Positions 1 to 48,115 are shown, numbered from the stretch's first letter. The stretch is DNA of 48,115 nucleotides from Thermoproteota archaeon (GCA_027491395.1 JAOZFI010000050.1:1-48115), one strand, 5' to 3'. Translations and numbers: made by a program. Notes: generated by a model not told the origin, from the sequence alone.

Positions 1-30
1 CCCTTCGCACGGGATCGGTCGAAGCTGGTC

Positions 31-354
31 TCACTCCACTTCTATCTGTTCCTCAGGTATCCCCCACTTCTCCTTCAGTAGCTTGGCCACCTTGTACCTA
101 TGGTCCCCCTGCAGCAGCACGTATCCATCCTTGTAGGTGCCGCCGCACGCCAGTATTCGCTTCATTTCCTTCAGGAAAGATTTCATGGTCTCCTTGGAGA
201 AAGGTAGGTTCTCGATTATGGTGACGTCCCTTCCCCTCCTTCTCTCAGTCCTTATTCTCACGGGCCTGAGTTCCTTCTCAACTTCCTCCCAAGAGAAAAG
301 CTCGATCGGGAGGCCTGTTACCGGATCCCTCAATCTCTCGTCGAACGCAACCAT
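31..354 (-). CDS. translation initiation factor aIF1 (SUI1 family)
   Basis: 107 aa; SUI1 signatures RRGRDVTIIE, LACGGTYKDGYVLLQGDHR; archaeal N-terminal DPVTGLP; TATA-like element near 380-390. Confidence 0.93.
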   Translation of the reverse strand: MVAFDERLRDPVTGLPIELFSWEEVEKELRPVRIRTERRRGRDVTIIENLPFSKETMKSFLKEMKRILACGGTYKDGYVLLQGDHRYKVAKLLKEKWGIPEEQIEVE

Positions 355-436
355 TCCAAGCTATTCCGTCGCTGGGTGATATATAAAAACATATGGTCGG
401 GGTGGGAAGGTCCTCCCTGATTCGAGAATTGCCGGA

Positions 437-859
437 TCAGAAGAGACCAACAATGTTGCTGGCGGAGTCCATCCACCACCTGTTATACTCATCCCTCTTC
501 CTCTCTAACTCCTCATCCGAGTAGAAGGCGAACCTCACATCGGCAGATGACCTGAAGATCTCTAGGGTCTTGAGTTCCCCAACGTCCCAAACCAATCCAG
601 AGACTTGGGTCTTGAGCCAGTCTAGGGGGTTCTCCCCTTGGGGGGCGAGCTTGGAGGGCCAGTCCACCCTCCCCCTGAACTTGAGGTGGTATCTTCCATC
701 CTCTGTCTTCACTCCCTCAACCATGAATCCATCTAAATCCAGATCCAGCTTTCCCTCCTTTACTTCCTCTATAGATGCACCTAATCTCTCTAAAAAGGAC
801 CTAAGCTGATCTTCATCCTTGAATACGAGCTCCCCCTCTACTTCAACCTCTGAACTCAT
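437..859 (-). CDS. hypothetical acidic protein
   Basis: ORF 437..868, second ATG at 859 preferred; coding-like composition; no family recognised. Confidence 0.6.
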   Translation of the reverse strand: MSSEVEVEGELVFKDEDQLRSFLERLGASIEEVKEGKLDLDLDGFMVEGVKTEDGRYHLKFRGRVDWPSKLAPQGENPLDWLKTQVSGLVWDVGELKTLEIFRSSADVRFAFYSDEELERKRDEYNRWWMDSASNIVGLF

Positions 860-907
860 GCTGATCACGGCCTATGGAGGAATAAAAGGTTTGAGGATCC
901 CTAGAAA

Positions 908-1795
908 TTACAGGAGGATCCTGAACAAGCCATCAACGGCGATACCTAGGAACGCCATGCCCTCAACAGGGCTGGCTGTTTTGTACATTCTCTTGGCCCC
1001 CTCTATCACCGGGTTCTTGGCATAGAGGATGGACCTGTACAGGAGCAGTAGGGTGGAGGGCAGGGAAATTATCAGGAAGGCCGGACTGAACGGTCCCACT
1101 ATGAAGAGAGCCAGTTCGCTGGCCAACATGACGACCACTGATGCCACGATGATTTTAGCCGTCCTCTCTACTCCTACCACGACCGGGAGCATGGGAACTC
1201 CGGCTGCCCGGTAGTCCTCAACGTGATAGATGGCAATGTACCATATATGTGCCGGGATCCAAGTCATGGTGATCAGGGCTATGAGTAAAGCCGGAAGCTC
1301 CAGCATTCCTCTAGCTGCAGTCCAACCAGCTAGAGAGGGAGCGGCACCGGCTACTCCACCGAATACTATGGATAGGGGCGTCCTCCTTTTGGTCCAGAGG
1401 GTGTACACGATGAGATCGAACACGACCCCTAGGGAGGTGGAGAAGGCTGTCCAGATGTTGATCAGATACGCAACGGCCACTCCGAGCAGGAACAGGAGTA
1501 CGCCGAAGGACAGTGCTTCGCCCCTGCTGACCCTACCAGCCGGGATGGGTCGCTGCTTGGTCCTCCCCATCATGGAGTCTATGTCCGCATCCAAGGCCAT
1601 GTTCACAGCCGTCGTCCCGGAGATCGATAGGACCATGGCGGCCGTGAGAAGCGTGAGTATATCTAGTCTGTAGCCTCCAGCACCTATGTAAGTGAACACG
1701 GAGGTCAGCAACAAGAGAAACGTCTGTTTGGGCTTGGTCAGGCATACATAGTCGGAGATCCTGCTGGATAGCTTGGATACGGCCCTAGCTTCCAT
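908..1795 (-). CDS. ctaB: protoheme IX farnesyltransferase (heme O synthase, UbiA family)
   Basis: LTKPK, NMALDADIDSMMGRTKQRPIPAG, YTLWTKRRT, GGVAGAAP, WIPAH, EDYRAAGVPMLPVV motifs; multiple TM helices; start at ATG 1795 or GTG 1819. Confidence 0.92.
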   Translation of the reverse strand: MEARAVSKLSSRISDYVCLTKPKQTFLLLLTSVFTYIGAGGYRLDILTLLTAAMVLSISGTTAVNMALDADIDSMMGRTKQRPIPAGRVSRGEALSFGVLLFLLGVAVAYLINIWTAFSTSLGVVFDLIVYTLWTKRRTPLSIVFGGVAGAAPSLAGWTAARGMLELPALLIALITMTWIPAHIWYIAIYHVEDYRAAGVPMLPVVVGVERTAKIIVASVVVMLASELALFIVGPFSPAFLIISLPSTLLLLYRSILYAKNPVIEGAKRMYKTASPVEGMAFLGIAVDGLFRILL

Positions 1796-1912
1796 ACCGG
1801 AAGGTTGTGAAATGCCCACCTAATAACTTTGTGAATTAGGTTGCATTACCCAATCCCGTCAAGAAAGGACCGTAGAGTGGACACAAACTAGAGGAAGTAT
1901 TAGGGAGAGGGG

Positions 1913-3007
1913 TCAGGGCCTGAAGGCGTAGAGTTTCTCCACCTCTCTGGTCACAGGCTCTCCCTCAACTATCTCGTTATCTACGCTCACTACTATTCCA
2001 CCAAACGGTATCGCAGGATTCACATACTCTACCGTGAACCCGGATACGGCCATTTTCCAGTCTGGATACTTCAGCGCGTACTTTATGACCAGAGTGCCCT
2101 TCACGTACCTCTTCCCTACAGGATGGACGATAGATCTAGGAATATCCTTACCCCCGATCCTCCAAGTGGTCCTGTTATCCACTGACTCCATCTTGAATGC
2201 AATAAAGACTAAGGGCTCTTTAGGGTTGGCTCTCCCTGGCTCAGGACATTTCTCGATACTCACATTAACTTTGTCGTCTATGAATTGGACGGTTCTGCAA
2301 AAGTGAGGCCTTCCCAAGTGATCGAGCAGGTTGATCTCCACTGTGGTGTAGTTGACGCCCAAGTACATGTAGGTCCTCGTCCTAGTCACATTATAGAGGG
2401 TAGTTCCGTTCTCCTCGATCTGACCTAAAACCCTCCACTCATCCGTCCCCCAAGGGATGGGCTGGTATATCCTCTTCTCTTTGTTGTAGTTATACCTCTC
2501 GACGTAGTATATAGCAAAAGAGCCATTGCTAAGAGCGATCTCATAGCCAGCCTTAATCCATAAGCGAGTTATCCCTAGGAGGGTTCGGTCCTTGAAGAAG
2601 AAGGCCGAGGCCTCAAGGGTCTCTCTCCTAGTGTGACCGGCGAGAACGACGATGTCCCTCCCACCTTTAAAGACGGACACTAAGAATGTCCTAGGTTCCT
2701 GTATGAGGGCAGTCGCGTTCTGCGGGGGTATATAGCTGGAGGAGATGTTTCCGACTCCATCGTACGCCTTGGGACCGCCGAGGATCAGGATGACCTCGTA
2801 GTTCTTCAATGCCTCTTTGAAGTCGCTGGGCCCCATTATCTCGTATTCCATGCTCGAGTTGGTGAGTATCTCCCCTATGAACTGGGCGGTGGGCATATCG
2901 GCATCGTTGCTGATAATAGCCACCTTTGGGGCCTTCCCACCGACCGCTTGGTTGAAGGCCATTGGCAGCACAAGCAGAGCGATTAGAGTGGCGACTGCGT
3001 ATCTCAT
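1913..3007 (-). CDS. secreted protein with N-terminal S-layer/CWB2-like domain
   Basis: signal peptide; ILILGGPKAYDGVG and IVVLAGHTRRET motifs shared with 21186..21692; many N-x-S/T sequons. Confidence 0.65.
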   Translation of the reverse strand: MRYAVATLIALLVLPMAFNQAVGGKAPKVAIISNDADMPTAQFIGEILTNSSMEYEIMGPSDFKEALKNYEVILILGGPKAYDGVGNISSSYIPPQNATALIQEPRTFLVSVFKGGRDIVVLAGHTRRETLEASAFFFKDRTLLGITRLWIKAGYEIALSNGSFAIYYVERYNYNKEKRIYQPIPWGTDEWRVLGQIEENGTTLYNVTRTRTYMYLGVNYTTVEINLLDHLGRPHFCRTVQFIDDKVNVSIEKCPEPGRANPKEPLVFIAFKMESVDNRTTWRIGGKDIPRSIVHPVGKRYVKGTLVIKYALKYPDWKMAVSGFTVEYVNPAIPFGGIVVSVDNEIVEGEPVTREVEKLYAFRP

Positions 3008-3054
3008 CCCGCAACCTCCCTACCTCGACTTAAAGAGTTTTACGCGTCGCTTGG

Positions 3055-4371
3055 CTACATCCCCTTTATGCTCAGCTCGATGAGCTTCTTTATCTCGTTG
3101 GCGTACTCGAACGGTATGTCCCTCACCACGGGTTCGAAGAATCCCAGCACTATCATGGTGATGGCTTCTTCCTCGCTGAGCCCCCTGCTCATCAGATAGA
3201 AGAGCTTGTCCTCCGCCACCTTCCCCACGTAGGCCTCGTGGCCCAGTTCGGAGTCTATTTCATCGCTCCTCAACGCCGGTATAGTCTCGCTCGAGGCTTC
3301 CGGTGACAGGAGCAGGGAGTCGCATTGAACAAATCCGCTGGATCCTTTGGCGCCCTGAACGATCTCCACCTTCCCGTAGAAGTTGGTGGAGCCCCTGTCC
3401 TTAGCCACGCTTTTACTAATGACCTGACTCTTGGTGTTTGGAGCCAAATGCCTTATCACCACACCAGCATCGTGCCTCTCCTCCCCCTTTACGAAGGAGA
3501 GACCGACGTTCCTAGCTGAGGATCCCTCTCCCCTCAAGTGTATGACCGGCCTTACTGCAGTGTGCTTGCTCCCCATCAGCGACTCAACCCACTCTATCTT
3601 CGCACGGCTCATGGCAACGCCCCTCTTGGTGGGGAGGTTGATCACATGATTCGCCCAGTTCTGCATGGTCGTTATCCTCACCTCTGCGCCGGGATAGGCC
3701 CAGACCTCAGTGACGCCGTAATGCAGGGCCTCCCTTATGTAGGAGGGAGCGGAGCACCCCTCGATGTAGTGAACCTTGGCTCCCTCCTCAGCCACGACAA
3801 TTGTGTGATCGGCCTGAGCGATGGGAAGGGATCTCATCACGAAGAGGGCGCTTACGGGAAACGGGACCTCAACTCCCTCGGGCACGTATATGAAGGTGCC
3901 ACCCGCCCAGAGGGCGTAGTGTAAGGCCAGTATCCTGTTCTCCTCAGGGCCAGCCAGTCTGGCGAAGTAACTCCTCACCAGATCCTCGTGCTCCCTTATG
4001 GCCCTGTCTATGGGCATGGCTATAACACCGAGGGACTTTAGCTGATCGGAGAAAGTCTGGTACACGATGGAGGAGTCCACCTGAACCTGCATCCCCGCCA
4101 ACATCTCCATTTCCTCCTCTGGTATGCCCAGAGCCTCCAGAGTCTCCCTGATCTCCTGAGGCAGCTCCTCCAGCTTCTCCGCCTTCTCCGCCGGGGAGAA
4201 GTATTCCAAGGACTCGAAGTCCACCTTCACGTGTCTAGCGTGTTCAGGCATGTCTAGCTTGAAGAAGAGCCTCGCTGACCTCTCCCTCATCTCCCTCAGC
4301 CAGTCGGGCTCCCCCAGCTCCTTGGATATCTGCCTAGCCTTACTTACTAGAAACTCCTCCGTCAGGCTCAC
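3055..4371 (-). CDS. sufB: Fe-S cluster assembly scaffold SufB
   Basis: YIEGCSAP, QNW, QCDSLL, GHEAYVGKV, LFYLMSRGLSEEEA motifs; overlaps sufC stop. Confidence 0.92.
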   Translation of the reverse strand: MSLTEEFLVSKARQISKELGEPDWLREMRERSARLFFKLDMPEHARHVKVDFESLEYFSPAEKAEKLEELPQEIRETLEALGIPEEEMEMLAGMQVQVDSSIVYQTFSDQLKSLGVIAMPIDRAIREHEDLVRSYFARLAGPEENRILALHYALWAGGTFIYVPEGVEVPFPVSALFVMRSLPIAQADHTIVVAEEGAKVHYIEGCSAPSYIREALHYGVTEVWAYPGAEVRITTMQNWANHVINLPTKRGVAMSRAKIEWVESLMGSKHTAVRPVIHLRGEGSSARNVGLSFVKGEERHDAGVVIRHLAPNTKSQVISKSVAKDRGSTNFYGKVEIVQGAKGSSGFVQCDSLLLSPEASSETIPALRSDEIDSELGHEAYVGKVAEDKLFYLMSRGLSEEEAITMIVLGFFEPVVRDIPFEYANEIKKLIELSIKGM

Positions 4372-5117
4372 CTAATCACCACCTCGAACCCGCTCTCCTG
4401 GATCCTCTCAAAGAGGTCGCCTCCGCCGCTGGCCACGATCCTGCCGTCGTACATCACATGGACTCTGTCCACCTTCAAGTGCCTGTACAGTCCTCCCGTG
4501 TGGGTTATGAGCAAGAGGGTGATGCCCTCCTGTAGTGCCCTATAGAGCAGCCTTCCAATGACGTTCAGGGAGTCCACATCAACCCCCGAGTCAGGCTCGT
4601 CCAGTATGGCGAGCTTGGGCCTGAGGGCAAACATCTGCAGGATCTCGAACTTCTTCTTCTCCCCTCCAGAGAAGCCCACGTTTATCTCCCTATCCAAGAA
4701 TTCCTCATTGAATCCAAGGGCCTCCAAGTATGGTCCGAGCTTCTCTATCACGAACTCAACCATATGCTCCCTCAGCGGGGTTAAGGGCTTTTCTCCAGTT
4801 CTCTTCTCGATGAGCTTCGCCAGGTAATCGACCATTTTTAGACCCTCTATCTCCACGGGATTCTGAAAAGCTAGAAAGATACCTCTCTTAGCTCTCTCGT
4901 CTGGAGGGAGTGATGTGATGTCCCTACCCTCGAAGAGGATCTTCCCTCCCACCACCTCGTAGGCCGGATGGCCCGCCACAGCGAGGGCTAAGGTGGACTT
5001 CCCGGACCCATTGGGGCCAATGATCAGATGAACCTGTCCCCCTTGAACCTCCAGATCAGCCCCCTTGATTATCTCCCTGTCCTCCACGCGGACCCTGAGC
5101 CCTTCAAGTCTCAGCAT
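4368..5117 (-). CDS. sufC: Fe-S cluster assembly ATPase SufC
   Basis: Walker A GPNGSGKST, GHPAYEV, FLAFQNP, NVGFSGGEKK, LDEPDSGVD. Confidence 0.95.
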   Translation of the reverse strand: MLRLEGLRVRVEDREIIKGADLEVQGGQVHLIIGPNGSGKSTLALAVAGHPAYEVVGGKILFEGRDITSLPPDERAKRGIFLAFQNPVEIEGLKMVDYLAKLIEKRTGEKPLTPLREHMVEFVIEKLGPYLEALGFNEEFLDREINVGFSGGEKKKFEILQMFALRPKLAILDEPDSGVDVDSLNVIGRLLYRALQEGITLLLITHTGGLYRHLKVDRVHVMYDGRIVASGGGDLFERIQESGFEVVIR

Positions 5118-5221
5118 TTTGGAACACCTTCCCGACTAACTGAAGGCGACTTATTTTACCTTCACCTATAGAACTATCGTTATGGATTCAACATTATAAA
5201 GTTACGCAGACTGAGGACGCG

Positions 5222-6529
5222 ATGAAGGGCTTCCCCCTCCTGTTGCTCCTAGCTGCGTTCACCATCTTGCCGATGTTGCACGGCGATGCTCTACCCCTGA
5301 TAGAGGTGTGGATCGAGGACGCCTCTGCCAAACAGGTCGCGATATCCAGCGAACTGATGGCATATCTTAGTGAGAACGGAACTCTCGTGATCACAAGCGA
5401 TCGTGGAAGGCTGGCGATAAGGGTGGGCGAGGGGAAGCTCGTAGCCGGGAGGGATGTGTTCCTTCAGGAAGGGAATGCTCTATACCTAGTCACCGCTAAG
5501 GGCCTCGAGAGAATAATTGGATGCAAGAGATGCTCCTTCTATCCCTATTCCAAGGATAAGATCGCTATAGTGGATTCTAAGGGCCTGCTGCTGATCTCGG
5601 GTGGGGAGAAGAGGAGGCTAAGAGTGAGAGGCACGGTAAGATGGTCCGACGATGGCTCAAGACTCTCGGTAATACCCGGCGATGAGCTCCTCGTCGTGAA
5701 CGCCTCCGGCTCTATAGTATGGAGAAAGGACATGAACACCCAGCTCTTCGATGCCGAGCCGGATGATCTCACTTATGTGTGTATGAAGGGATGCGAGGTG
5801 TACGCGATAAACGACAAGTCCTTCGTGGCTTGGACCAACAAGCTATGCAAGTGCTGCATCCCCGGCAAGCTCGACAGGTCCGGTGATTACATCTTCGTGC
5901 TGATCCAAGGGAAGGAGCTGGCAGTACTGAACGCGAGGAACGGGAGGAGGATTCAGTCCCTGAGCATGGAGGGGTACGAGATAGATGCCATTCCGGGGAT
6001 CGTCGCTGTCAGGGATGGAGACGGGAGGATACATGTGGTGGTGGATGCCAGCAGGGTGCATATCAAGGGGGAGAGCGGTGGTGTGCTGATCAGCTGGGAT
6101 GTCCCCAGCTGGCTGAAGTCCGGAGAGCTCACGGTGGAACACCCCCAAGGCAGGACAGCCATCCCAGTCGGCTCTGACAGCTTTGTGCCGATCCCCGTGG
6201 AGGGAGACGTCAACGTGACCTTGAGGGGTTTCTCTGGAGAGGTCTCCCTTATCGTGGAAGTGAGACCGCTAAACGTGACCGCTACGCCCTTCGGAGATAT
6301 TCGCATCTCCGGAGACGGGGTCTTCGAGGTTGAGGTCGATGGTAGGAGGTACGTTCCCCCTGTCCGGGTGGATACCGGGTGGCTTCCCACATACACTCTA
6401 AGGATTTACAACCACGGCGTTTTGTTGGCCGAGAGCACCTCGATTAACGCGAGATTCTTGGTTATGATGCTTGTAACCTCAATAATGATTATAGCTCTAC
6501 TCTTCTGGAGAGTTCGCTCTAGATCCTGA
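5222..6529 (+). CDS. membrane-anchored secreted protein, probable beta-propeller
   Basis: signal peptide; repeated beta-rich units with W (VRWSDDG, IVWRK, VAWTN); paired Cys; C-terminal TM helix plus basic tail. Confidence 0.6.
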   Translation: MKGFPLLLLLAAFTILPMLHGDALPLIEVWIEDASAKQVAISSELMAYLSENGTLVITSDRGRLAIRVGEGKLVAGRDVFLQEGNALYLVTAKGLERIIGCKRCSFYPYSKDKIAIVDSKGLLLISGGEKRRLRVRGTVRWSDDGSRLSVIPGDELLVVNASGSIVWRKDMNTQLFDAEPDDLTYVCMKGCEVYAINDKSFVAWTNKLCKCCIPGKLDRSGDYIFVLIQGKELAVLNARNGRRIQSLSMEGYEIDAIPGIVAVRDGDGRIHVVVDASRVHIKGESGGVLISWDVPSWLKSGELTVEHPQGRTAIPVGSDSFVPIPVEGDVNVTLRGFSGEVSLIVEVRPLNVTATPFGDIRISGDGVFEVEVDGRRYVPPVRVDTGWLPTYTLRIYNHGVLLAESTSINARFLVMMLVTSIMIIALLFWRVRSRS

Positions 6530-6583
6530 GATTCAAGGGAGATCTCCTACTACTCTTTATTTTTATCCCGCCCTCCATGGCCT

Positions 6584-7363
6584 ATGGAACTGGGATTGGC
6601 CGATAAGCTGGCTGTTGTAACTGGAGGAAGCTCTGGCCTAGGTAAGGCTGCCGCTGTATCTCTACTCAAGGAGGGCGCAAGAGTCCTGATTGCTTCAAGA
6701 ACGGAGGAGAGGTTAAGGAGAGCTATGGGCGATCTATCTAGCCTAGGAGAGGTGCAGGCCTTGAGGACCGACCTGACAAAACCGGATGACATAGAGTCCC
6801 TCTTCAGGAGATCCGAGGAGATGGGTGGAGCCGACATACTTGTGATCAGCTATGGAGGGCCAAGGATAGCCAGATTCCCCGAACTCAACGACAGGGATTG
6901 GTATCACGCCTACGAACTCTTGGTGATGAGTGTCGTGAGGCTCGCCCGGCTGTTCGGCTTCAGGATGAAGGAGAGGGGATGGGGCAGGATAGTTCTGGTC
7001 ACCTCAGTGGCCATCAAGGAGGTGAACATGAACATACCCTTATCCACCAGCGTGAGGCTCTCCTTAGCTGGTCTCGTCAAAGTCCTATCGAGGGAACTAG
7101 CCCCCGAAGTGAACGTTAACGCTGTAATGCCCGGTCATTTCATGACGGAGAGGCAGCAGGATCTCCTCAGATCGAGAGCAGTTGAGAGAGGCCTGTCACT
7201 CGAGGAAATGGAGGTTGAAGCGGCAAAGGAGATACCTCTGGCCAGATTTGGCAGGCCTGAGGAGCTGGGCGATGTGATCTCCTTCCTGGCGAGTGAGAGG
7301 GCGAGCTACATAACGGGCTCCCTTATACCCGTGGATGGGGGTCTGCTGTCCTGCACCCTTTAA
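6584..7363 (+). CDS. short-chain dehydrogenase/reductase (FabG-like)
   Basis: VTGGSSGLG Rossmann motif, VNAVMPG, RFGRPEE, ASYITGSLIPVDGG; catalytic YxxxK replaced by SxxxR. Confidence 0.9.
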   Translation: MELGLADKLAVVTGGSSGLGKAAAVSLLKEGARVLIASRTEERLRRAMGDLSSLGEVQALRTDLTKPDDIESLFRRSEEMGGADILVISYGGPRIARFPELNDRDWYHAYELLVMSVVRLARLFGFRMKERGWGRIVLVTSVAIKEVNMNIPLSTSVRLSLAGLVKVLSRELAPEVNVNAVMPGHFMTERQQDLLRSRAVERGLSLEEMEVEAAKEIPLARFGRPEELGDVISFLASERASYITGSLIPVDGGLLSCTL

Positions 7364-7373
7364 GGTGATGAGG

Positions 7374-8408
7374 ATGTCGGAGTGGATTGATCTTTTGGAG
7401 AAACTGTCGGTTGCAGCCGGTCCCCCCGGCTTTGAGGACGAGGTTAGGGATCTCCTGATAGATGAACTCAGGGAAAGCGTCGATCAGCTGTTCACCGATC
7501 CTTTCGGGAATCTATACGCAGTGAAGAGGGGTAAGAGCGAGAGGAAGCTGATGATTGCTGCCCACATGGATGAGGTGGCTCTCATGGTCAGGTACTTGGA
7601 GCCCAATGGGTTTCTCAGGGTCACTAACTTGGGGGGACTCAATCCGGCTCAGCTCCTATCTCAGAGAGTACTCGTGCATGGAAGGAAGAAGCTCAGGGGA
7701 GTTATAGGAACACTACCCGTTCACATGGGGAAAGAGGAGCCCCCAAAGATCGAGGATCTCTACGTTGATGTGGGGGGCACCAACAGGGAGCAGCTAGAAG
7801 GACTGGGTGTCAGACCTGGAACTCCCGTGACCTTCGACGTCCCCTTCATCCACCAAGAGGACACGGGTGTGTTGATAGGGAAGGCACTGGATGACAGGCT
7901 GGGGTGCCTAGTACTGGCCGAGTCCCTAAAGGGGGTGAATGACCCGGACATGACGGTCTACGGGGTGTTCACCTCTCAAGAGGAGAGGGGGATGAGGGGA
8001 GCGACGGTCGCGGTGAACAGGGTCCAGCCGGATCTGGCATTCGTGCTCGAGGGGACTATAGCGTCCGATGTACCGGGAGTCCCAGCCCACAAGTACGTCA
8101 CCGAGCTGGGTAAGGGACCCGCCTTGAGGGTGATGGATAGGACCGTGATCGTCCAGAGGTGGCTCCTCGAGGAGATGGTATCTAGGGCTGAGGAGCTCGG
8201 CATACCCTACCAGCTGCAGCTCTCTCCGACGAGCGGGACTGACGCAGCTGCAATAAGCGTTGGGGGAAAGGGGACACCCGTCGGGATAGTATCGGTCCCA
8301 GCTAGGTATATCCACACACCCTCCAGTCTCGCTAGGGTCGAGGACGTAGAAAACACGGTAAAGCTGGTGACCGATCTGGCGGGATCACCACCGGAACCTA
8401 GATATTAA
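7374..8408 (+). CDS. M42 family aminopeptidase (TET-like)
   Basis: AAHMDEV, KALDDRLG, QEERGMRGA, GTDA, PARYIHTP; ATG 7374 follows a GGTGA RBS. Confidence 0.93.
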   Translation: MSEWIDLLEKLSVAAGPPGFEDEVRDLLIDELRESVDQLFTDPFGNLYAVKRGKSERKLMIAAHMDEVALMVRYLEPNGFLRVTNLGGLNPAQLLSQRVLVHGRKKLRGVIGTLPVHMGKEEPPKIEDLYVDVGGTNREQLEGLGVRPGTPVTFDVPFIHQEDTGVLIGKALDDRLGCLVLAESLKGVNDPDMTVYGVFTSQEERGMRGATVAVNRVQPDLAFVLEGTIASDVPGVPAHKYVTELGKGPALRVMDRTVIVQRWLLEEMVSRAEELGIPYQLQLSPTSGTDAAAISVGGKGTPVGIVSVPARYIHTPSSLARVEDVENTVKLVTDLAGSPPEPRY

Positions 8409-9600
8409 GAAGGATTTTTTCTCGAAATTTCATCCCCCTTTTCTTCATCTCATCCAAGAAGGGCCTTGGATCGATGACCTCCTCTGGATAATAAACACCG
8501 GGCAAGCTCAGAATCCCCAGCCCGATCCACTGAGCCGTCAAGGAGGAGGGACTTCCCACGAGCAGGGCCTGAGCGCTCACGTTCCATCTTTCACTCCAGC
8601 TTATCAGGGCCTCCACCAAGATCTCCGCCTTAACTCCCCTTCTCCAACCCCTAGCAATAACCAACATCACATCATGGTCGTTTGGCTCGAATCCCTTTCC
8701 CCTTAAAGAGCCGAGAATCAACTCCCTGATTATATCTCTCGGGACCACGCTCACATTCCCCAACCTTATTGGTCGGTCAGACGTCAATCCTAGGTCGTGG
8801 AGCAGCTTGTACTTCAGAAGGAGGTCTCTGGGGAAGGAGAGCTTGTAGTCGACGAACCTCAATCCCTTACTCTTGAAGGTCTCGCCAAGGGAATAAACCT
8901 CAGGATGCTCGACATAGTATAGCTCCTGCTCTCCAACTGGTGGGGGGAAGGACATAACCTCCCTGCCAGAGAAGGGGGCAACCAGCTCGATACTGCCGTC
9001 CCTCCACACTTCTACAGGTTGATCCATTTCATCGAATATCGTGTCTAGGGAGTATGGAACGGGGAGCGGCACGCCCATCGAATCGTAATCGTTTAGATCT
9101 ACCCACCCCTCCCTCAAGAGAAGCGTATCAACCCTGTCGAGTTCCTTAACGGCCTTAGCAGCCATCACGTTTATGAGCCCCGGGCTCCCGCCCATCTCCA
9201 ATAGAGCAATTAGACCTTTGCTCTTGAACTGATGGTCCATTTCCCTCTGGGCCAATAGTGTCTCTACGTCATCTCCCAAGTCCAGATAGTGGACTTCCGC
9301 CTCTAAAGCAGCTCTCATGACGACCGGTATGGTTGTATAGAGGGCGGCATCGATGACCACGTCTGTCTTGAATTCTTTGAGAGAGGATATCACCTCATCG
9401 AGCTTCGTGGCATCCAGCTTGACATGCTTCACCTCTTTGTACTTGGTTAGAGTGCTCGCCTCATCTGCGACCCGGCGCGCCTTATCACCATCTATATCTG
9501 CAACTAGTACGGACTCGACATCCGGGCTCATTGAATCATCAGCTAGGTCAAGCACTGCCGCTCTCCCCATAATACCGGCTCCTATAACCGCAATTCTCAT
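8398..9600 (-). CDS. saccharopine dehydrogenase / carboxynorspermidine dehydrogenase family oxidoreductase
   Basis: N-terminal GAGIMG, HYLDL, GGSPGLINV, EHPEV. Confidence 0.82.
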   Translation of the reverse strand: MRIAVIGAGIMGRAAVLDLADDSMSPDVESVLVADIDGDKARRVADEASTLTKYKEVKHVKLDATKLDEVISSLKEFKTDVVIDAALYTTIPVVMRAALEAEVHYLDLGDDVETLLAQREMDHQFKSKGLIALLEMGGSPGLINVMAAKAVKELDRVDTLLLREGWVDLNDYDSMGVPLPVPYSLDTIFDEMDQPVEVWRDGSIELVAPFSGREVMSFPPPVGEQELYYVEHPEVYSLGETFKSKGLRFVDYKLSFPRDLLLKYKLLHDLGLTSDRPIRLGNVSVVPRDIIRELILGSLRGKGFEPNDHDVMLVIARGWRRGVKAEILVEALISWSERWNVSAQALLVGSPSSLTAQWIGLGILSLPGVYYPEEVIDPRPFLDEMKKRGMKFREKILLNI

Positions 9601-9740
9601 CGTGCTTCTAACGCATGCTGGTCCATCGAATAATTAAACGATTTTTACTTTAGGACGGCAGCGAGCAGGATCTCAAATTTTCGGTCTGTGCTCTAAATCG
9701 ACGAGTTCAGATTGGAAAGCGCGGAAAGAGGAGAGTCTAC

Positions 9741-9821
9741 TTTATAATTTCACGCGTGAATTATAAAAAATAATGATTATAATGATGTACATTGTCAAAC
9801 AACGTAAACTTTTATTAAAAG
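9741..9821. promoter_or_regulatory. palindrome-rich promoter region upstream of the transglutaminase-like gene
   Basis: TTCACGCGTGAA (9749-9760) inside a longer one-bulge inverted repeat; ATAATGATTAT (9770-9780); CTTTTATTAAAAG over the TATA box (9809-9821). Confidence 0.5.
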
Positions 9822-9844
9822 GTCCCCTGATTGGCCGGGTGCTT

Positions 9845-11428
9845 ATGTCGCTCTCTAGAAAAAACCTGATTAACCTAGCTCTTATCGCCTTAATAGTTGC
9901 TGTTGGTGTCTTGACCTTCACGGGCTCAGCTGCGCTGGGTGGAGAGCCGAAACTGGACATCAATGTGCATTATAAGGAGCAAATAATATCAGCAGCCTAC
10001 AAAGTGTATGGAAGACCGAGCCTGAAATTCTGGGTCGCCAAGACGGTTCTGAAGAACACGGGCGATGTGCCCGTGAGGAACGTCAAGGTGAGTTACTACA
10101 TAGACGGATACACCTCTTGGTCGACCCCCACCGAATACGACGAGATACCACCGGGGGGCGCCGTGGTAGATACCTACTACCCTAAGTTACCGAAAAAGGT
10201 GGCGGAGCTCACTTCCCCAGTCCCAACCAAGCTGTACATAAAGGTAACTTACGATAAGGGTGGGAGGACTGAGGAAATAGTTCAGAGCAAGGATATAGAG
10301 ATCCTAGGAGTCCACGACATAGTATACTCTTCAATACCAGCCGAGGAATCCCTGCTCACATTCCCTGATGTGTTCAGCAACGCTCCGCTTTTGGCCGCTT
10401 GGGTCACTCCAACCGATCCTGTAGTTAGGGAATTCTCTGACTTGGGTAACAAGCTAGCTGGAGGTGCAGGAGCGTCCCTATCAGATGAAGGGGCACTTAA
10501 AACAATGCAAGGGATATGGCAGGCCCTTTTGATAAGAGGAACGACCTATAAAACTGAACCAGAAGGTTTCTGGACTGGGAAATACGCACAGTACGTCAAA
10601 TTCCCCAGGGACACTATCCTAGATGGGGAAGGAACCTGTATAGATTTGGCGATAATGTATGCAAGCCTAGTAGCGGCGCAGGGGCTTACCGATGTTTACA
10701 TAATGCTGGTACCAGGCCATGCTTTCCCCGTCGTTAGACTGCCGAAGAGTGGGGCGATGATACCGATTGAGACCACAACCCTGAATCAAGGCGCCACATT
10801 CAAGCAAGCCGTGCAAACAGCGGTGTATAACTGGCAGCAGAAATTCAGCAAGGGGCCTTACATCCCAATAAGCGTCAAGATGTGGCAAGCTTCTGGAGTA
10901 ACCCCACCAGAACTACCTCCCTTGCCACCCGATATATTGGAGAGAAAGGGGATCAAGCAAAAGATACTTGAGGTCATCAACAAGCTAGGTGGGGAACTCA
11001 GGTCCTATTCCAACAATTACTTCTCCATAAGGTACCCATCATCTTGGAGTGAGGATAGTGGTACGGACGATGAGGGGAGCTTCGTGAGCTGGACCTACCC
11101 GGAGGACGAGGGGATGACCCTCTATGTATCGTGGACCCCCTTCCAAGGATCTCTGAGCGATTACATCTCGTACATCGAGTCCTTGTACGATGAGCATAGG
11201 ATGGGAATGCAACAGGGCCAGATAGGCGCCTGTCCCTACGTAGTGGCATCCTATGCTTGGGAATACGAGGGTCAGCCGTGGATGAGCAATGAAATATACA
11301 TCCTCTGCAAAGGAGTGGGGATACACCTATCTTTCCAAGCGGAGAAACGCTACTGGGACGATGGGACGGCAAGTACCGTCTGGGAGAGGGTGATGGGTAC
11401 GTTCTATCCTATGATAGCGGGGGGATGA
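9845..11428 (+). CDS. secreted transglutaminase-like (papain-fold Cys-His-acid) protein with N-terminal Ig-like and C-terminal PsbP-like domains
   Basis: signal/anchor helix; LAAWVTPTDP, GTCIDLA, VPGHAF, IPIETT; FSIRYPSSW starts a PsbP-like domain; ATG 9845 preferred. Confidence 0.7.
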   Translation: MSLSRKNLINLALIALIVAVGVLTFTGSAALGGEPKLDINVHYKEQIISAAYKVYGRPSLKFWVAKTVLKNTGDVPVRNVKVSYYIDGYTSWSTPTEYDEIPPGGAVVDTYYPKLPKKVAELTSPVPTKLYIKVTYDKGGRTEEIVQSKDIEILGVHDIVYSSIPAEESLLTFPDVFSNAPLLAAWVTPTDPVVREFSDLGNKLAGGAGASLSDEGALKTMQGIWQALLIRGTTYKTEPEGFWTGKYAQYVKFPRDTILDGEGTCIDLAIMYASLVAAQGLTDVYIMLVPGHAFPVVRLPKSGAMIPIETTTLNQGATFKQAVQTAVYNWQQKFSKGPYIPISVKMWQASGVTPPELPPLPPDILERKGIKQKILEVINKLGGELRSYSNNYFSIRYPSSWSEDSGTDDEGSFVSWTYPEDEGMTLYVSWTPFQGSLSDYISYIESLYDEHRMGMQQGQIGACPYVVASYAWEYEGQPWMSNEIYILCKGVGIHLSFQAEKRYWDDGTASTVWERVMGTFYPMIAGG

Positions 11429-11432
11429 GGAT

Positions 11433-12140
11433 ATGAGGGTCAAACTAAAGCTATTGCTTCTGATCATGATTTCGCTCTTCCTGTATGGTCTACCTCAGTT
11501 GGAAGCCCAGCCCATAGCCTTGGGCCAACCTGTCAAGGGAATAGAGCTTCCGGTAAAGGTGGAGATGGATGACCTGCTGAACATGACCGTACTGGAGAAC
11601 GGCCTAGTCAAGGTCAATGAGGTGGTTAAAGCCACTGCAACTGGTTATCTTGTCTTGAAGCAGCAGTATCCCCTAACCTTCCTGTTCAAGAGGTTTATAG
11701 AGATGGATAAGGCGGATATAGAACTCGAGAACCTAACAGTGAACTTCGACGATGCCAACAGGAGGGTGACGGCGAGCTACGTGGCACTAGGGATGACCGC
11801 CAAGAAAATGGACAAGTGGGTTTTCTCCATAGAGGGAGATGCGAAACTGACAACCAGAGCCGGAAATACCTTGGTCTTCAGCAAGACTTCCCCCCTTCCC
11901 TTGGGCGGGAAGAAGAACATGGTGATAACAGTACACCTCCCCGAGTCGGCTAGCGATGTGTCTGTGACCACCGAGGGAGGCTACACCAAGATCTATTACA
12001 GACTTCCCTCGAATGGATTAAGTGGGAATCCGGTCCTCATCGGTATCCTGGGAATATTGATAGCTCTCCTAGTACTCAACTTGGTGCTGAAAGAGGGATT
12101 GCTGGGTCTTCCAAAGATGTTAAAGAAGGGAAAGAGTTGA
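11433..12140 (+). CDS. exported protein with C-terminal membrane anchor
   Basis: signal peptide, beta-rich body (ITVHLPESA), C-terminal TM plus Lys tail; 4 bp after the previous gene. Confidence 0.65.
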   Translation: MRVKLKLLLLIMISLFLYGLPQLEAQPIALGQPVKGIELPVKVEMDDLLNMTVLENGLVKVNEVVKATATGYLVLKQQYPLTFLFKRFIEMDKADIELENLTVNFDDANRRVTASYVALGMTAKKMDKWVFSIEGDAKLTTRAGNTLVFSKTSPLPLGGKKNMVITVHLPESASDVSVTTEGGYTKIYYRLPSNGLSGNPVLIGILGILIALLVLNLVLKEGLLGLPKMLKKGKS

Positions 12141-12146
12141 TGGCTC

Positions 12147-15100
12147 TCACCCTCCCGTACCCAACTTCACTACCTCCTTTATTTCACTCAGTTCCACAGC
12201 ACCATTACCATCATCCGTCCACTCGAGGAGAGTCAATCTATTACTGACCCCTTTATTCACTAGCCAGAGCAATCCCGCCCTAGTTCCATATCTAGTCACG
12301 CCGGCTACCCTGTAAAAGGTGAAGTTACCACATTTCATTCTCTCTATCAACGAATAATCCGTATCTCCGAAACTGGATATGTAGGTTCGATTACCGACCC
12401 TTATACCCACGAACACACCACTGCGTTGGATGAATTTGAAATCCTCGCCGTTCAACCAGCTCGGATCAACGGCGGGTCCTCCCAGTCTTATGACGGCTCC
12501 TGAGGAGGTGAAGGGGGCATCGATTTTGGATATTATATCAGCGTTAAGGGACCTATCTACCCCGAAAGCTGTGATAGCTGCCCTTTTTGGCTTGGAGTAA
12601 CCGCCTTCATCTCCTACAAAAATGAGCAGGAAGGTATCAGGAGCGTCAACATGATCGGAAGCTGGCTCCACCGTGAGCAAATCAAAGTAGAGAACCCATC
12701 CCCTTGGTACGCCTATCTTCCCCTTTACACCCTCAATATTCACTAGAGAGAGCACTTCGCACTTATCTCCAAATCTATCCACTAGGATCCCCCTCGGGAT
12801 CCCCGCTTGAGCTCGAACGAATGTGGGCAAGGATTCAATGTCTATCCTCGCGCCAACTCCCAGCTCCTTAACATCCCCACCACTCTCGTCAAGGACACCA
12901 AGCTTCCCCAAGACTAGGAGTTTGCCCCTGTATGAGGCCAAGATACTCCTAGCCTCGCGACTGAGGACCCTCAACTCAGGAGCGATGAGCACATCGTAGT
13001 GGGATAGCTCCGACTGGGAGGTCATTTCAATAGGAATCACATCGAAATGAACATGTTCCTCGGCCAAGACCCTGACTACCTCCCTGAAGGTCCTTATGTG
13101 GATTGTCCCCTCTACGTCGTAAGGGCCAGCTATGTAGGTGTCCACAAAGTCCCTCGTAAAGGAGGAGAAGAGCACCCCAACCCTGTTCCTCGTACTCCTC
13201 TCCATCCCCGAGAGCATATCCACCAACCAGAAGGCCCGTTTCCTGAATTCGACACCCACACTCCCCGTCATCAGTCCGTTAGAGTTGGTCTCGAAGAAAC
13301 CGTCAGCCAGCGGGAGTAGGAGCCCAAGTTGCTTGGCGGAATCAGAAGCATCCCTCCCGTAGGTCAGGGGGATGATGACACCATCTCGGACGGATCCTCT
13401 CGCATGCTTCAGCATTGCGTAAAAGTGGACCCATTCAGAGAGGCTGGCATTGGAGAGACCCGCCTCCCATGTTGGAGGGCCAATCTCAGGGACTAGGACA
13501 ATTATCGGATCGTATCGTAGGAACACCTGGTCGAATCCCAACTCCGTGGCCCCAGCATCGCAGGCGGAACTCTCCACTAGGAGGACCTTGCCGAGAGAGA
13601 AGGCCTCTTCAGCGACGGCGAGAACGAAGTCGAGCGCCATGTCGTGCCTCCATCTCAGCCACAGTGGGAACGAGGGGTCATCCGTGGAGCTTGGGGAAAA
13701 CACCCAGTATTCCTCTTCGAATCCTTCCTTTCCCCAATCGGAAGCGTCGGGCCACAGATCACTCATCTCCTCTGTTAAATACTCGGGGAGATGAGGAACA
13801 TCTAGCCAGACACCGTCGGCCACTTCCATCAACTTCCTGACCCTGTCAATCAGGATCTCTCTGTGAGGCGACAGGGGGGACATCCAAAGATCGAATTCAC
13901 CTCCCTCCACCCACGGTACATCCAGCTCCTCTCCGGTAATCACCAGCCTCCTTCCGTCCAAGGAAACTTGGGCCCATTCCTTATGGATAGGCTCGTCACA
14001 AACGACCTCCAGAGCGGGAACGTAAACCACCACCCTCATACCTAAGGAGTGGGCCTCTCTGGTGATGACTTTCACGGTCTCTAATGCCTTGGAGAAGTCC
14101 CTATACAGCATGTCGCACGAACTGAGCCCTACATCCAGCTCCACCAAAGACACCCCCTGATCCCTCAGGATAGAGATATCGACATCAGGAGATTCAGTAT
14201 ATACTGAGACCACACGTGCTCCCTTCAACCAATTTGGGGCTTGATAATCCTTGACTCTCCTGAATTCATCGAATATAGCCCTCATCAGCCCATATCTCTC
14301 CTCACCCACGCCCTCCCAGAAGATGTATATGCCGTCTGCTCCGGCGGATGCGATCCAGAAGGCCCTCTTCCTTGCCTCCTCCTCGCTCAACACCGGCAGG
14401 TCTGAAAGATAGGTAGATGCTACCACCTTACTGGCTACTTGACGGGCCTTCCACACGGTTTTGAAGTGCCTCAACCTGCTCTCACTGGACGGGATCATCA
14501 CGTAGAGGGTCCCCGTCACTGCCGCTATACCGGAGAAGTCTATTCCATATGTCTCCAAGGGATCCCATATCAGGAGGTGGGGTCTCACCTCTATGCTAGG
14601 CCTCACCTGTCTGGCTGCCGAGGTGATAATCCTGATCAGCTCTGTAACCTGCTTGGCCCTCCACTCCACCCATTTCCCTCTTATCTGGTCGTTTCCCTCG
14701 ATGAACGATGCCCACTCTTCCGGGGAGTCCCCCTTAACCGTCACACCGGTATCTCTCTCGAACGCTCTCACGGTAAACTCATCGTAGCTCGTCAGAAGGG
14801 ATCGATCCTCTCTTTCCAAGTAGACATCGGAGAACTGGAAGTTGTCGTTGATGTCAATGCCGTCGACACCCAAGGCAGCCACCTCCCTCGCCACACCTCT
14901 CAATAGATCAATACATTCTCTTTCCCTTACTATCCTCGATGGAGGAACTATTCTGTGGAAGTAATCAGAGGAGTAAAAATCGGAGGATCTGCCGTTGGAC
15001 AGAACGGCTATCCACTCAGGATGCTCCCTCAACCACACCTCATGTGGGATATTCACCCATCCATAAACCATCATCCCGAGTTTCCTTGCCTCCCTGATAG

Positions 15101-15371
15101 TTCTGAGGGTAATATCTACCATTTCACCCCTCACTGGAAGCAAGTCAGATGGATACAGGGCGTATCCCTCTCCGTCGACTAAAGTAACTAGTATGGCGTT
15201 GGCCCCCACGTCCTTGAGCTTTCGGAGCATCAAGGATGGATCGCAGGATGGGTCTGTACATGGATCATAGACTCCCAACTCTAAACTCTTCACCTTGTAA
15301 GTGGAAATTCCGATCTGTACATGAAGGGCGAGTGTGAGGAGAGCTAAGGTTAGAGCGTACTTCGAGCTCAC
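12147..15371 (-). CDS. large secreted multidomain glycoside hydrolase-like protein
   Basis: signal peptide; two TIM-barrel-like repeats (GYALYPS..ARKLGMMVYGW..HPEW..VDGIDIND; AHSLGMRVVVY..HKEWAQ..ADGVWLD); GH42 trimerisation-like segment (HFDVI..YDVLIAP); C-terminal S-layer-like module (LGGPAV, VAGVTRYGT). Confidence 0.65.
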   Translation of the reverse strand: MSSKYALTLALLTLALHVQIGISTYKVKSLELGVYDPCTDPSCDPSLMLRKLKDVGANAILVTLVDGEGYALYPSDLLPVRGEMVDITLRTIREARKLGMMVYGWVNIPHEVWLREHPEWIAVLSNGRSSDFYSSDYFHRIVPPSRIVRERECIDLLRGVAREVAALGVDGIDINDNFQFSDVYLEREDRSLLTSYDEFTVRAFERDTGVTVKGDSPEEWASFIEGNDQIRGKWVEWRAKQVTELIRIITSAARQVRPSIEVRPHLLIWDPLETYGIDFSGIAAVTGTLYVMIPSSESRLRHFKTVWKARQVASKVVASTYLSDLPVLSEEEARKRAFWIASAGADGIYIFWEGVGEERYGLMRAIFDEFRRVKDYQAPNWLKGARVVSVYTESPDVDISILRDQGVSLVELDVGLSSCDMLYRDFSKALETVKVITREAHSLGMRVVVYVPALEVVCDEPIHKEWAQVSLDGRRLVITGEELDVPWVEGGEFDLWMSPLSPHREILIDRVRKLMEVADGVWLDVPHLPEYLTEEMSDLWPDASDWGKEGFEEEYWVFSPSSTDDPSFPLWLRWRHDMALDFVLAVAEEAFSLGKVLLVESSACDAGATELGFDQVFLRYDPIIVLVPEIGPPTWEAGLSNASLSEWVHFYAMLKHARGSVRDGVIIPLTYGRDASDSAKQLGLLLPLADGFFETNSNGLMTGSVGVEFRKRAFWLVDMLSGMERSTRNRVGVLFSSFTRDFVDTYIAGPYDVEGTIHIRTFREVVRVLAEEHVHFDVIPIEMTSQSELSHYDVLIAPELRVLSREARSILASYRGKLLVLGKLGVLDESGGDVKELGVGARIDIESLPTFVRAQAGIPRGILVDRFGDKCEVLSLVNIEGVKGKIGVPRGWVLYFDLLTVEPASDHVDAPDTFLLIFVGDEGGYSKPKRAAITAFGVDRSLNADIISKIDAPFTSSGAVIRLGGPAVDPSWLNGEDFKFIQRSGVFVGIRVGNRTYISSFGDTDYSLIERMKCGNFTFYRVAGVTRYGTRAGLLWLVNKGVSNRLTLLEWTDDGNGAVELSEIKEVVKLGTGG

Positions 15372-15447
15372 AGGCGGAGTGCGTTATCATTATATTAACG
15401 AGTTACGGGAGCGATATAACAATTGTAATTCAATGTGGGCGAGGAGC

Positions 15448-16146
15448 ATGCGGGCCCTGAGGGTTCCTAAAGAAAGTGGATTGCTGTCCTTATGGCTAGC
15501 TACCCTGATCTACGCCCTCCTAAAGGTTAGAACGTGGAACCTCCCCGTCTTAGCATCACTAGCTGGTTCAATAGTACTCCTCCTCTTATCAGATGAGATC
15601 CTACACCTAATAGCCAGCAGGAGGATCAAGAAACTTATAAATCAGCTATCAGTAGTTCTAATACTCTATATCCCCCTGCTCCTTGTAAATCCAATGGTCC
15701 TCTTCTTGGGTCTAATTACGGTTCCTTTCATCGTGATCATTCTTCTATCCACTTCTCCCGATAGGGAGATCACACATGGATCCACAATAGCGGGTTCCGC
15801 AGCTGTGGCAATGCACTCACCAGTCCTGATGATCTCAGGAGGTGAACTCGATCCAGCCTATCTGATGATACCGCCCCTCTACTCTATCATGGCTACCAGT
15901 CACGCGTCAATAAGGGTCCTAGGTTGCAATTTAAAGGCCCTCCTCTCGGGAATAGTAGCTGTAGCAATTCTTATCTCAATCACTTTACCGTCCCCAGCTC
16001 TTGCGATCGTAATTTTAGTTGACATATCCAGCAGGCTGCTTCAAGAGGTTACAGGACTATCCTCTAGGGTCAGGGTTAGGACCTTTGGATTCATCGAATT
16101 TGCGAGGTCCTGCCTCACGCTCGCGGTCTCGGCCTTAGTTGGTTGA
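15448..16146 (+). CDS. YwiC-like integral membrane protein
   Basis: N-terminal VPKESGLLSLW resembles the YwiC PxxHGAW start; about 8 TM helices; C-terminal FGFIE; start 15448 or 15433. Confidence 0.5.
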   Translation: MRALRVPKESGLLSLWLATLIYALLKVRTWNLPVLASLAGSIVLLLLSDEILHLIASRRIKKLINQLSVVLILYIPLLLVNPMVLFLGLITVPFIVIILLSTSPDREITHGSTIAGSAAVAMHSPVLMISGGELDPAYLMIPPLYSIMATSHASIRVLGCNLKALLSGIVAVAILISITLPSPALAIVILVDISSRLLQEVTGLSSRVRVRTFGFIEFARSCLTLAVSALVG

Positions 16147-16265
16147 GCGAAAGGCGGATAAGCCGAAAACAGGTACTGTCTAACTGTCTATGTGACGCTC
16201 AGACGCTTTAGAGTATCTATAATCATTCTCAACTTGTATATCTGTTAAATGGACTGATTTTACTT

Positions 16266-16565
16266 TTGAGATCTAGGAGAGAAGCCGACGTGATTCTGTC
16301 AATTTCCCTAATAATCTCTCTGGGCCCCGCATCATCCGAGTGGAGAAGCGCGCCTGCTTTATTCCTGTCTGGATGCCTCGTGGGCTTCTTCATACAACTG
16401 ATAGGAATTCATTACGGGATTTCCTTCAGGAAATACAGCTATCTTTCCTTCGAAGGGGTGAGCTTATGGGATGTACCTATCCCTATAGCGCTGGCTTGGG
16501 GCTTCTACCTTTATACGGCTTACCTAGCATCCCTACCCATGCCCTCAGTATATCCGAGCAACTAA
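16266..16565 (+). pseudogene. truncated carotenoid biosynthesis (CruF/DUF422-like) membrane protein fragment
   Basis: QLIGIHYGISFRKYSY..LWDVPIPIALAW matches the E-x-x-G-x-x-x-G-x-x-FG-x-Y-x-Y..VP..W pattern with conserved E and G substituted; only about 99 aa, AT-rich surroundings. Confidence 0.55.
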
Positions 16566-16722
16566 CCGGTTCGTCATATCCCATAAGGCGCTCTAGACAA
16601 TCCTACGTCCCTTATCTCGCTAGTTTCTTCCTCATAATGCTAATTATCCGGACCAGAATCGATCCTTACTGCTGCAATCTCGTTCTCCCTTGCTGTAATA
16701 CTGCTGATAGGGATGTATAAAA

Positions 16723-18366
16723 TCACTCGGCGGGCCTCATCGCGCTCCTGAACTTCGATATGAGTTTGTCAGATCCCGTCACTATTCCCACCGAAAGCAG
16801 GATTACCGATATGAAAGACAGGGGATTAGAGAACGTTAGCACGATCCCCCTCCTGAAGAACTCGTCGGCAATGCTGAGCATGGGAAGGACTGTCATGTAG
16901 AGTATGAGCACTCTAAGCAGGATGCTGAATGCAGAAGAGATGCCCAACTCGCTTATCCTCCTTATGTCGCTGGCCATCCTCTGGAATATTATATAGATAG
17001 CCGCCATTATGGAGGAGAACAGGGCTATGAGTATAACTTGATGGAAACCCACTCTGAGGTTGAAGAGGAAGGACAGCACGTAGGTTATGCTGATTATCAG
17101 GGCCAACTGGTAGACGTGGTACTTGAAGTCCACATCCGCTATGAGGTTGTTTATGAGGTCGCTCACCTCCTCATGGATCTTCAGTATGCTGTCCATCAGG
17201 GGTTTGGGTGTTTTCAGCATTATCGCATTCACTATCGTATCGACCCTCTTGCTTATCACGTTGAGGAAGGTCAGGTTGAACGCGTAGGCGAACATGGCAC
17301 CTAGGGCAAGCTCAGTAGGGAGTTCAACGCCCTGAGCTAGAAGGGTCGCCAGAACGAGCAAGCCGAACTCTCCAGTATTGGCCAGAACAAGGCTCAGCCT
17401 CATCCCCCTTATGAACTCCAGCCCGCTGAGGAAACTCGCCGCGAACAGGGCGATAGCCCTGAACACGTAGGCTAATATTGCGAGGGTGAACCCTATCGAG
17501 GCCGCCTTCGCGTAGACCCAGAAGATCTCGGCTGTGGTGGCCTCCAAGACATGGACCTCGTAAGGCAACGTCATCACGAAGCCCATGAGGGCCAATGTCA
17601 TCAGCCCCTCGAGCACCTCGAACACAGGCTTGTCCATCCCCTGTATGGCCATGGATATGGCTCCGATGAACACAACTAGGGCTTCAGGTAAATGTAGGAA
17701 CTCGGATATGGATATGAGTATCAACATGTAGAGGAGAACCGTAAGCAGCTTGGTGCTCTCACCAGCCCCCCTCACTATCCTGTCTATCCACCTCGCTAGG
17801 ATCACTGTTATGGCTAGTACGACAATGCTCCAAGCGATGAGTCCGTAAACTGCTTCTCTAGAAAGTCCTTCCAGCCCTAAGGTGAAGTAACCCACCGATG
17901 CTAGGAACACGGCCAAGGAATCCTCTAGGATGGAGATGGCTATCCCATAGTTGGCCAGCTCCCTATCGACGCTTTTACCGTACTCGTATGCGAAAGCCTC
18001 GTTTGACGCTATCATTATGGCGGTGAGCGTGAGAGCGCCGGCTGGGTTCATTACCGTCCTCAGGAACCCGTAAAGGGTGAGTAGGATGGAGGCCTCGAAG
18101 AAGATGAAGAGGAGGAGCCTCTCCTTCTCCTTCCTCATGAAATCCACATCTAACTCGACACCAGCTATGAACACCAGCAGAGCGAGGGCGAAAGGGCTCA
18201 AATTTACCAAGAGGGTTGGTATCTCAAGACCGAGGGCCTTCCCCACTAGGGAACCTATCATCAGGGCTGGTAGTATAACGACGGGCCTTATCCTGCTGTA
18301 GGCCACGGCTATCAGCGACACCACGGCCAAGTACAGTATGTGGGGAAGGGCCACCTCGGTCAACAA
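16723..18366 (-). CDS. cation:proton antiporter (CPA2/Kef-like) with extra C-terminal TM segments
   Basis: LLVFIAGVELD, GIAISILEDSLAV, LANTGEFGLLV; more than 12 TM helices; no TrkA-N/RCK domain evident. Confidence 0.8.
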   Translation of the reverse strand: MLTEVALPHILYLAVVSLIAVAYSRIRPVVILPALMIGSLVGKALGLEIPTLLVNLSPFALALLVFIAGVELDVDFMRKEKERLLLFIFFEASILLTLYGFLRTVMNPAGALTLTAIMIASNEAFAYEYGKSVDRELANYGIAISILEDSLAVFLASVGYFTLGLEGLSREAVYGLIAWSIVVLAITVILARWIDRIVRGAGESTKLLTVLLYMLILISISEFLHLPEALVVFIGAISMAIQGMDKPVFEVLEGLMTLALMGFVMTLPYEVHVLEATTAEIFWVYAKAASIGFTLAILAYVFRAIALFAASFLSGLEFIRGMRLSLVLANTGEFGLLVLATLLAQGVELPTELALGAMFAYAFNLTFLNVISKRVDTIVNAIMLKTPKPLMDSILKIHEEVSDLINNLIADVDFKYHVYQLALIISITYVLSFLFNLRVGFHQVILIALFSSIMAAIYIIFQRMASDIRRISELGISSAFSILLRVLILYMTVLPMLSIADEFFRRGIVLTFSNPLSFISVILLSVGIVTGSDKLISKFRSAMRPAE

Positions 18367-18387
18367 TTTTACTCCCCGTCGATTCAG

Positions 18388-18972
18388 CTAGACGGTCGAT
18401 AAATAATGGTTACCCAGTTCCATGCAGAGATCTAAGTATGCCCTGTACTTGAGCGGTATGGACAGCGAGGCAGGCACGCTACTGACTACCTTGGACACGG
18501 AAGCTACGGGGGGAGGCGCGAATATGGCTGCCTTAGAGACCTCCAACTCAGCTCCAGCGAACTCCACGATGAACTTCAGTTCTTTCAGCTCTTCCATAAG
18601 GGGGTTGAGGACCCTCTCAACAGACGCGCTTCTGAGAAGGATCCTAGCTCTGAGTTCACCTTCCTCGATCTCCAATCCGACTATCTCATCTCCTCTTCTT
18701 TTGGCCAGCGACTCTAGATCCTTGAGTCTCCCCCTCTCCACGGACAAATTTAGCTCGAAGGTGCCGTCTTCCAGATCGGATTCCCCGAGCTCCCTCAGAT
18801 GACCAATTCCCTCATAAGAAGATTTAGCTTCCTCGAGAGCCTCCCTCAACAGGTTTTCCATATAACTGGGGTTAATCACCACGGTAGCCCTCGCCGAGGT
18901 AAAGTTCACCACGACCTCCTCCACCTCTGGTCTTTCCCAAAGACTTCTCGCTACTGACAGTAACTCTCTCAT
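18388..18972 (-). CDS. hypothetical protein, paralog of 18969..19535
   Basis: ATGA overlap with upstream gene; alignable core with neighbour. Confidence 0.7.
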   Translation of the reverse strand: MRELLSVARSLWERPEVEEVVVNFTSARATVVINPSYMENLLREALEEAKSSYEGIGHLRELGESDLEDGTFELNLSVERGRLKDLESLAKRRGDEIVGLEIEEGELRARILLRSASVERVLNPLMEELKELKFIVEFAGAELEVSKAAIFAPPPVASVSKVVSSVPASLSIPLKYRAYLDLCMELGNHYLSTV

Positions 18973-19535
18973 GGGATAACCCCCTCCCCCTCATCCCCGT
19001 GTTCATGTTCGTGCTCATGTTCATGGGCATGCTCATGCTCAGGTGAACATTCCTCCGCCGTCGAAACGTACACGGAGACCTCGACACACTCCCTCGTAAG
19101 CTCGTAACCAATGAGGGAGAACGTCTTCACCTCAGGTGGAAGTACCTTGGATATCAGATAGGCCATATGGATTGAAAAGGCACTCAGAGAACCTCTAGGA
19201 TATATAAGGGCACCGAATTTATCATCCTTCAGCTCTAAAGTACCTATTACATCCTCGCTCTTCTTGGCCACCTCGACTAAATTATCTAGGGAGTTCAGAT
19301 CGCCCTCAACATATATCCACGCGTCAACGCCCTCCTCATCCATTCCCCCCTCGGAGACTTTCCCGTACCTCTTCTCCGCGTTAACGTACGACTCTCGAAG
19401 CACCTCCTTCATGTGGGTGATCTCCTCTCTAGGGAAGCGGATGGTGACTATGAAGAGGACGGGATCCTCTGGATCCCTAGACACTTTAGTAACTGGGGCG
19501 ATCCCCTTGATGGCCTCTAGTATCTTGAGAAGCAT
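18969..19535 (-). CDS. hypothetical protein with C-terminal His/Glu-rich tail
   Basis: ATG 19535 with GGAGGG RBS and TTTTAA TATA; tail CSPEHEHAHEHEHEHEHG. Confidence 0.75.
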   Translation of the reverse strand: MLLKILEAIKGIAPVTKVSRDPEDPVLFIVTIRFPREEITHMKEVLRESYVNAEKRYGKVSEGGMDEEGVDAWIYVEGDLNSLDNLVEVAKKSEDVIGTLELKDDKFGALIYPRGSLSAFSIHMAYLISKVLPPEVKTFSLIGYELTRECVEVSVYVSTAEECSPEHEHAHEHEHEHEHGDEGEGVIP

Positions 19536-19632
19536 AGTCCATCCCTCCGGAGGGGCTGAACTTAAAAGTCCATCCACACATGGGAGCCGTGTCAACATTT
19601 AATATATCACGCATCAGACCATCCGGGTGGAG

Positions 19633-19878
19633 ATGACTAGGGTCGAGGTCTCTCAAGGAGTTTACGTCATCTGCGAGATCAAAGAGGAGAACGGAGGCAC
19701 TTTCCTCGAGTGCAGCCTTCGAAGACAGGGGAGGCTGGGATTGAAGCTTCATGAGAAGCTTAGGAATGTGGAAGAGATCGAGGAGATAATGAAGAGACCT
19801 AGGTGGCTGGGGGAGGAGTCCGATAGAGCTTTGAGAAGGGCGCTGTCCCTCTTACTCGGGAAGGTGAGGGAGAATTAG
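19633..19878 (+). CDS. small hypothetical protein
   Basis: TATA (TTTAATAT near 19598), GGTGGAG RBS, coding-like composition. Confidence 0.6.
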   Translation: MTRVEVSQGVYVICEIKEENGGTFLECSLRRQGRLGLKLHEKLRNVEEIEEIMKRPRWLGEESDRALRRALSLLLGKVREN

Positions 19879-19918
19879 CCTCAATCTCACCAAACTGGAT
19901 GTTCTGGATAAAATAGAC

Positions 19919-20161
19919 ATGGTGTGCGTGGGAGCTGAGAGGGTGGACGAGTACGAGGCCGAGGGATTTCTCCTGAGGGATGAGGAGGGATACACGGTCC
20001 TAGTAGTGGAAAGAGAAAATTTAGAGGGAAGGTTTCCGGCCGTCTGGATAGGTAAATTCTCTAACTTGGAGGAGGCTAGGAACGCGCTTAGGGACATGCT
20101 CTACAACTTGGGTAGGCTGAACGACAGGGGATTCGGCTGTCATGAGGCTCCTCTGACCTGA
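19919..20161 (+). CDS. small hypothetical protein
   Basis: coding-like ORF co-oriented with 19633; frame is open back to about 19868, so the start is uncertain. Confidence 0.5.
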   Translation: MVCVGAERVDEYEAEGFLLRDEEGYTVLVVERENLEGRFPAVWIGKFSNLEEARNALRDMLYNLGRLNDRGFGCHEAPLT

Positions 20162-21183
20162 TCACCCGTTTCCAATGAAATTAGGGCGACTCCCCTCTCC
20201 TTGAACGGCCAAGGAATGGCACTTACTCCCATAGGCCTACCGACCCTCTCGAAAGCCCCTTCTCCCTGCTTGCTCATCCAAAGGTCAGGAGCTGACGGGT
20301 AAATAGCGTAAAACCTTAGAATCTTCCTCCTTAACTTGGCTCCAAGCAGCGAGATTTTCCTCCTTCGACTCCAATCCCTCAACTCATTAGATAGCTGATC
20401 CAAGACCTCCTCAAGGGAGGAGATTCTCGGCAGCTTGGCGCGTAGGAGCCTTCTCATGATCAGATAGATCTTCACCCTTAGCTCTCCGTAAATCTCACCA
20501 ACGTCTTGGGCGAACCTCAACAACTCCAAGGTCTCGGACTTGGGAACGGGGAGATAGACGCAAAGACCCTTTCTCAGGCGCAACATCTTCGATGAGACCT
20601 CTTCGGGCACATCAGACGATCTGAGGGGGAGGAAGCCCTTGGCCGTGCCACCGTACCCGAAGGGGTAGAGGATCAACTTCACTAGGGAATTCAGGCTCTT
20701 CCTGCTAAGGAGGGGTTCTAACCCCAGTGACATGAGGTAAAAGGCTTCTTTGGAGCTCGGCCCCCACCTGCTCGCGTAGTCCCTCATGTATTCCAGGTAA
20801 AGCTCTCTCATGTCCTTTATAGGAATCCTTTCTCCCCATCCGATGCGGTTAAGGAGCATCCAAGCTAGGGAAAAGAGGACCACATCTCTGAGCGGGGAGA
20901 CCGCGTACCTGCTGCCGACACCGAGTGGGCTTGGGGCAACGGGTTTGATTAGGCCTTCCCTTCCCAATCTCTCCATCCTCCGGATGTCACCCTCCAAGGG
21001 GACTAGTGGAGGACCGGAGAGTATGAGAGCTTCTGTCAGGGATGTCTCACTATTCGGGGTCCAGAGTATCCCCTCACCTATCTCAGGGGAGAAGTCTCGA
21101 GGTGAGACTTCCCCTCCCCTCAACAGGCGCTCCATCAGTTGGGCCAGCCTCTCCACTCCCGCCTCTTGGGAGCGAGAGGTCAT
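20140..21183 (-). CDS. hypothetical basic protein
   Basis: 347 aa ORF 2 bp downstream of 21186 gene; Leu/Arg-rich; no family recognised. Confidence 0.6.
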   Translation of the reverse strand: MTSRSQEAGVERLAQLMERLLRGGEVSPRDFSPEIGEGILWTPNSETSLTEALILSGPPLVPLEGDIRRMERLGREGLIKPVAPSPLGVGSRYAVSPLRDVVLFSLAWMLLNRIGWGERIPIKDMRELYLEYMRDYASRWGPSSKEAFYLMSLGLEPLLSRKSLNSLVKLILYPFGYGGTAKGFLPLRSSDVPEEVSSKMLRLRKGLCVYLPVPKSETLELLRFAQDVGEIYGELRVKIYLIMRRLLRAKLPRISSLEEVLDQLSNELRDWSRRRKISLLGAKLRRKILRFYAIYPSAPDLWMSKQGEGAFERVGRPMGVSAIPWPFKERGVALISLETGDQVRGAS

Positions 21184-21185
21184 GC

Positions 21186-21692
21186 TCAGCCACCCGCTGG
21201 GGTTCCCATTATAACAACAACGGGGCCGGGAGAGGAAATTAAGGCATCCACTTGCCTCAACCCCTTCAGCAGGAAAGTATTGGCCGCTCTGTAGGTTCCA
21301 TACCTATCATTGCCCGCCACGACGACCACGGGCTTCCTTCCAGGGCCTCTCTTGACGAAGTAGTAAGCGTAGTTCTTCCTTTCAAGCTTGATCTTCTCCT
21401 CAGGGGACAGAAGAGATGAAGATATCTGACCTATCCCCTCCGGAGCCTTGTGCCCGCCCAACACTATGACGAACTGACCGTATTCCAGCGCCTCGCTGTA
21501 TTCCTGTGGGGAGAAGATCCTCACCCCGAACCCCATGCCCTCCAGTACGGACTTCATTCTCTCAGCAGTGGACATATCGATCGAGTTGGAGACTATAGCT
21601 ACGGGTCCCGTGAGAGAAGAAGCTTGGATCAGTATTAAGGACTGAGCTAAGAGGATTGCGAGGGTCATAAATGCGAGGGGGTTTCTCATCAT
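21186..21692 (-). CDS. secreted stand-alone S-layer/CWB2-like domain protein
   Basis: signal peptide; VAIVSNSID, VIVLGGHKAPEGIG, VVVVAGNDRYGT. Confidence 0.7.
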   Translation of the reverse strand: MMRNPLAFMTLAILLAQSLILIQASSLTGPVAIVSNSIDMSTAERMKSVLEGMGFGVRIFSPQEYSEALEYGQFVIVLGGHKAPEGIGQISSSLLSPEEKIKLERKNYAYYFVKRGPGRKPVVVVAGNDRYGTYRAANTFLLKGLRQVDALISSPGPVVVIMGTPAGG

Positions 21693-21762
21693 TGATGAAA
21701 GCTAGGGAGCTGTATTAAAGGTTTACCTGTCGTTCGCTTTCAGTACGATCGACAGATCCTCC

Positions 21763-21776
21763 AGAAAACGTTAAAT
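21763..21776 (+). promoter_or_regulatory. BRE/TATA promoter of the C/D-box sRNA
   Basis: AGAAAACGTTAAAT about 20-25 nt upstream of the sRNA 5' stem. Confidence 0.55.
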
Positions 21777-21796
21777 GTCCTCCTCGGGAGTCGAAT

Positions 21797-21860
21797 GGGC
21801 CGATGATGATAATTCCTTAAACCAACTCAAGATGAGGTCTGACGGGCGGACTGAAGGCCC
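21797..21860 (+). ncRNA. C/D-box methylation guide sRNA targeting 16S rRNA
   Basis: terminal stem GGGCC/GGCCC; box C ATGATGA 21803-21809; D' CCAA 21822-21825; C' AAGATGA 21829-21835; box D CTGA 21851-21854; D guide TGACGGGCGG is the exact complement of universal 16S CCGCCCGUCA. Confidence 0.9.
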
Positions 21861-21938
21861 CCTATCCCATTCAGGGTGATTCCGCTGGGGGAGACATCTG
21901 GAGAACCTAGTAAAAGTAGGAAAATAGCACTGATCCCA

Positions 21939-22397
21939 GTGAGGAGGAAGGATAAGGAGATAAGAGATCTAGAAGAGATAGAAGAAATCCTGAGGAGGGC
22001 ATTTGTTTGCAGAATAGCGTTATGCGAGGACGACAGGCCCTATTGCGTTCCCATGATATACTGCTACAAGGAGGGCGCTATATACCTCCACTCTGCCAAG
22101 GAGGGAAAGAAGCTTGAAGTATTGAAGAAGAATAACAGGATATGCTTCGAGGTGGAGATGGATGTCGGGTTGGTCACGGAAGGGAGACCCTGCTCTTGGA
22201 CCTTAAGATACAGGAGCGTCGTGGGGAGGGGGAAGGGTTACATAGTTGATGATCTGAACGAGAAGAGGAAAGCCTTGGAATGCATGGTGGAGAGGTTTTC
22301 GCCCGTCTACAAGTACCAGTTCACTGAAGAAGAGTTGGATAGTGTCGTCGTAATAAGGATAGAAGTGGATGAGTTGAGTGGTAAGAAATCCGAATGA
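21939..22397 (+). CDS. pyridoxamine 5'-phosphate oxidase-like FMN-binding protein (NimA-like)
   Basis: MRRKDKEI, PYCVPM, YLHSAKEGKK, ICFEV, YRSVVGRG, SGKK; GTG 21939 preferred. Confidence 0.88.
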   Translation: MRRKDKEIRDLEEIEEILRRAFVCRIALCEDDRPYCVPMIYCYKEGAIYLHSAKEGKKLEVLKKNNRICFEVEMDVGLVTEGRPCSWTLRYRSVVGRGKGYIVDDLNEKRKALECMVERFSPVYKYQFTEEELDSVVVIRIEVDELSGKKSE

Positions 22398-22481
22398 TCA
22401 CATTTTCCGAGCGTATAGCAATCTTTTTTAATGATGGAATCACACCGTGCGAGGTGATGCGTCTTTGCGGAGAGTAACTTC

Positions 22482-22871
22482 TTGGTAGTTGCTTACTCTC
22501 CTGATCCTCTCTCGATCCCTAGTGTGGCCTCCCGCAATGGGGGAAATGTTCTCCTCTCTCCTCAGAAAGTTTTTCAATGGCATTCTTTGGAAGGGGCGTT
22601 GACGAACCAATGTGTAGTGAAGGTGGAGGTCTCGAACGATGAGGGATTGGAACACACCTACCTGCTAGCCTTCCCCTCTGAGAAGGGAGTACAGGACTTT
22701 CTAACGGATATATCGACTGTTGCACACCTCAAAGCGGTGGTGGAGGTACCTTCCCAAGAGATCGATGCTCTAGCGCCGAAGTGGGTCATCTTCAAAGTAT
22801 CGAAGTACGAGGGAGGGGCACGCTACAGCATGGCGGAAAAATGGATGGGGGCTCAGGAGATCTTGATTTAG
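22482..22871 (+). CDS. hypothetical protein (5' end possibly frameshifted)
   Basis: coding-like ORF; GAGGTG RBS plus ATG at 22457 lies in another frame that stops after 6 codons. Confidence 0.45.
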   Translation: MVVAYSPDPLSIPSVASRNGGNVLLSPQKVFQWHSLEGALTNQCVVKVEVSNDEGLEHTYLLAFPSEKGVQDFLTDISTVAHLKAVVEVPSQEIDALAPKWVIFKVSKYEGGARYSMAEKWMGAQEILI

Positions 22872-22889
22872 CCCCCTTGTGATCCCTTT

Positions 22890-23873
22890 TTAGTCCCCGA
22901 ATATGAGCCTCCTGACTCGGCGGCCCACCTCCTCTATGGGATGCTCCTCTACCCTCCTCATCAGCTCGTTGAATCTCTCCCATCCGTTCCTGTAGACCTT
23001 CACCCACTCCCTCGCGAACTCGCCGCTGACCACTCTCTCAGCGTACCTCCTCATCCTATCCTTGACCCCGTCGTCCAGCACCTTGGGTCCGACGGTCAGT
23101 CCACCATATCTAGCGGTCACCGACACCCTCTCTAGCATCCCCTTTATGCCGTACCTCCATATCAGGTCCATTATCAGCTTAGCCTCGTTTAACGCCTCGA
23201 AGTACGCCACCTCCGGCTGGTAGCCCATGTCCACCAAGGTCTCCCAGCCCTTCAGAATTAGCTCCATTAACCCGCCGACCAGCACATTCTGCTCACCTAT
23301 CAGGTCCGTCTCCGTTTCCTCCGCGAAGGTCGTCTCTATAACCCCTGCCCTCGTGGCGCCGATTCCCTTGGCTATGGCTAAAGCATACTCTAGGGCCATT
23401 CCCGAGCTGTCTTGGTGAACAGCCACTAGCGCGGGTACCCCCCTACCCCTGAGGAACTCCTCCCTCACGGCCGCACCCGGAGCCTTCGGGGCTACCATCA
23501 CGACATCCACGCTGCTCTTGGGCTTTATCAGTCCGTAGTGCACGGTGAAGCCGTGTGCGAAGTCGACCACCGCTCCATCCCCGAGGTTGGGCTCCACCTC
23601 GTTCATCCACACGTCGGGTTGCACCATGTCAGGTAGGAGGTATAGTATGACATCCGCCTTGGAGACGGCTTCTCCCACCTCATACACCTCGAAACCCTCT
23701 CCTTCAGCCCTTTCCCAAGATTTACCTCTCCTCACTCCCACAATCACGTCCACACCGCTGTCTCTAAGGTTCAGGGCTTGCGCCCTGCCCTGTATTCCGT
23801 AGCCGACGACCGCCACCCTCTTCCCCATTAGGGGGTCTAGGCTGACGTCCTCGTCCGTGTACATCTTGGCCAT
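22890..23873 (-). CDS. ilvC: ketol-acid reductoisomerase
   Basis: [45 protein letters not shown]. Confidence 0.97.
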
Positions 23874-23883
23874 TCCAATCACC

Positions 23884-24162
23884 TCACGGCAGCACCACTT
23901 CGGTGAGGGGATCCTCGAACTCCACCCTCCTCGGCCTCGGCTCCACTGACAGCACTTCCGGCAGAACAGACATCTTCTTCATGACCCACTCCACTTCCTC
24001 CGCCCTACCTTCGAGCTCCATACAGGCCACAGCATGTCCATCCTCGAACTTGGCCTCCATGCCCCTGTAGACCACCTTTCCCCTCCTAGCTATATTCAGG
24101 ACACGAGTCAACTGATCCAGACCTCCGAACACCTTCACACACAACTTGGTCTCGACCCACAT
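23884..24162 (-). CDS. ACT-domain acetolactate synthase regulatory subunit
   Basis: 92 aa between ilvB and ilvC; [11 protein letters not shown] and [15 protein letters not shown]-like pattern; GAGGTGA RBS before ATG 24162. Confidence 0.75.
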
Positions 24163-24167
24163 ACAGA

Positions 24168-25892
24168 TCACCTCCACTCGAGGCTCACATCCATTCCCGG
24201 GGGCAGTATCGCCTGGGTGAGCCACTTCCCAGGCTGAACCCACGGGAGGACCACATCCTTCTCATTATCCAAAAGAACATCCAATATGAGGGGCTCGTTA
24301 TTCCTGACAGCCCATTCCACCTGCTTCTCGAGATCATCGTAGCTCTCAGGCCTCCTGTAATCGATGTTGTAGGCGTCAGCCACCTTGGCGAAGTCCGGAT
24401 TCTCCTTGAACTCTGTGGCGATGATTCTCCTATCGTAAAGGTACATCTGCCACTGCTTTACCAGCATGAGAGCTCTGTTGTCGAAGATCACCTCGATAAA
24501 GGGGAGATTGTAGTCCCTGACCAGTGAGAGGTTGTTTAAGGTCATCTGGAATGAGCCGTCGCCGTCAATGCAGACCACCTGCCTGTCCCTAGCAGCGAGC
24601 TTCGCTCCCAGCGCGGCAGGGATGCCGAAGCCCATGGTCCCCAGTCCAGCCGATGTTACGAACGTGCCAGGTACGAGGACATCCCAGTGGATCTCCGCCC
24701 ACATCTGGTGTCCTCCTACTCCCGTGACCGTTATGGTATCGTTGGGAACGGATCTTCTGACTGTCTTCAGGACCCTCCACGGGACTAGCCCGTTAAACTC
24801 CTTCTCCCACTCCTTTATCGACCTCTCGAATTCCTTCCTTACGTGCTGGAGCCATGAAACGTACTCCTTTCTCCCCTCAGACTCTACGGATTTAATGACG
24901 TCGAGGAGCATCCTAAGTGCGATTCTAGCATCTCCCCTTATAGCTACGGCTGTGGGGAGATTCTTTCCAAGCTCGCTATCGTCCAGATCTATGTGTATGA
25001 TCTTCTTCTCCCTCATCTCGTCAAACCTACCCACGGTCCTGTCCGAGAACCTGGTTCCCACGGCGAGTACCACGTCTGCGTTGGCGAGAGCAGCGTCAGC
25101 CTCAGCTCTACCATGCATTCCAGCCGGACCCATCACTAGGGGGTGATTGAACGGCACTGAGTTCTTCCCTGGGAGCGTCGTGACCACCGGGGCGAGCATG
25201 TACTCAGCCAATCTCAGCACCTCCTCCCAGGCATTGGCCCAGTATACGCCGCCACCGACGAGTATCACTGGCCTCTCAGCCTTCTTGAGTAGCTCAGCTG
25301 CCTCCCTGACATGGTCCAAGCTTGGCTCGACGGGAGCGTATTTGCTGAAGTCAACAGGCAGGAGCTCCCCATTCCACTCCGCCTTCTTAGCCACCTGAAT
25401 ATCCCTCGGGAGGTCCACGAGGGTCGGACCAGGTCTTCCCATGCTGGCGACCTTGTAAGCGGTTGCGACGGCAGGTAGGGCCTCTTCTGGTTTCTTAACT
25501 TGGTACACGAACTTGGTTATGGGGGACACGACGCCAAACATGTCCGTTTCTTGGAATGCGTCTCTACCGAACACTTCAGTGGCTACTTGCCCGGTGAGGG
25601 CCATCACGGGGGAGGAATCCATGTAGGCGTTCGCTATCCCGGTCACCAGATTCGTGGCCCCGGGTCCGGATGTGGCCATCATGACTCCGGGCTTCCTCGC
25701 AATTCTCCCGTATGCGTCGGCTGCGTGGGCCGCTCCCTGCTCGTGCTTGAACATGACGACCTCTATTTCGTCCCTGTACGGGTAGAGAGCATCATAGAGA
25801 GGCATTATGGAGCCGCCAATCACACCCATGAGGGTGCTCACACCTAATTCCGGTAAAAGAGACGCGATCGCGTCAACAACGCGATCACTCAC
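24168..25892 (-). CDS. ilvB: acetolactate synthase large subunit
   Basis: HEQGAAHAADAYGR, TSGPGATN, AFQETD, GRPGP, GMHG, GLGTMGFG, TPP motif GDGSFQM. Confidence 0.96.
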   Translation of the reverse strand: MSDRVVDAIASLLPELGVSTLMGVIGGSIMPLYDALYPYRDEIEVVMFKHEQGAAHAADAYGRIARKPGVMMATSGPGATNLVTGIANAYMDSSPVMALTGQVATEVFGRDAFQETDMFGVVSPITKFVYQVKKPEEALPAVATAYKVASMGRPGPTLVDLPRDIQVAKKAEWNGELLPVDFSKYAPVEPSLDHVREAAELLKKAERPVILVGGGVYWANAWEEVLRLAEYMLAPVVTTLPGKNSVPFNHPLVMGPAGMHGRAEADAALANADVVLAVGTRFSDRTVGRFDEMREKKIIHIDLDDSELGKNLPTAVAIRGDARIALRMLLDVIKSVESEGRKEYVSWLQHVRKEFERSIKEWEKEFNGLVPWRVLKTVRRSVPNDTITVTGVGGHQMWAEIHWDVLVPGTFVTSAGLGTMGFGIPAALGAKLAARDRQVVCIDGDGSFQMTLNNLSLVRDYNLPFIEVIFDNRALMLVKQWQMYLYDRRIIATEFKENPDFAKVADAYNIDYRRPESYDDLEKQVEWAVRNNEPLILDVLLDNEKDVVLPWVQPGKWLTQAILPPGMDVSLEWR

Positions 25893-25924
25893 AGGAGACC
25901 TGCTAGTTGGATCAACAATCCCAC
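25889..25924 (-). promoter_or_regulatory. candidate Leu/Ile-rich leader peptide ORF (MGLLIQLAGLL) coupled to ilvB
   Basis: GTG GGA TTG TTG ATC CAA CTA GCA GGT CTC CTG TGA; TGA overlaps the ilvB GTG; TATA TTTATA near 25959-25964. Confidence 0.45.
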
Positions 25925-26045
25925 CCTATAGAGGTTTGGGCTCCGAACCTCGTGTAAATATAAAGATTACTACTCAGCAACACATGAGCTGCTGCATCTT
26001 CGAGATACAAGGTATATCCTCCAGCTTTATACAATGAAATTGCAT

Positions 26046-26585
26046 TTACGAATGATGAGAGTAAGGGCCTTGATTCTCACGATTATTGGAATTTAAGGAC
26101 GAAATTAATCTTTCATTTAGCAGATATCCTCGTTTCTCCTTTGACAGGAGTGACAGAGCATCTGAACGCAGCTCACTTATTCTCTCGCTGAGGAAATCTA
26201 GATGTGAGACGAGCCTCCTCACTAACTCGTCTGGGCCACTCAACAGCTTAAGCGCGATTATCTGGCTCTCCATGAACCCTAGTATTGATGGTATGGCTCT
26301 AGACATCAAACTATCCGCTCTCTCCACCAGGTACTCAATTCCCTTCCTAGTTATGCTGTAGATGACTCTCTTACTGCCCTTTATACTCTCCTCCTTCGCC
26401 GTCACCAACCCCTCCTTCACTAGCTCATTCAGCGTGGGATAAAGCGATCCGGGGGCGGGGACCCACTCGCCGCCAGTTATCCTCTCGACCTCCTTTATCA
26501 TCGCGTAGCCATGCATCGGCCCCTTCACCAGCATAGCTAGGACGGATATCCGCAGCCAGCCTCTCACCCTCTGCCTCCTCGCCAT
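26046..26585 (-). CDS. PadR family transcriptional regulator
   Basis: GPMHGYAMIK, PGSLYPTLNELVKEGLV, RVIYSITRKG. Confidence 0.92.
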   Translation of the reverse strand: MARRQRVRGWLRISVLAMLVKGPMHGYAMIKEVERITGGEWVPAPGSLYPTLNELVKEGLVTAKEESIKGSKRVIYSITRKGIEYLVERADSLMSRAIPSILGFMESQIIALKLLSGPDELVRRLVSHLDFLSERISELRSDALSLLSKEKRGYLLNERLISSLNSNNRENQGPYSHHS

Positions 26586-26607
26586 CCTATACCCCTAGAT
26601 ATATCGC

Positions 26608-26697
26608 TCATCGCGCGGTCAGACCACTCTTCCTTCCAAGCCTGCTCAAGCTTCCCAAGTGGAAATCCGCCAAGAAGACCCTAATGTGATCCCCCAT
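26608..26697 (-). pseudogene. 29-codon ORF resembling a metallophosphoesterase N-terminus
   Basis: MGDHIRVFLADFHLGSLSRLGRKSGLTAR*; preceded by TTTAAA and AGGTGA RBS; D-x-H-L-G motif. Confidence 0.4.
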
Positions 26698-26747
26698 TCT
26701 TTTCACCTTGGATTTTTTAAATCGCGGCTTCTTGAGGGGAATAAGCA

Positions 26748-26758
26748 GGAAAAAAAGG
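26748..26758 (-). terminator. oligo-T terminator of the TauE/SafE gene
   Basis: A7 run on + strand (T7 on the coding strand) just past the stop. Confidence 0.5.
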
Positions 26759-26764
26759 GTAAGT

Positions 26765-27553
26765 TCAGATCTGGATGCCGAAGCCTTTTAAGATGAATCT
26801 AAGAGATACATAGAGAAATATTAGGCCAAAGAGAAGCTTTATCGCCCAAGATGGGGTCTTAGGCACCAGTTTAGCGCCTCCTTGAGCACCTATCGCGGTC
26901 CCTAGCCCTAGCAGCATAGCTGCGTACAGATCCACGTGGCCAGCTACCATCTTGAAACCTGCAGAGATCACGCTCATGGCTATGAATGATGCTAGGGAAG
27001 TGCCCACTGCTATCTTAACCGGGGATTTCAACAGGTATATGAAGGACGGGACCAGTGCATAGCCTCCGCCCAACCCGACGATGCCGGTCAATATACCTAT
27101 CAAGAAGCCCAACACCCCCTTTTGAGCATCGGATCCCGGGATTCTCTTCTCCGACACCGTCGAGGTGGGTGAGACCCTTCTAACCCCTTCATAGATCATC
27201 CTCAACGATGTGTAGACGAAGGCCAGACCTATTACCACGTTAAGTACGCTCGCTCTTTCCACCAAATACTCAAAGGCCATAGATCCAGCTAGAGCGCCAA
27301 TTCCTCCGCTGATCGTGATAACAGCGGCTGTCCCGTAGTCGACGTTCTTCATTCTTATATGGGCTATGCTACCGGATACCGCCGTTATAATCACTGCAGT
27401 AATCGTCGTTCCTATCGCAGCTGGAAGCTCGTAGTTGAACAGGAAGTACAGGGCTGGAAGCATGATTGAGCAGCCTCCTATCCCTAGAAGACCACCCACA
27501 ACCCCAGCCAGTAGTCCGAAGAGGAATATGACCACGGAGGAGAGCGGATCCAT
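26765..27553 (-). CDS. TauE/SafE (TSUP) sulfur-compound transporter
   Basis: two repeats GLLGIGGCSIMLP / GIVGLGGGYALVP, AIGT / AVGTS; ATG 27553 preferred. Confidence 0.9.
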   Translation of the reverse strand: MDPLSSVVIFLFGLLAGVVGGLLGIGGCSIMLPALYFLFNYELPAAIGTTITAVIITAVSGSIAHIRMKNVDYGTAAVITISGGIGALAGSMAFEYLVERASVLNVVIGLAFVYTSLRMIYEGVRRVSPTSTVSEKRIPGSDAQKGVLGFLIGILTGIVGLGGGYALVPSFIYLLKSPVKIAVGTSLASFIAMSVISAGFKMVAGHVDLYAAMLLGLGTAIGAQGGAKLVPKTPSWAIKLLFGLIFLYVSLRFILKGFGIQI

Positions 27554-27614
27554 TTCATGCACCGGATTCAATCTAAAACGCATTTTATAAGAATGATGTT
27601 TCATATTGAAACAT

Positions 27615-28217
27615 ATGAGATCGAGGATTCTAGACGATAGGGATCTGAGGATACTCACTCTCTTATCAGAAAATCCGAGGATACCGCTCAGCTCGCTGGC
27701 CAAGTTGCTGGGAATATCTCACACGGCAATCAGCAGGAGATTGAGGAGGTTAACGGATTCTGGTATCCTCAGACAGGCTGTCACCTTGAATTTCGATAAG
27801 TTACGTTTCAAAATAGCGATCATGCTCTTGGAAGTTGATACCATTAAGAATCTAAGGGAGATAGCGAGAAGGTTTGAGGACTGCCCGAGACTAATCCATC
27901 TATTTCAGGGGAGGGGTTCCCTTAACTTGATCGCGGTCATGGCCGCGGAGAACGAGGAGGTCCTGAACTCAATAACGGGTACTTGCATGATTAGGACCTA
28001 CAAGGGGGTGAGGAGGAGCGAGATAGTGGAAATAGCGGAGCCACTAGTGAACCCCTACCTCCCAATAGAGGTGCCCCGGATGGATATGGAATCGGCTCCT
28101 TGCGGTGCGGACTGCTCCTCATGCCCGAGGTATGTAGAGGAATCGTGCCTCGGATGTCCCAGCTTCGTGGGATACAGGAAGGCTGCTTTCGCCTACCGTG
28201 ACGGAGATGGAATCTAA
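27615..28217 (+). CDS. Lrp/AsnC family regulator with C-terminal Cys cluster
   Basis: LDDRDLRILTLLSENPR HTH; RAM-like domain; tail PCGADCSSCPRYVEESCLGCP. Confidence 0.88.
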   Translation: MRSRILDDRDLRILTLLSENPRIPLSSLAKLLGISHTAISRRLRRLTDSGILRQAVTLNFDKLRFKIAIMLLEVDTIKNLREIARRFEDCPRLIHLFQGRGSLNLIAVMAAENEEVLNSITGTCMIRTYKGVRRSEIVEIAEPLVNPYLPIEVPRMDMESAPCGADCSSCPRYVEESCLGCPSFVGYRKAAFAYRDGDGI

Positions 28218-28271
28218 TCCATCATTTTATCTTGGGAATCCCTTTATAACGCGACACCGGATCCTCCGGCT

Positions 28272-28853
28272 ATGGTGAGACTCCTCAAGCTCTGGGGGCT
28301 TACGGGCCTTAGTTCCCTTGCCGTAGCTTTGACCACCATATTCGTATGCTGGTACATGAATCCTTGGTTCGACTTCTGGAGGGATGCGTTCAGCGATTTC
28401 GGGGTCTCTAGAGCCTGCTGTCCGTGGCTCTACAATTATGGGCTGATTGCTTCCGCGTTTCTCCTTATGATTTACTCCCTGTTCATACTCAGAGCTTCCA
28501 AGAGCAAGTTGGAATCCTTCTCAAGCGGTCTCCTCTTCACAGCCTCCATCTTCTTGGCTTTAATAGGGGTGTTCCCCGGAGGGACGAGGCCTCACACTTT
28601 TGTATCTACATGGTTTTTCGTCCAAGCGTTCATGGGTCTGACCGTCTTGGGCATAGCCCTTCTCTTTGATGGACATGCCAAGGGGATTTTCGTGGCCCTC
28701 CTATCTGGCTCGGCACCTATCCTGGCCATATTAGTAGATTTGACGGTAAGATGGCCTTCAGCTGCTGTTGCTGAGGCCGCCGGGATCCTTATAATTGGAA
28801 TGTCCGTCTTCACGATCACTCCTCATTACTTGAACCTCATGGACGAGAAATAA
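28272..28853 (+). CDS. DUF998 family membrane protein
   Basis: NPWFDFWRDAFSDFG, LIGVFP..PH, SAAVAE. Confidence 0.8.
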   Translation: MVRLLKLWGLTGLSSLAVALTTIFVCWYMNPWFDFWRDAFSDFGVSRACCPWLYNYGLIASAFLLMIYSLFILRASKSKLESFSSGLLFTASIFLALIGVFPGGTRPHTFVSTWFFVQAFMGLTVLGIALLFDGHAKGIFVALLSGSAPILAILVDLTVRWPSAAVAEAAGILIIGMSVFTITPHYLNLMDEK

Positions 28854-29092
28854 ATGTCCCTTCTCTTCACGGAGGCCTACCGGACTCTTTCTCCGGAGAG
28901 CAACTCACATCCGAGTCCGATTAGGTTTCTCAGGATAACTCAAGGAGGATAGATCATTCAACTGCTCTGCTGGCGAGATAGATCAGACATGAATCAGCCA
29001 TCATCCTAAGATTAGAATCAGGATGCATCTGCGTTTCAGAATTATCGAAATGGGTATTAGTGATGAACCGCTCTTGGCTATAGCGGGGGCAT

Positions 29093-29746
29093 ATGGGTAA
29101 GAGGACCATCATTGCAATCCTCTTCGCCCCATTCATGCTCAATCTGATCGCCTCGTTTCTTATATACTCAATGGTGCCACGTCATCTCTGGATTTTGAAA
29201 CCGAAAGAAGCTATGAAAGAGCTTTACGTCCTGATATGGAGCTATCAATCCATCTTCATGATAACGATTCAAGTGTCCTTCGGGCTAGCCCTGTTCACCA
29301 AGACTAGAGTAGCATACGACCTGAGGAGAGGAGATATATTGCTGATCGCTTTATTGGTACTGGCAGCAGAGCTCCTGTTCTTCATAGAGAACTCCATTCA
29401 GCCTTACGGATACGAGTGGTTCCTAGATGTGATACGCAGGATCCCCGCTTGGGCCAAGTACATGAATTTCCTAGTAGCTCCATTTACCGCTGGCATATTC
29501 GAGGAGATCATATGGAGGGGATTTGGAATAGGGAGCTTACTAAGATTCACTTCCGAGGTAAAAGCGATTCTAATTCAGGCCATAGCCTTTGCGCTGTGGC
29601 ACATATCCCCTATACACGTGATCTTCGTGTTCTTCATAGGTCTGGCTTACGGCTTTGCTTTCGTTAAGAGAAGGAGCCTAGCCCCTCTGATAATCGCTCA
29701 CATTCTGACGGACTTGATAGGGTTCTCCGTGTTCATCTTCGCATGA
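29093..29746 (+). CDS. CPBP (CAAX/Abi) intramembrane metalloprotease
   Basis: FEEIIWRG, FALWH, AHILTD. Confidence 0.9.
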   Translation: MGKRTIIAILFAPFMLNLIASFLIYSMVPRHLWILKPKEAMKELYVLIWSYQSIFMITIQVSFGLALFTKTRVAYDLRRGDILLIALLVLAAELLFFIENSIQPYGYEWFLDVIRRIPAWAKYMNFLVAPFTAGIFEEIIWRGFGIGSLLRFTSEVKAILIQAIAFALWHISPIHVIFVFFIGLAYGFAFVKRRSLAPLIIAHILTDLIGFSVFIFA

Positions 29747-29796
29747 AAGATGCATAGTGAGTTAGTACCTACTCCCGCCAAGGAGGTATAATGGCA

Positions 29797-30142
29797 TCCC
29801 CTAGCTGCAAGAAACTCCCTGAAAGAGAAAGGAAAGAGGTCTACCGTTACAGATCCTCCTCAGAGATGAGTTGCCACCTCGAGTGAGAGGAGTTTTGAGG
29901 AGGGCCCAGTCACGACGACCCTAGCCCCTTGTCGAGGAGGTTCCTCACTGCCCTCTCCCATACTTCAACACTTTTGGACTTCAACCGGGAGAATCCAACG
30001 GCAGCTCTTCTAGGGCCTACAAATGTTATAGCTCTATTAACACTCATTTTAAGGGGCAAGGAGACCTCTTCCTCACTAAGATCAGGCGGCCTTAGTTCGA
30101 TAGAATCCGCCAATACTCTTCTAAGAGCGATCTGCTAACCAT
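29797..30142 (-). pseudogene. degraded AAA_14/DUF4143-type ATPase
   Basis: GGAGGGG RBS plus ATG 30142; pieces across frames: MVSRSLLEEY / LADS..RAITFVGPRRA / WILPVEVQ / VEVWERAVRNLLDKG / VVVTGPSSKLLSLEVATHL*GGSVTVDLFPFSFREFL; frameshifts, internal deletion and an in-frame TGA. Confidence 0.85.
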
Positions 30143-30586
30143 AACTATACCCCTCCTAAATAGAGGGAAATTAATCACAAGATCTTTCCCTATATATAGA
30201 GAAAATACAGGGTGGTAATGCAGCTACCGCGGACTTTCTTTGCTATGAGGTACCTCAACGAGTAGCTCACGCCAGCTGAATATGTGGTGGCTGGCGGTGA
30301 AGTGGTCTTTTCTTAATGCTGTTGATGGAACGCCTCAAAATCTCGCAATAACACTAGCTCTCAGGATAGCGCGCTACAATGTGATTCCTCAAGCGTTCAT
30401 CGGCTTTGACCATCCTTGTACGGCCTTATTGTTTAAGGTATCCTATAGGATTGTGACCTTCCGTCAGATCGGTTCCCTTGCTGGCACCACGCGAAAAGGA
30501 TCAACCGCGCTTGGGCTGCTTGAATCAACTTAACTGGCGCATCCATGAAGGAGCCCCTCTAATCCTCCCAGTTGATGGACAGCTCG

Positions 30587-30985
30587 TCACTCATAGGAGC
30601 TATAATTAATGGTCTCCTCCATTAAGCACTTGCCCCATATCACATTGATCCCGGCTTTCAAGCACTCTCTGATGACCTCTTCATCCTCAGAGCCCGGTTG
30701 AAACCATATCATCTTTATTCCCATTCGTATCGCGTCTCTCACTACCTCCCTAGCCACAGTGGGGGGAACAACGAGATTCACTAGGTCAGGCTTTTCCGGT
30801 AGACTTCTCAGATCGGGATAGGCCTTATCATCATCTATTTCCTCAGCTCTAGGGTTCACCGGATATACTTTCCTGTAGTATCTCTTGAAAAACCGGTATA
30901 GCCTGTAACCCCACTTCTTCGGGTTTCTAGATGCTCCTACCACGGCGACAGTGTTCTCCCTCTTAAGAAAAGGCTCCAAATTCAT
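30587..30985 (-). CDS. CoA-binding domain protein (YccU-like)
   Basis: VAVVGASRNPKKWG, VYPVNP, YPDLRSLP, IWFQPG, CLM. Confidence 0.9.
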   Translation of the reverse strand: MNLEPFLKRENTVAVVGASRNPKKWGYRLYRFFKRYYRKVYPVNPRAEEIDDDKAYPDLRSLPEKPDLVNLVVPPTVAREVVRDAIRMGIKMIWFQPGSEDEEVIRECLKAGINVIWGKCLMEETINYSSYE

Positions 30986-30994
30986 GTGATCACC

Positions 30995-32428
30995 TCACTC
31001 GAGCTCCTTTAGGATCCTCCTGACCATTTTCAGTCTCTTCTCCAAACCCTTTATCTCCCTCTGGAGCCTCCATATCCTCCACTTCACGGCTACCCTCTTC
31101 AAGGGGTTGACCCTCCTAGATAAAAGTGCCTCCACGATGTTCCTCCTGTCCTCTATCGCCGCTTCCAGTAAGAGGCTCGCCTCCATGGCTTCCGTCCTGT
31201 AGGGCTCTAGGTCCTCCTCTAAGAGACCAAGCTCCCTCTCGTACTCTTCTTTGAGCATCTGGTATACCGCTTCATCCATGACCTCCTTCCTGCCCTCCAA
31301 GGTGCTGAGCAAGTCCCTCATCTCATTCCTCCTCTTAACTAAGTCCTTAACGACATCTGACCTCAGTCTGGCCGGAGGTAAGGACCATATCTCAGGAGAT
31401 CTGACTGAAATACTCTTAATTCCTCTTTCCTTAGCTTTGACCCTAGATTTTGGGGCCCTCCTTACGAATTTCTTCTCACTCCTTCCTCTTCCACTCTCTC
31501 CCTTTATCCCCTCCTCTATCACCTCATCCTTCAACTTCCTTCCTGCATCCTCGGTCTCAGATACGGTGATCTCCGTCTGGATCGAGAGGAACCTGACCAC
31601 CTCTTGCAAGCTGGGAGGGGGTCTTGGCTTGGGATTCGGGGTGGAACCCAAGTGGGCGCTCTTAACACTACCTACCTTCACGAAACCGGGTCTGAAGGTG
31701 AAGGGCCCCTCCACATAAGCCACTCCCCTCTCGAGGCTGCTTATCCTCGAGGCCACGTCCTTGCTGAGCCCCAAGTACTGGATCACAGCGGACAGGTCCC
31801 TGATGTACTCTACCCTCAGGACGATCTTGTTCTCAGCCTGACTGAGCAAAGTCTTCGAAACCAGCTGGGGCCTCTGGGTTGAGAACATTAGCCCTATACC
31901 CTTTTTCCTCCCCCTAGTTGCCAGTGTATTCAGCCACGTTAGTGTGCTCATCGCCTCCTTGCCCAGGGTGCTTCCAGCTCCCTTCTCAGGAGCTAGCTCC
32001 TTGGCCTCATCCACCACGACTAGAAATCCATCCGAGCTTCCTATCTTCATCAGACCCTCAATGATTCCGGCTGCCAACTTAGTAGAGGTATCTGGCTTGT
32101 ACTTGGACATGTCGAGGATGAAGCTGACTCCCTTGACGGCCACCTGGGCTAATCTACTAGGGGAGGCTCTCGTGAGATCTACATCCCCATCGGGAGATAT
32201 AATAAGCATGTTGAATACATCAGCTAGGGAGGTGTGCTCTCCCTCCGGGTCTATGATACCTACGGGATAGCCCCTCTCCAGCAGCTCCTCAACCACCTTC
32301 CTTATGGTCCAAGACTTGCCGTAACCCGTTTTGGCTATAACGGCAGTCCTTCCCGTCACTAATTCGGCTATTTTCAGTTTAAATTCCTCTCCGCTATCGA
32401 TCTCCCGCCCTAGAACTATCGTGTCCAT
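30995..32428 (-). CDS. HerA/FtsK-superfamily (DUF87) ATPase with C-terminal coiled coil
   Basis: Walker A AKTGYGKS, IIDPEGEH, Walker B VVVDEA, RGRKKGIG, STQRP; no HAS barrel; charged linker and coiled-coil tail. Confidence 0.85.
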   Translation of the reverse strand: MDTIVLGREIDSGEEFKLKIAELVTGRTAVIAKTGYGKSWTIRKVVEELLERGYPVGIIDPEGEHTSLADVFNMLIISPDGDVDLTRASPSRLAQVAVKGVSFILDMSKYKPDTSTKLAAGIIEGLMKIGSSDGFLVVVDEAKELAPEKGAGSTLGKEAMSTLTWLNTLATRGRKKGIGLMFSTQRPQLVSKTLLSQAENKIVLRVEYIRDLSAVIQYLGLSKDVASRISSLERGVAYVEGPFTFRPGFVKVGSVKSAHLGSTPNPKPRPPPSLQEVVRFLSIQTEITVSETEDAGRKLKDEVIEEGIKGESGRGRSEKKFVRRAPKSRVKAKERGIKSISVRSPEIWSLPPARLRSDVVKDLVKRRNEMRDLLSTLEGRKEVMDEAVYQMLKEEYERELGLLEEDLEPYRTEAMEASLLLEAAIEDRRNIVEALLSRRVNPLKRVAVKWRIWRLQREIKGLEKRLKMVRRILKELE

Positions 32429-32469
32429 CGTAGGTCATCACTTCCCTGGAAATTTAAGGGGACCGGCGT

Positions 32470-32560
32470 AAAGTTAGAAAAATCAGATAAATAAAATAAA
32501 ATTAGATAAGTCTAAGTTAACTCCGTGAACTTTATGTTTCGCGTAACGATTTTAAGTTAT
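32470..32560. promoter_or_regulatory. AT-rich divergent promoter with inverted repeat AAGTTAAC-N3-GTGAACTT
   Basis: imperfect palindrome 32514-32532 upstream of TTTTAA TATA (about 32550); direct repeat AGATAA twice. Confidence 0.5.
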
Positions 32561-32614
32561 ACCATGCGTCAAGACATTACTACGACGGATCTCCCACCTC
32601 GGGAGGCCTGAAAT

Positions 32615-34567
32615 ATGAGGAAGATGTTCTGGTTACCAATCCTGTCCATAGCTGCGCTGACGTTGGCGTTCGCATTACTACCAGTGCTGGCTAACCCCGG
32701 GGAGGTCGGTTTCGGAGATGCTCAGAGCATCGAGGCATCAGCGCAGGAAGTTCTGGCTAGGGTGAGCCCGGAAACTAAGGCCTGTCTGAACTGCCACGCT
32801 GACCCCAATACTGTTAAGATGCAGGTTCCCTATTACGACTGGTTGAGGAGTAAGCACGCCTGGCATACTCCAGATGAACTGGAAGCCTATTACAGGAACA
32901 TCTTCGGAGAGGACGCCAATCTGGCCAGCAAGTTCAAGGGATACCCGTACGTCGTGGGATGTTATGAATGCCACGGAATGTTCGCCGATTCCGACAGGCC
33001 CGATGTCGTTGACCACAATGGCTACAAGATCGTGGTGGATGTGACCCCGAAGGACTGCCAGCAGTGTCACTATAAGGAGACCAAGGAGATGAGCTGGACT
33101 AAGCACGCGTTCGCCGCACTTAACGCTAACCTCAAGCCTTGGTACACCCTCGTACTCCAGAAGACCTATGGAGATGTCGCCAAGGCTGAATACGACAAGC
33201 TGTTCAAGGATGTGGTCGAGTGGCCGTTTTACAAGAAGTACGCGAAGGACTTCTATAACGGAGACGAGAAGGCCGTGAACGCGAGCAAGTACTACTTCTA
33301 CGGCGACAAGTTCAAGTTCGTATCGACCCTCTATCCATCTCACGGGATGCTCACTCACGAGGTGCCCAACCTGACCGCCAACTACTTGGGCATCGACTAC
33401 CACTTCATCATGGAGCACCCCAAGTACAACAACTCCTACGTTTACTTGGCCTGTATGGAGTGTCACGGCTCCGCAGTGCTACCGGCCAAGCCCAACGCCA
33501 TAGTTGGTGTTGACGCGCCCTATGCTAAGGTCGATGGCACTCCCGACATGGTGCTCCTCGGATGGCCCAACAACGGCGCTGGGAGGGTAAACCCCGACGG
33601 GAGCCTTGGCAGCTGCGCCACATGCCACACGAGACATACCTTCAGCATGGAGGAGGCTAGGAAGCCCCACACTTGTGGTCAGTGCCATCTCGGATATGAC
33701 CACCCGCAGATAGAGATCTACGAGGAAAGCAAGCACGGTAACATATACGATTCCGAGGGAGAATCTTGGAACTACACCAACCTGCCGTGGGTGCCCGGAG
33801 TGGACTTCAGGGCCCCGACCTGCGCTACCTGCCACATGAGCCACCTCGCCGACAAGAATGGCAAGATTATAGTGCCGGGAACTCACGACCTCGGAGCTAG
33901 GCTGACTTGGGAGATACAGGCCAAGTGGAGCTTCGGTCAGACGTACTATCCTGACCCACTGAACAACAAGTTCAATAAGAAGAGGCCAGACTGGAAGAAC
34001 CCGCTCACCATGGGCAACGCCGCCCTATCCTCGACTGACAACCCGAGGGGCAGGATGATGTCAGTGTGCAAGAGCTGCCACTCCAGCGAATGGGTGTACT
34101 CGTACTTCACTTGGTACGACAGCGTAAACATGGACTACAACATAACGTGGAAGTACGCAATAGACATGCTCAAGAAGGCCTACGAGCAGGGAATACAGGA
34201 GGATAGGAAGGGCCAGACCATAATGGATAGGAAGGCTTTGGGAGATGACACGGACGAGTACATGGAGATCATGTACTATTACATATGGCACCACGACGGC
34301 AGGAGGTGGAGGATGGGAGCCTCCATGATGGGTCCGGACTACACGCACTGGCTCGGTATAGTCGATACGGTCATGGACAAGCTAGGGAGGATGTCCGCCT
34401 ATTACGAGACCCAGCTCAAGATAAAGCAGCTGGAGAGCAAGGTTGAGAAGGTATCAGGAGCTGGCGTTGGCGCCGGAATGAACATGTTCACCTTCATAGC
34501 GACGGTGCTCTCTCTGGTGGCCATCGTGCTGGTCCTCATCGACATCCTAGTAAGGAGGAAGAAGTAA
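32615..34567 (+). CDS. octaheme cytochrome c, hydroxylamine oxidoreductase (HAO) family, membrane anchored
   Basis: signal peptide; 8 CxxCH (CLNCH, CYECH, CQQCH, CMECH, CATCH, CGQCH, CATCH, CKSCH); GRVNPDGSLGSC, GYDHPQIEIYEESKHG, GASMMGPDYTHW; C-terminal TM plus RRKK. Confidence 0.93.
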   Translation: MRKMFWLPILSIAALTLAFALLPVLANPGEVGFGDAQSIEASAQEVLARVSPETKACLNCHADPNTVKMQVPYYDWLRSKHAWHTPDELEAYYRNIFGEDANLASKFKGYPYVVGCYECHGMFADSDRPDVVDHNGYKIVVDVTPKDCQQCHYKETKEMSWTKHAFAALNANLKPWYTLVLQKTYGDVAKAEYDKLFKDVVEWPFYKKYAKDFYNGDEKAVNASKYYFYGDKFKFVSTLYPSHGMLTHEVPNLTANYLGIDYHFIMEHPKYNNSYVYLACMECHGSAVLPAKPNAIVGVDAPYAKVDGTPDMVLLGWPNNGAGRVNPDGSLGSCATCHTRHTFSMEEARKPHTCGQCHLGYDHPQIEIYEESKHGNIYDSEGESWNYTNLPWVPGVDFRAPTCATCHMSHLADKNGKIIVPGTHDLGARLTWEIQAKWSFGQTYYPDPLNNKFNKKRPDWKNPLTMGNAALSSTDNPRGRMMSVCKSCHSSEWVYSYFTWYDSVNMDYNITWKYAIDMLKKAYEQGIQEDRKGQTIMDRKALGDDTDEYMEIMYYYIWHHDGRRWRMGASMMGPDYTHWLGIVDTVMDKLGRMSAYYETQLKIKQLESKVEKVSGAGVGAGMNMFTFIATVLSLVAIVLVLIDILVRRKK

Positions 34568-34573
34568 GTTAGA

Positions 34574-34608
34574 GGAGCTAAACTCCCCCAACAACATTAT
34601 TTTTTATT
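34574..34608 (+). terminator. probable terminator after the octaheme gene
   Basis: short hairpin GGAG/CTCC followed by TTATTTTTTATT. Confidence 0.55.
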
Positions 34609-34629
34609 CGAGGCGTGAGGGATCCCCCA

Positions 34630-35670
34630 ATGAGAAAGCTAGTAGCGGCGCTGGCTGTCACGTCACTAGCGGATGCTGCAACCCTGTGGATCTCCCAGGT
34701 GTTAGGCCCGTTTCCTTCCGTGGTTCCCTTAGGAAATCCGACCGCTTACAGGAACCTGTATGTGCATGTCCCCATCTCAGTGTCTACTTATCTACTCTTC
34801 ACCTTGGGATTCTTCCTAGCGCTCTCCTACCTCCTCAAGGGAAAAGGATGGATGGAGGAGATGGCCCATTCCTTCATATTAGCGGGCCTCGTGACGGGCT
34901 TCTCCACCCTAGTCACCGGCATGATATGGGCATCGGAATCATGGGGCTCAGCTTGGAACTGGGATCCCAGAGAGACAGGGGTCCTCTTCATGTTCTTAGC
35001 CTTCTTAGTTTACTTGGCTGTCAGGTCTAGCATAAAGGACCCTGATGTGAGGCCCAAGGTATCTATGGCCTTCGCCGTTGCCGCCTACGCCACAATCCCA
35101 CTGAGCTTCTTGGTCCCCTACTTGATGCCCAGCCTGCATCCCACCATGCCGGAGACCAGCATGTTCATCAGAGGAGGGCTCACTCCCCTGATCTTCGGGG
35201 GCAGAATAATCTTGGTCTCACTGGAAGGAGCACTCTTGGCCCTTCTTATTAGATCCGGAGGTGTGAGAGGCGCTAAGCTTGCGGTCATCCCGGTGGTTCT
35301 GGTGGCCGTGCTGTTGCTAGCGATGCAGCTGCCCCCCAACTTGGCAGGGGGCGAGACTCTCAAGGTCCAGGTGATATCTGGCACGATGGAGAACGGGACC
35401 CTACATCTGAAGGTGAGGTCTTCTCAAGGAACTTACGACCTCCTCTACAAAGGGAAACCACCGATAAATCCGCTTTTCGTCACATTCGGTGGGGGGAGGA
35501 GGCTAACTCTGGAGAAGCACTGGCTGCTGGTGGAAGGGAGGGTCGAGGACGGTACCATAGTGGCGAGCAGCCTGAAGCTGATACCCTATTGGGGGAATCC
35601 CGTCAACGCGATGATATACGCGCTAACCCTTTTCACCCTCGCCTACCTAGCAGGGAGGGAGAGGAAATGA
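34630..35670 (+). CDS. ccmC: cytochrome c maturation CcmC with C-terminal extension
   Basis: YVHVP, WWD motif WGSAWNWDPRET, SLHP; extra soluble domain and TM after the CcmC core. Confidence 0.88.
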   Translation: MRKLVAALAVTSLADAATLWISQVLGPFPSVVPLGNPTAYRNLYVHVPISVSTYLLFTLGFFLALSYLLKGKGWMEEMAHSFILAGLVTGFSTLVTGMIWASESWGSAWNWDPRETGVLFMFLAFLVYLAVRSSIKDPDVRPKVSMAFAVAAYATIPLSFLVPYLMPSLHPTMPETSMFIRGGLTPLIFGGRIILVSLEGALLALLIRSGGVRGAKLAVIPVVLVAVLLLAMQLPPNLAGGETLKVQVISGTMENGTLHLKVRSSQGTYDLLYKGKPPINPLFVTFGGGRRLTLEKHWLLVEGRVEDGTIVASSLKLIPYWGNPVNAMIYALTLFTLAYLAGRERK

Positions 35671-36080
35671 AGGGAGTGTTGCTGGCAGCGTCCATAGCCT
35701 TGGTGGTCCTCTTGGTGGGATACATGGCCATAACCTCCAGCTCATATGAGCAGGTATCTCAGCTCGCCAAGTATAGGAAGCCCACGATGGTCACGGTCAG
35801 GGCCCTTGTGGCTGACATCAAGACCCTGCCCGAGAAGGATCTGATACTCTTCTTGCTGGAGGACGAGAACGGGAGCAAGATCTACGCCTTTTATGGCCTC
35901 ACTAGGTTTATCAGCCAGTACGGGGCCCCACCCTCTCACTCGACGGTGGAACAGGAGGTCATCATTAGGGGGATGTTCTATCCCGAGAGGATGGGAGATG
36001 TTCTGGGGAGGATGGAGATAAAGGAGATCCTGCAGGGGTGCCACAAGGCCTACGAGGCCCCTCCAGCCACGGGTGGTTGA
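35667..36080 (+). CDS. ccmE: heme chaperone CcmE, CxxxY (System I*) variant
   Basis: ATGA overlap with ccmC; N-terminal anchor, OB-fold, C-terminal GCHKAY. Confidence 0.8.
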   Translation: MKGVLLAASIALVVLLVGYMAITSSSYEQVSQLAKYRKPTMVTVRALVADIKTLPEKDLILFLLEDENGSKIYAFYGLTRFISQYGAPPSHSTVEQEVIIRGMFYPERMGDVLGRMEIKEILQGCHKAYEAPPATGG

Positions 36081-36710
36081 GTGATACTCGAGTTCAGGGA
36101 TGTGTGGAAGAGCTTCGGGAGCGGGTACGTGATAAGGGGGATCACCCTCTCCTTAGGAAGGGGGGAGCTGGTGGCGATAGTAGGCCCCAATGGTTCCGGG
36201 AAGACCACCATCCTGAGGCTAGCCTCGGGCCTCATAGCTCCCTCGAGGGGAGAGGTACTAGTGGAAGGGAAGGATGCCAGAAGCCCCGCTGCCAAGGCCC
36301 TCCTAGGTTATGTCCCCCACTATCCACCCATCTACGGAGACCTGACCGTTCGGGAGAATCTGATATATTACGCGGGCCTCTACGGATATGCTGACCTGTC
36401 CAACGTAGAGCCCATCTTGAAGGAGCTCGGTCTGGACGCCTTCTTTGACAGGAGAGTCGTCGAGTTGAGTTACGGGTGGAGGAAGAGGGTAGATATTGTG
36501 AGGGCCCTCCTCCACGACCCACCCCTACTCCTTATTGACGAACCGTTCTCCGGACTGGATGACGCAGGGAGGAGGTGGCTGATCGAGTTCCTCACCCGGT
36601 TGGTGTCAGCTGGCAGGACAGTGGTCATGACATCTCCAAGGGCGGATGTGGAGCTGGAAGCGAAGGTGTACGAGATCAGGGAGGGAAGATTGAGTGCTGC
36701 TACAGGTTAA
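36081..36710 (+). CDS. ccmA: heme-maturation ABC ATPase CcmA
   Basis: GPNGSGKTT, LSYGWRKR, LIDEPFSGLD; located in ccm operon. Confidence 0.85.
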   Translation: MILEFRDVWKSFGSGYVIRGITLSLGRGELVAIVGPNGSGKTTILRLASGLIAPSRGEVLVEGKDARSPAAKALLGYVPHYPPIYGDLTVRENLIYYAGLYGYADLSNVEPILKELGLDAFFDRRVVELSYGWRKRVDIVRALLHDPPLLLIDEPFSGLDDAGRRWLIEFLTRLVSAGRTVVMTSPRADVELEAKVYEIREGRLSAATG

Positions 36711-37338
36711 GAGGATCCTGTGGAAAGACCTGAAGCTCGAGGCTAGGAACCTGCCAGAGCTGGGCGGAGCGGCCATATTCTCGGTGGCATCGTCCAGCTT
36801 GCTGGGCTTCTCACTAAGCAGGTTGTCGGTTGAGGATCCCCTTCCCTTTGCAGGTACCGGCCTCATGCTCATCGCCCTCTTCCTATCGGTCTTCACCTCG
36901 GTCATGACCGTTGTGAGGGAGGAGGATCTTGGCACGCTGGATGGAGTCAGGATGTCGCCCGTCGAACCGGTAACCTTCTTCCTAGCGAAACTCCTTCTTA
37001 CTTTCATCCTGTTGGAGACCCTGATCACGCTGTCCTTCCTGACCATCGTGGGTCTGTCTGGCTGGACCGAGGGAGCGATCTACCTCTATTCCCTAGTAGC
37101 CTCATCCGGGGTCTATCTGGCGTCAATATCGGCCCTATCCTCAGCTATTTCCGTCTACCTGAGAGCGAGGGGAGTTCTCTTACCTACCATGATCCTCGTG
37201 CTGAGCCTCCCGATAATTCAGGAGACCCTCTCATTCCTGACCTCTGGGGATTACTCTCGAACCGTGATACTAGCTACTTCGGGCCTCTTGTTCTCACTGA
37301 TCGCCTCTTGGTTGGCTGGTTACATTCTGGAGGTGTGA
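36694..37338 (+). CDS. ccmB: heme-maturation permease CcmB
   Basis: KDLKLEAR, REEDLGTLD, LAKL, LLPTMILVLSLP. Confidence 0.88.
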   Translation: MLLQVKRILWKDLKLEARNLPELGGAAIFSVASSSLLGFSLSRLSVEDPLPFAGTGLMLIALFLSVFTSVMTVVREEDLGTLDGVRMSPVEPVTFFLAKLLLTFILLETLITLSFLTIVGLSGWTEGAIYLYSLVASSGVYLASISALSSAISVYLRARGVLLPTMILVLSLPIIQETLSFLTSGDYSRTVILATSGLLFSLIASWLAGYILEV

Positions 37339-37341
37339 GTA

Positions 37342-38409
37342 ATGAGGGTAAGCTATCAGAACATCTTGGCCATTGTCATCGTGCTGACGTCCGTGGGTCT
37401 CGGCCTCCTAGTCTCCTTCAGCAGCAAGGGTGTTGCCATACAGATCTATGCAGGGGAGCTGGACAGGCAGCTCAAGGAGGGAGTAGTGGCCGTCATGTTC
37501 TGGAGCGAGACCTGCTCCTCCTGCGAGTTGATGAAGCCCTACTGGATGCAGGTGGAGGCCTCTCCGCCCGAGGACGTCCGCGTGATGGATGTGCCCCTCG
37601 TTCCCGGGGAGACTGACCGGCTCTTCATGGAGTACGGGGTCACGGAGACCCCCACCTTCTTAGTCCTCAGGGAGGGCGCCGTGGTGGCCAAGATCGTGGG
37701 CCCGGTTCAGTCCGACGACCCGGCCCTATACTTCAGGAGATGGATAGAATCAGCTGCTAAGATGGCGAGTACCTCCGAAGAGCAGGTCACGGGATGGGAA
37801 CCGGCCACACTTGCCCTTCTCCCATTCTTGGGTGCGCTGGTCGCCCTATCTCCCTGCTCGGCGCCTATAGTCGCTGCCTACGCCACCATGAGGAGGGTGA
37901 GGGGGAAGGGAGATTACGCTGTCTGTCTGGGATCCTCGTTCTTCGGTACAATGGTTTTGGGTTCTCTCATGGTCGTTGCCGCTTCCTTCGTGGCGGGCCT
38001 CATCAAGGGATTGACCTTCGCCCTAGCCGTGGCCGCCATACTTTTCGGGTCGCTCACCATCTTCACTGCCTCTGAATCCTGTCCTTTACCGGGCCAGAGG
38101 GTGAGAGGGTTACTATCATCCGGCCTACCAGCGGCGTGCTTCAGCTTCGGTCTGGTATCCCTTCAGTGCAGCCTGCCCTTGCTCGCTGGCTACATAGCCC
38201 TCATAAGCGCGACCGGTGATGTGCTCGGCGGGGTAGCGGGCGTGGCTCTGCTCGCCCTAGGCATGGCAGCCGCGCTTGTCGCCTCCCTCTACTTGGCGAA
38301 GAGGGCGACCGGAGCCTTCTCCAAGGCCATGAAGAACCCCGCTTGGCTGGAGAGGATAAGCGGTGGTATTCTCGTAGCCTTGGGCATCTACCTCCTGCTT
38401 GTGGGGTGA
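37342..38409 (+). CDS. thioredoxin-CcdA/DsbD fusion (thiol reduction for cytochrome c maturation)
   Basis: FWSETCSSC..P and YGVTETPTF thioredoxin; CcdA-like TM domain with SPCSAP and QCSLP. Confidence 0.8.
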   Translation: MRVSYQNILAIVIVLTSVGLGLLVSFSSKGVAIQIYAGELDRQLKEGVVAVMFWSETCSSCELMKPYWMQVEASPPEDVRVMDVPLVPGETDRLFMEYGVTETPTFLVLREGAVVAKIVGPVQSDDPALYFRRWIESAAKMASTSEEQVTGWEPATLALLPFLGALVALSPCSAPIVAAYATMRRVRGKGDYAVCLGSSFFGTMVLGSLMVVAASFVAGLIKGLTFALAVAAILFGSLTIFTASESCPLPGQRVRGLLSSGLPAACFSFGLVSLQCSLPLLAGYIALISATGDVLGGVAGVALLALGMAAALVASLYLAKRATGAFSKAMKNPAWLERISGGILVALGIYLLLVG

Positions 38410-38413
38410 ACTC

Positions 38414-41400
38414 ATGCATTACACGGGATTGATAGCTCTTATGGGCGGCGCGATCCTCCTCGCCGACCTCGCTTACTCCTCGATCAAGAGGAGGATCATC
38501 AAGCTCGGACTCGTGGCCTACGCGATCCTCCTCGCCGACTGGCTCCTCTACGTGTGGGCCTTTGTGACTCAGGACTACACGCTCAAGCCCGTCTACGAGA
38601 CATCTTCCATAGGGCTCCCCCTCATGTTCAAGATAGCCTCGAGCTGGTCCAGCGGGGGCGGGAGCCTCTTCCTCCTGACCACGGTCCTGACCACCGTGGC
38701 ACTCATCCACAGGAGGTACCACAGGGATACAATGCTGAACGCCGGATACGGCGCACTGATAATCTCATCCCTAGCCCTGGCGTTCCTGAACGGTGCATTC
38801 GAGTCCTTCCACGGTGATGTGGCGACCGGCATGGGGCTGAATCCCCTGCTGAAGAGCCCTTGGATATATCCTCATCCCCTCTCGACCTTCACAGCCTACG
38901 CCTTGATCGCTGCCTCAGCCGTCTCCCTGTACAGCGGGCACGAGAAGGCAAGTGATCTACTGGCTAGGACCGGATGGCTCCTACTGACCTTGGGTATAGC
39001 TATAGGGGGCTACTGGAGCTACGTTACCTTCGGATGGGGTGGCTACTGGGCTTGGGATCCGGTGGAAACGGCTGAGTTGACTCCTTGGCTTGCCCTAACT
39101 GCGGCATTCCACGTCAAGTCCCTAGACAGGAAGCTCTCCTACGCTACTCAGATGGCCGCAGCGGGTAGCGTCTTCTTGGCTATACTCGTCACCAGGGTGG
39201 GCATCTCTCCCCTCCACAGCTTCGCCTCCCCCCAGTCCATGACCAGCGCTTTAACGCTTCTATTAACCTTCCTCTTCATAGCCGAAGGCATAAGAGGATC
39301 TCGAGGGGCTGGTATCGGGATAGGGAAAGTGACCTCCAGCCCCTACAGGACAGGACTCGTCCTCTCTTACTTCTCTCTGTTTATGATGTTCTTGGTGCTC
39401 TTCTCGGTGCTTGCTGGCGGGTCCATAGGCAGCGTCTTGGGTATGAGGGTCGATGTTCCACAGATGGACTCCGGTATAGAATTCTTTCACCAGTTACTTT
39501 TCCCCTTCGCCCTCCTGCTCATGGTCTCCCTCCCGATGTGTACCATAGGGGCGAGACTCGGATGGAGGGAGATACTGGGTGTCATTGAGGGCCTCTCAAT
39601 AGTGTCAGCTATCCTGCTCTACCTGGCCTTCAAGAGGGACATCATATGGTCACCGGCTAGCTCGCTCACCACGAACCTCATCATATCCATAATGCTTCCC
39701 TTCACCGTAGCTGGCCTCTTCTCAGGGCTGGCGGCCCTCTACATCTACGCTAGGGACAGGTTGAGTACCATGTCCTCGGTGTCGCTTCTGCATGCCGCCA
39801 TGGCCCTCACGATGCTCGGCGTACTCATGAGCGGACCCTTCGCCTACAACAGATCCTACTTCAGGGATATCACACTCCCCTACTATCGGGAGCTGGATGT
39901 GGACGGATTGGGGATGAAGCTTAAGGGATACGAGTACAGCCTCTACGGCGGTAAAGTGGACCTCTATACCCCCTACGTTGGGAGATCGGACATATACAGG
40001 AGGGCGAGCCTTACCATGCTCTCCTTGGCGATCAACTTCGGCGATGCCCTACGGGAGATGAAGGAGGGAGAGAAGCGACTGGAGGAGACCGGCATCCTAG
40101 GGATATATAGGGACCTCAAGGGGGGTGTCAGGATGAGTGGGAGCTACAGGGCCAACGCCAGCGCCGTCTTGACTGAGGTGAGCAATGCTTCCAAGGAATC
40201 CAAGGATTTGGGCGAGGTGTCCGTCTCCGTCTCGGATCCCGTGATTGCGTCCTTCTTGGGCGCCAGTGCTAATGAGACCACCCTCAGGATGATAGTAGTG
40301 GGAAACGTGACCCTCGGAGGGAACCTGACCTCGATTAGGGCCTCCCCAGCCGTGATGATTAACCTCACCTTCCAAAGACCCCTAATCCTGAACGCTCCCG
40401 AGGGGACGGTGGAGATAGGGAGGGCATCCATCGTATTCTTCGACATGCTGAAGCAGGGTCACTCCCTACCCAAGAACCTCAACGGCACCATAGTGGCCCC
40501 AAACTCGACTCTCGTGATAGAGAAGGGCGTTTATCACGGAGAGAGGGATGTGGAGATACCGGCAACCATTAGAGGGAGGGACGTGGTCCTCTACGTTGCG
40601 TTCACCCAAGGAACAATCTCCTCCGATGTCCTGAAGATACTCGAAGATCACGGTCTGTCCAGACTGCTTACCAACGAGACATTCGCCTCTAAGCTGTTGA
40701 GTGACCTGCTTCCAGGGAACTGTAAGGAGCTCGTCCACGAGCGTCAGGGGGCGGCCATCAACTGCCTAGGATACCTCCCAATACCGAAGGAGCTGCCGGA
40801 GGGTGCGAAGCTCTCCCTCACATTGGAGGCCGGAGACTCGGAGGAGCTTCTGGAGATAAGGTTCGATGCCAACGGCGAGGCTCAGGGCATCCACGGCCTA
40901 GTCGCCCACGTGCTGACCCTACCTAGCGGTCTGGGCGACCTTTACATGGTGTTCCATCCTCCCGTCGTCAAGGACAGGAAGTGGAGCATAGGCTTCCACG
41001 AGCTAATGGTTTACTACCTCCACGAATCGTTCAGGGGGCTTAACGAGGAGCAGAAGCTTGCCTTAGCTTCTCTCTTCGCCTCGGCTTACTTGGGTCAGTC
41101 CGTCCAAGAGGAGATGATGCTGCCCTACACGTTGGACCTCTACGATCTGGCCCACCGCTTCGATCCCTCTAACTCGACCCTCATGACCTCGGGCGCGTTC
41201 CTTCAGGTGAAGGTGATACCGTACGTCCAACTGCTGTGGTGGGGGATAATCCTAATGGCCCTTTCAGAGCTCTACCTGATCATAGAGGGGATGAGGAGAT
41301 CCAGAACGACCTCAGCCCCCGAGGAACAGCAGACCAACTTGAGCCGGGAGCCAGAGGGAGATGGGAATGGTGAGCCCGGGGAGGGACCTCCCGGCCCTGT

Positions 41401-41422
41401 AAAGGACCCAGAGAGTCAGTAG
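38414..41422 (+). CDS. ccmF: cytochrome c heme lyase CcmF with large extracytoplasmic insertion
   Basis: GLNPLL..HP, WSYVTFGWGGYWAWDPVE, TRVG..LHSFA, LLHAA, terminal PYVQLLWWG; about 1000 aa. Confidence 0.9.
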   Translation: MHYTGLIALMGGAILLADLAYSSIKRRIIKLGLVAYAILLADWLLYVWAFVTQDYTLKPVYETSSIGLPLMFKIASSWSSGGGSLFLLTTVLTTVALIHRRYHRDTMLNAGYGALIISSLALAFLNGAFESFHGDVATGMGLNPLLKSPWIYPHPLSTFTAYALIAASAVSLYSGHEKASDLLARTGWLLLTLGIAIGGYWSYVTFGWGGYWAWDPVETAELTPWLALTAAFHVKSLDRKLSYATQMAAAGSVFLAILVTRVGISPLHSFASPQSMTSALTLLLTFLFIAEGIRGSRGAGIGIGKVTSSPYRTGLVLSYFSLFMMFLVLFSVLAGGSIGSVLGMRVDVPQMDSGIEFFHQLLFPFALLLMVSLPMCTIGARLGWREILGVIEGLSIVSAILLYLAFKRDIIWSPASSLTTNLIISIMLPFTVAGLFSGLAALYIYARDRLSTMSSVSLLHAAMALTMLGVLMSGPFAYNRSYFRDITLPYYRELDVDGLGMKLKGYEYSLYGGKVDLYTPYVGRSDIYRRASLTMLSLAINFGDALREMKEGEKRLEETGILGIYRDLKGGVRMSGSYRANASAVLTEVSNASKESKDLGEVSVSVSDPVIASFLGASANETTLRMIVVGNVTLGGNLTSIRASPAVMINLTFQRPLILNAPEGTVEIGRASIVFFDMLKQGHSLPKNLNGTIVAPNSTLVIEKGVYHGERDVEIPATIRGRDVVLYVAFTQGTISSDVLKILEDHGLSRLLTNETFASKLLSDLLPGNCKELVHERQGAAINCLGYLPIPKELPEGAKLSLTLEAGDSEELLEIRFDANGEAQGIHGLVAHVLTLPSGLGDLYMVFHPPVVKDRKWSIGFHELMVYYLHESFRGLNEEQKLALASLFASAYLGQSVQEEMMLPYTLDLYDLAHRFDPSNSTLMTSGAFLQVKVIPYVQLLWWGIILMALSELYLIIEGMRRSRTTSAPEEQQTNLSREPEGDGNGEPGEGPPGPVKDPESQ

Positions 41423-42079
41423 GATACCTGCATCAAGGGCTGCCAAGGGTAAGATGGAGAGGTATGTGGGAAGGGACCTGAATGAGACCGCTGCAGCCAT
41501 GGAATAGCAGAACACATCCCCCATCCCCATGGAGACATCTCCGTGGAACACCATTAGGGGATCCAAGGGATCCTCTTGGGAGACCATCAGGAGCTCGCTC
41601 AACGGTCCCCTGAAGACTGAATAAGCATCGTATAGGGCGAGACCCCCGAGGAGGAAGTATATGAAGAGGTCATTGAAGAAGACCACGAAGAGGTAGGCTA
41701 GCGAAGCTGAGAGGAGTGACTTAGCCAAATTACCTATCAGGTCCCTGCGAAAGCTCAGCCAAGCGATTGCAACTGATATGAGTAGCTCTAGGGGCCAAGG
41801 AAATGATATGAAGGCGCTTATAAGGGTGTCCAAGGAGACAAGCGTCGAATAAACGAAGAAGATACCTATCATTATCCGTATAAGCCGAACCATCTTCCTT
41901 CTGACCAAGTAAACCATCAGGACGGCCATACCGAATACCAGCACTATGTAGACTAGAGAGAGGCCAGCAGACTCTTGAACAGATAGTTCGACTTCCGGCT
42001 GGGGTCTAGTGCTTAACACCACTAGTCCAGCAAATATCTCGGCCAGAAGAGGCCAGAGAATAACAGAATACCTTTCCAC
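41312..42079 (-). CDS. presenilin/SPP-family (GxGD) intramembrane aspartyl protease
   Basis: LYDAYSVF, MGMGDV, LPGL (PAL equivalent); GTG 42079 with GGAGG RBS. Confidence 0.87.
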   Translation of the reverse strand: MERYSVILWPLLAEIFAGLVVLSTRPQPEVELSVQESAGLSLVYIVLVFGMAVLMVYLVRRKMVRLIRIMIGIFFVYSTLVSLDTLISAFISFPWPLELLISVAIAWLSFRRDLIGNLAKSLLSASLAYLFVVFFNDLFIYFLLGGLALYDAYSVFRGPLSELLMVSQEDPLDPLMVFHGDVSMGMGDVFCYSMAAAVSFRSLPTYLSILPLAALDAGILLTLWVLYRAGRSLPGLTIPISLWLPAQVGLLFLGG

Positions 42080-42187
42080 CGCTAACCCTCCTTCCTCCCT
42101 ATTACCTGTCCACTTGATGACCACAACTGGCCAAGAGGTTTAAATTTCTTTACAAGAGAGTAGGAGCTGACAGGGTGCTTAAAAAAT

Positions 42188-43198
42188 ATGAAGGAGGAGG
42201 TAGTGGCTGCCGAAAACCTCAGAAAAAGCTACGAAACATACCTTAGGAGGGGGCTGTTCAATAGGGAGAGGAAGGTCGTGGAGGCCCTGAAGGGAGTTTC
42301 CTTCCGCATATACCGGGGCGAGGTATTCGGGCTGCTCGGACCCAATGGAGCTGGAAAGACGACCACTGTGAAGATACTCAGCACCCTCCTCCTGCCCGAT
42401 TCGGGAGTGGCCACGGTCTTGGGATACGATGTCGTCAAGGAGGCTGTCGAGGTGAGGAGGAGGATAGGTGTCTCTCTAACCGTGGAGAAGGGTTTCTTCT
42501 GGAAGCTGACAGGAAGGGAGAACCTGATGTACTTCGGCATGCTTTACGGCATGGATGGAGCGGAACTCAAACAGAGGGTTCAGAAGATGCTGGAACTAGT
42601 AGGACTGGAGGAGCTGGGTTCATCGGATAAGCTCTACGAGGAATACTCTCTCGGTATGAAGGCTAGGCTGAGCATAGCGAGAGCCCTGCTCACCGATCCC
42701 GAGCTGCTGATACTCGACGAACCCACCCTAGGACTGGATCCCCCATCGGCGAGGCTGTTGAGGGAACTCCTGATAAAGGTGGCCCATCAAGAGGGGAAGA
42801 CCGTCCTGATTACGACGCACAACATGTTCGAAGCCGAGATAATGTGCGATAGACTGGCCATAATAAACGAAGGAACTATAGTGGCCATGGACACGGTAGA
42901 GGGCTTGAAGAAGCTCGTATCCGATGAGATAACCCTCGAGATGCTGGTCGTGCTGCCAGCCAGGGTCAGCCTCAAGCAGCTCAGGGAGGAGATATCCGAA
43001 GTGGTATCCAGCAGGGTGGAGGTCGATCCGATGGAGGAGGGCACTAGGATTAGGGTCGTCATGAGGCCCTTAGAGAAGGAGCAGGCCACTCAAGAGATGC
43101 TCAGGAGGTTACACTCCATGGGGTGCTCCGTGAGGAGGATAGAGGTGAAGGAGCCCACCCTAGAGGACGTCTTCATTGAACTCACGGGAGGAAACTGA
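42188..43198 (+). CDS. ABC-2 type exporter ATP-binding subunit
   Basis: GPNGAGKTT, YSLGMKARL, LDEPTLGLD, TTHNM, EPTLEDVF. Confidence 0.93.
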   Translation: MKEEVVAAENLRKSYETYLRRGLFNRERKVVEALKGVSFRIYRGEVFGLLGPNGAGKTTTVKILSTLLLPDSGVATVLGYDVVKEAVEVRRRIGVSLTVEKGFFWKLTGRENLMYFGMLYGMDGAELKQRVQKMLELVGLEELGSSDKLYEEYSLGMKARLSIARALLTDPELLILDEPTLGLDPPSARLLRELLIKVAHQEGKTVLITTHNMFEAEIMCDRLAIINEGTIVAMDTVEGLKKLVSDEITLEMLVVLPARVSLKQLREEISEVVSSRVEVDPMEEGTRIRVVMRPLEKEQATQEMLRRLHSMGCSVRRIEVKEPTLEDVFIELTGGN

Positions 43199-43199
43199 T

Positions 43200-44012
43200 A
43201 TGGGGCTGTGGACCCTCCTGAAATCGGGGCTGGTTCTGGACATATACTTCTTCAAGAACAACAGGGCCCAGCTGGTCTCTATGTTTGCCTGGCCCTACAT
43301 ACTCCTGGCGCTCATGCTAGGGATGGGATTCCTATTCGGGTCCGCGGAGACCTTCAAGTCCAACGTGGGCGTCGAGGCAGATCCCGTGGTGTTCTTCGTC
43401 GCCTCCACGCTGATAGCAATGGCCTCCTTGTCGGTTATGTGGGAGGTAGGGGGTACTGTCCTCTACCACAGGTGGATAGGGACCCTCCCATACGTGCTGA
43501 TCGCTCCCTACAGGACATCCATAACGCTGGTGATGTCTTACATACCCAGATACCTCCTCTGGTCCTTCATGCAGCTTTCTGAATTCGTTCCCGTGCTCAT
43601 ATGGAGAGAGGGCTTGGTTGGAGGGCTGGCCGACACGCTGGTGATGGGCCTGGCCATCGTCATAGGGATGCTGCCCCTGCTGGGCTTCGCGGCGATATTC
43701 GGTTCCTTCCTCCTAACGATAAAGGAGGAGACTAACGTACTCAGTTGGCTCAACCCCATAATTCTGATACTGTCAGGAGCCTTCTACCCTGCCTATCTAT
43801 TCCCGATCTGGGCTAGGTTCCTCTCCATGCTCCTACCGACCACCTACACGTTCGAGCTCGCCCGTCTCTCATCACTAGTCGGGGCGCCGAAGCTCGCTGA
43901 AATGACATTCTTGATAGCCGTGCTGCTGGGAATGTCCTTCCTTTACAACGCTCTGTCATTCACCCTCATGGGTAAGGCTGAGAAGAGGGCCCTGAAGAGC
44001 GGGGCGGTGTGA
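43200..44012 (+). CDS. ABC-2 type exporter permease
   Basis: 6 TM; RWIGTLPY, LSGAFYP, LPTTY. Confidence 0.88.
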   Translation: MGLWTLLKSGLVLDIYFFKNNRAQLVSMFAWPYILLALMLGMGFLFGSAETFKSNVGVEADPVVFFVASTLIAMASLSVMWEVGGTVLYHRWIGTLPYVLIAPYRTSITLVMSYIPRYLLWSFMQLSEFVPVLIWREGLVGGLADTLVMGLAIVIGMLPLLGFAAIFGSFLLTIKEETNVLSWLNPIILILSGAFYPAYLFPIWARFLSMLLPTTYTFELARLSSLVGAPKLAEMTFLIAVLLGMSFLYNALSFTLMGKAEKRALKSGAV

Positions 44013-44015
44013 TCT

Positions 44016-44804
44016 ATGTGGGTGAAGGTGAAGGCGGTAATCTGGCTCCACACCCTGAGGCTGTGGAGGTACGGGATGAGCTTCATCAACATGATACTCT
44101 CTCAAGTACTCTGGATCCTCCTCTTCATAATGGGCGTCCTCCTGTTCGTACCTCCCGAGCACCTGACCGTCGCACTGAGGATGGCCTACTGGACCATCGC
44201 AGCTTGGAGCGTAATATCCAGCTTCTCCTCACTGGTGGGGGGATGGACCTCCTTCTTCATTCTCATGGGAATGGTCGAGGAGCACCTGCTAAGGAACACC
44301 TCTCCCTTCACCACGATCATCGGGAGGGTCCTCACAGGGACCACAGTTTCCTTCGCCATAATGATAGCAATGGGTTACGCCTTCAGCTGGATATTCGGTA
44401 GGGTGCTCATGACCGTCGAACGGCCCCCTCTAATTCTCATGGCCTTTGCTCTGCTCATCGTGGAGAGTCTTTCATACGCTCTCTCTATATCGGCCACCTC
44501 CATGAGGACGAGCATATCCGAGCAGTTCTTGGAGATACTCAACTTCGGAATAATAGGGCTGCTGATAATTCCCGTCAGTGTCCTGCCTGAGTATGCTAGG
44601 CTGATCTACCTAGCGATCCCGTATGTGGCGCCAACATACATGATCAAGGTTTCCGTGGGTGGTGAGAGCCCCATCCTCATGAGGGAAGCAGCCCTGATCA
44701 GCGTTATTGAGTCGATATTGATGGCCTTCATCGCGCTCAGACTCATAAGATCTGTGGAGGAGCATATAAGGAGGAAGGGGGTTAGGGCGGTTGGTTTCTG
44801 GTGA
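44016..44804 (+). CDS. ABC-2 type exporter permease
   Basis: 6 TM; IPVSVLPE, IPY; operonic with previous genes. Confidence 0.82.
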   Translation: MWVKVKAVIWLHTLRLWRYGMSFINMILSQVLWILLFIMGVLLFVPPEHLTVALRMAYWTIAAWSVISSFSSLVGGWTSFFILMGMVEEHLLRNTSPFTTIIGRVLTGTTVSFAIMIAMGYAFSWIFGRVLMTVERPPLILMAFALLIVESLSYALSISATSMRTSISEQFLEILNFGIIGLLIIPVSVLPEYARLIYLAIPYVAPTYMIKVSVGGESPILMREAALISVIESILMAFIALRLIRSVEEHIRRKGVRAVGFW

Positions 44805-44839
44805 TGTAAACGTTTTAAATCCAAGATGGGTGACTGGAT

Positions 44840-45313
44840 ATGTCCGAGCTGACCGAGGGTTCTGAAGCACCGGATTTCTGCCTGCCCGATCAAGACGGAC
44901 AGGAGGTCTGCCTGGGCGAGTATAGGGGTAAGTGGGTGATCCTGTACTTCTACCCAAAGGACAACACGCGCGGGTGCACTCAGGAAGCCAAGGACTTCAC
45001 CACCCTAATTGAGGAGTTCGAGAGGCTAGGAGCCGTTGTGCTGGGAGTTAGCCCGGACTCCGTGAAGAGTCATAAGAGGTTCCAAGATAAGCACGGACTG
45101 AGGGTCAGGCTTCTCAGCGATCCAGGGAAGGAGGTGATTAGGAAGTATGGAGCGTGGGGTAAGAAGAAAATGGCGGGTAGAGAGTACTTCGGGGTTATCA
45201 GGAGCACCTTCCTCATAGATCCTGAAGGCAAGGTGAGGAAGGTGTGGCCCAAGGTGAAGGTGAAGGGACACGCTGAAGAGGTCTTAAACACCCTCAAATC
45301 CCTCATTTCCTAG
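44840..45313 (+). CDS. bcp: peroxiredoxin, BCP/PrxQ family
   Basis: APDF, LYFYPKDNTRGCTQEA, GVSPDSVKSH, RSTFLIDPEG, KVKGHAEEVL. Confidence 0.93.
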   Translation: MSELTEGSEAPDFCLPDQDGQEVCLGEYRGKWVILYFYPKDNTRGCTQEAKDFTTLIEEFERLGAVVLGVSPDSVKSHKRFQDKHGLRVRLLSDPGKEVIRKYGAWGKKKMAGREYFGVIRSTFLIDPEGKVRKVWPKVKVKGHAEEVLNTLKSLIS

Positions 45314-45878
45314 CCACTAGGAGGTAACTCCCCATGCCCCCCTCCCTAGCCTTCTCTATCACCAAACCCAAGCCCACAACTATATCCTTGATCTGATCTA
45401 ATGAATAGAAGTCCGAGGAGATACCGAACAACCTCTCAACCACCCTCAACAGCTTAGTCGTAAGCTTGCTCCCGTCGAAATCGAACACCGCTAGCAACCC
45501 ACCATCTCTGAGTACCCTCACTCCTTCCTTCAGGGCCTCGATCCTGCCGGGTATGTGGTGAAGGGAATCGAAGAAGTAGACCAGATCGAAATAGGAATCC
45601 CTGAAGGGAAGACTGGAGGCATCTCCCACGACGATGTGGACCCTCGAGGAGCCAAGCCTCTCCCATGCCTTCTCTGCCATAGCCCCCTCGATCTCTAGGA
45701 GGAAGGCCTCATCTACATAGGGGGATATCAGCTCTACTGCTATCCCATACCCGGCCCCGACGTCAAGGACCCTCCCCGCCCTCCCCTCCCTCACCAGTTC
45801 CACTAGGGGTGTATACAATCCCTTCACCCTAGGTGTGGAGTAAACCAGCCTATACGCTAGAGGCTCCCTGTCTCTCAT
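45303..45878 (-). CDS. class I SAM-dependent methyltransferase
   Basis: VLDVGAGYG, GDASSLPF, FDLV, LHH, RVLRDGG. Confidence 0.9.
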   Translation of the reverse strand: MRDREPLAYRLVYSTPRVKGLYTPLVELVREGRAGRVLDVGAGYGIAVELISPYVDEAFLLEIEGAMAEKAWERLGSSRVHIVVGDASSLPFRDSYFDLVYFFDSLHHIPGRIEALKEGVRVLRDGGLLAVFDFDGSKLTTKLLRVVERLFGISSDFYSLDQIKDIVVGLGLVIEKAREGGMGSYLLVARK

Positions 45879-47247
45879 GACCCCACCACCAGAGCGCTAG
45901 CGAGGCTGAGGCGAACTCCCTGACATCGTCGTACGTCGGTATGCCTGCCTCCTCTAGCAAGGACCTCTTCTCTCTCGTGTAGCGGCCGCCCGCTGCGAAA
46001 ACTAGCAGGGGCTTACCGGCAGTATCGAACCAGGATAGGACCTCCGTAAAATTGTCCTCCAGCGGGGAATCTTGGAAGACAACGAAGACCCCCAGTAAAC
46101 CGACCTCCTCTGACTTAGCCAGTACCTCCAAGGCATTAAGGTAGTCGGAAGTGTTGGCGCTTCCTGTGAGGTCTATCACGAAGTCACCCACCAAGACGTA
46201 AGGAGGAAGCGAGCCTTTGAGCTCCTCCTTCGTGTCCTCGCTCAGCTGGGCTAGGGGAACTCCCCTCATCACCAGCTCGTCTGCGGCCATGACGCAGGGT
46301 CCGGCGCCGTTGGTTACCATGACGACCCCACCACCCTTCATCACCGGCTGCTTGGCCAAGGCCTTTACTGCGGCGTAGAGCTCACCGAAGGAGTCAACCA
46401 GCAGGGCACCGGCCTGCCTTAAGGCAGAAGACGCCACCTCGTGCTTGGCCACCATCCTGCCGGTATGCGATACTGCAGCCAATGAACCTTTCTCCGTTTT
46501 GCTAGCCTTGTAAACGACCACTGGCTTACCAGCATCCCTCACCGCTTCCATGAACTCCCTTCCTCTGGTGAAGCTCTCTACGTAAACCCCGATGACGTGA
46601 GTTTTCGGGTCCCCCGCGAAGTATGATATGAGGTCGGCCTCGTCCACATCTGCCCTGTTCCCCAAGCTCACCATCTTGCTGACTCCTAGGTGATCCTCGG
46701 CCGCCCAGTCCAAGAAGGTGGCTCCGAAGGTGCCGCTCTGGCTTAGGAAAGCCACGACCCCTGGGCCGGGTCTACCCATCCTCTCATGAGGCTGGAATGA
46801 AGTGTCTACCCTGCTGTATCCGTCGAACACGCCTATGCAGTTGGGACCAATGATCCTGATCCCTCCCTCCTTGGCCAGCCTCACGACCTCCTCCTCTATT
46901 CTCTTTCCCTCCGGCCCGGCCTCGCCAAAGCCGCCTGATATTATGACCACGGCCCTGACACCCTTCTTCAAGCAGTCCTTCATCGCATCGACGACTGAGC
47001 GAGCGGGTAACGTTATGACAGCTAAGTCGACCTCATCCGGAACATCGAGGAGAGAAGGATAGGCCCTGAGGCCTAGGATCTCGTCAGCTCGAGGATTCAC
47101 AGGATAGACCTTTCCGGAGTATCCCGTCATCAAGAGGCTCCTCAGAGATTCGTGACCTATCTTGCCTGGCTTGGAGGAAGCCCCTATAAGGGCTACAGTC
47201 TTGGGTTTGAAGAAGTAGTCCAAGGAGGGGTCCGCCCTTCGCATCAT
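45850..47247 (-). CDS. acdA: acetate/acyl-CoA ligase (ADP-forming) alpha subunit
   Basis: FFKPKTVALIGAS, YPVNP, IIGPNCIG, SQSG, SLGNRAD, AAVSHTG (phospho-His), TNGAG. Confidence 0.9.
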   Translation of the reverse strand: MMRRADPSLDYFFKPKTVALIGASSKPGKIGHESLRSLLMTGYSGKVYPVNPRADEILGLRAYPSLLDVPDEVDLAVITLPARSVVDAMKDCLKKGVRAVVIISGGFGEAGPEGKRIEEEVVRLAKEGGIRIIGPNCIGVFDGYSRVDTSFQPHERMGRPGPGVVAFLSQSGTFGATFLDWAAEDHLGVSKMVSLGNRADVDEADLISYFAGDPKTHVIGVYVESFTRGREFMEAVRDAGKPVVVYKASKTEKGSLAAVSHTGRMVAKHEVASSALRQAGALLVDSFGELYAAVKALAKQPVMKGGGVVMVTNGAGPCVMAADELVMRGVPLAQLSEDTKEELKGSLPPYVLVGDFVIDLTGSANTSDYLNALEVLAKSEEVGLLGVFVVFQDSPLEDNFTEVLSWFDTAGKPLLVFAAGGRYTREKRSLLEEAGIPTYDDVREFASASLALWWWGHERQGASSV

Positions 47248-47352
47248 GTGGTCGACCCGACTACACGTAAAAACGTAGCACCGAACTATTTCATAGGAAC
47301 ATCACAGGATTAAGGTTAAACCTTTCCTTGTTAATGTTAGAGCGATCTAAGA

Positions 47353-48115
47353 ATGCGGGATCTGTCGAAGCCCCGATCAATATTCCTGATCTCCATACTC
47401 TTGCTCTCATATCTCGCAATCATTAGCAGTTATGCTCCCCTCTCCACCGCTCACATCAACCTGCCTGTGACGATAGTCGAGGACAGCTTCTCTTCAAGCG
47501 AGAGAACCCACCAGCGATTTGATCTCACGACGGAAGTATACGACGCTGGGACTACCGGGAATTCTCAAGTTGGCGTGGATGAGGCGAACGGCTGGCTGGT
47601 GTTCACGGGATTCAACGAGGAAAATGCCGATAATCCCAAGAAAGATGAGCCTATAGCCGTATTAAAGGCATATCAGGAACCGGATGGCTTTCCCCATTAC
47701 TTGAGGCTTCCCTGCAATTACACGGTTTATGTAGATTTCTCACTACCTCTTGGGAGTAAGGGCCACTTCTACGTCCTGCCTAGGTACGGCTCCGTGGCCA
47801 ACAAGTACGAGGTGGTCGTGGACACTGATTTCAACAACTTGGTCTTCAACGTGGTCCTCTCGGGTGAATGGAGGGAGCTCAAAATATCTCCTCTGGGATT
47901 TGATATAGAGGAGGGCAAGTGGTACAGGCTCCAGGTCACGGTGATATGGATCACTGACCCATCAACTGGTGATAAAACGAACCGCATAATAGCTACGGTC
48001 ACGGACCTCGCTGATCCCGTCAATACGCGCAGCGACGAGATAATCGATGCCTCTATTCCCCCATCGGCTCACAATGGGCTGGCCATCTTGGGCTTCCATC
48101 CAACGAAAGACTTCA
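47353..48115 (+). CDS. secreted beta-sandwich (ConA/LamG-like) protein, 3' partial
   Basis: ATG 47353; MRDLSKPRSIFLISILLLSYLAII signal; frame appears open to the window end (not in ORF track); IEEGKWYRLQVTV typical of ConA-like domains. Confidence 0.65.
   Translation, partial: MRDLSKPRSIFLISILLLSYLAIISSYAPLSTAHINLPVTIVEDSFSSSERTHQRFDLTTEVYDAGTTGNSQVGVDEANGWLVFTGFNEENADNPKKDEPIAVLKAYQEPDGFPHYLRLPCNYTVYVDFSLPLGSKGHFYVLPRYGSVANKYEVVVDTDFNNLVFNVVLSGEWRELKISPLGFDIEEGKWYRLQVTVIWITDPSTGDKTNRIIATVTDLADPVNTRSDEIIDASIPPSAHNGLAILGFHPTKDF

Follow-up and report, generated by a model that had tools for sequence, protein, structure and literature searches.

The window, the whole 48,115-nucleotide stretch of DNA that was analysed, carries toward its 3' end a gene for an octaheme c-type cytochrome and, downstream of it on the same strand, ccmC, ccmE, ccmA, ccmB, trx-ccdA and ccmF, all six of them intact. 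An earlier note, made from the sequence by itself, had spoken of a dedicated maturation operon at this place, and that description holds. The features are:

32429..32614, + strand: intergenic region shared with a divergent HerA-like gene, A/T-rich at 32470-32565; putative promoter region
32615..34567, + strand: octaheme c-type cytochrome of the HAO family (IhOCC/epsilon-Hao clade), 650 aa, assigned from motifs, Pfam and PDB matches
34349..34351, + strand: codon of Trp579, the residue that, going by the published epsilon-Hao signature, stands where oxidative HAO has its cross-linking Tyr
34568..34592, + strand: inverted repeat of 11 pairs, directly after the cytochrome stop codon
34597..34608, + strand: T-rich tract TTATTTTTTATT, 3' of the cytochrome hairpin
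34630..35670, + strand: ccmC, heme-handling membrane protein (PF01578, motif WGSAWNWD)
35667..36080, + strand: ccmE-like heme chaperone, 137 aa, with OB fold and CxxxY tail; its start overlaps the ccmC stop
36081..36710, + strand: ccmA, ABC ATPase (TIGR01189 127.7 bits, cut-off 131.6; generic ABC domain 107.9 bits)
36694..37338, + strand: ccmB, ABC membrane subunit (PF03379 25.0 bits, cut-off 24.9)
37342..38409, + strand: anchored thioredoxin (CSSC) fused to a six-helix CcdA/DsbD-like thiol-reductant transporter
38399..41422, + strand: ccmF heme lyase, 1007 aa (PF01578, motif WGGYWAWD)

The eight CxxCH motifs of the cytochrome (at C57, C116, C148, C280, C334, C354, C403 and C485) account for all 16 of its cysteines. 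A hydrophobic signal-like segment occupies residues 7-25 and a membrane helix residues 628-646, the latter preceded by a helical spacer of ~50 residues; the protein is exported and membrane-anchored at its C-terminal end. The Pfam family PF13447 matches with 81.9 bits (cut-off 21.9, E 5.9e-23), and the PDB sequence matches are 4qo5 (E 2.4e-61), 6h5l (5.7e-21) and NeHAO (2.7e-15). The earlier note had likened this HAO-family octaheme to the Ignicoccus protein, and rightly so: 4QO5, the IhOCC of Ignicoccus hospitalis, is also its nearest solved relative in a profile search (E 6.3e-109). Compared with solved chains by VIA-align, a model of the cytochrome gives Z 17.2 for 4qo5, 15.8 for 4fas_A (rmsd 3.2 Å over 236 aligned residues, in the C-terminal half of the model) and 14.3 for 6h5l, against 6.3 for the best unrelated chain; good superposition is limited to residues ~340-615, and the model, with a mean pLDDT of 67.9, drops below 50 at 319-376, that is, around the catalytic region. 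(Identity with hydrazine dehydrogenase is ruled out, the NCBIfam equivalog scoring 55 bits where 900 are needed.) No internal stop interrupts the gene in any of 7 genomes, and 10 of 11 korarchaeal loci retain every motif, the remaining one being truncated at a contig end. Since dN/dS is also low (~0.06 against locus L006, with dS saturated), the gene is evidently in use.

The functional reading of the cytochrome turns on the position that, in oxidative HAO, holds a Tyr cross-linked to heme. The earlier note had placed a Trp there, in the motif PDYTHW; the codon in question does specify Trp, as residue 579. The epsilon-Hao proteins of Campylobacterota are defined, in the signature of Haase 2017 as relayed in the available text of PMC8940962, by Trp at the Tyr-equivalent site and Met eight residues earlier. 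The korarchaeal protein has both, as W579 and M571, and they are nearly invariant among its relatives (120/121 and 121/121, respectively). Counting back from the ends of three structural alignment ranges with NeHAO, whose cross-linking Tyr we take to be the residue numbered Tyr467/491, also arrives at residue 579. The equivalence is one of signature and range counting, not of residue-level superposition on a solved HAO, and the Tyr region of NeHAO is not alignable to the cytochrome by sequence; on these two agreeing grounds the cross-linking Tyr appears to be absent and its site to be held by Trp579. In an alignment in the accessible part of PMC12758564, however, the key site of reductive HAOs is occupied by His instead of Trp. 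Tyr576, which precedes W579 by three residues, is kept in all ten full-length korarchaeal orthologues; position 576 is occupied by Tyr in 33 and by Phe in 27 of the 60 longer relatives (P0004-P0063), and by Trp in 41 of 57 short forms. D362 and H363 align with D267 and H268 of NeHAO (chain 4fas_A), presumably the distal pair at the catalytic heme. Since this pair is also kept in relatives (D362 in 119 and H363 in all 121), the cytochrome is probably catalytic rather than purely electron-carrying. What is accessible of PMC9250108 describes 4QO5 as a nitrite-reducing octaheme without P460, and cross-link-free HAOs as a group, in the portion of PMC8042395 that treats them, are reductases of nitrite, NO and hydroxylamine with no oxidative activity.

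The maturation operon is a variant archaeal System I, made up of CcmC, a CcmE with a CxxxY tail, CcmAB, Trx-CcdA and a long CcmF. PF01578 scores 92.0 bits on CcmC and 62.4 on CcmF (cut-off 29.9); TIGR01191 and TIGR00353 both stay under their cut-offs, the latter with 105 bits on CcmF. The ccmC ORF opens at a GTG at 34615, the conserved ATG at 34630 being the likely start, and its product has a C-terminal extension of ~110 residues past the family core. CcmA and CcmB, borderline on their specific models, are probable assignments that operon position backs. The CcmE-like protein has an N-terminal membrane helix (4-22) and ends in GCHKAY, GCHxxY being invariant in all nine CcmE-like sequences. 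Its model is an OB fold (pLDDT 81) that superposes on OB domains with Z 11.0 and rmsd 2.9 Å over 98 residues, and dN/dS of its gene is 0.04-0.16. The protein has no Pfam match at E up to 5 and no NCBIfam match at E up to 1, its profile does not find solved CcmE, no CcmE chain is among the fold matches listed, and its 33 relatives in a large protein collection are all unnamed or 'hypothetical'. The CcdA-like part of the thioredoxin fusion, whose hydrophobic segments hold Cys172 and Cys266/276, is identified solely from motif and topology. In CcmF a membrane core of ~480 residues is followed by an extracytoplasmic insert of ~455 residues (485-935) and one final membrane helix, and the tail is acidic and rich in Pro; the full length of the protein is common to Desulfurococcales. 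CcmH was looked for, and not found, in the operon, which has no further ORF. The archaeal System I of Allen et al. 2006, as cited in the available text of PMC4429474, likewise comprises CcmA/B/C/E/F, a CxxxY CcmE and no CcmH in the operon; the korarchaeal line differs from it in a CcmE that lies outside the Pfam and NCBIfam models, the CcmF insert, the CcmC extension and the fusion of Trx to CcdA.

The host is Korarchaeum-like, judged from ilvC, as the earlier note had supposed on condition. Among the ORFs of 60 aa or longer in its 1.72-Mb genome (G000, completeness 98.4%), the octaheme cytochrome alone has more than one CxxCH motif; a single motif occurs in seven ORFs, none of which resembles a cytochrome c. 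The octaheme is thus the only multiheme cytochrome c that the ccm line can serve in this genome. It would need a good deal of heme, and the genome yielded no member of the HemA, HemB, HemC or HemD families in searches that did detect the controls. Nor was HemB found in any of the eight genomes with the cytochrome, or HemC and HemD in four further cytochrome-bearing genomes; both of the latter are present in another genome of the same genus (G004). Table 1 of PMC3004389 lists K. cryptofilum without hem genes. Heme is therefore probably scavenged, that is, taken up from the surroundings. The genome encodes another heme protein, an FdnI-type cytochrome b.

Electron donors have to be sought away from the locus. 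The earlier note had found no quinol dehydrogenase partner nearby, and that absence extends to the whole genome; the tetraheme/NrfCD-like donor module of Desulfurococcales relatives is likewise absent genome-wide. Two candidates are at hand. One is a hydrogenase, made up of a small subunit with TAT signal and C-terminal anchor and a large subunit of the [NiFe] type; the other is an FdnGHI-like set, on contig C43. This hydrogenase is encoded in all eight cytochrome-bearing genomes and also in four genomes without the cytochrome; Ignicoccus octahemes are reported, in the available text of PMC4429474, to be reduced by the native hydrogenase. Of four molybdopterin hits, that on C43 is formate-dehydrogenase-like, those on C28 and C32 adjoin NrfD hits and are read as Psr-like, and one is on C52. 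No gene for producing nitrite or for its further processing was seen in the genome, and Hcp was not found there.

The locus is present in 8 of the 21 species genomes of the genus and is typical of the lineage in public MAGs, so that the earlier note's expectation of a capacity unexpected for korarchaea is not borne out, although no published description of the korarchaeal locus was found in the literature. Two other genera of the family also have ccm operons. Some sister lineages pair this ccm operon with another cytochrome; others are without the cytochrome and most ccm genes, only trx-ccdA being left at the same site. A TauE/SafE-family gene lies 5 kb upstream of the cytochrome (26765-27703) and is missing from the syntenic locus L002.

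The octaheme is a new member of the reductive HAO/IhOCC clade, served by an archaeal System I; what is unusual is its context, that of a single client in a heme auxotroph. IhOCC shares with it eight hemes in HAO order, the lack of P460, membrane association, a segment GWPNxGxGRxNPDGSxGxC between hemes 4 and 5 and an aligning C-terminal motif, G-x-x-M-x-G-x-D-aromatic. In contrast, identity over structural alignments is only ~25-32%, and 4QO5 has Phe at the position of W579 and Trp at that of Y576. A second I. hospitalis octaheme (P0038, the 4QO5 paralogue) is closer, at 43% identity and 500 bits. The Ignicoccus host also differs, in making its own heme (PMC3004389, Table 1) and in having further cytochromes (PMC4429474, in the text available). 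Stalked octahemes of Desulfurococcales (Pyrolobus, Hyperthermus, Pyrodictium and Thermodiscus MAGs) form the sister clade, with SH-aLRT 100 for both clades. They are 39-48% identical to the korarchaeal protein and, like it, carry a membrane helix at the C-terminus; in 9 of 20 loci the same set of ccm genes is linked to them. Between the invariant Trp and the anchor they have a median of 193 residues (103-221), whereas the korarchaeal forms have 50-52, and the ccm genes, which lie downstream on the same strand in the window, are divergent in the Desulfurococcales locus L010. The module that follows the octaheme gene in Desulfurococcales (tetraheme, NrfC-like, membrane and monoheme proteins; full in L011 and L015, with an ORF of four CxxCH motifs in 6 of the 20 loci) has no counterpart anywhere in the korarchaeal genome. 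A set of short relatives (P0064-P0120, mostly bacterial by source names) have ~440-560 aa in place of 650, with ~37-43% identity over 75-94% of the korarchaeal query and a C-terminal anchor detected in 14 of 57.

Among the characterized members of the wider family, epsilon-Hao reduces nitrite and hydroxylamine with negligible oxidation, and Kuenenia HAOr (Kustc0458, 6H5L, the second-best solved match at E 5.7e-21 and Z 14.3) is a proven nitrite reductase with no Tyr cross-link (both from the available portion of PMC8042395). The same source describes HAOr as a dodecamer with a diheme partner, Kustc0457; there is no such partner in the korarchaeal genome. The product of HAOr is NO. NeHAO (1FGJ, 4FAS, 4N4N) shares the fold over the C-terminal half (Z 15.2-15.8, rmsd 3.2-3.4 Å), seven of eight heme motifs and the Asp-His pair. 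In contrast, it is oxidative, with a Tyr-heme cross-link where the korarchaeal protein has Trp, and its gap between heme motifs 4 and 5 is ~10 residues, as read from partial alignments, against ~50 here (C280 to C334).

These comparisons suggest an extracytoplasmic reductase that depends on foreign heme. Sec would export the apoprotein, Trx-CcdA would keep the eight CxxCH sites reduced, and CcmC, CcmE and CcmF would load heme on the membrane's outer face; with no tetrapyrrole pathway encoded in the genome, that heme would be supplied from outside the cell. The mature cytochrome would be an HAO-type trimer (by homology), held near the membrane on its short helical spacer. With Trp in place of the cross-linking Tyr and the distal Asp-His pair kept, it may be a reductase at heme 4, most likely of nitrite, hydroxylamine or NO. 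Its likely sources of electrons would be the [NiFe]-hydrogenase, which has a TAT signal and faces outward, formate dehydrogenase, or the quinone pool by another route. The role would be one of detoxification or of an auxiliary electron sink rather than of a main respiratory pathway. It counts against this reading that no proton gradient would be gained if the donor and acceptor reactions both took place outside the membrane. We give this reading as a whole, an anchored HAO-type trimer with scavenged heme that reduces nitrite, hydroxylamine or NO at the expense of hydrogenase, formate dehydrogenase or the quinone pool, about an even chance of being right. A reductive function is consistent with the active-site residues; to our knowledge, Ignicoccus, which holds the closest relatives, does not respire N-oxides. 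Its octaheme's in vivo role is called speculative by the authors themselves (PMC4429474, in the text available). A more elaborate version is doubtful: a marine Korarchaeum-like clade incapable of tetrapyrrole synthesis would keep its six-gene ccm line for one client, a membrane-tethered, trimeric 24-heme reductase with scavenged heme. No quinol dehydrogenase would be involved, electrons passing directly from the outward-facing hydrogenase or from formate dehydrogenase, and the whole would make an extracytoplasmic shunt from H2 or formate to nitrite, hydroxylamine or NO; the ccm cargo of the sister lineages would be a GCAxxG-diheme protein, and the hot-spring lineage would have decayed to a lone trx-ccdA.

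The tethered trimer might instead be mainly a 24-heme conduit that takes electrons from hydrogenase, formate dehydrogenase or quinone pool and delivers them to Psr-like reductases, to partner cells, or to sulfur species or Fe(III) minerals, any N-oxide chemistry being a side activity. Ignicoccus octahemes are abundant, located at membranes and reduced by hydrogenase, and an electron relay is what their authors propose (PMC4429474, in the text available); an octaheme of Pyrodictium delaneyi, taken as a homologue from its neighbourhood pattern, has a tetraheme/sulfur-reductase-like neighbourhood and is found in nitrate- and ferrihydrite-grown cells (PMC8105010, in the text available). The anchor and spacer, the Psr-like NrfD complexes of the genome and the lack of nitrogen-cycle partner genes seen in it also speak for such a relay. 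We nevertheless consider it rather unlikely, because the near-invariance of Asp-His and Met/Trp in 121 relatives fits an active site better than a wire, the genome has neither a second cytochrome nor an outer conduit, and a spacer of 50-52 residues, set against the Desulfurococcales median of 193, holds the cytochrome near the membrane. Reduction of a sulfur oxyanion (sulfite, thiosulfate or tetrathionate) in a sulfur-rich vent, in a role like that of MccA or OTR, is improbable. It is true that those octaheme relatives and multiheme nitrite reductases act on sulfite or tetrathionate (PMC9250108, in the text available), and that Psr-like, sulfur-type reductases and the upstream TauE/SafE-family gene are encoded. 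The cytochrome groups with HAO/IhOCC rather than with MccA/OTR, however, MccA reaching only Z 4.8, in helices only, against 12.7-17.2 for HAO-family chains, and the TauE gene is missing at L002. We know of no sulfur substrate demonstrated for the HAO/IhOCC clade, which also counts against this proposal.

Oxidation of hydroxylamine or hydrazine would call for a P460-type cross-link, for which Tyr576 could be cast: it is kept in 10 of 10 full-length korarchaeal orthologues, only three residues from Trp579, in a region where a residue-level structural alignment is not attainable. This is very improbable, since Tyr and Phe share position 576 among the longer relatives (33 and 27 of 60) and Trp mostly takes it in short forms (41/57), both published alignments put the key site at Trp or His and not at 576 (PMC8940962 and PMC12758564, in the parts available), range counting on three NeHAO entries leads to 579, and the solved relative 4QO5 is without P460 (PMC9250108, likewise). 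The lack of a hem pathway in the genome, and the sister lineages that retain only trx-ccdA at the site, having no cytochrome and few ccm genes, could be taken to mean that the locus is a decaying relic, its cytochrome and maturation genes out of use. That is scarcely credible in view of the dN/dS of ~0.06 for the cytochrome and 0.04-0.16 for ccmE, the cytochrome gene's freedom from internal stops in 7 genomes, eight retained heme motifs, six intact ccm genes in the window, and another heme protein (the FdnI-type cytochrome b) in the genome.

Korarchaea are uncultured, and their one well-studied genome has been read as that of a peptide fermenter without cytochromes. The genes described here give a vent clade of the Korarchaeum genus a surface-exposed multiheme enzyme with a full building apparatus, and hence a redox reaction outside the cytoplasm, one that would be overlooked, or wrongly labelled 'hao', in metabolic calls made at genome scale. 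The combination of a large heme demand with no heme pathway leads to a testable prediction, that heme is exchanged in vent biofilms, and the addition of heme may help to enrich these korarchaea. With one client and one maturation line, the locus is a minimal natural system for an archaeal CxxxY CcmE and a long CcmF. Octahemes of the Ignicoccus/Pyrodictium type have had no physiological role known to us since their discovery, a question that the korarchaeal locus sharpens.

Expression of the locus can be considered briefly. A GGAGG at 32602-32606 lies eight bases before the cytochrome ATG. The earlier note had taken C-ending codons as a sign of high expression. The C3 of the cytochrome gene (0.408) is indeed in the 97th percentile of 1093 long ORFs, but ccmF and trx-ccdA, at 0.411, share the bias, which leaves that argument weak. 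A scan for a consensus terminator gives no excess over shuffled sequences (6 sites and 6.4, respectively), and the hairpin at 34568-34592 is not conserved in more distant korarchaeal loci. The T6 core at 34600-34605, in contrast, is unchanged in 6 of 6 korarchaeal loci and precedes the conserved ATG of ccmC by 24-30 nt. It may serve as an oligo-T terminator for the cytochrome gene, as a TATA-like element for a leaderless ccm transcript, or as both.

The locus at 32615-41422 is an octaheme cytochrome of the reductive HAO/IhOCC type (IhOCC being the Ignicoccus hospitalis octaheme, 4QO5) with an archaeal variant of the System I maturation line, both of them known kinds, in a Korarchaeum-like vent clade. 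What is notable is the context: a maturation line with a single client, no heme pathway or donor module, a short tether, and a cargo that varies between sister lineages. The earlier note had the coordinates and the motif count right: the cytochrome gene has eight CxxCH. Six more genes run to 41422. The locus and the genes that flank it are as follows.

30995-32428, minus strand: HerA/DUF87-type P-loop ATPase, transcribed away from the cytochrome gene; its C-terminal half is long, charged and coiled-coil-like
32615-34567, plus strand: octaheme cytochrome of the HAO family, 650 aa, eight CxxCH
to 41422, plus strand: ccmC to ccmF, six genes, tightly packed or overlapping, assigned by families and motifs, namely
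conserved ATG 34630, plus strand: ccmC (PF01578, 92 bits; W-rich motif WGSAWNWD)
between ccmC and ccmA, plus strand: CcmE-like gene, 137 aa, its ATG overlapping the ccmC stop, with CxxxY features
third ccm gene, plus strand: ccmA
fourth ccm gene, plus strand: ccmB (PF03379, 25.0 bits, cut-off 24.9)
before ccmF, plus strand: thioredoxin (CSSC) fused to a six-helix, Cys-bearing CcdA-type membrane domain
38399-41422, plus strand: ccmF, 1007 aa (PF01578, 62.4 bits; TIGR00353, 105 bits, under its cut-off; WGGYWAWD)
41312-42124, minus strand: polytopic membrane protein, 270 aa, with YD and GxGD-type motifs LYDAYSV and GMGDV

All 16 cysteines of the cytochrome lie within its CxxCH motifs (at C57, C116, C148, C280, C334, C354, C403 and C485); an N-terminal hydrophobic segment spans residues 7-25 and a C-terminal membrane helix residues 628-646. 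PF13447 matches at 81.9 bits against a Pfam cut-off of 21.9. Among all solved chains the best match is 4qo5_A, an Ignicoccus 'hypothetical multiheme protein' (E 2.4e-61, improving to 6.3e-109 with a 32-sequence profile), followed by 6h5l_A, the reductive Kuenenia HAO-like protein (5.7e-21), by Nitrosomonas europaea HAO (NeHAO; 4fas/1fgj, 2.7e-15) and then by anammox HAO/HDH chains; the remaining rows, at E of at least 0.01, are noise. D362 and H363 align to D267 and H268 of NeHAO, which form the distal pocket of its catalytic heme, and are kept in 119 and 121, respectively, of 121 relatives. A second I. hospitalis octaheme, P0038, is nearer to the window protein than 4QO5 is (43% identity, 500 bits); since it matches 4qo5 at just 274 bits, it is a paralogue of 4QO5. 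To judge from dN/dS (~0.06 for the cytochrome against the homologous locus L006 and 0.04-0.16 for ccmE, with dS saturated), both genes are under strong purifying selection.

The cross-linking Tyr is very probably absent from this cytochrome. The earlier note had set Trp at its position by motif-level alignment, which cannot be reproduced from sequence: HMMER gives no alignment between the NeHAO Tyr467 region and the window protein, extension never passing chain residue ~405, with the full protein, the 32-sequence profile, the epsilon-Hao-like intermediate P0102 or the C-terminal 142 residues alone as query. (The last of these matched no HAO chain except 4qo5, at E 3.3.) The Trp position is supported by the epsilon-Hao signature and by the ranges of a structural alignment. 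The signature of Haase et al. 2017, as relayed in PMC8940962, is a Trp at the nitrifier key-Tyr position with a conserved Met eight residues earlier. In the window protein, GASM(571)MGPDYTHW(579), the distance from Met571 to Trp579 is exactly these eight residues; 120 of 121 relatives share W579 and all 121 share M571, and both are found in every full-length korarchaeal orthologue (10 of 11 loci, the eleventh being truncated where its contig stops).

The full-length AlphaFold model (mean pLDDT 67.9, below 50 at 319-376) is unfit for residue-level reading, and Foldseek returned TM-scores of 0.26-0.40, with an rmsd of ~20 Å for whole-chain matches. VIA-align superposes model residues ~340-615 on 4fas_A (Z 15.8, rmsd 3.2 Å, 236 residues) and scores 4qo5 at Z 17.2, 6h5l at Z 14.3 and the best unrelated chain at Z 6.3. 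Its ranges equate model 343..614 with 4fas_A 244..502, 340..615 with 4n4n_E 265..527, and 343..611 with 1fgj_A 243..499. Counting back from the ends of all three, Tyr467/491 (the cross-linking Tyr of the NeHAO entries) falls on residue 579, a placement that is arithmetic on ranges, not residue alignment, and that runs through a helix which is continuous in the model (574-615). Two points count against this placement. Tyr576 is kept across the korarchaeal clade; the position is Tyr or Phe in the long archaeal forms (33 and 27), and most short forms have Trp there (41 of 57), a variation that makes it a poor fit to a covalent cross-link. The alignment in PMC12758564 gives reductive HAOs a His as the key residue; that residue could be the adjacent His578 of the window protein.

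According to PMC8042395, purified cross-link-free HAOs are reductases: Kuenenia HAOr converts nitrite to NO, also reduces NO and hydroxylamine and performs no oxidation, and four epsilon-Hao proteins reduce nitrite and hydroxylamine. 4QO5 is described in PMC9250108 as an octaheme nitrite reductase without P460; in PMC4429474 the discoverers of the Ignicoccus octahemes call the in vivo role speculative and report reduction by the native hydrogenase. In our analysis the chances that the window cytochrome would be a reductase for nitrite-type substrates are about even. Hcp, considered as a downstream hydroxylamine reductase, was not found in the genome that holds the window (G000).

The product of the CcmE-like gene matches no Pfam or NCBIfam model, its profile finds no relevant solved chain, no CcmE entry is among the fold matches listed, and a large protein collection contains only 33 relatives, all unnamed or 'hypothetical'. 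It fits the CxxxY variant of CcmE (Allen et al. 2006, as cited in PMC4429474) in its N-terminal helix, its confidently modelled OB fold (pLDDT 81; Z 11.0 against OB domains), its C-terminal GCHxxY, invariant in 9 of 9 sequences, and its position between ccmC and ccmA. CcmF residues 485-935 form an extracytoplasmic insert of ~455 residues without a family match, for which an Atlas look-up (scores 0.81-0.83) offers a weak lead to CcmF_C, and ccmC has a beta-rich C-terminal extension of ~110 residues with an extra helix (35257-35667, plus strand). Insert and extension also occur in homologues from Desulfurococcales, and the two features may compensate for the absence of CcmH and CcmD.

CxxCH motifs were counted in all ORFs of at least 60 aa of G000 (1.72 Mb, 62 contigs, 98.4% complete), and only the cytochrome reaches two or more. 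A single motif is present in seven ORFs (glycyl-tRNA-synthetase-like, ferredoxin, Trm112-like, SdhB-like, MoaA-like and two unlikely ORFs), and none of the seven resembles a cytochrome c. With a single multi-CxxCH ORF genome-wide, only one client of the maturation line is visible, in support of the earlier description of the locus as self-contained.

No match to HemA (PF05201), HemB (PF00490), HemC (PF01379) or HemD (PF02602) was found in G000; the same families are matched in 10-12 of 14 control genomes. HemB has no match in any of the 8 cytochrome-bearing genomes (86-99% complete), and HemC and HemD were not found in the congeners G002, G003, G008 and G012 (98-99% complete). The congener G004 has HemB, with HemC and HemD adjoining it, and serves as a within-genus positive control; G005 has a HemB fragment. 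Table 1 of PMC3004389 lists hem genes for Ignicoccus and Hyperthermus and none for K. cryptofilum. Because the HemA-D families were not found, heme must, on the sequence evidence, be imported or else made by some route that is not a known one. G000 has a gene for an FdnI-type cytochrome b (PF01292) as well. The outward-facing energy module of this genome is

C43:69691-85146 (L041), on a contig of G000: TAT [NiFe]-hydrogenase, then FdnGHI-FdhE-like formate dehydrogenase

The hydrogenase has a small subunit with a twin-arginine signal and a C-terminal helix, a large subunit of 589 aa (PF00374; NF033181 at 286 bits, under cut-off), an HdrD-like FeS protein, a membrane protein and maturation genes. 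The formate-dehydrogenase-N-like set consists of a TAT-signal catalytic subunit of 1207 aa (TIGR01553 at 456 bits, under cut-off), FDH-beta, a cytochrome b gamma subunit and FdhE. All eight cytochrome-bearing genomes have the hydrogenase, as do four without the cytochrome (12 of 21 overall); the formate dehydrogenase is found in six of the eight (one match being partial) and in 9 of 21 overall. Gene content would allow either enzyme to be a direct extracytoplasmic donor for the cytochrome.

Of 20 Desulfurococcales loci compared, 9 have one or more specific ccm genes in the flank; in L010 the complete set of six is ordered as in the window, but divergent from the cytochrome gene. Six of the 20 have a four-CxxCH ORF. 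In L011 and L015 this tetraheme gene, a low-scoring NapC/NirT-like one, comes after the cytochrome gene, and next to it come genes for an NrfC/PsrB-like FeS protein, a membrane protein of 417 aa and a monoheme protein. The FeS protein alone of this donor module has relatives in G000, namely the PsrB subunits encoded at two Psr-like loci, so that the earlier observation of no quinol dehydrogenase nearby holds genome-wide. The tether also differs: from the invariant Trp to the C-terminal helix, korarchaeal proteins (4 of 4) have a spacer of 50-52 residues; among the 60 longer relatives (P0004-P0063), the 53 with an anchor have a median spacer of 193 residues (103-221). The two Psr-like sets of G000 (C28:112099-115008 and C32:1564-4481; molybdopterin, 4Fe-4S and NrfD-type membrane subunits) are very similar, and both are cut by contig ends, suggesting a repeat that broke the assembly.

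A korarchaeal host, which the earlier note had left conditional, is supported by the window's ilvC, whose nearest named relatives are 'Candidatus Korarchaeum sp.' (82 and 81%) and K. cryptofilum (78%); the margin is small, because Pyrodictium follows at 76%. Of the 21 species genomes in the genus, eight carry the cytochrome; none of four from the family's other genera does, and matches elsewhere are weak. By ilvB, the cytochrome-carrying genomes with a match form a tight group, 88-97% identical to the window, and those without the cytochrome are mostly at 63-69%; G003 has the cytochrome and no ilvB match. The ccmF gene and the CcmE profile pick out the same eight genomes plus G004, and ccmF also occurs in one genome each of two further genera. 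In G004 and in G023 (another genus of the family) the same operon, ccmC-E-A-B-trxccdA-F, has other cargo upstream, a GCAxxG-domain protein with two CxxCH, and one of these two proteins has a TAT-like signal. The syntenic site in two cytochrome-free genomes reads ilvC-ilvB-trxccdA-(MATE-type gene)-presenilin homologue-ABC transporter, with an intact Trx-CcdA of 315 aa (36% identity).

L037:12157-12840 (G004) and L038:16245-17282 (G023), minus strand: C_GCAxxG_C_C (PF09719) protein with two CxxCH, upstream of the ccm operon
L033:12489-13436, plus strand: thioredoxin-CcdA fusion, 315 aa (CFNC, SPCS, QCNLP), between ilvB and the presenilin homologue

The lone trx-ccdA may be what is left of a ccm operon that was lost, or it may have been resident there first, with the operon assembled around it. 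In G003 the cytochrome and ccmCEAB are on one contig, and trxccdA-ccmF lies beside the presenilin homologue on another. The simplest reading, we infer, is that a ccm operon occupied this site ancestrally, that its cargo was exchanged, and that it was lost in the hot-spring-type lineage; the lone trx-ccdA at the syntenic site points to ancestral presence with loss. A tree of 47 sequences (IQ-TREE quick, 588 columns) groups the seven korarchaeal ones in a clade with SH-aLRT 100, sister to a clade of 24 Desulfurococcales sequences (100); the two stand apart from the short forms of Archaeoglobi type and of bacteria. The tree shows no sign of a recent transfer, and one from Desulfurococcales is rejected, the korarchaeal clade being sister and not nested. 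In the literature on Korarchaea and cytochromes or heme, judged mainly from titles and the openings of abstracts, no description of the locus is apparent.

The C-ending codons that the earlier note took as a sign of high expression are not specific to the cytochrome: its fraction of C-ending third positions (0.408, the 97th percentile of 1093 long ORFs) is equalled in ccmF and trx-ccdA (0.411), so the bias does not speak specifically for high expression. A look-up for 32400-36100 found no RNA run. The hairpin 3' of the cytochrome stop is not conserved; a T-rich tract there has a T6 core without variation across the korarchaeal loci (6 of 6). This tract lies 24-30 nt ahead of the conserved ATG 34630, taken as the true ccmC start, and may be an oligo-T terminator, a TATA-like element of a leaderless ccm transcript, or both. 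Just 5' of the cytochrome start (32590-32607), CTCCC...GGGAG could pair over a GGAGG ribosome-binding-like motif as a possible small hairpin.

As to the neighbours, the HerA-like ATPase accompanies the locus in L002, L005, L006 and L028-L032, lies near trxccdA-ccmF in G003, and has no orthologue in five genomes without the cytochrome. Despite this travelling with the locus, no functional link was found, and it is rejected as a member of the system. The membrane protein at 41312-42124 weakly matches the archaeal presenilin-family protease model NF041679 (28 bits, cut-off 125), and its 3' end overlaps that of ccmF by ~110 nt; because it is kept at 55-58% identity in cytochrome-free genomes, it is a core gene outside the system. 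Elsewhere in the window, a 1074-aa protein (12147-15371, minus strand) has a GHL10-type glycosyl-hydrolase-like domain at residues 48-262 only, the rest being without a family match.
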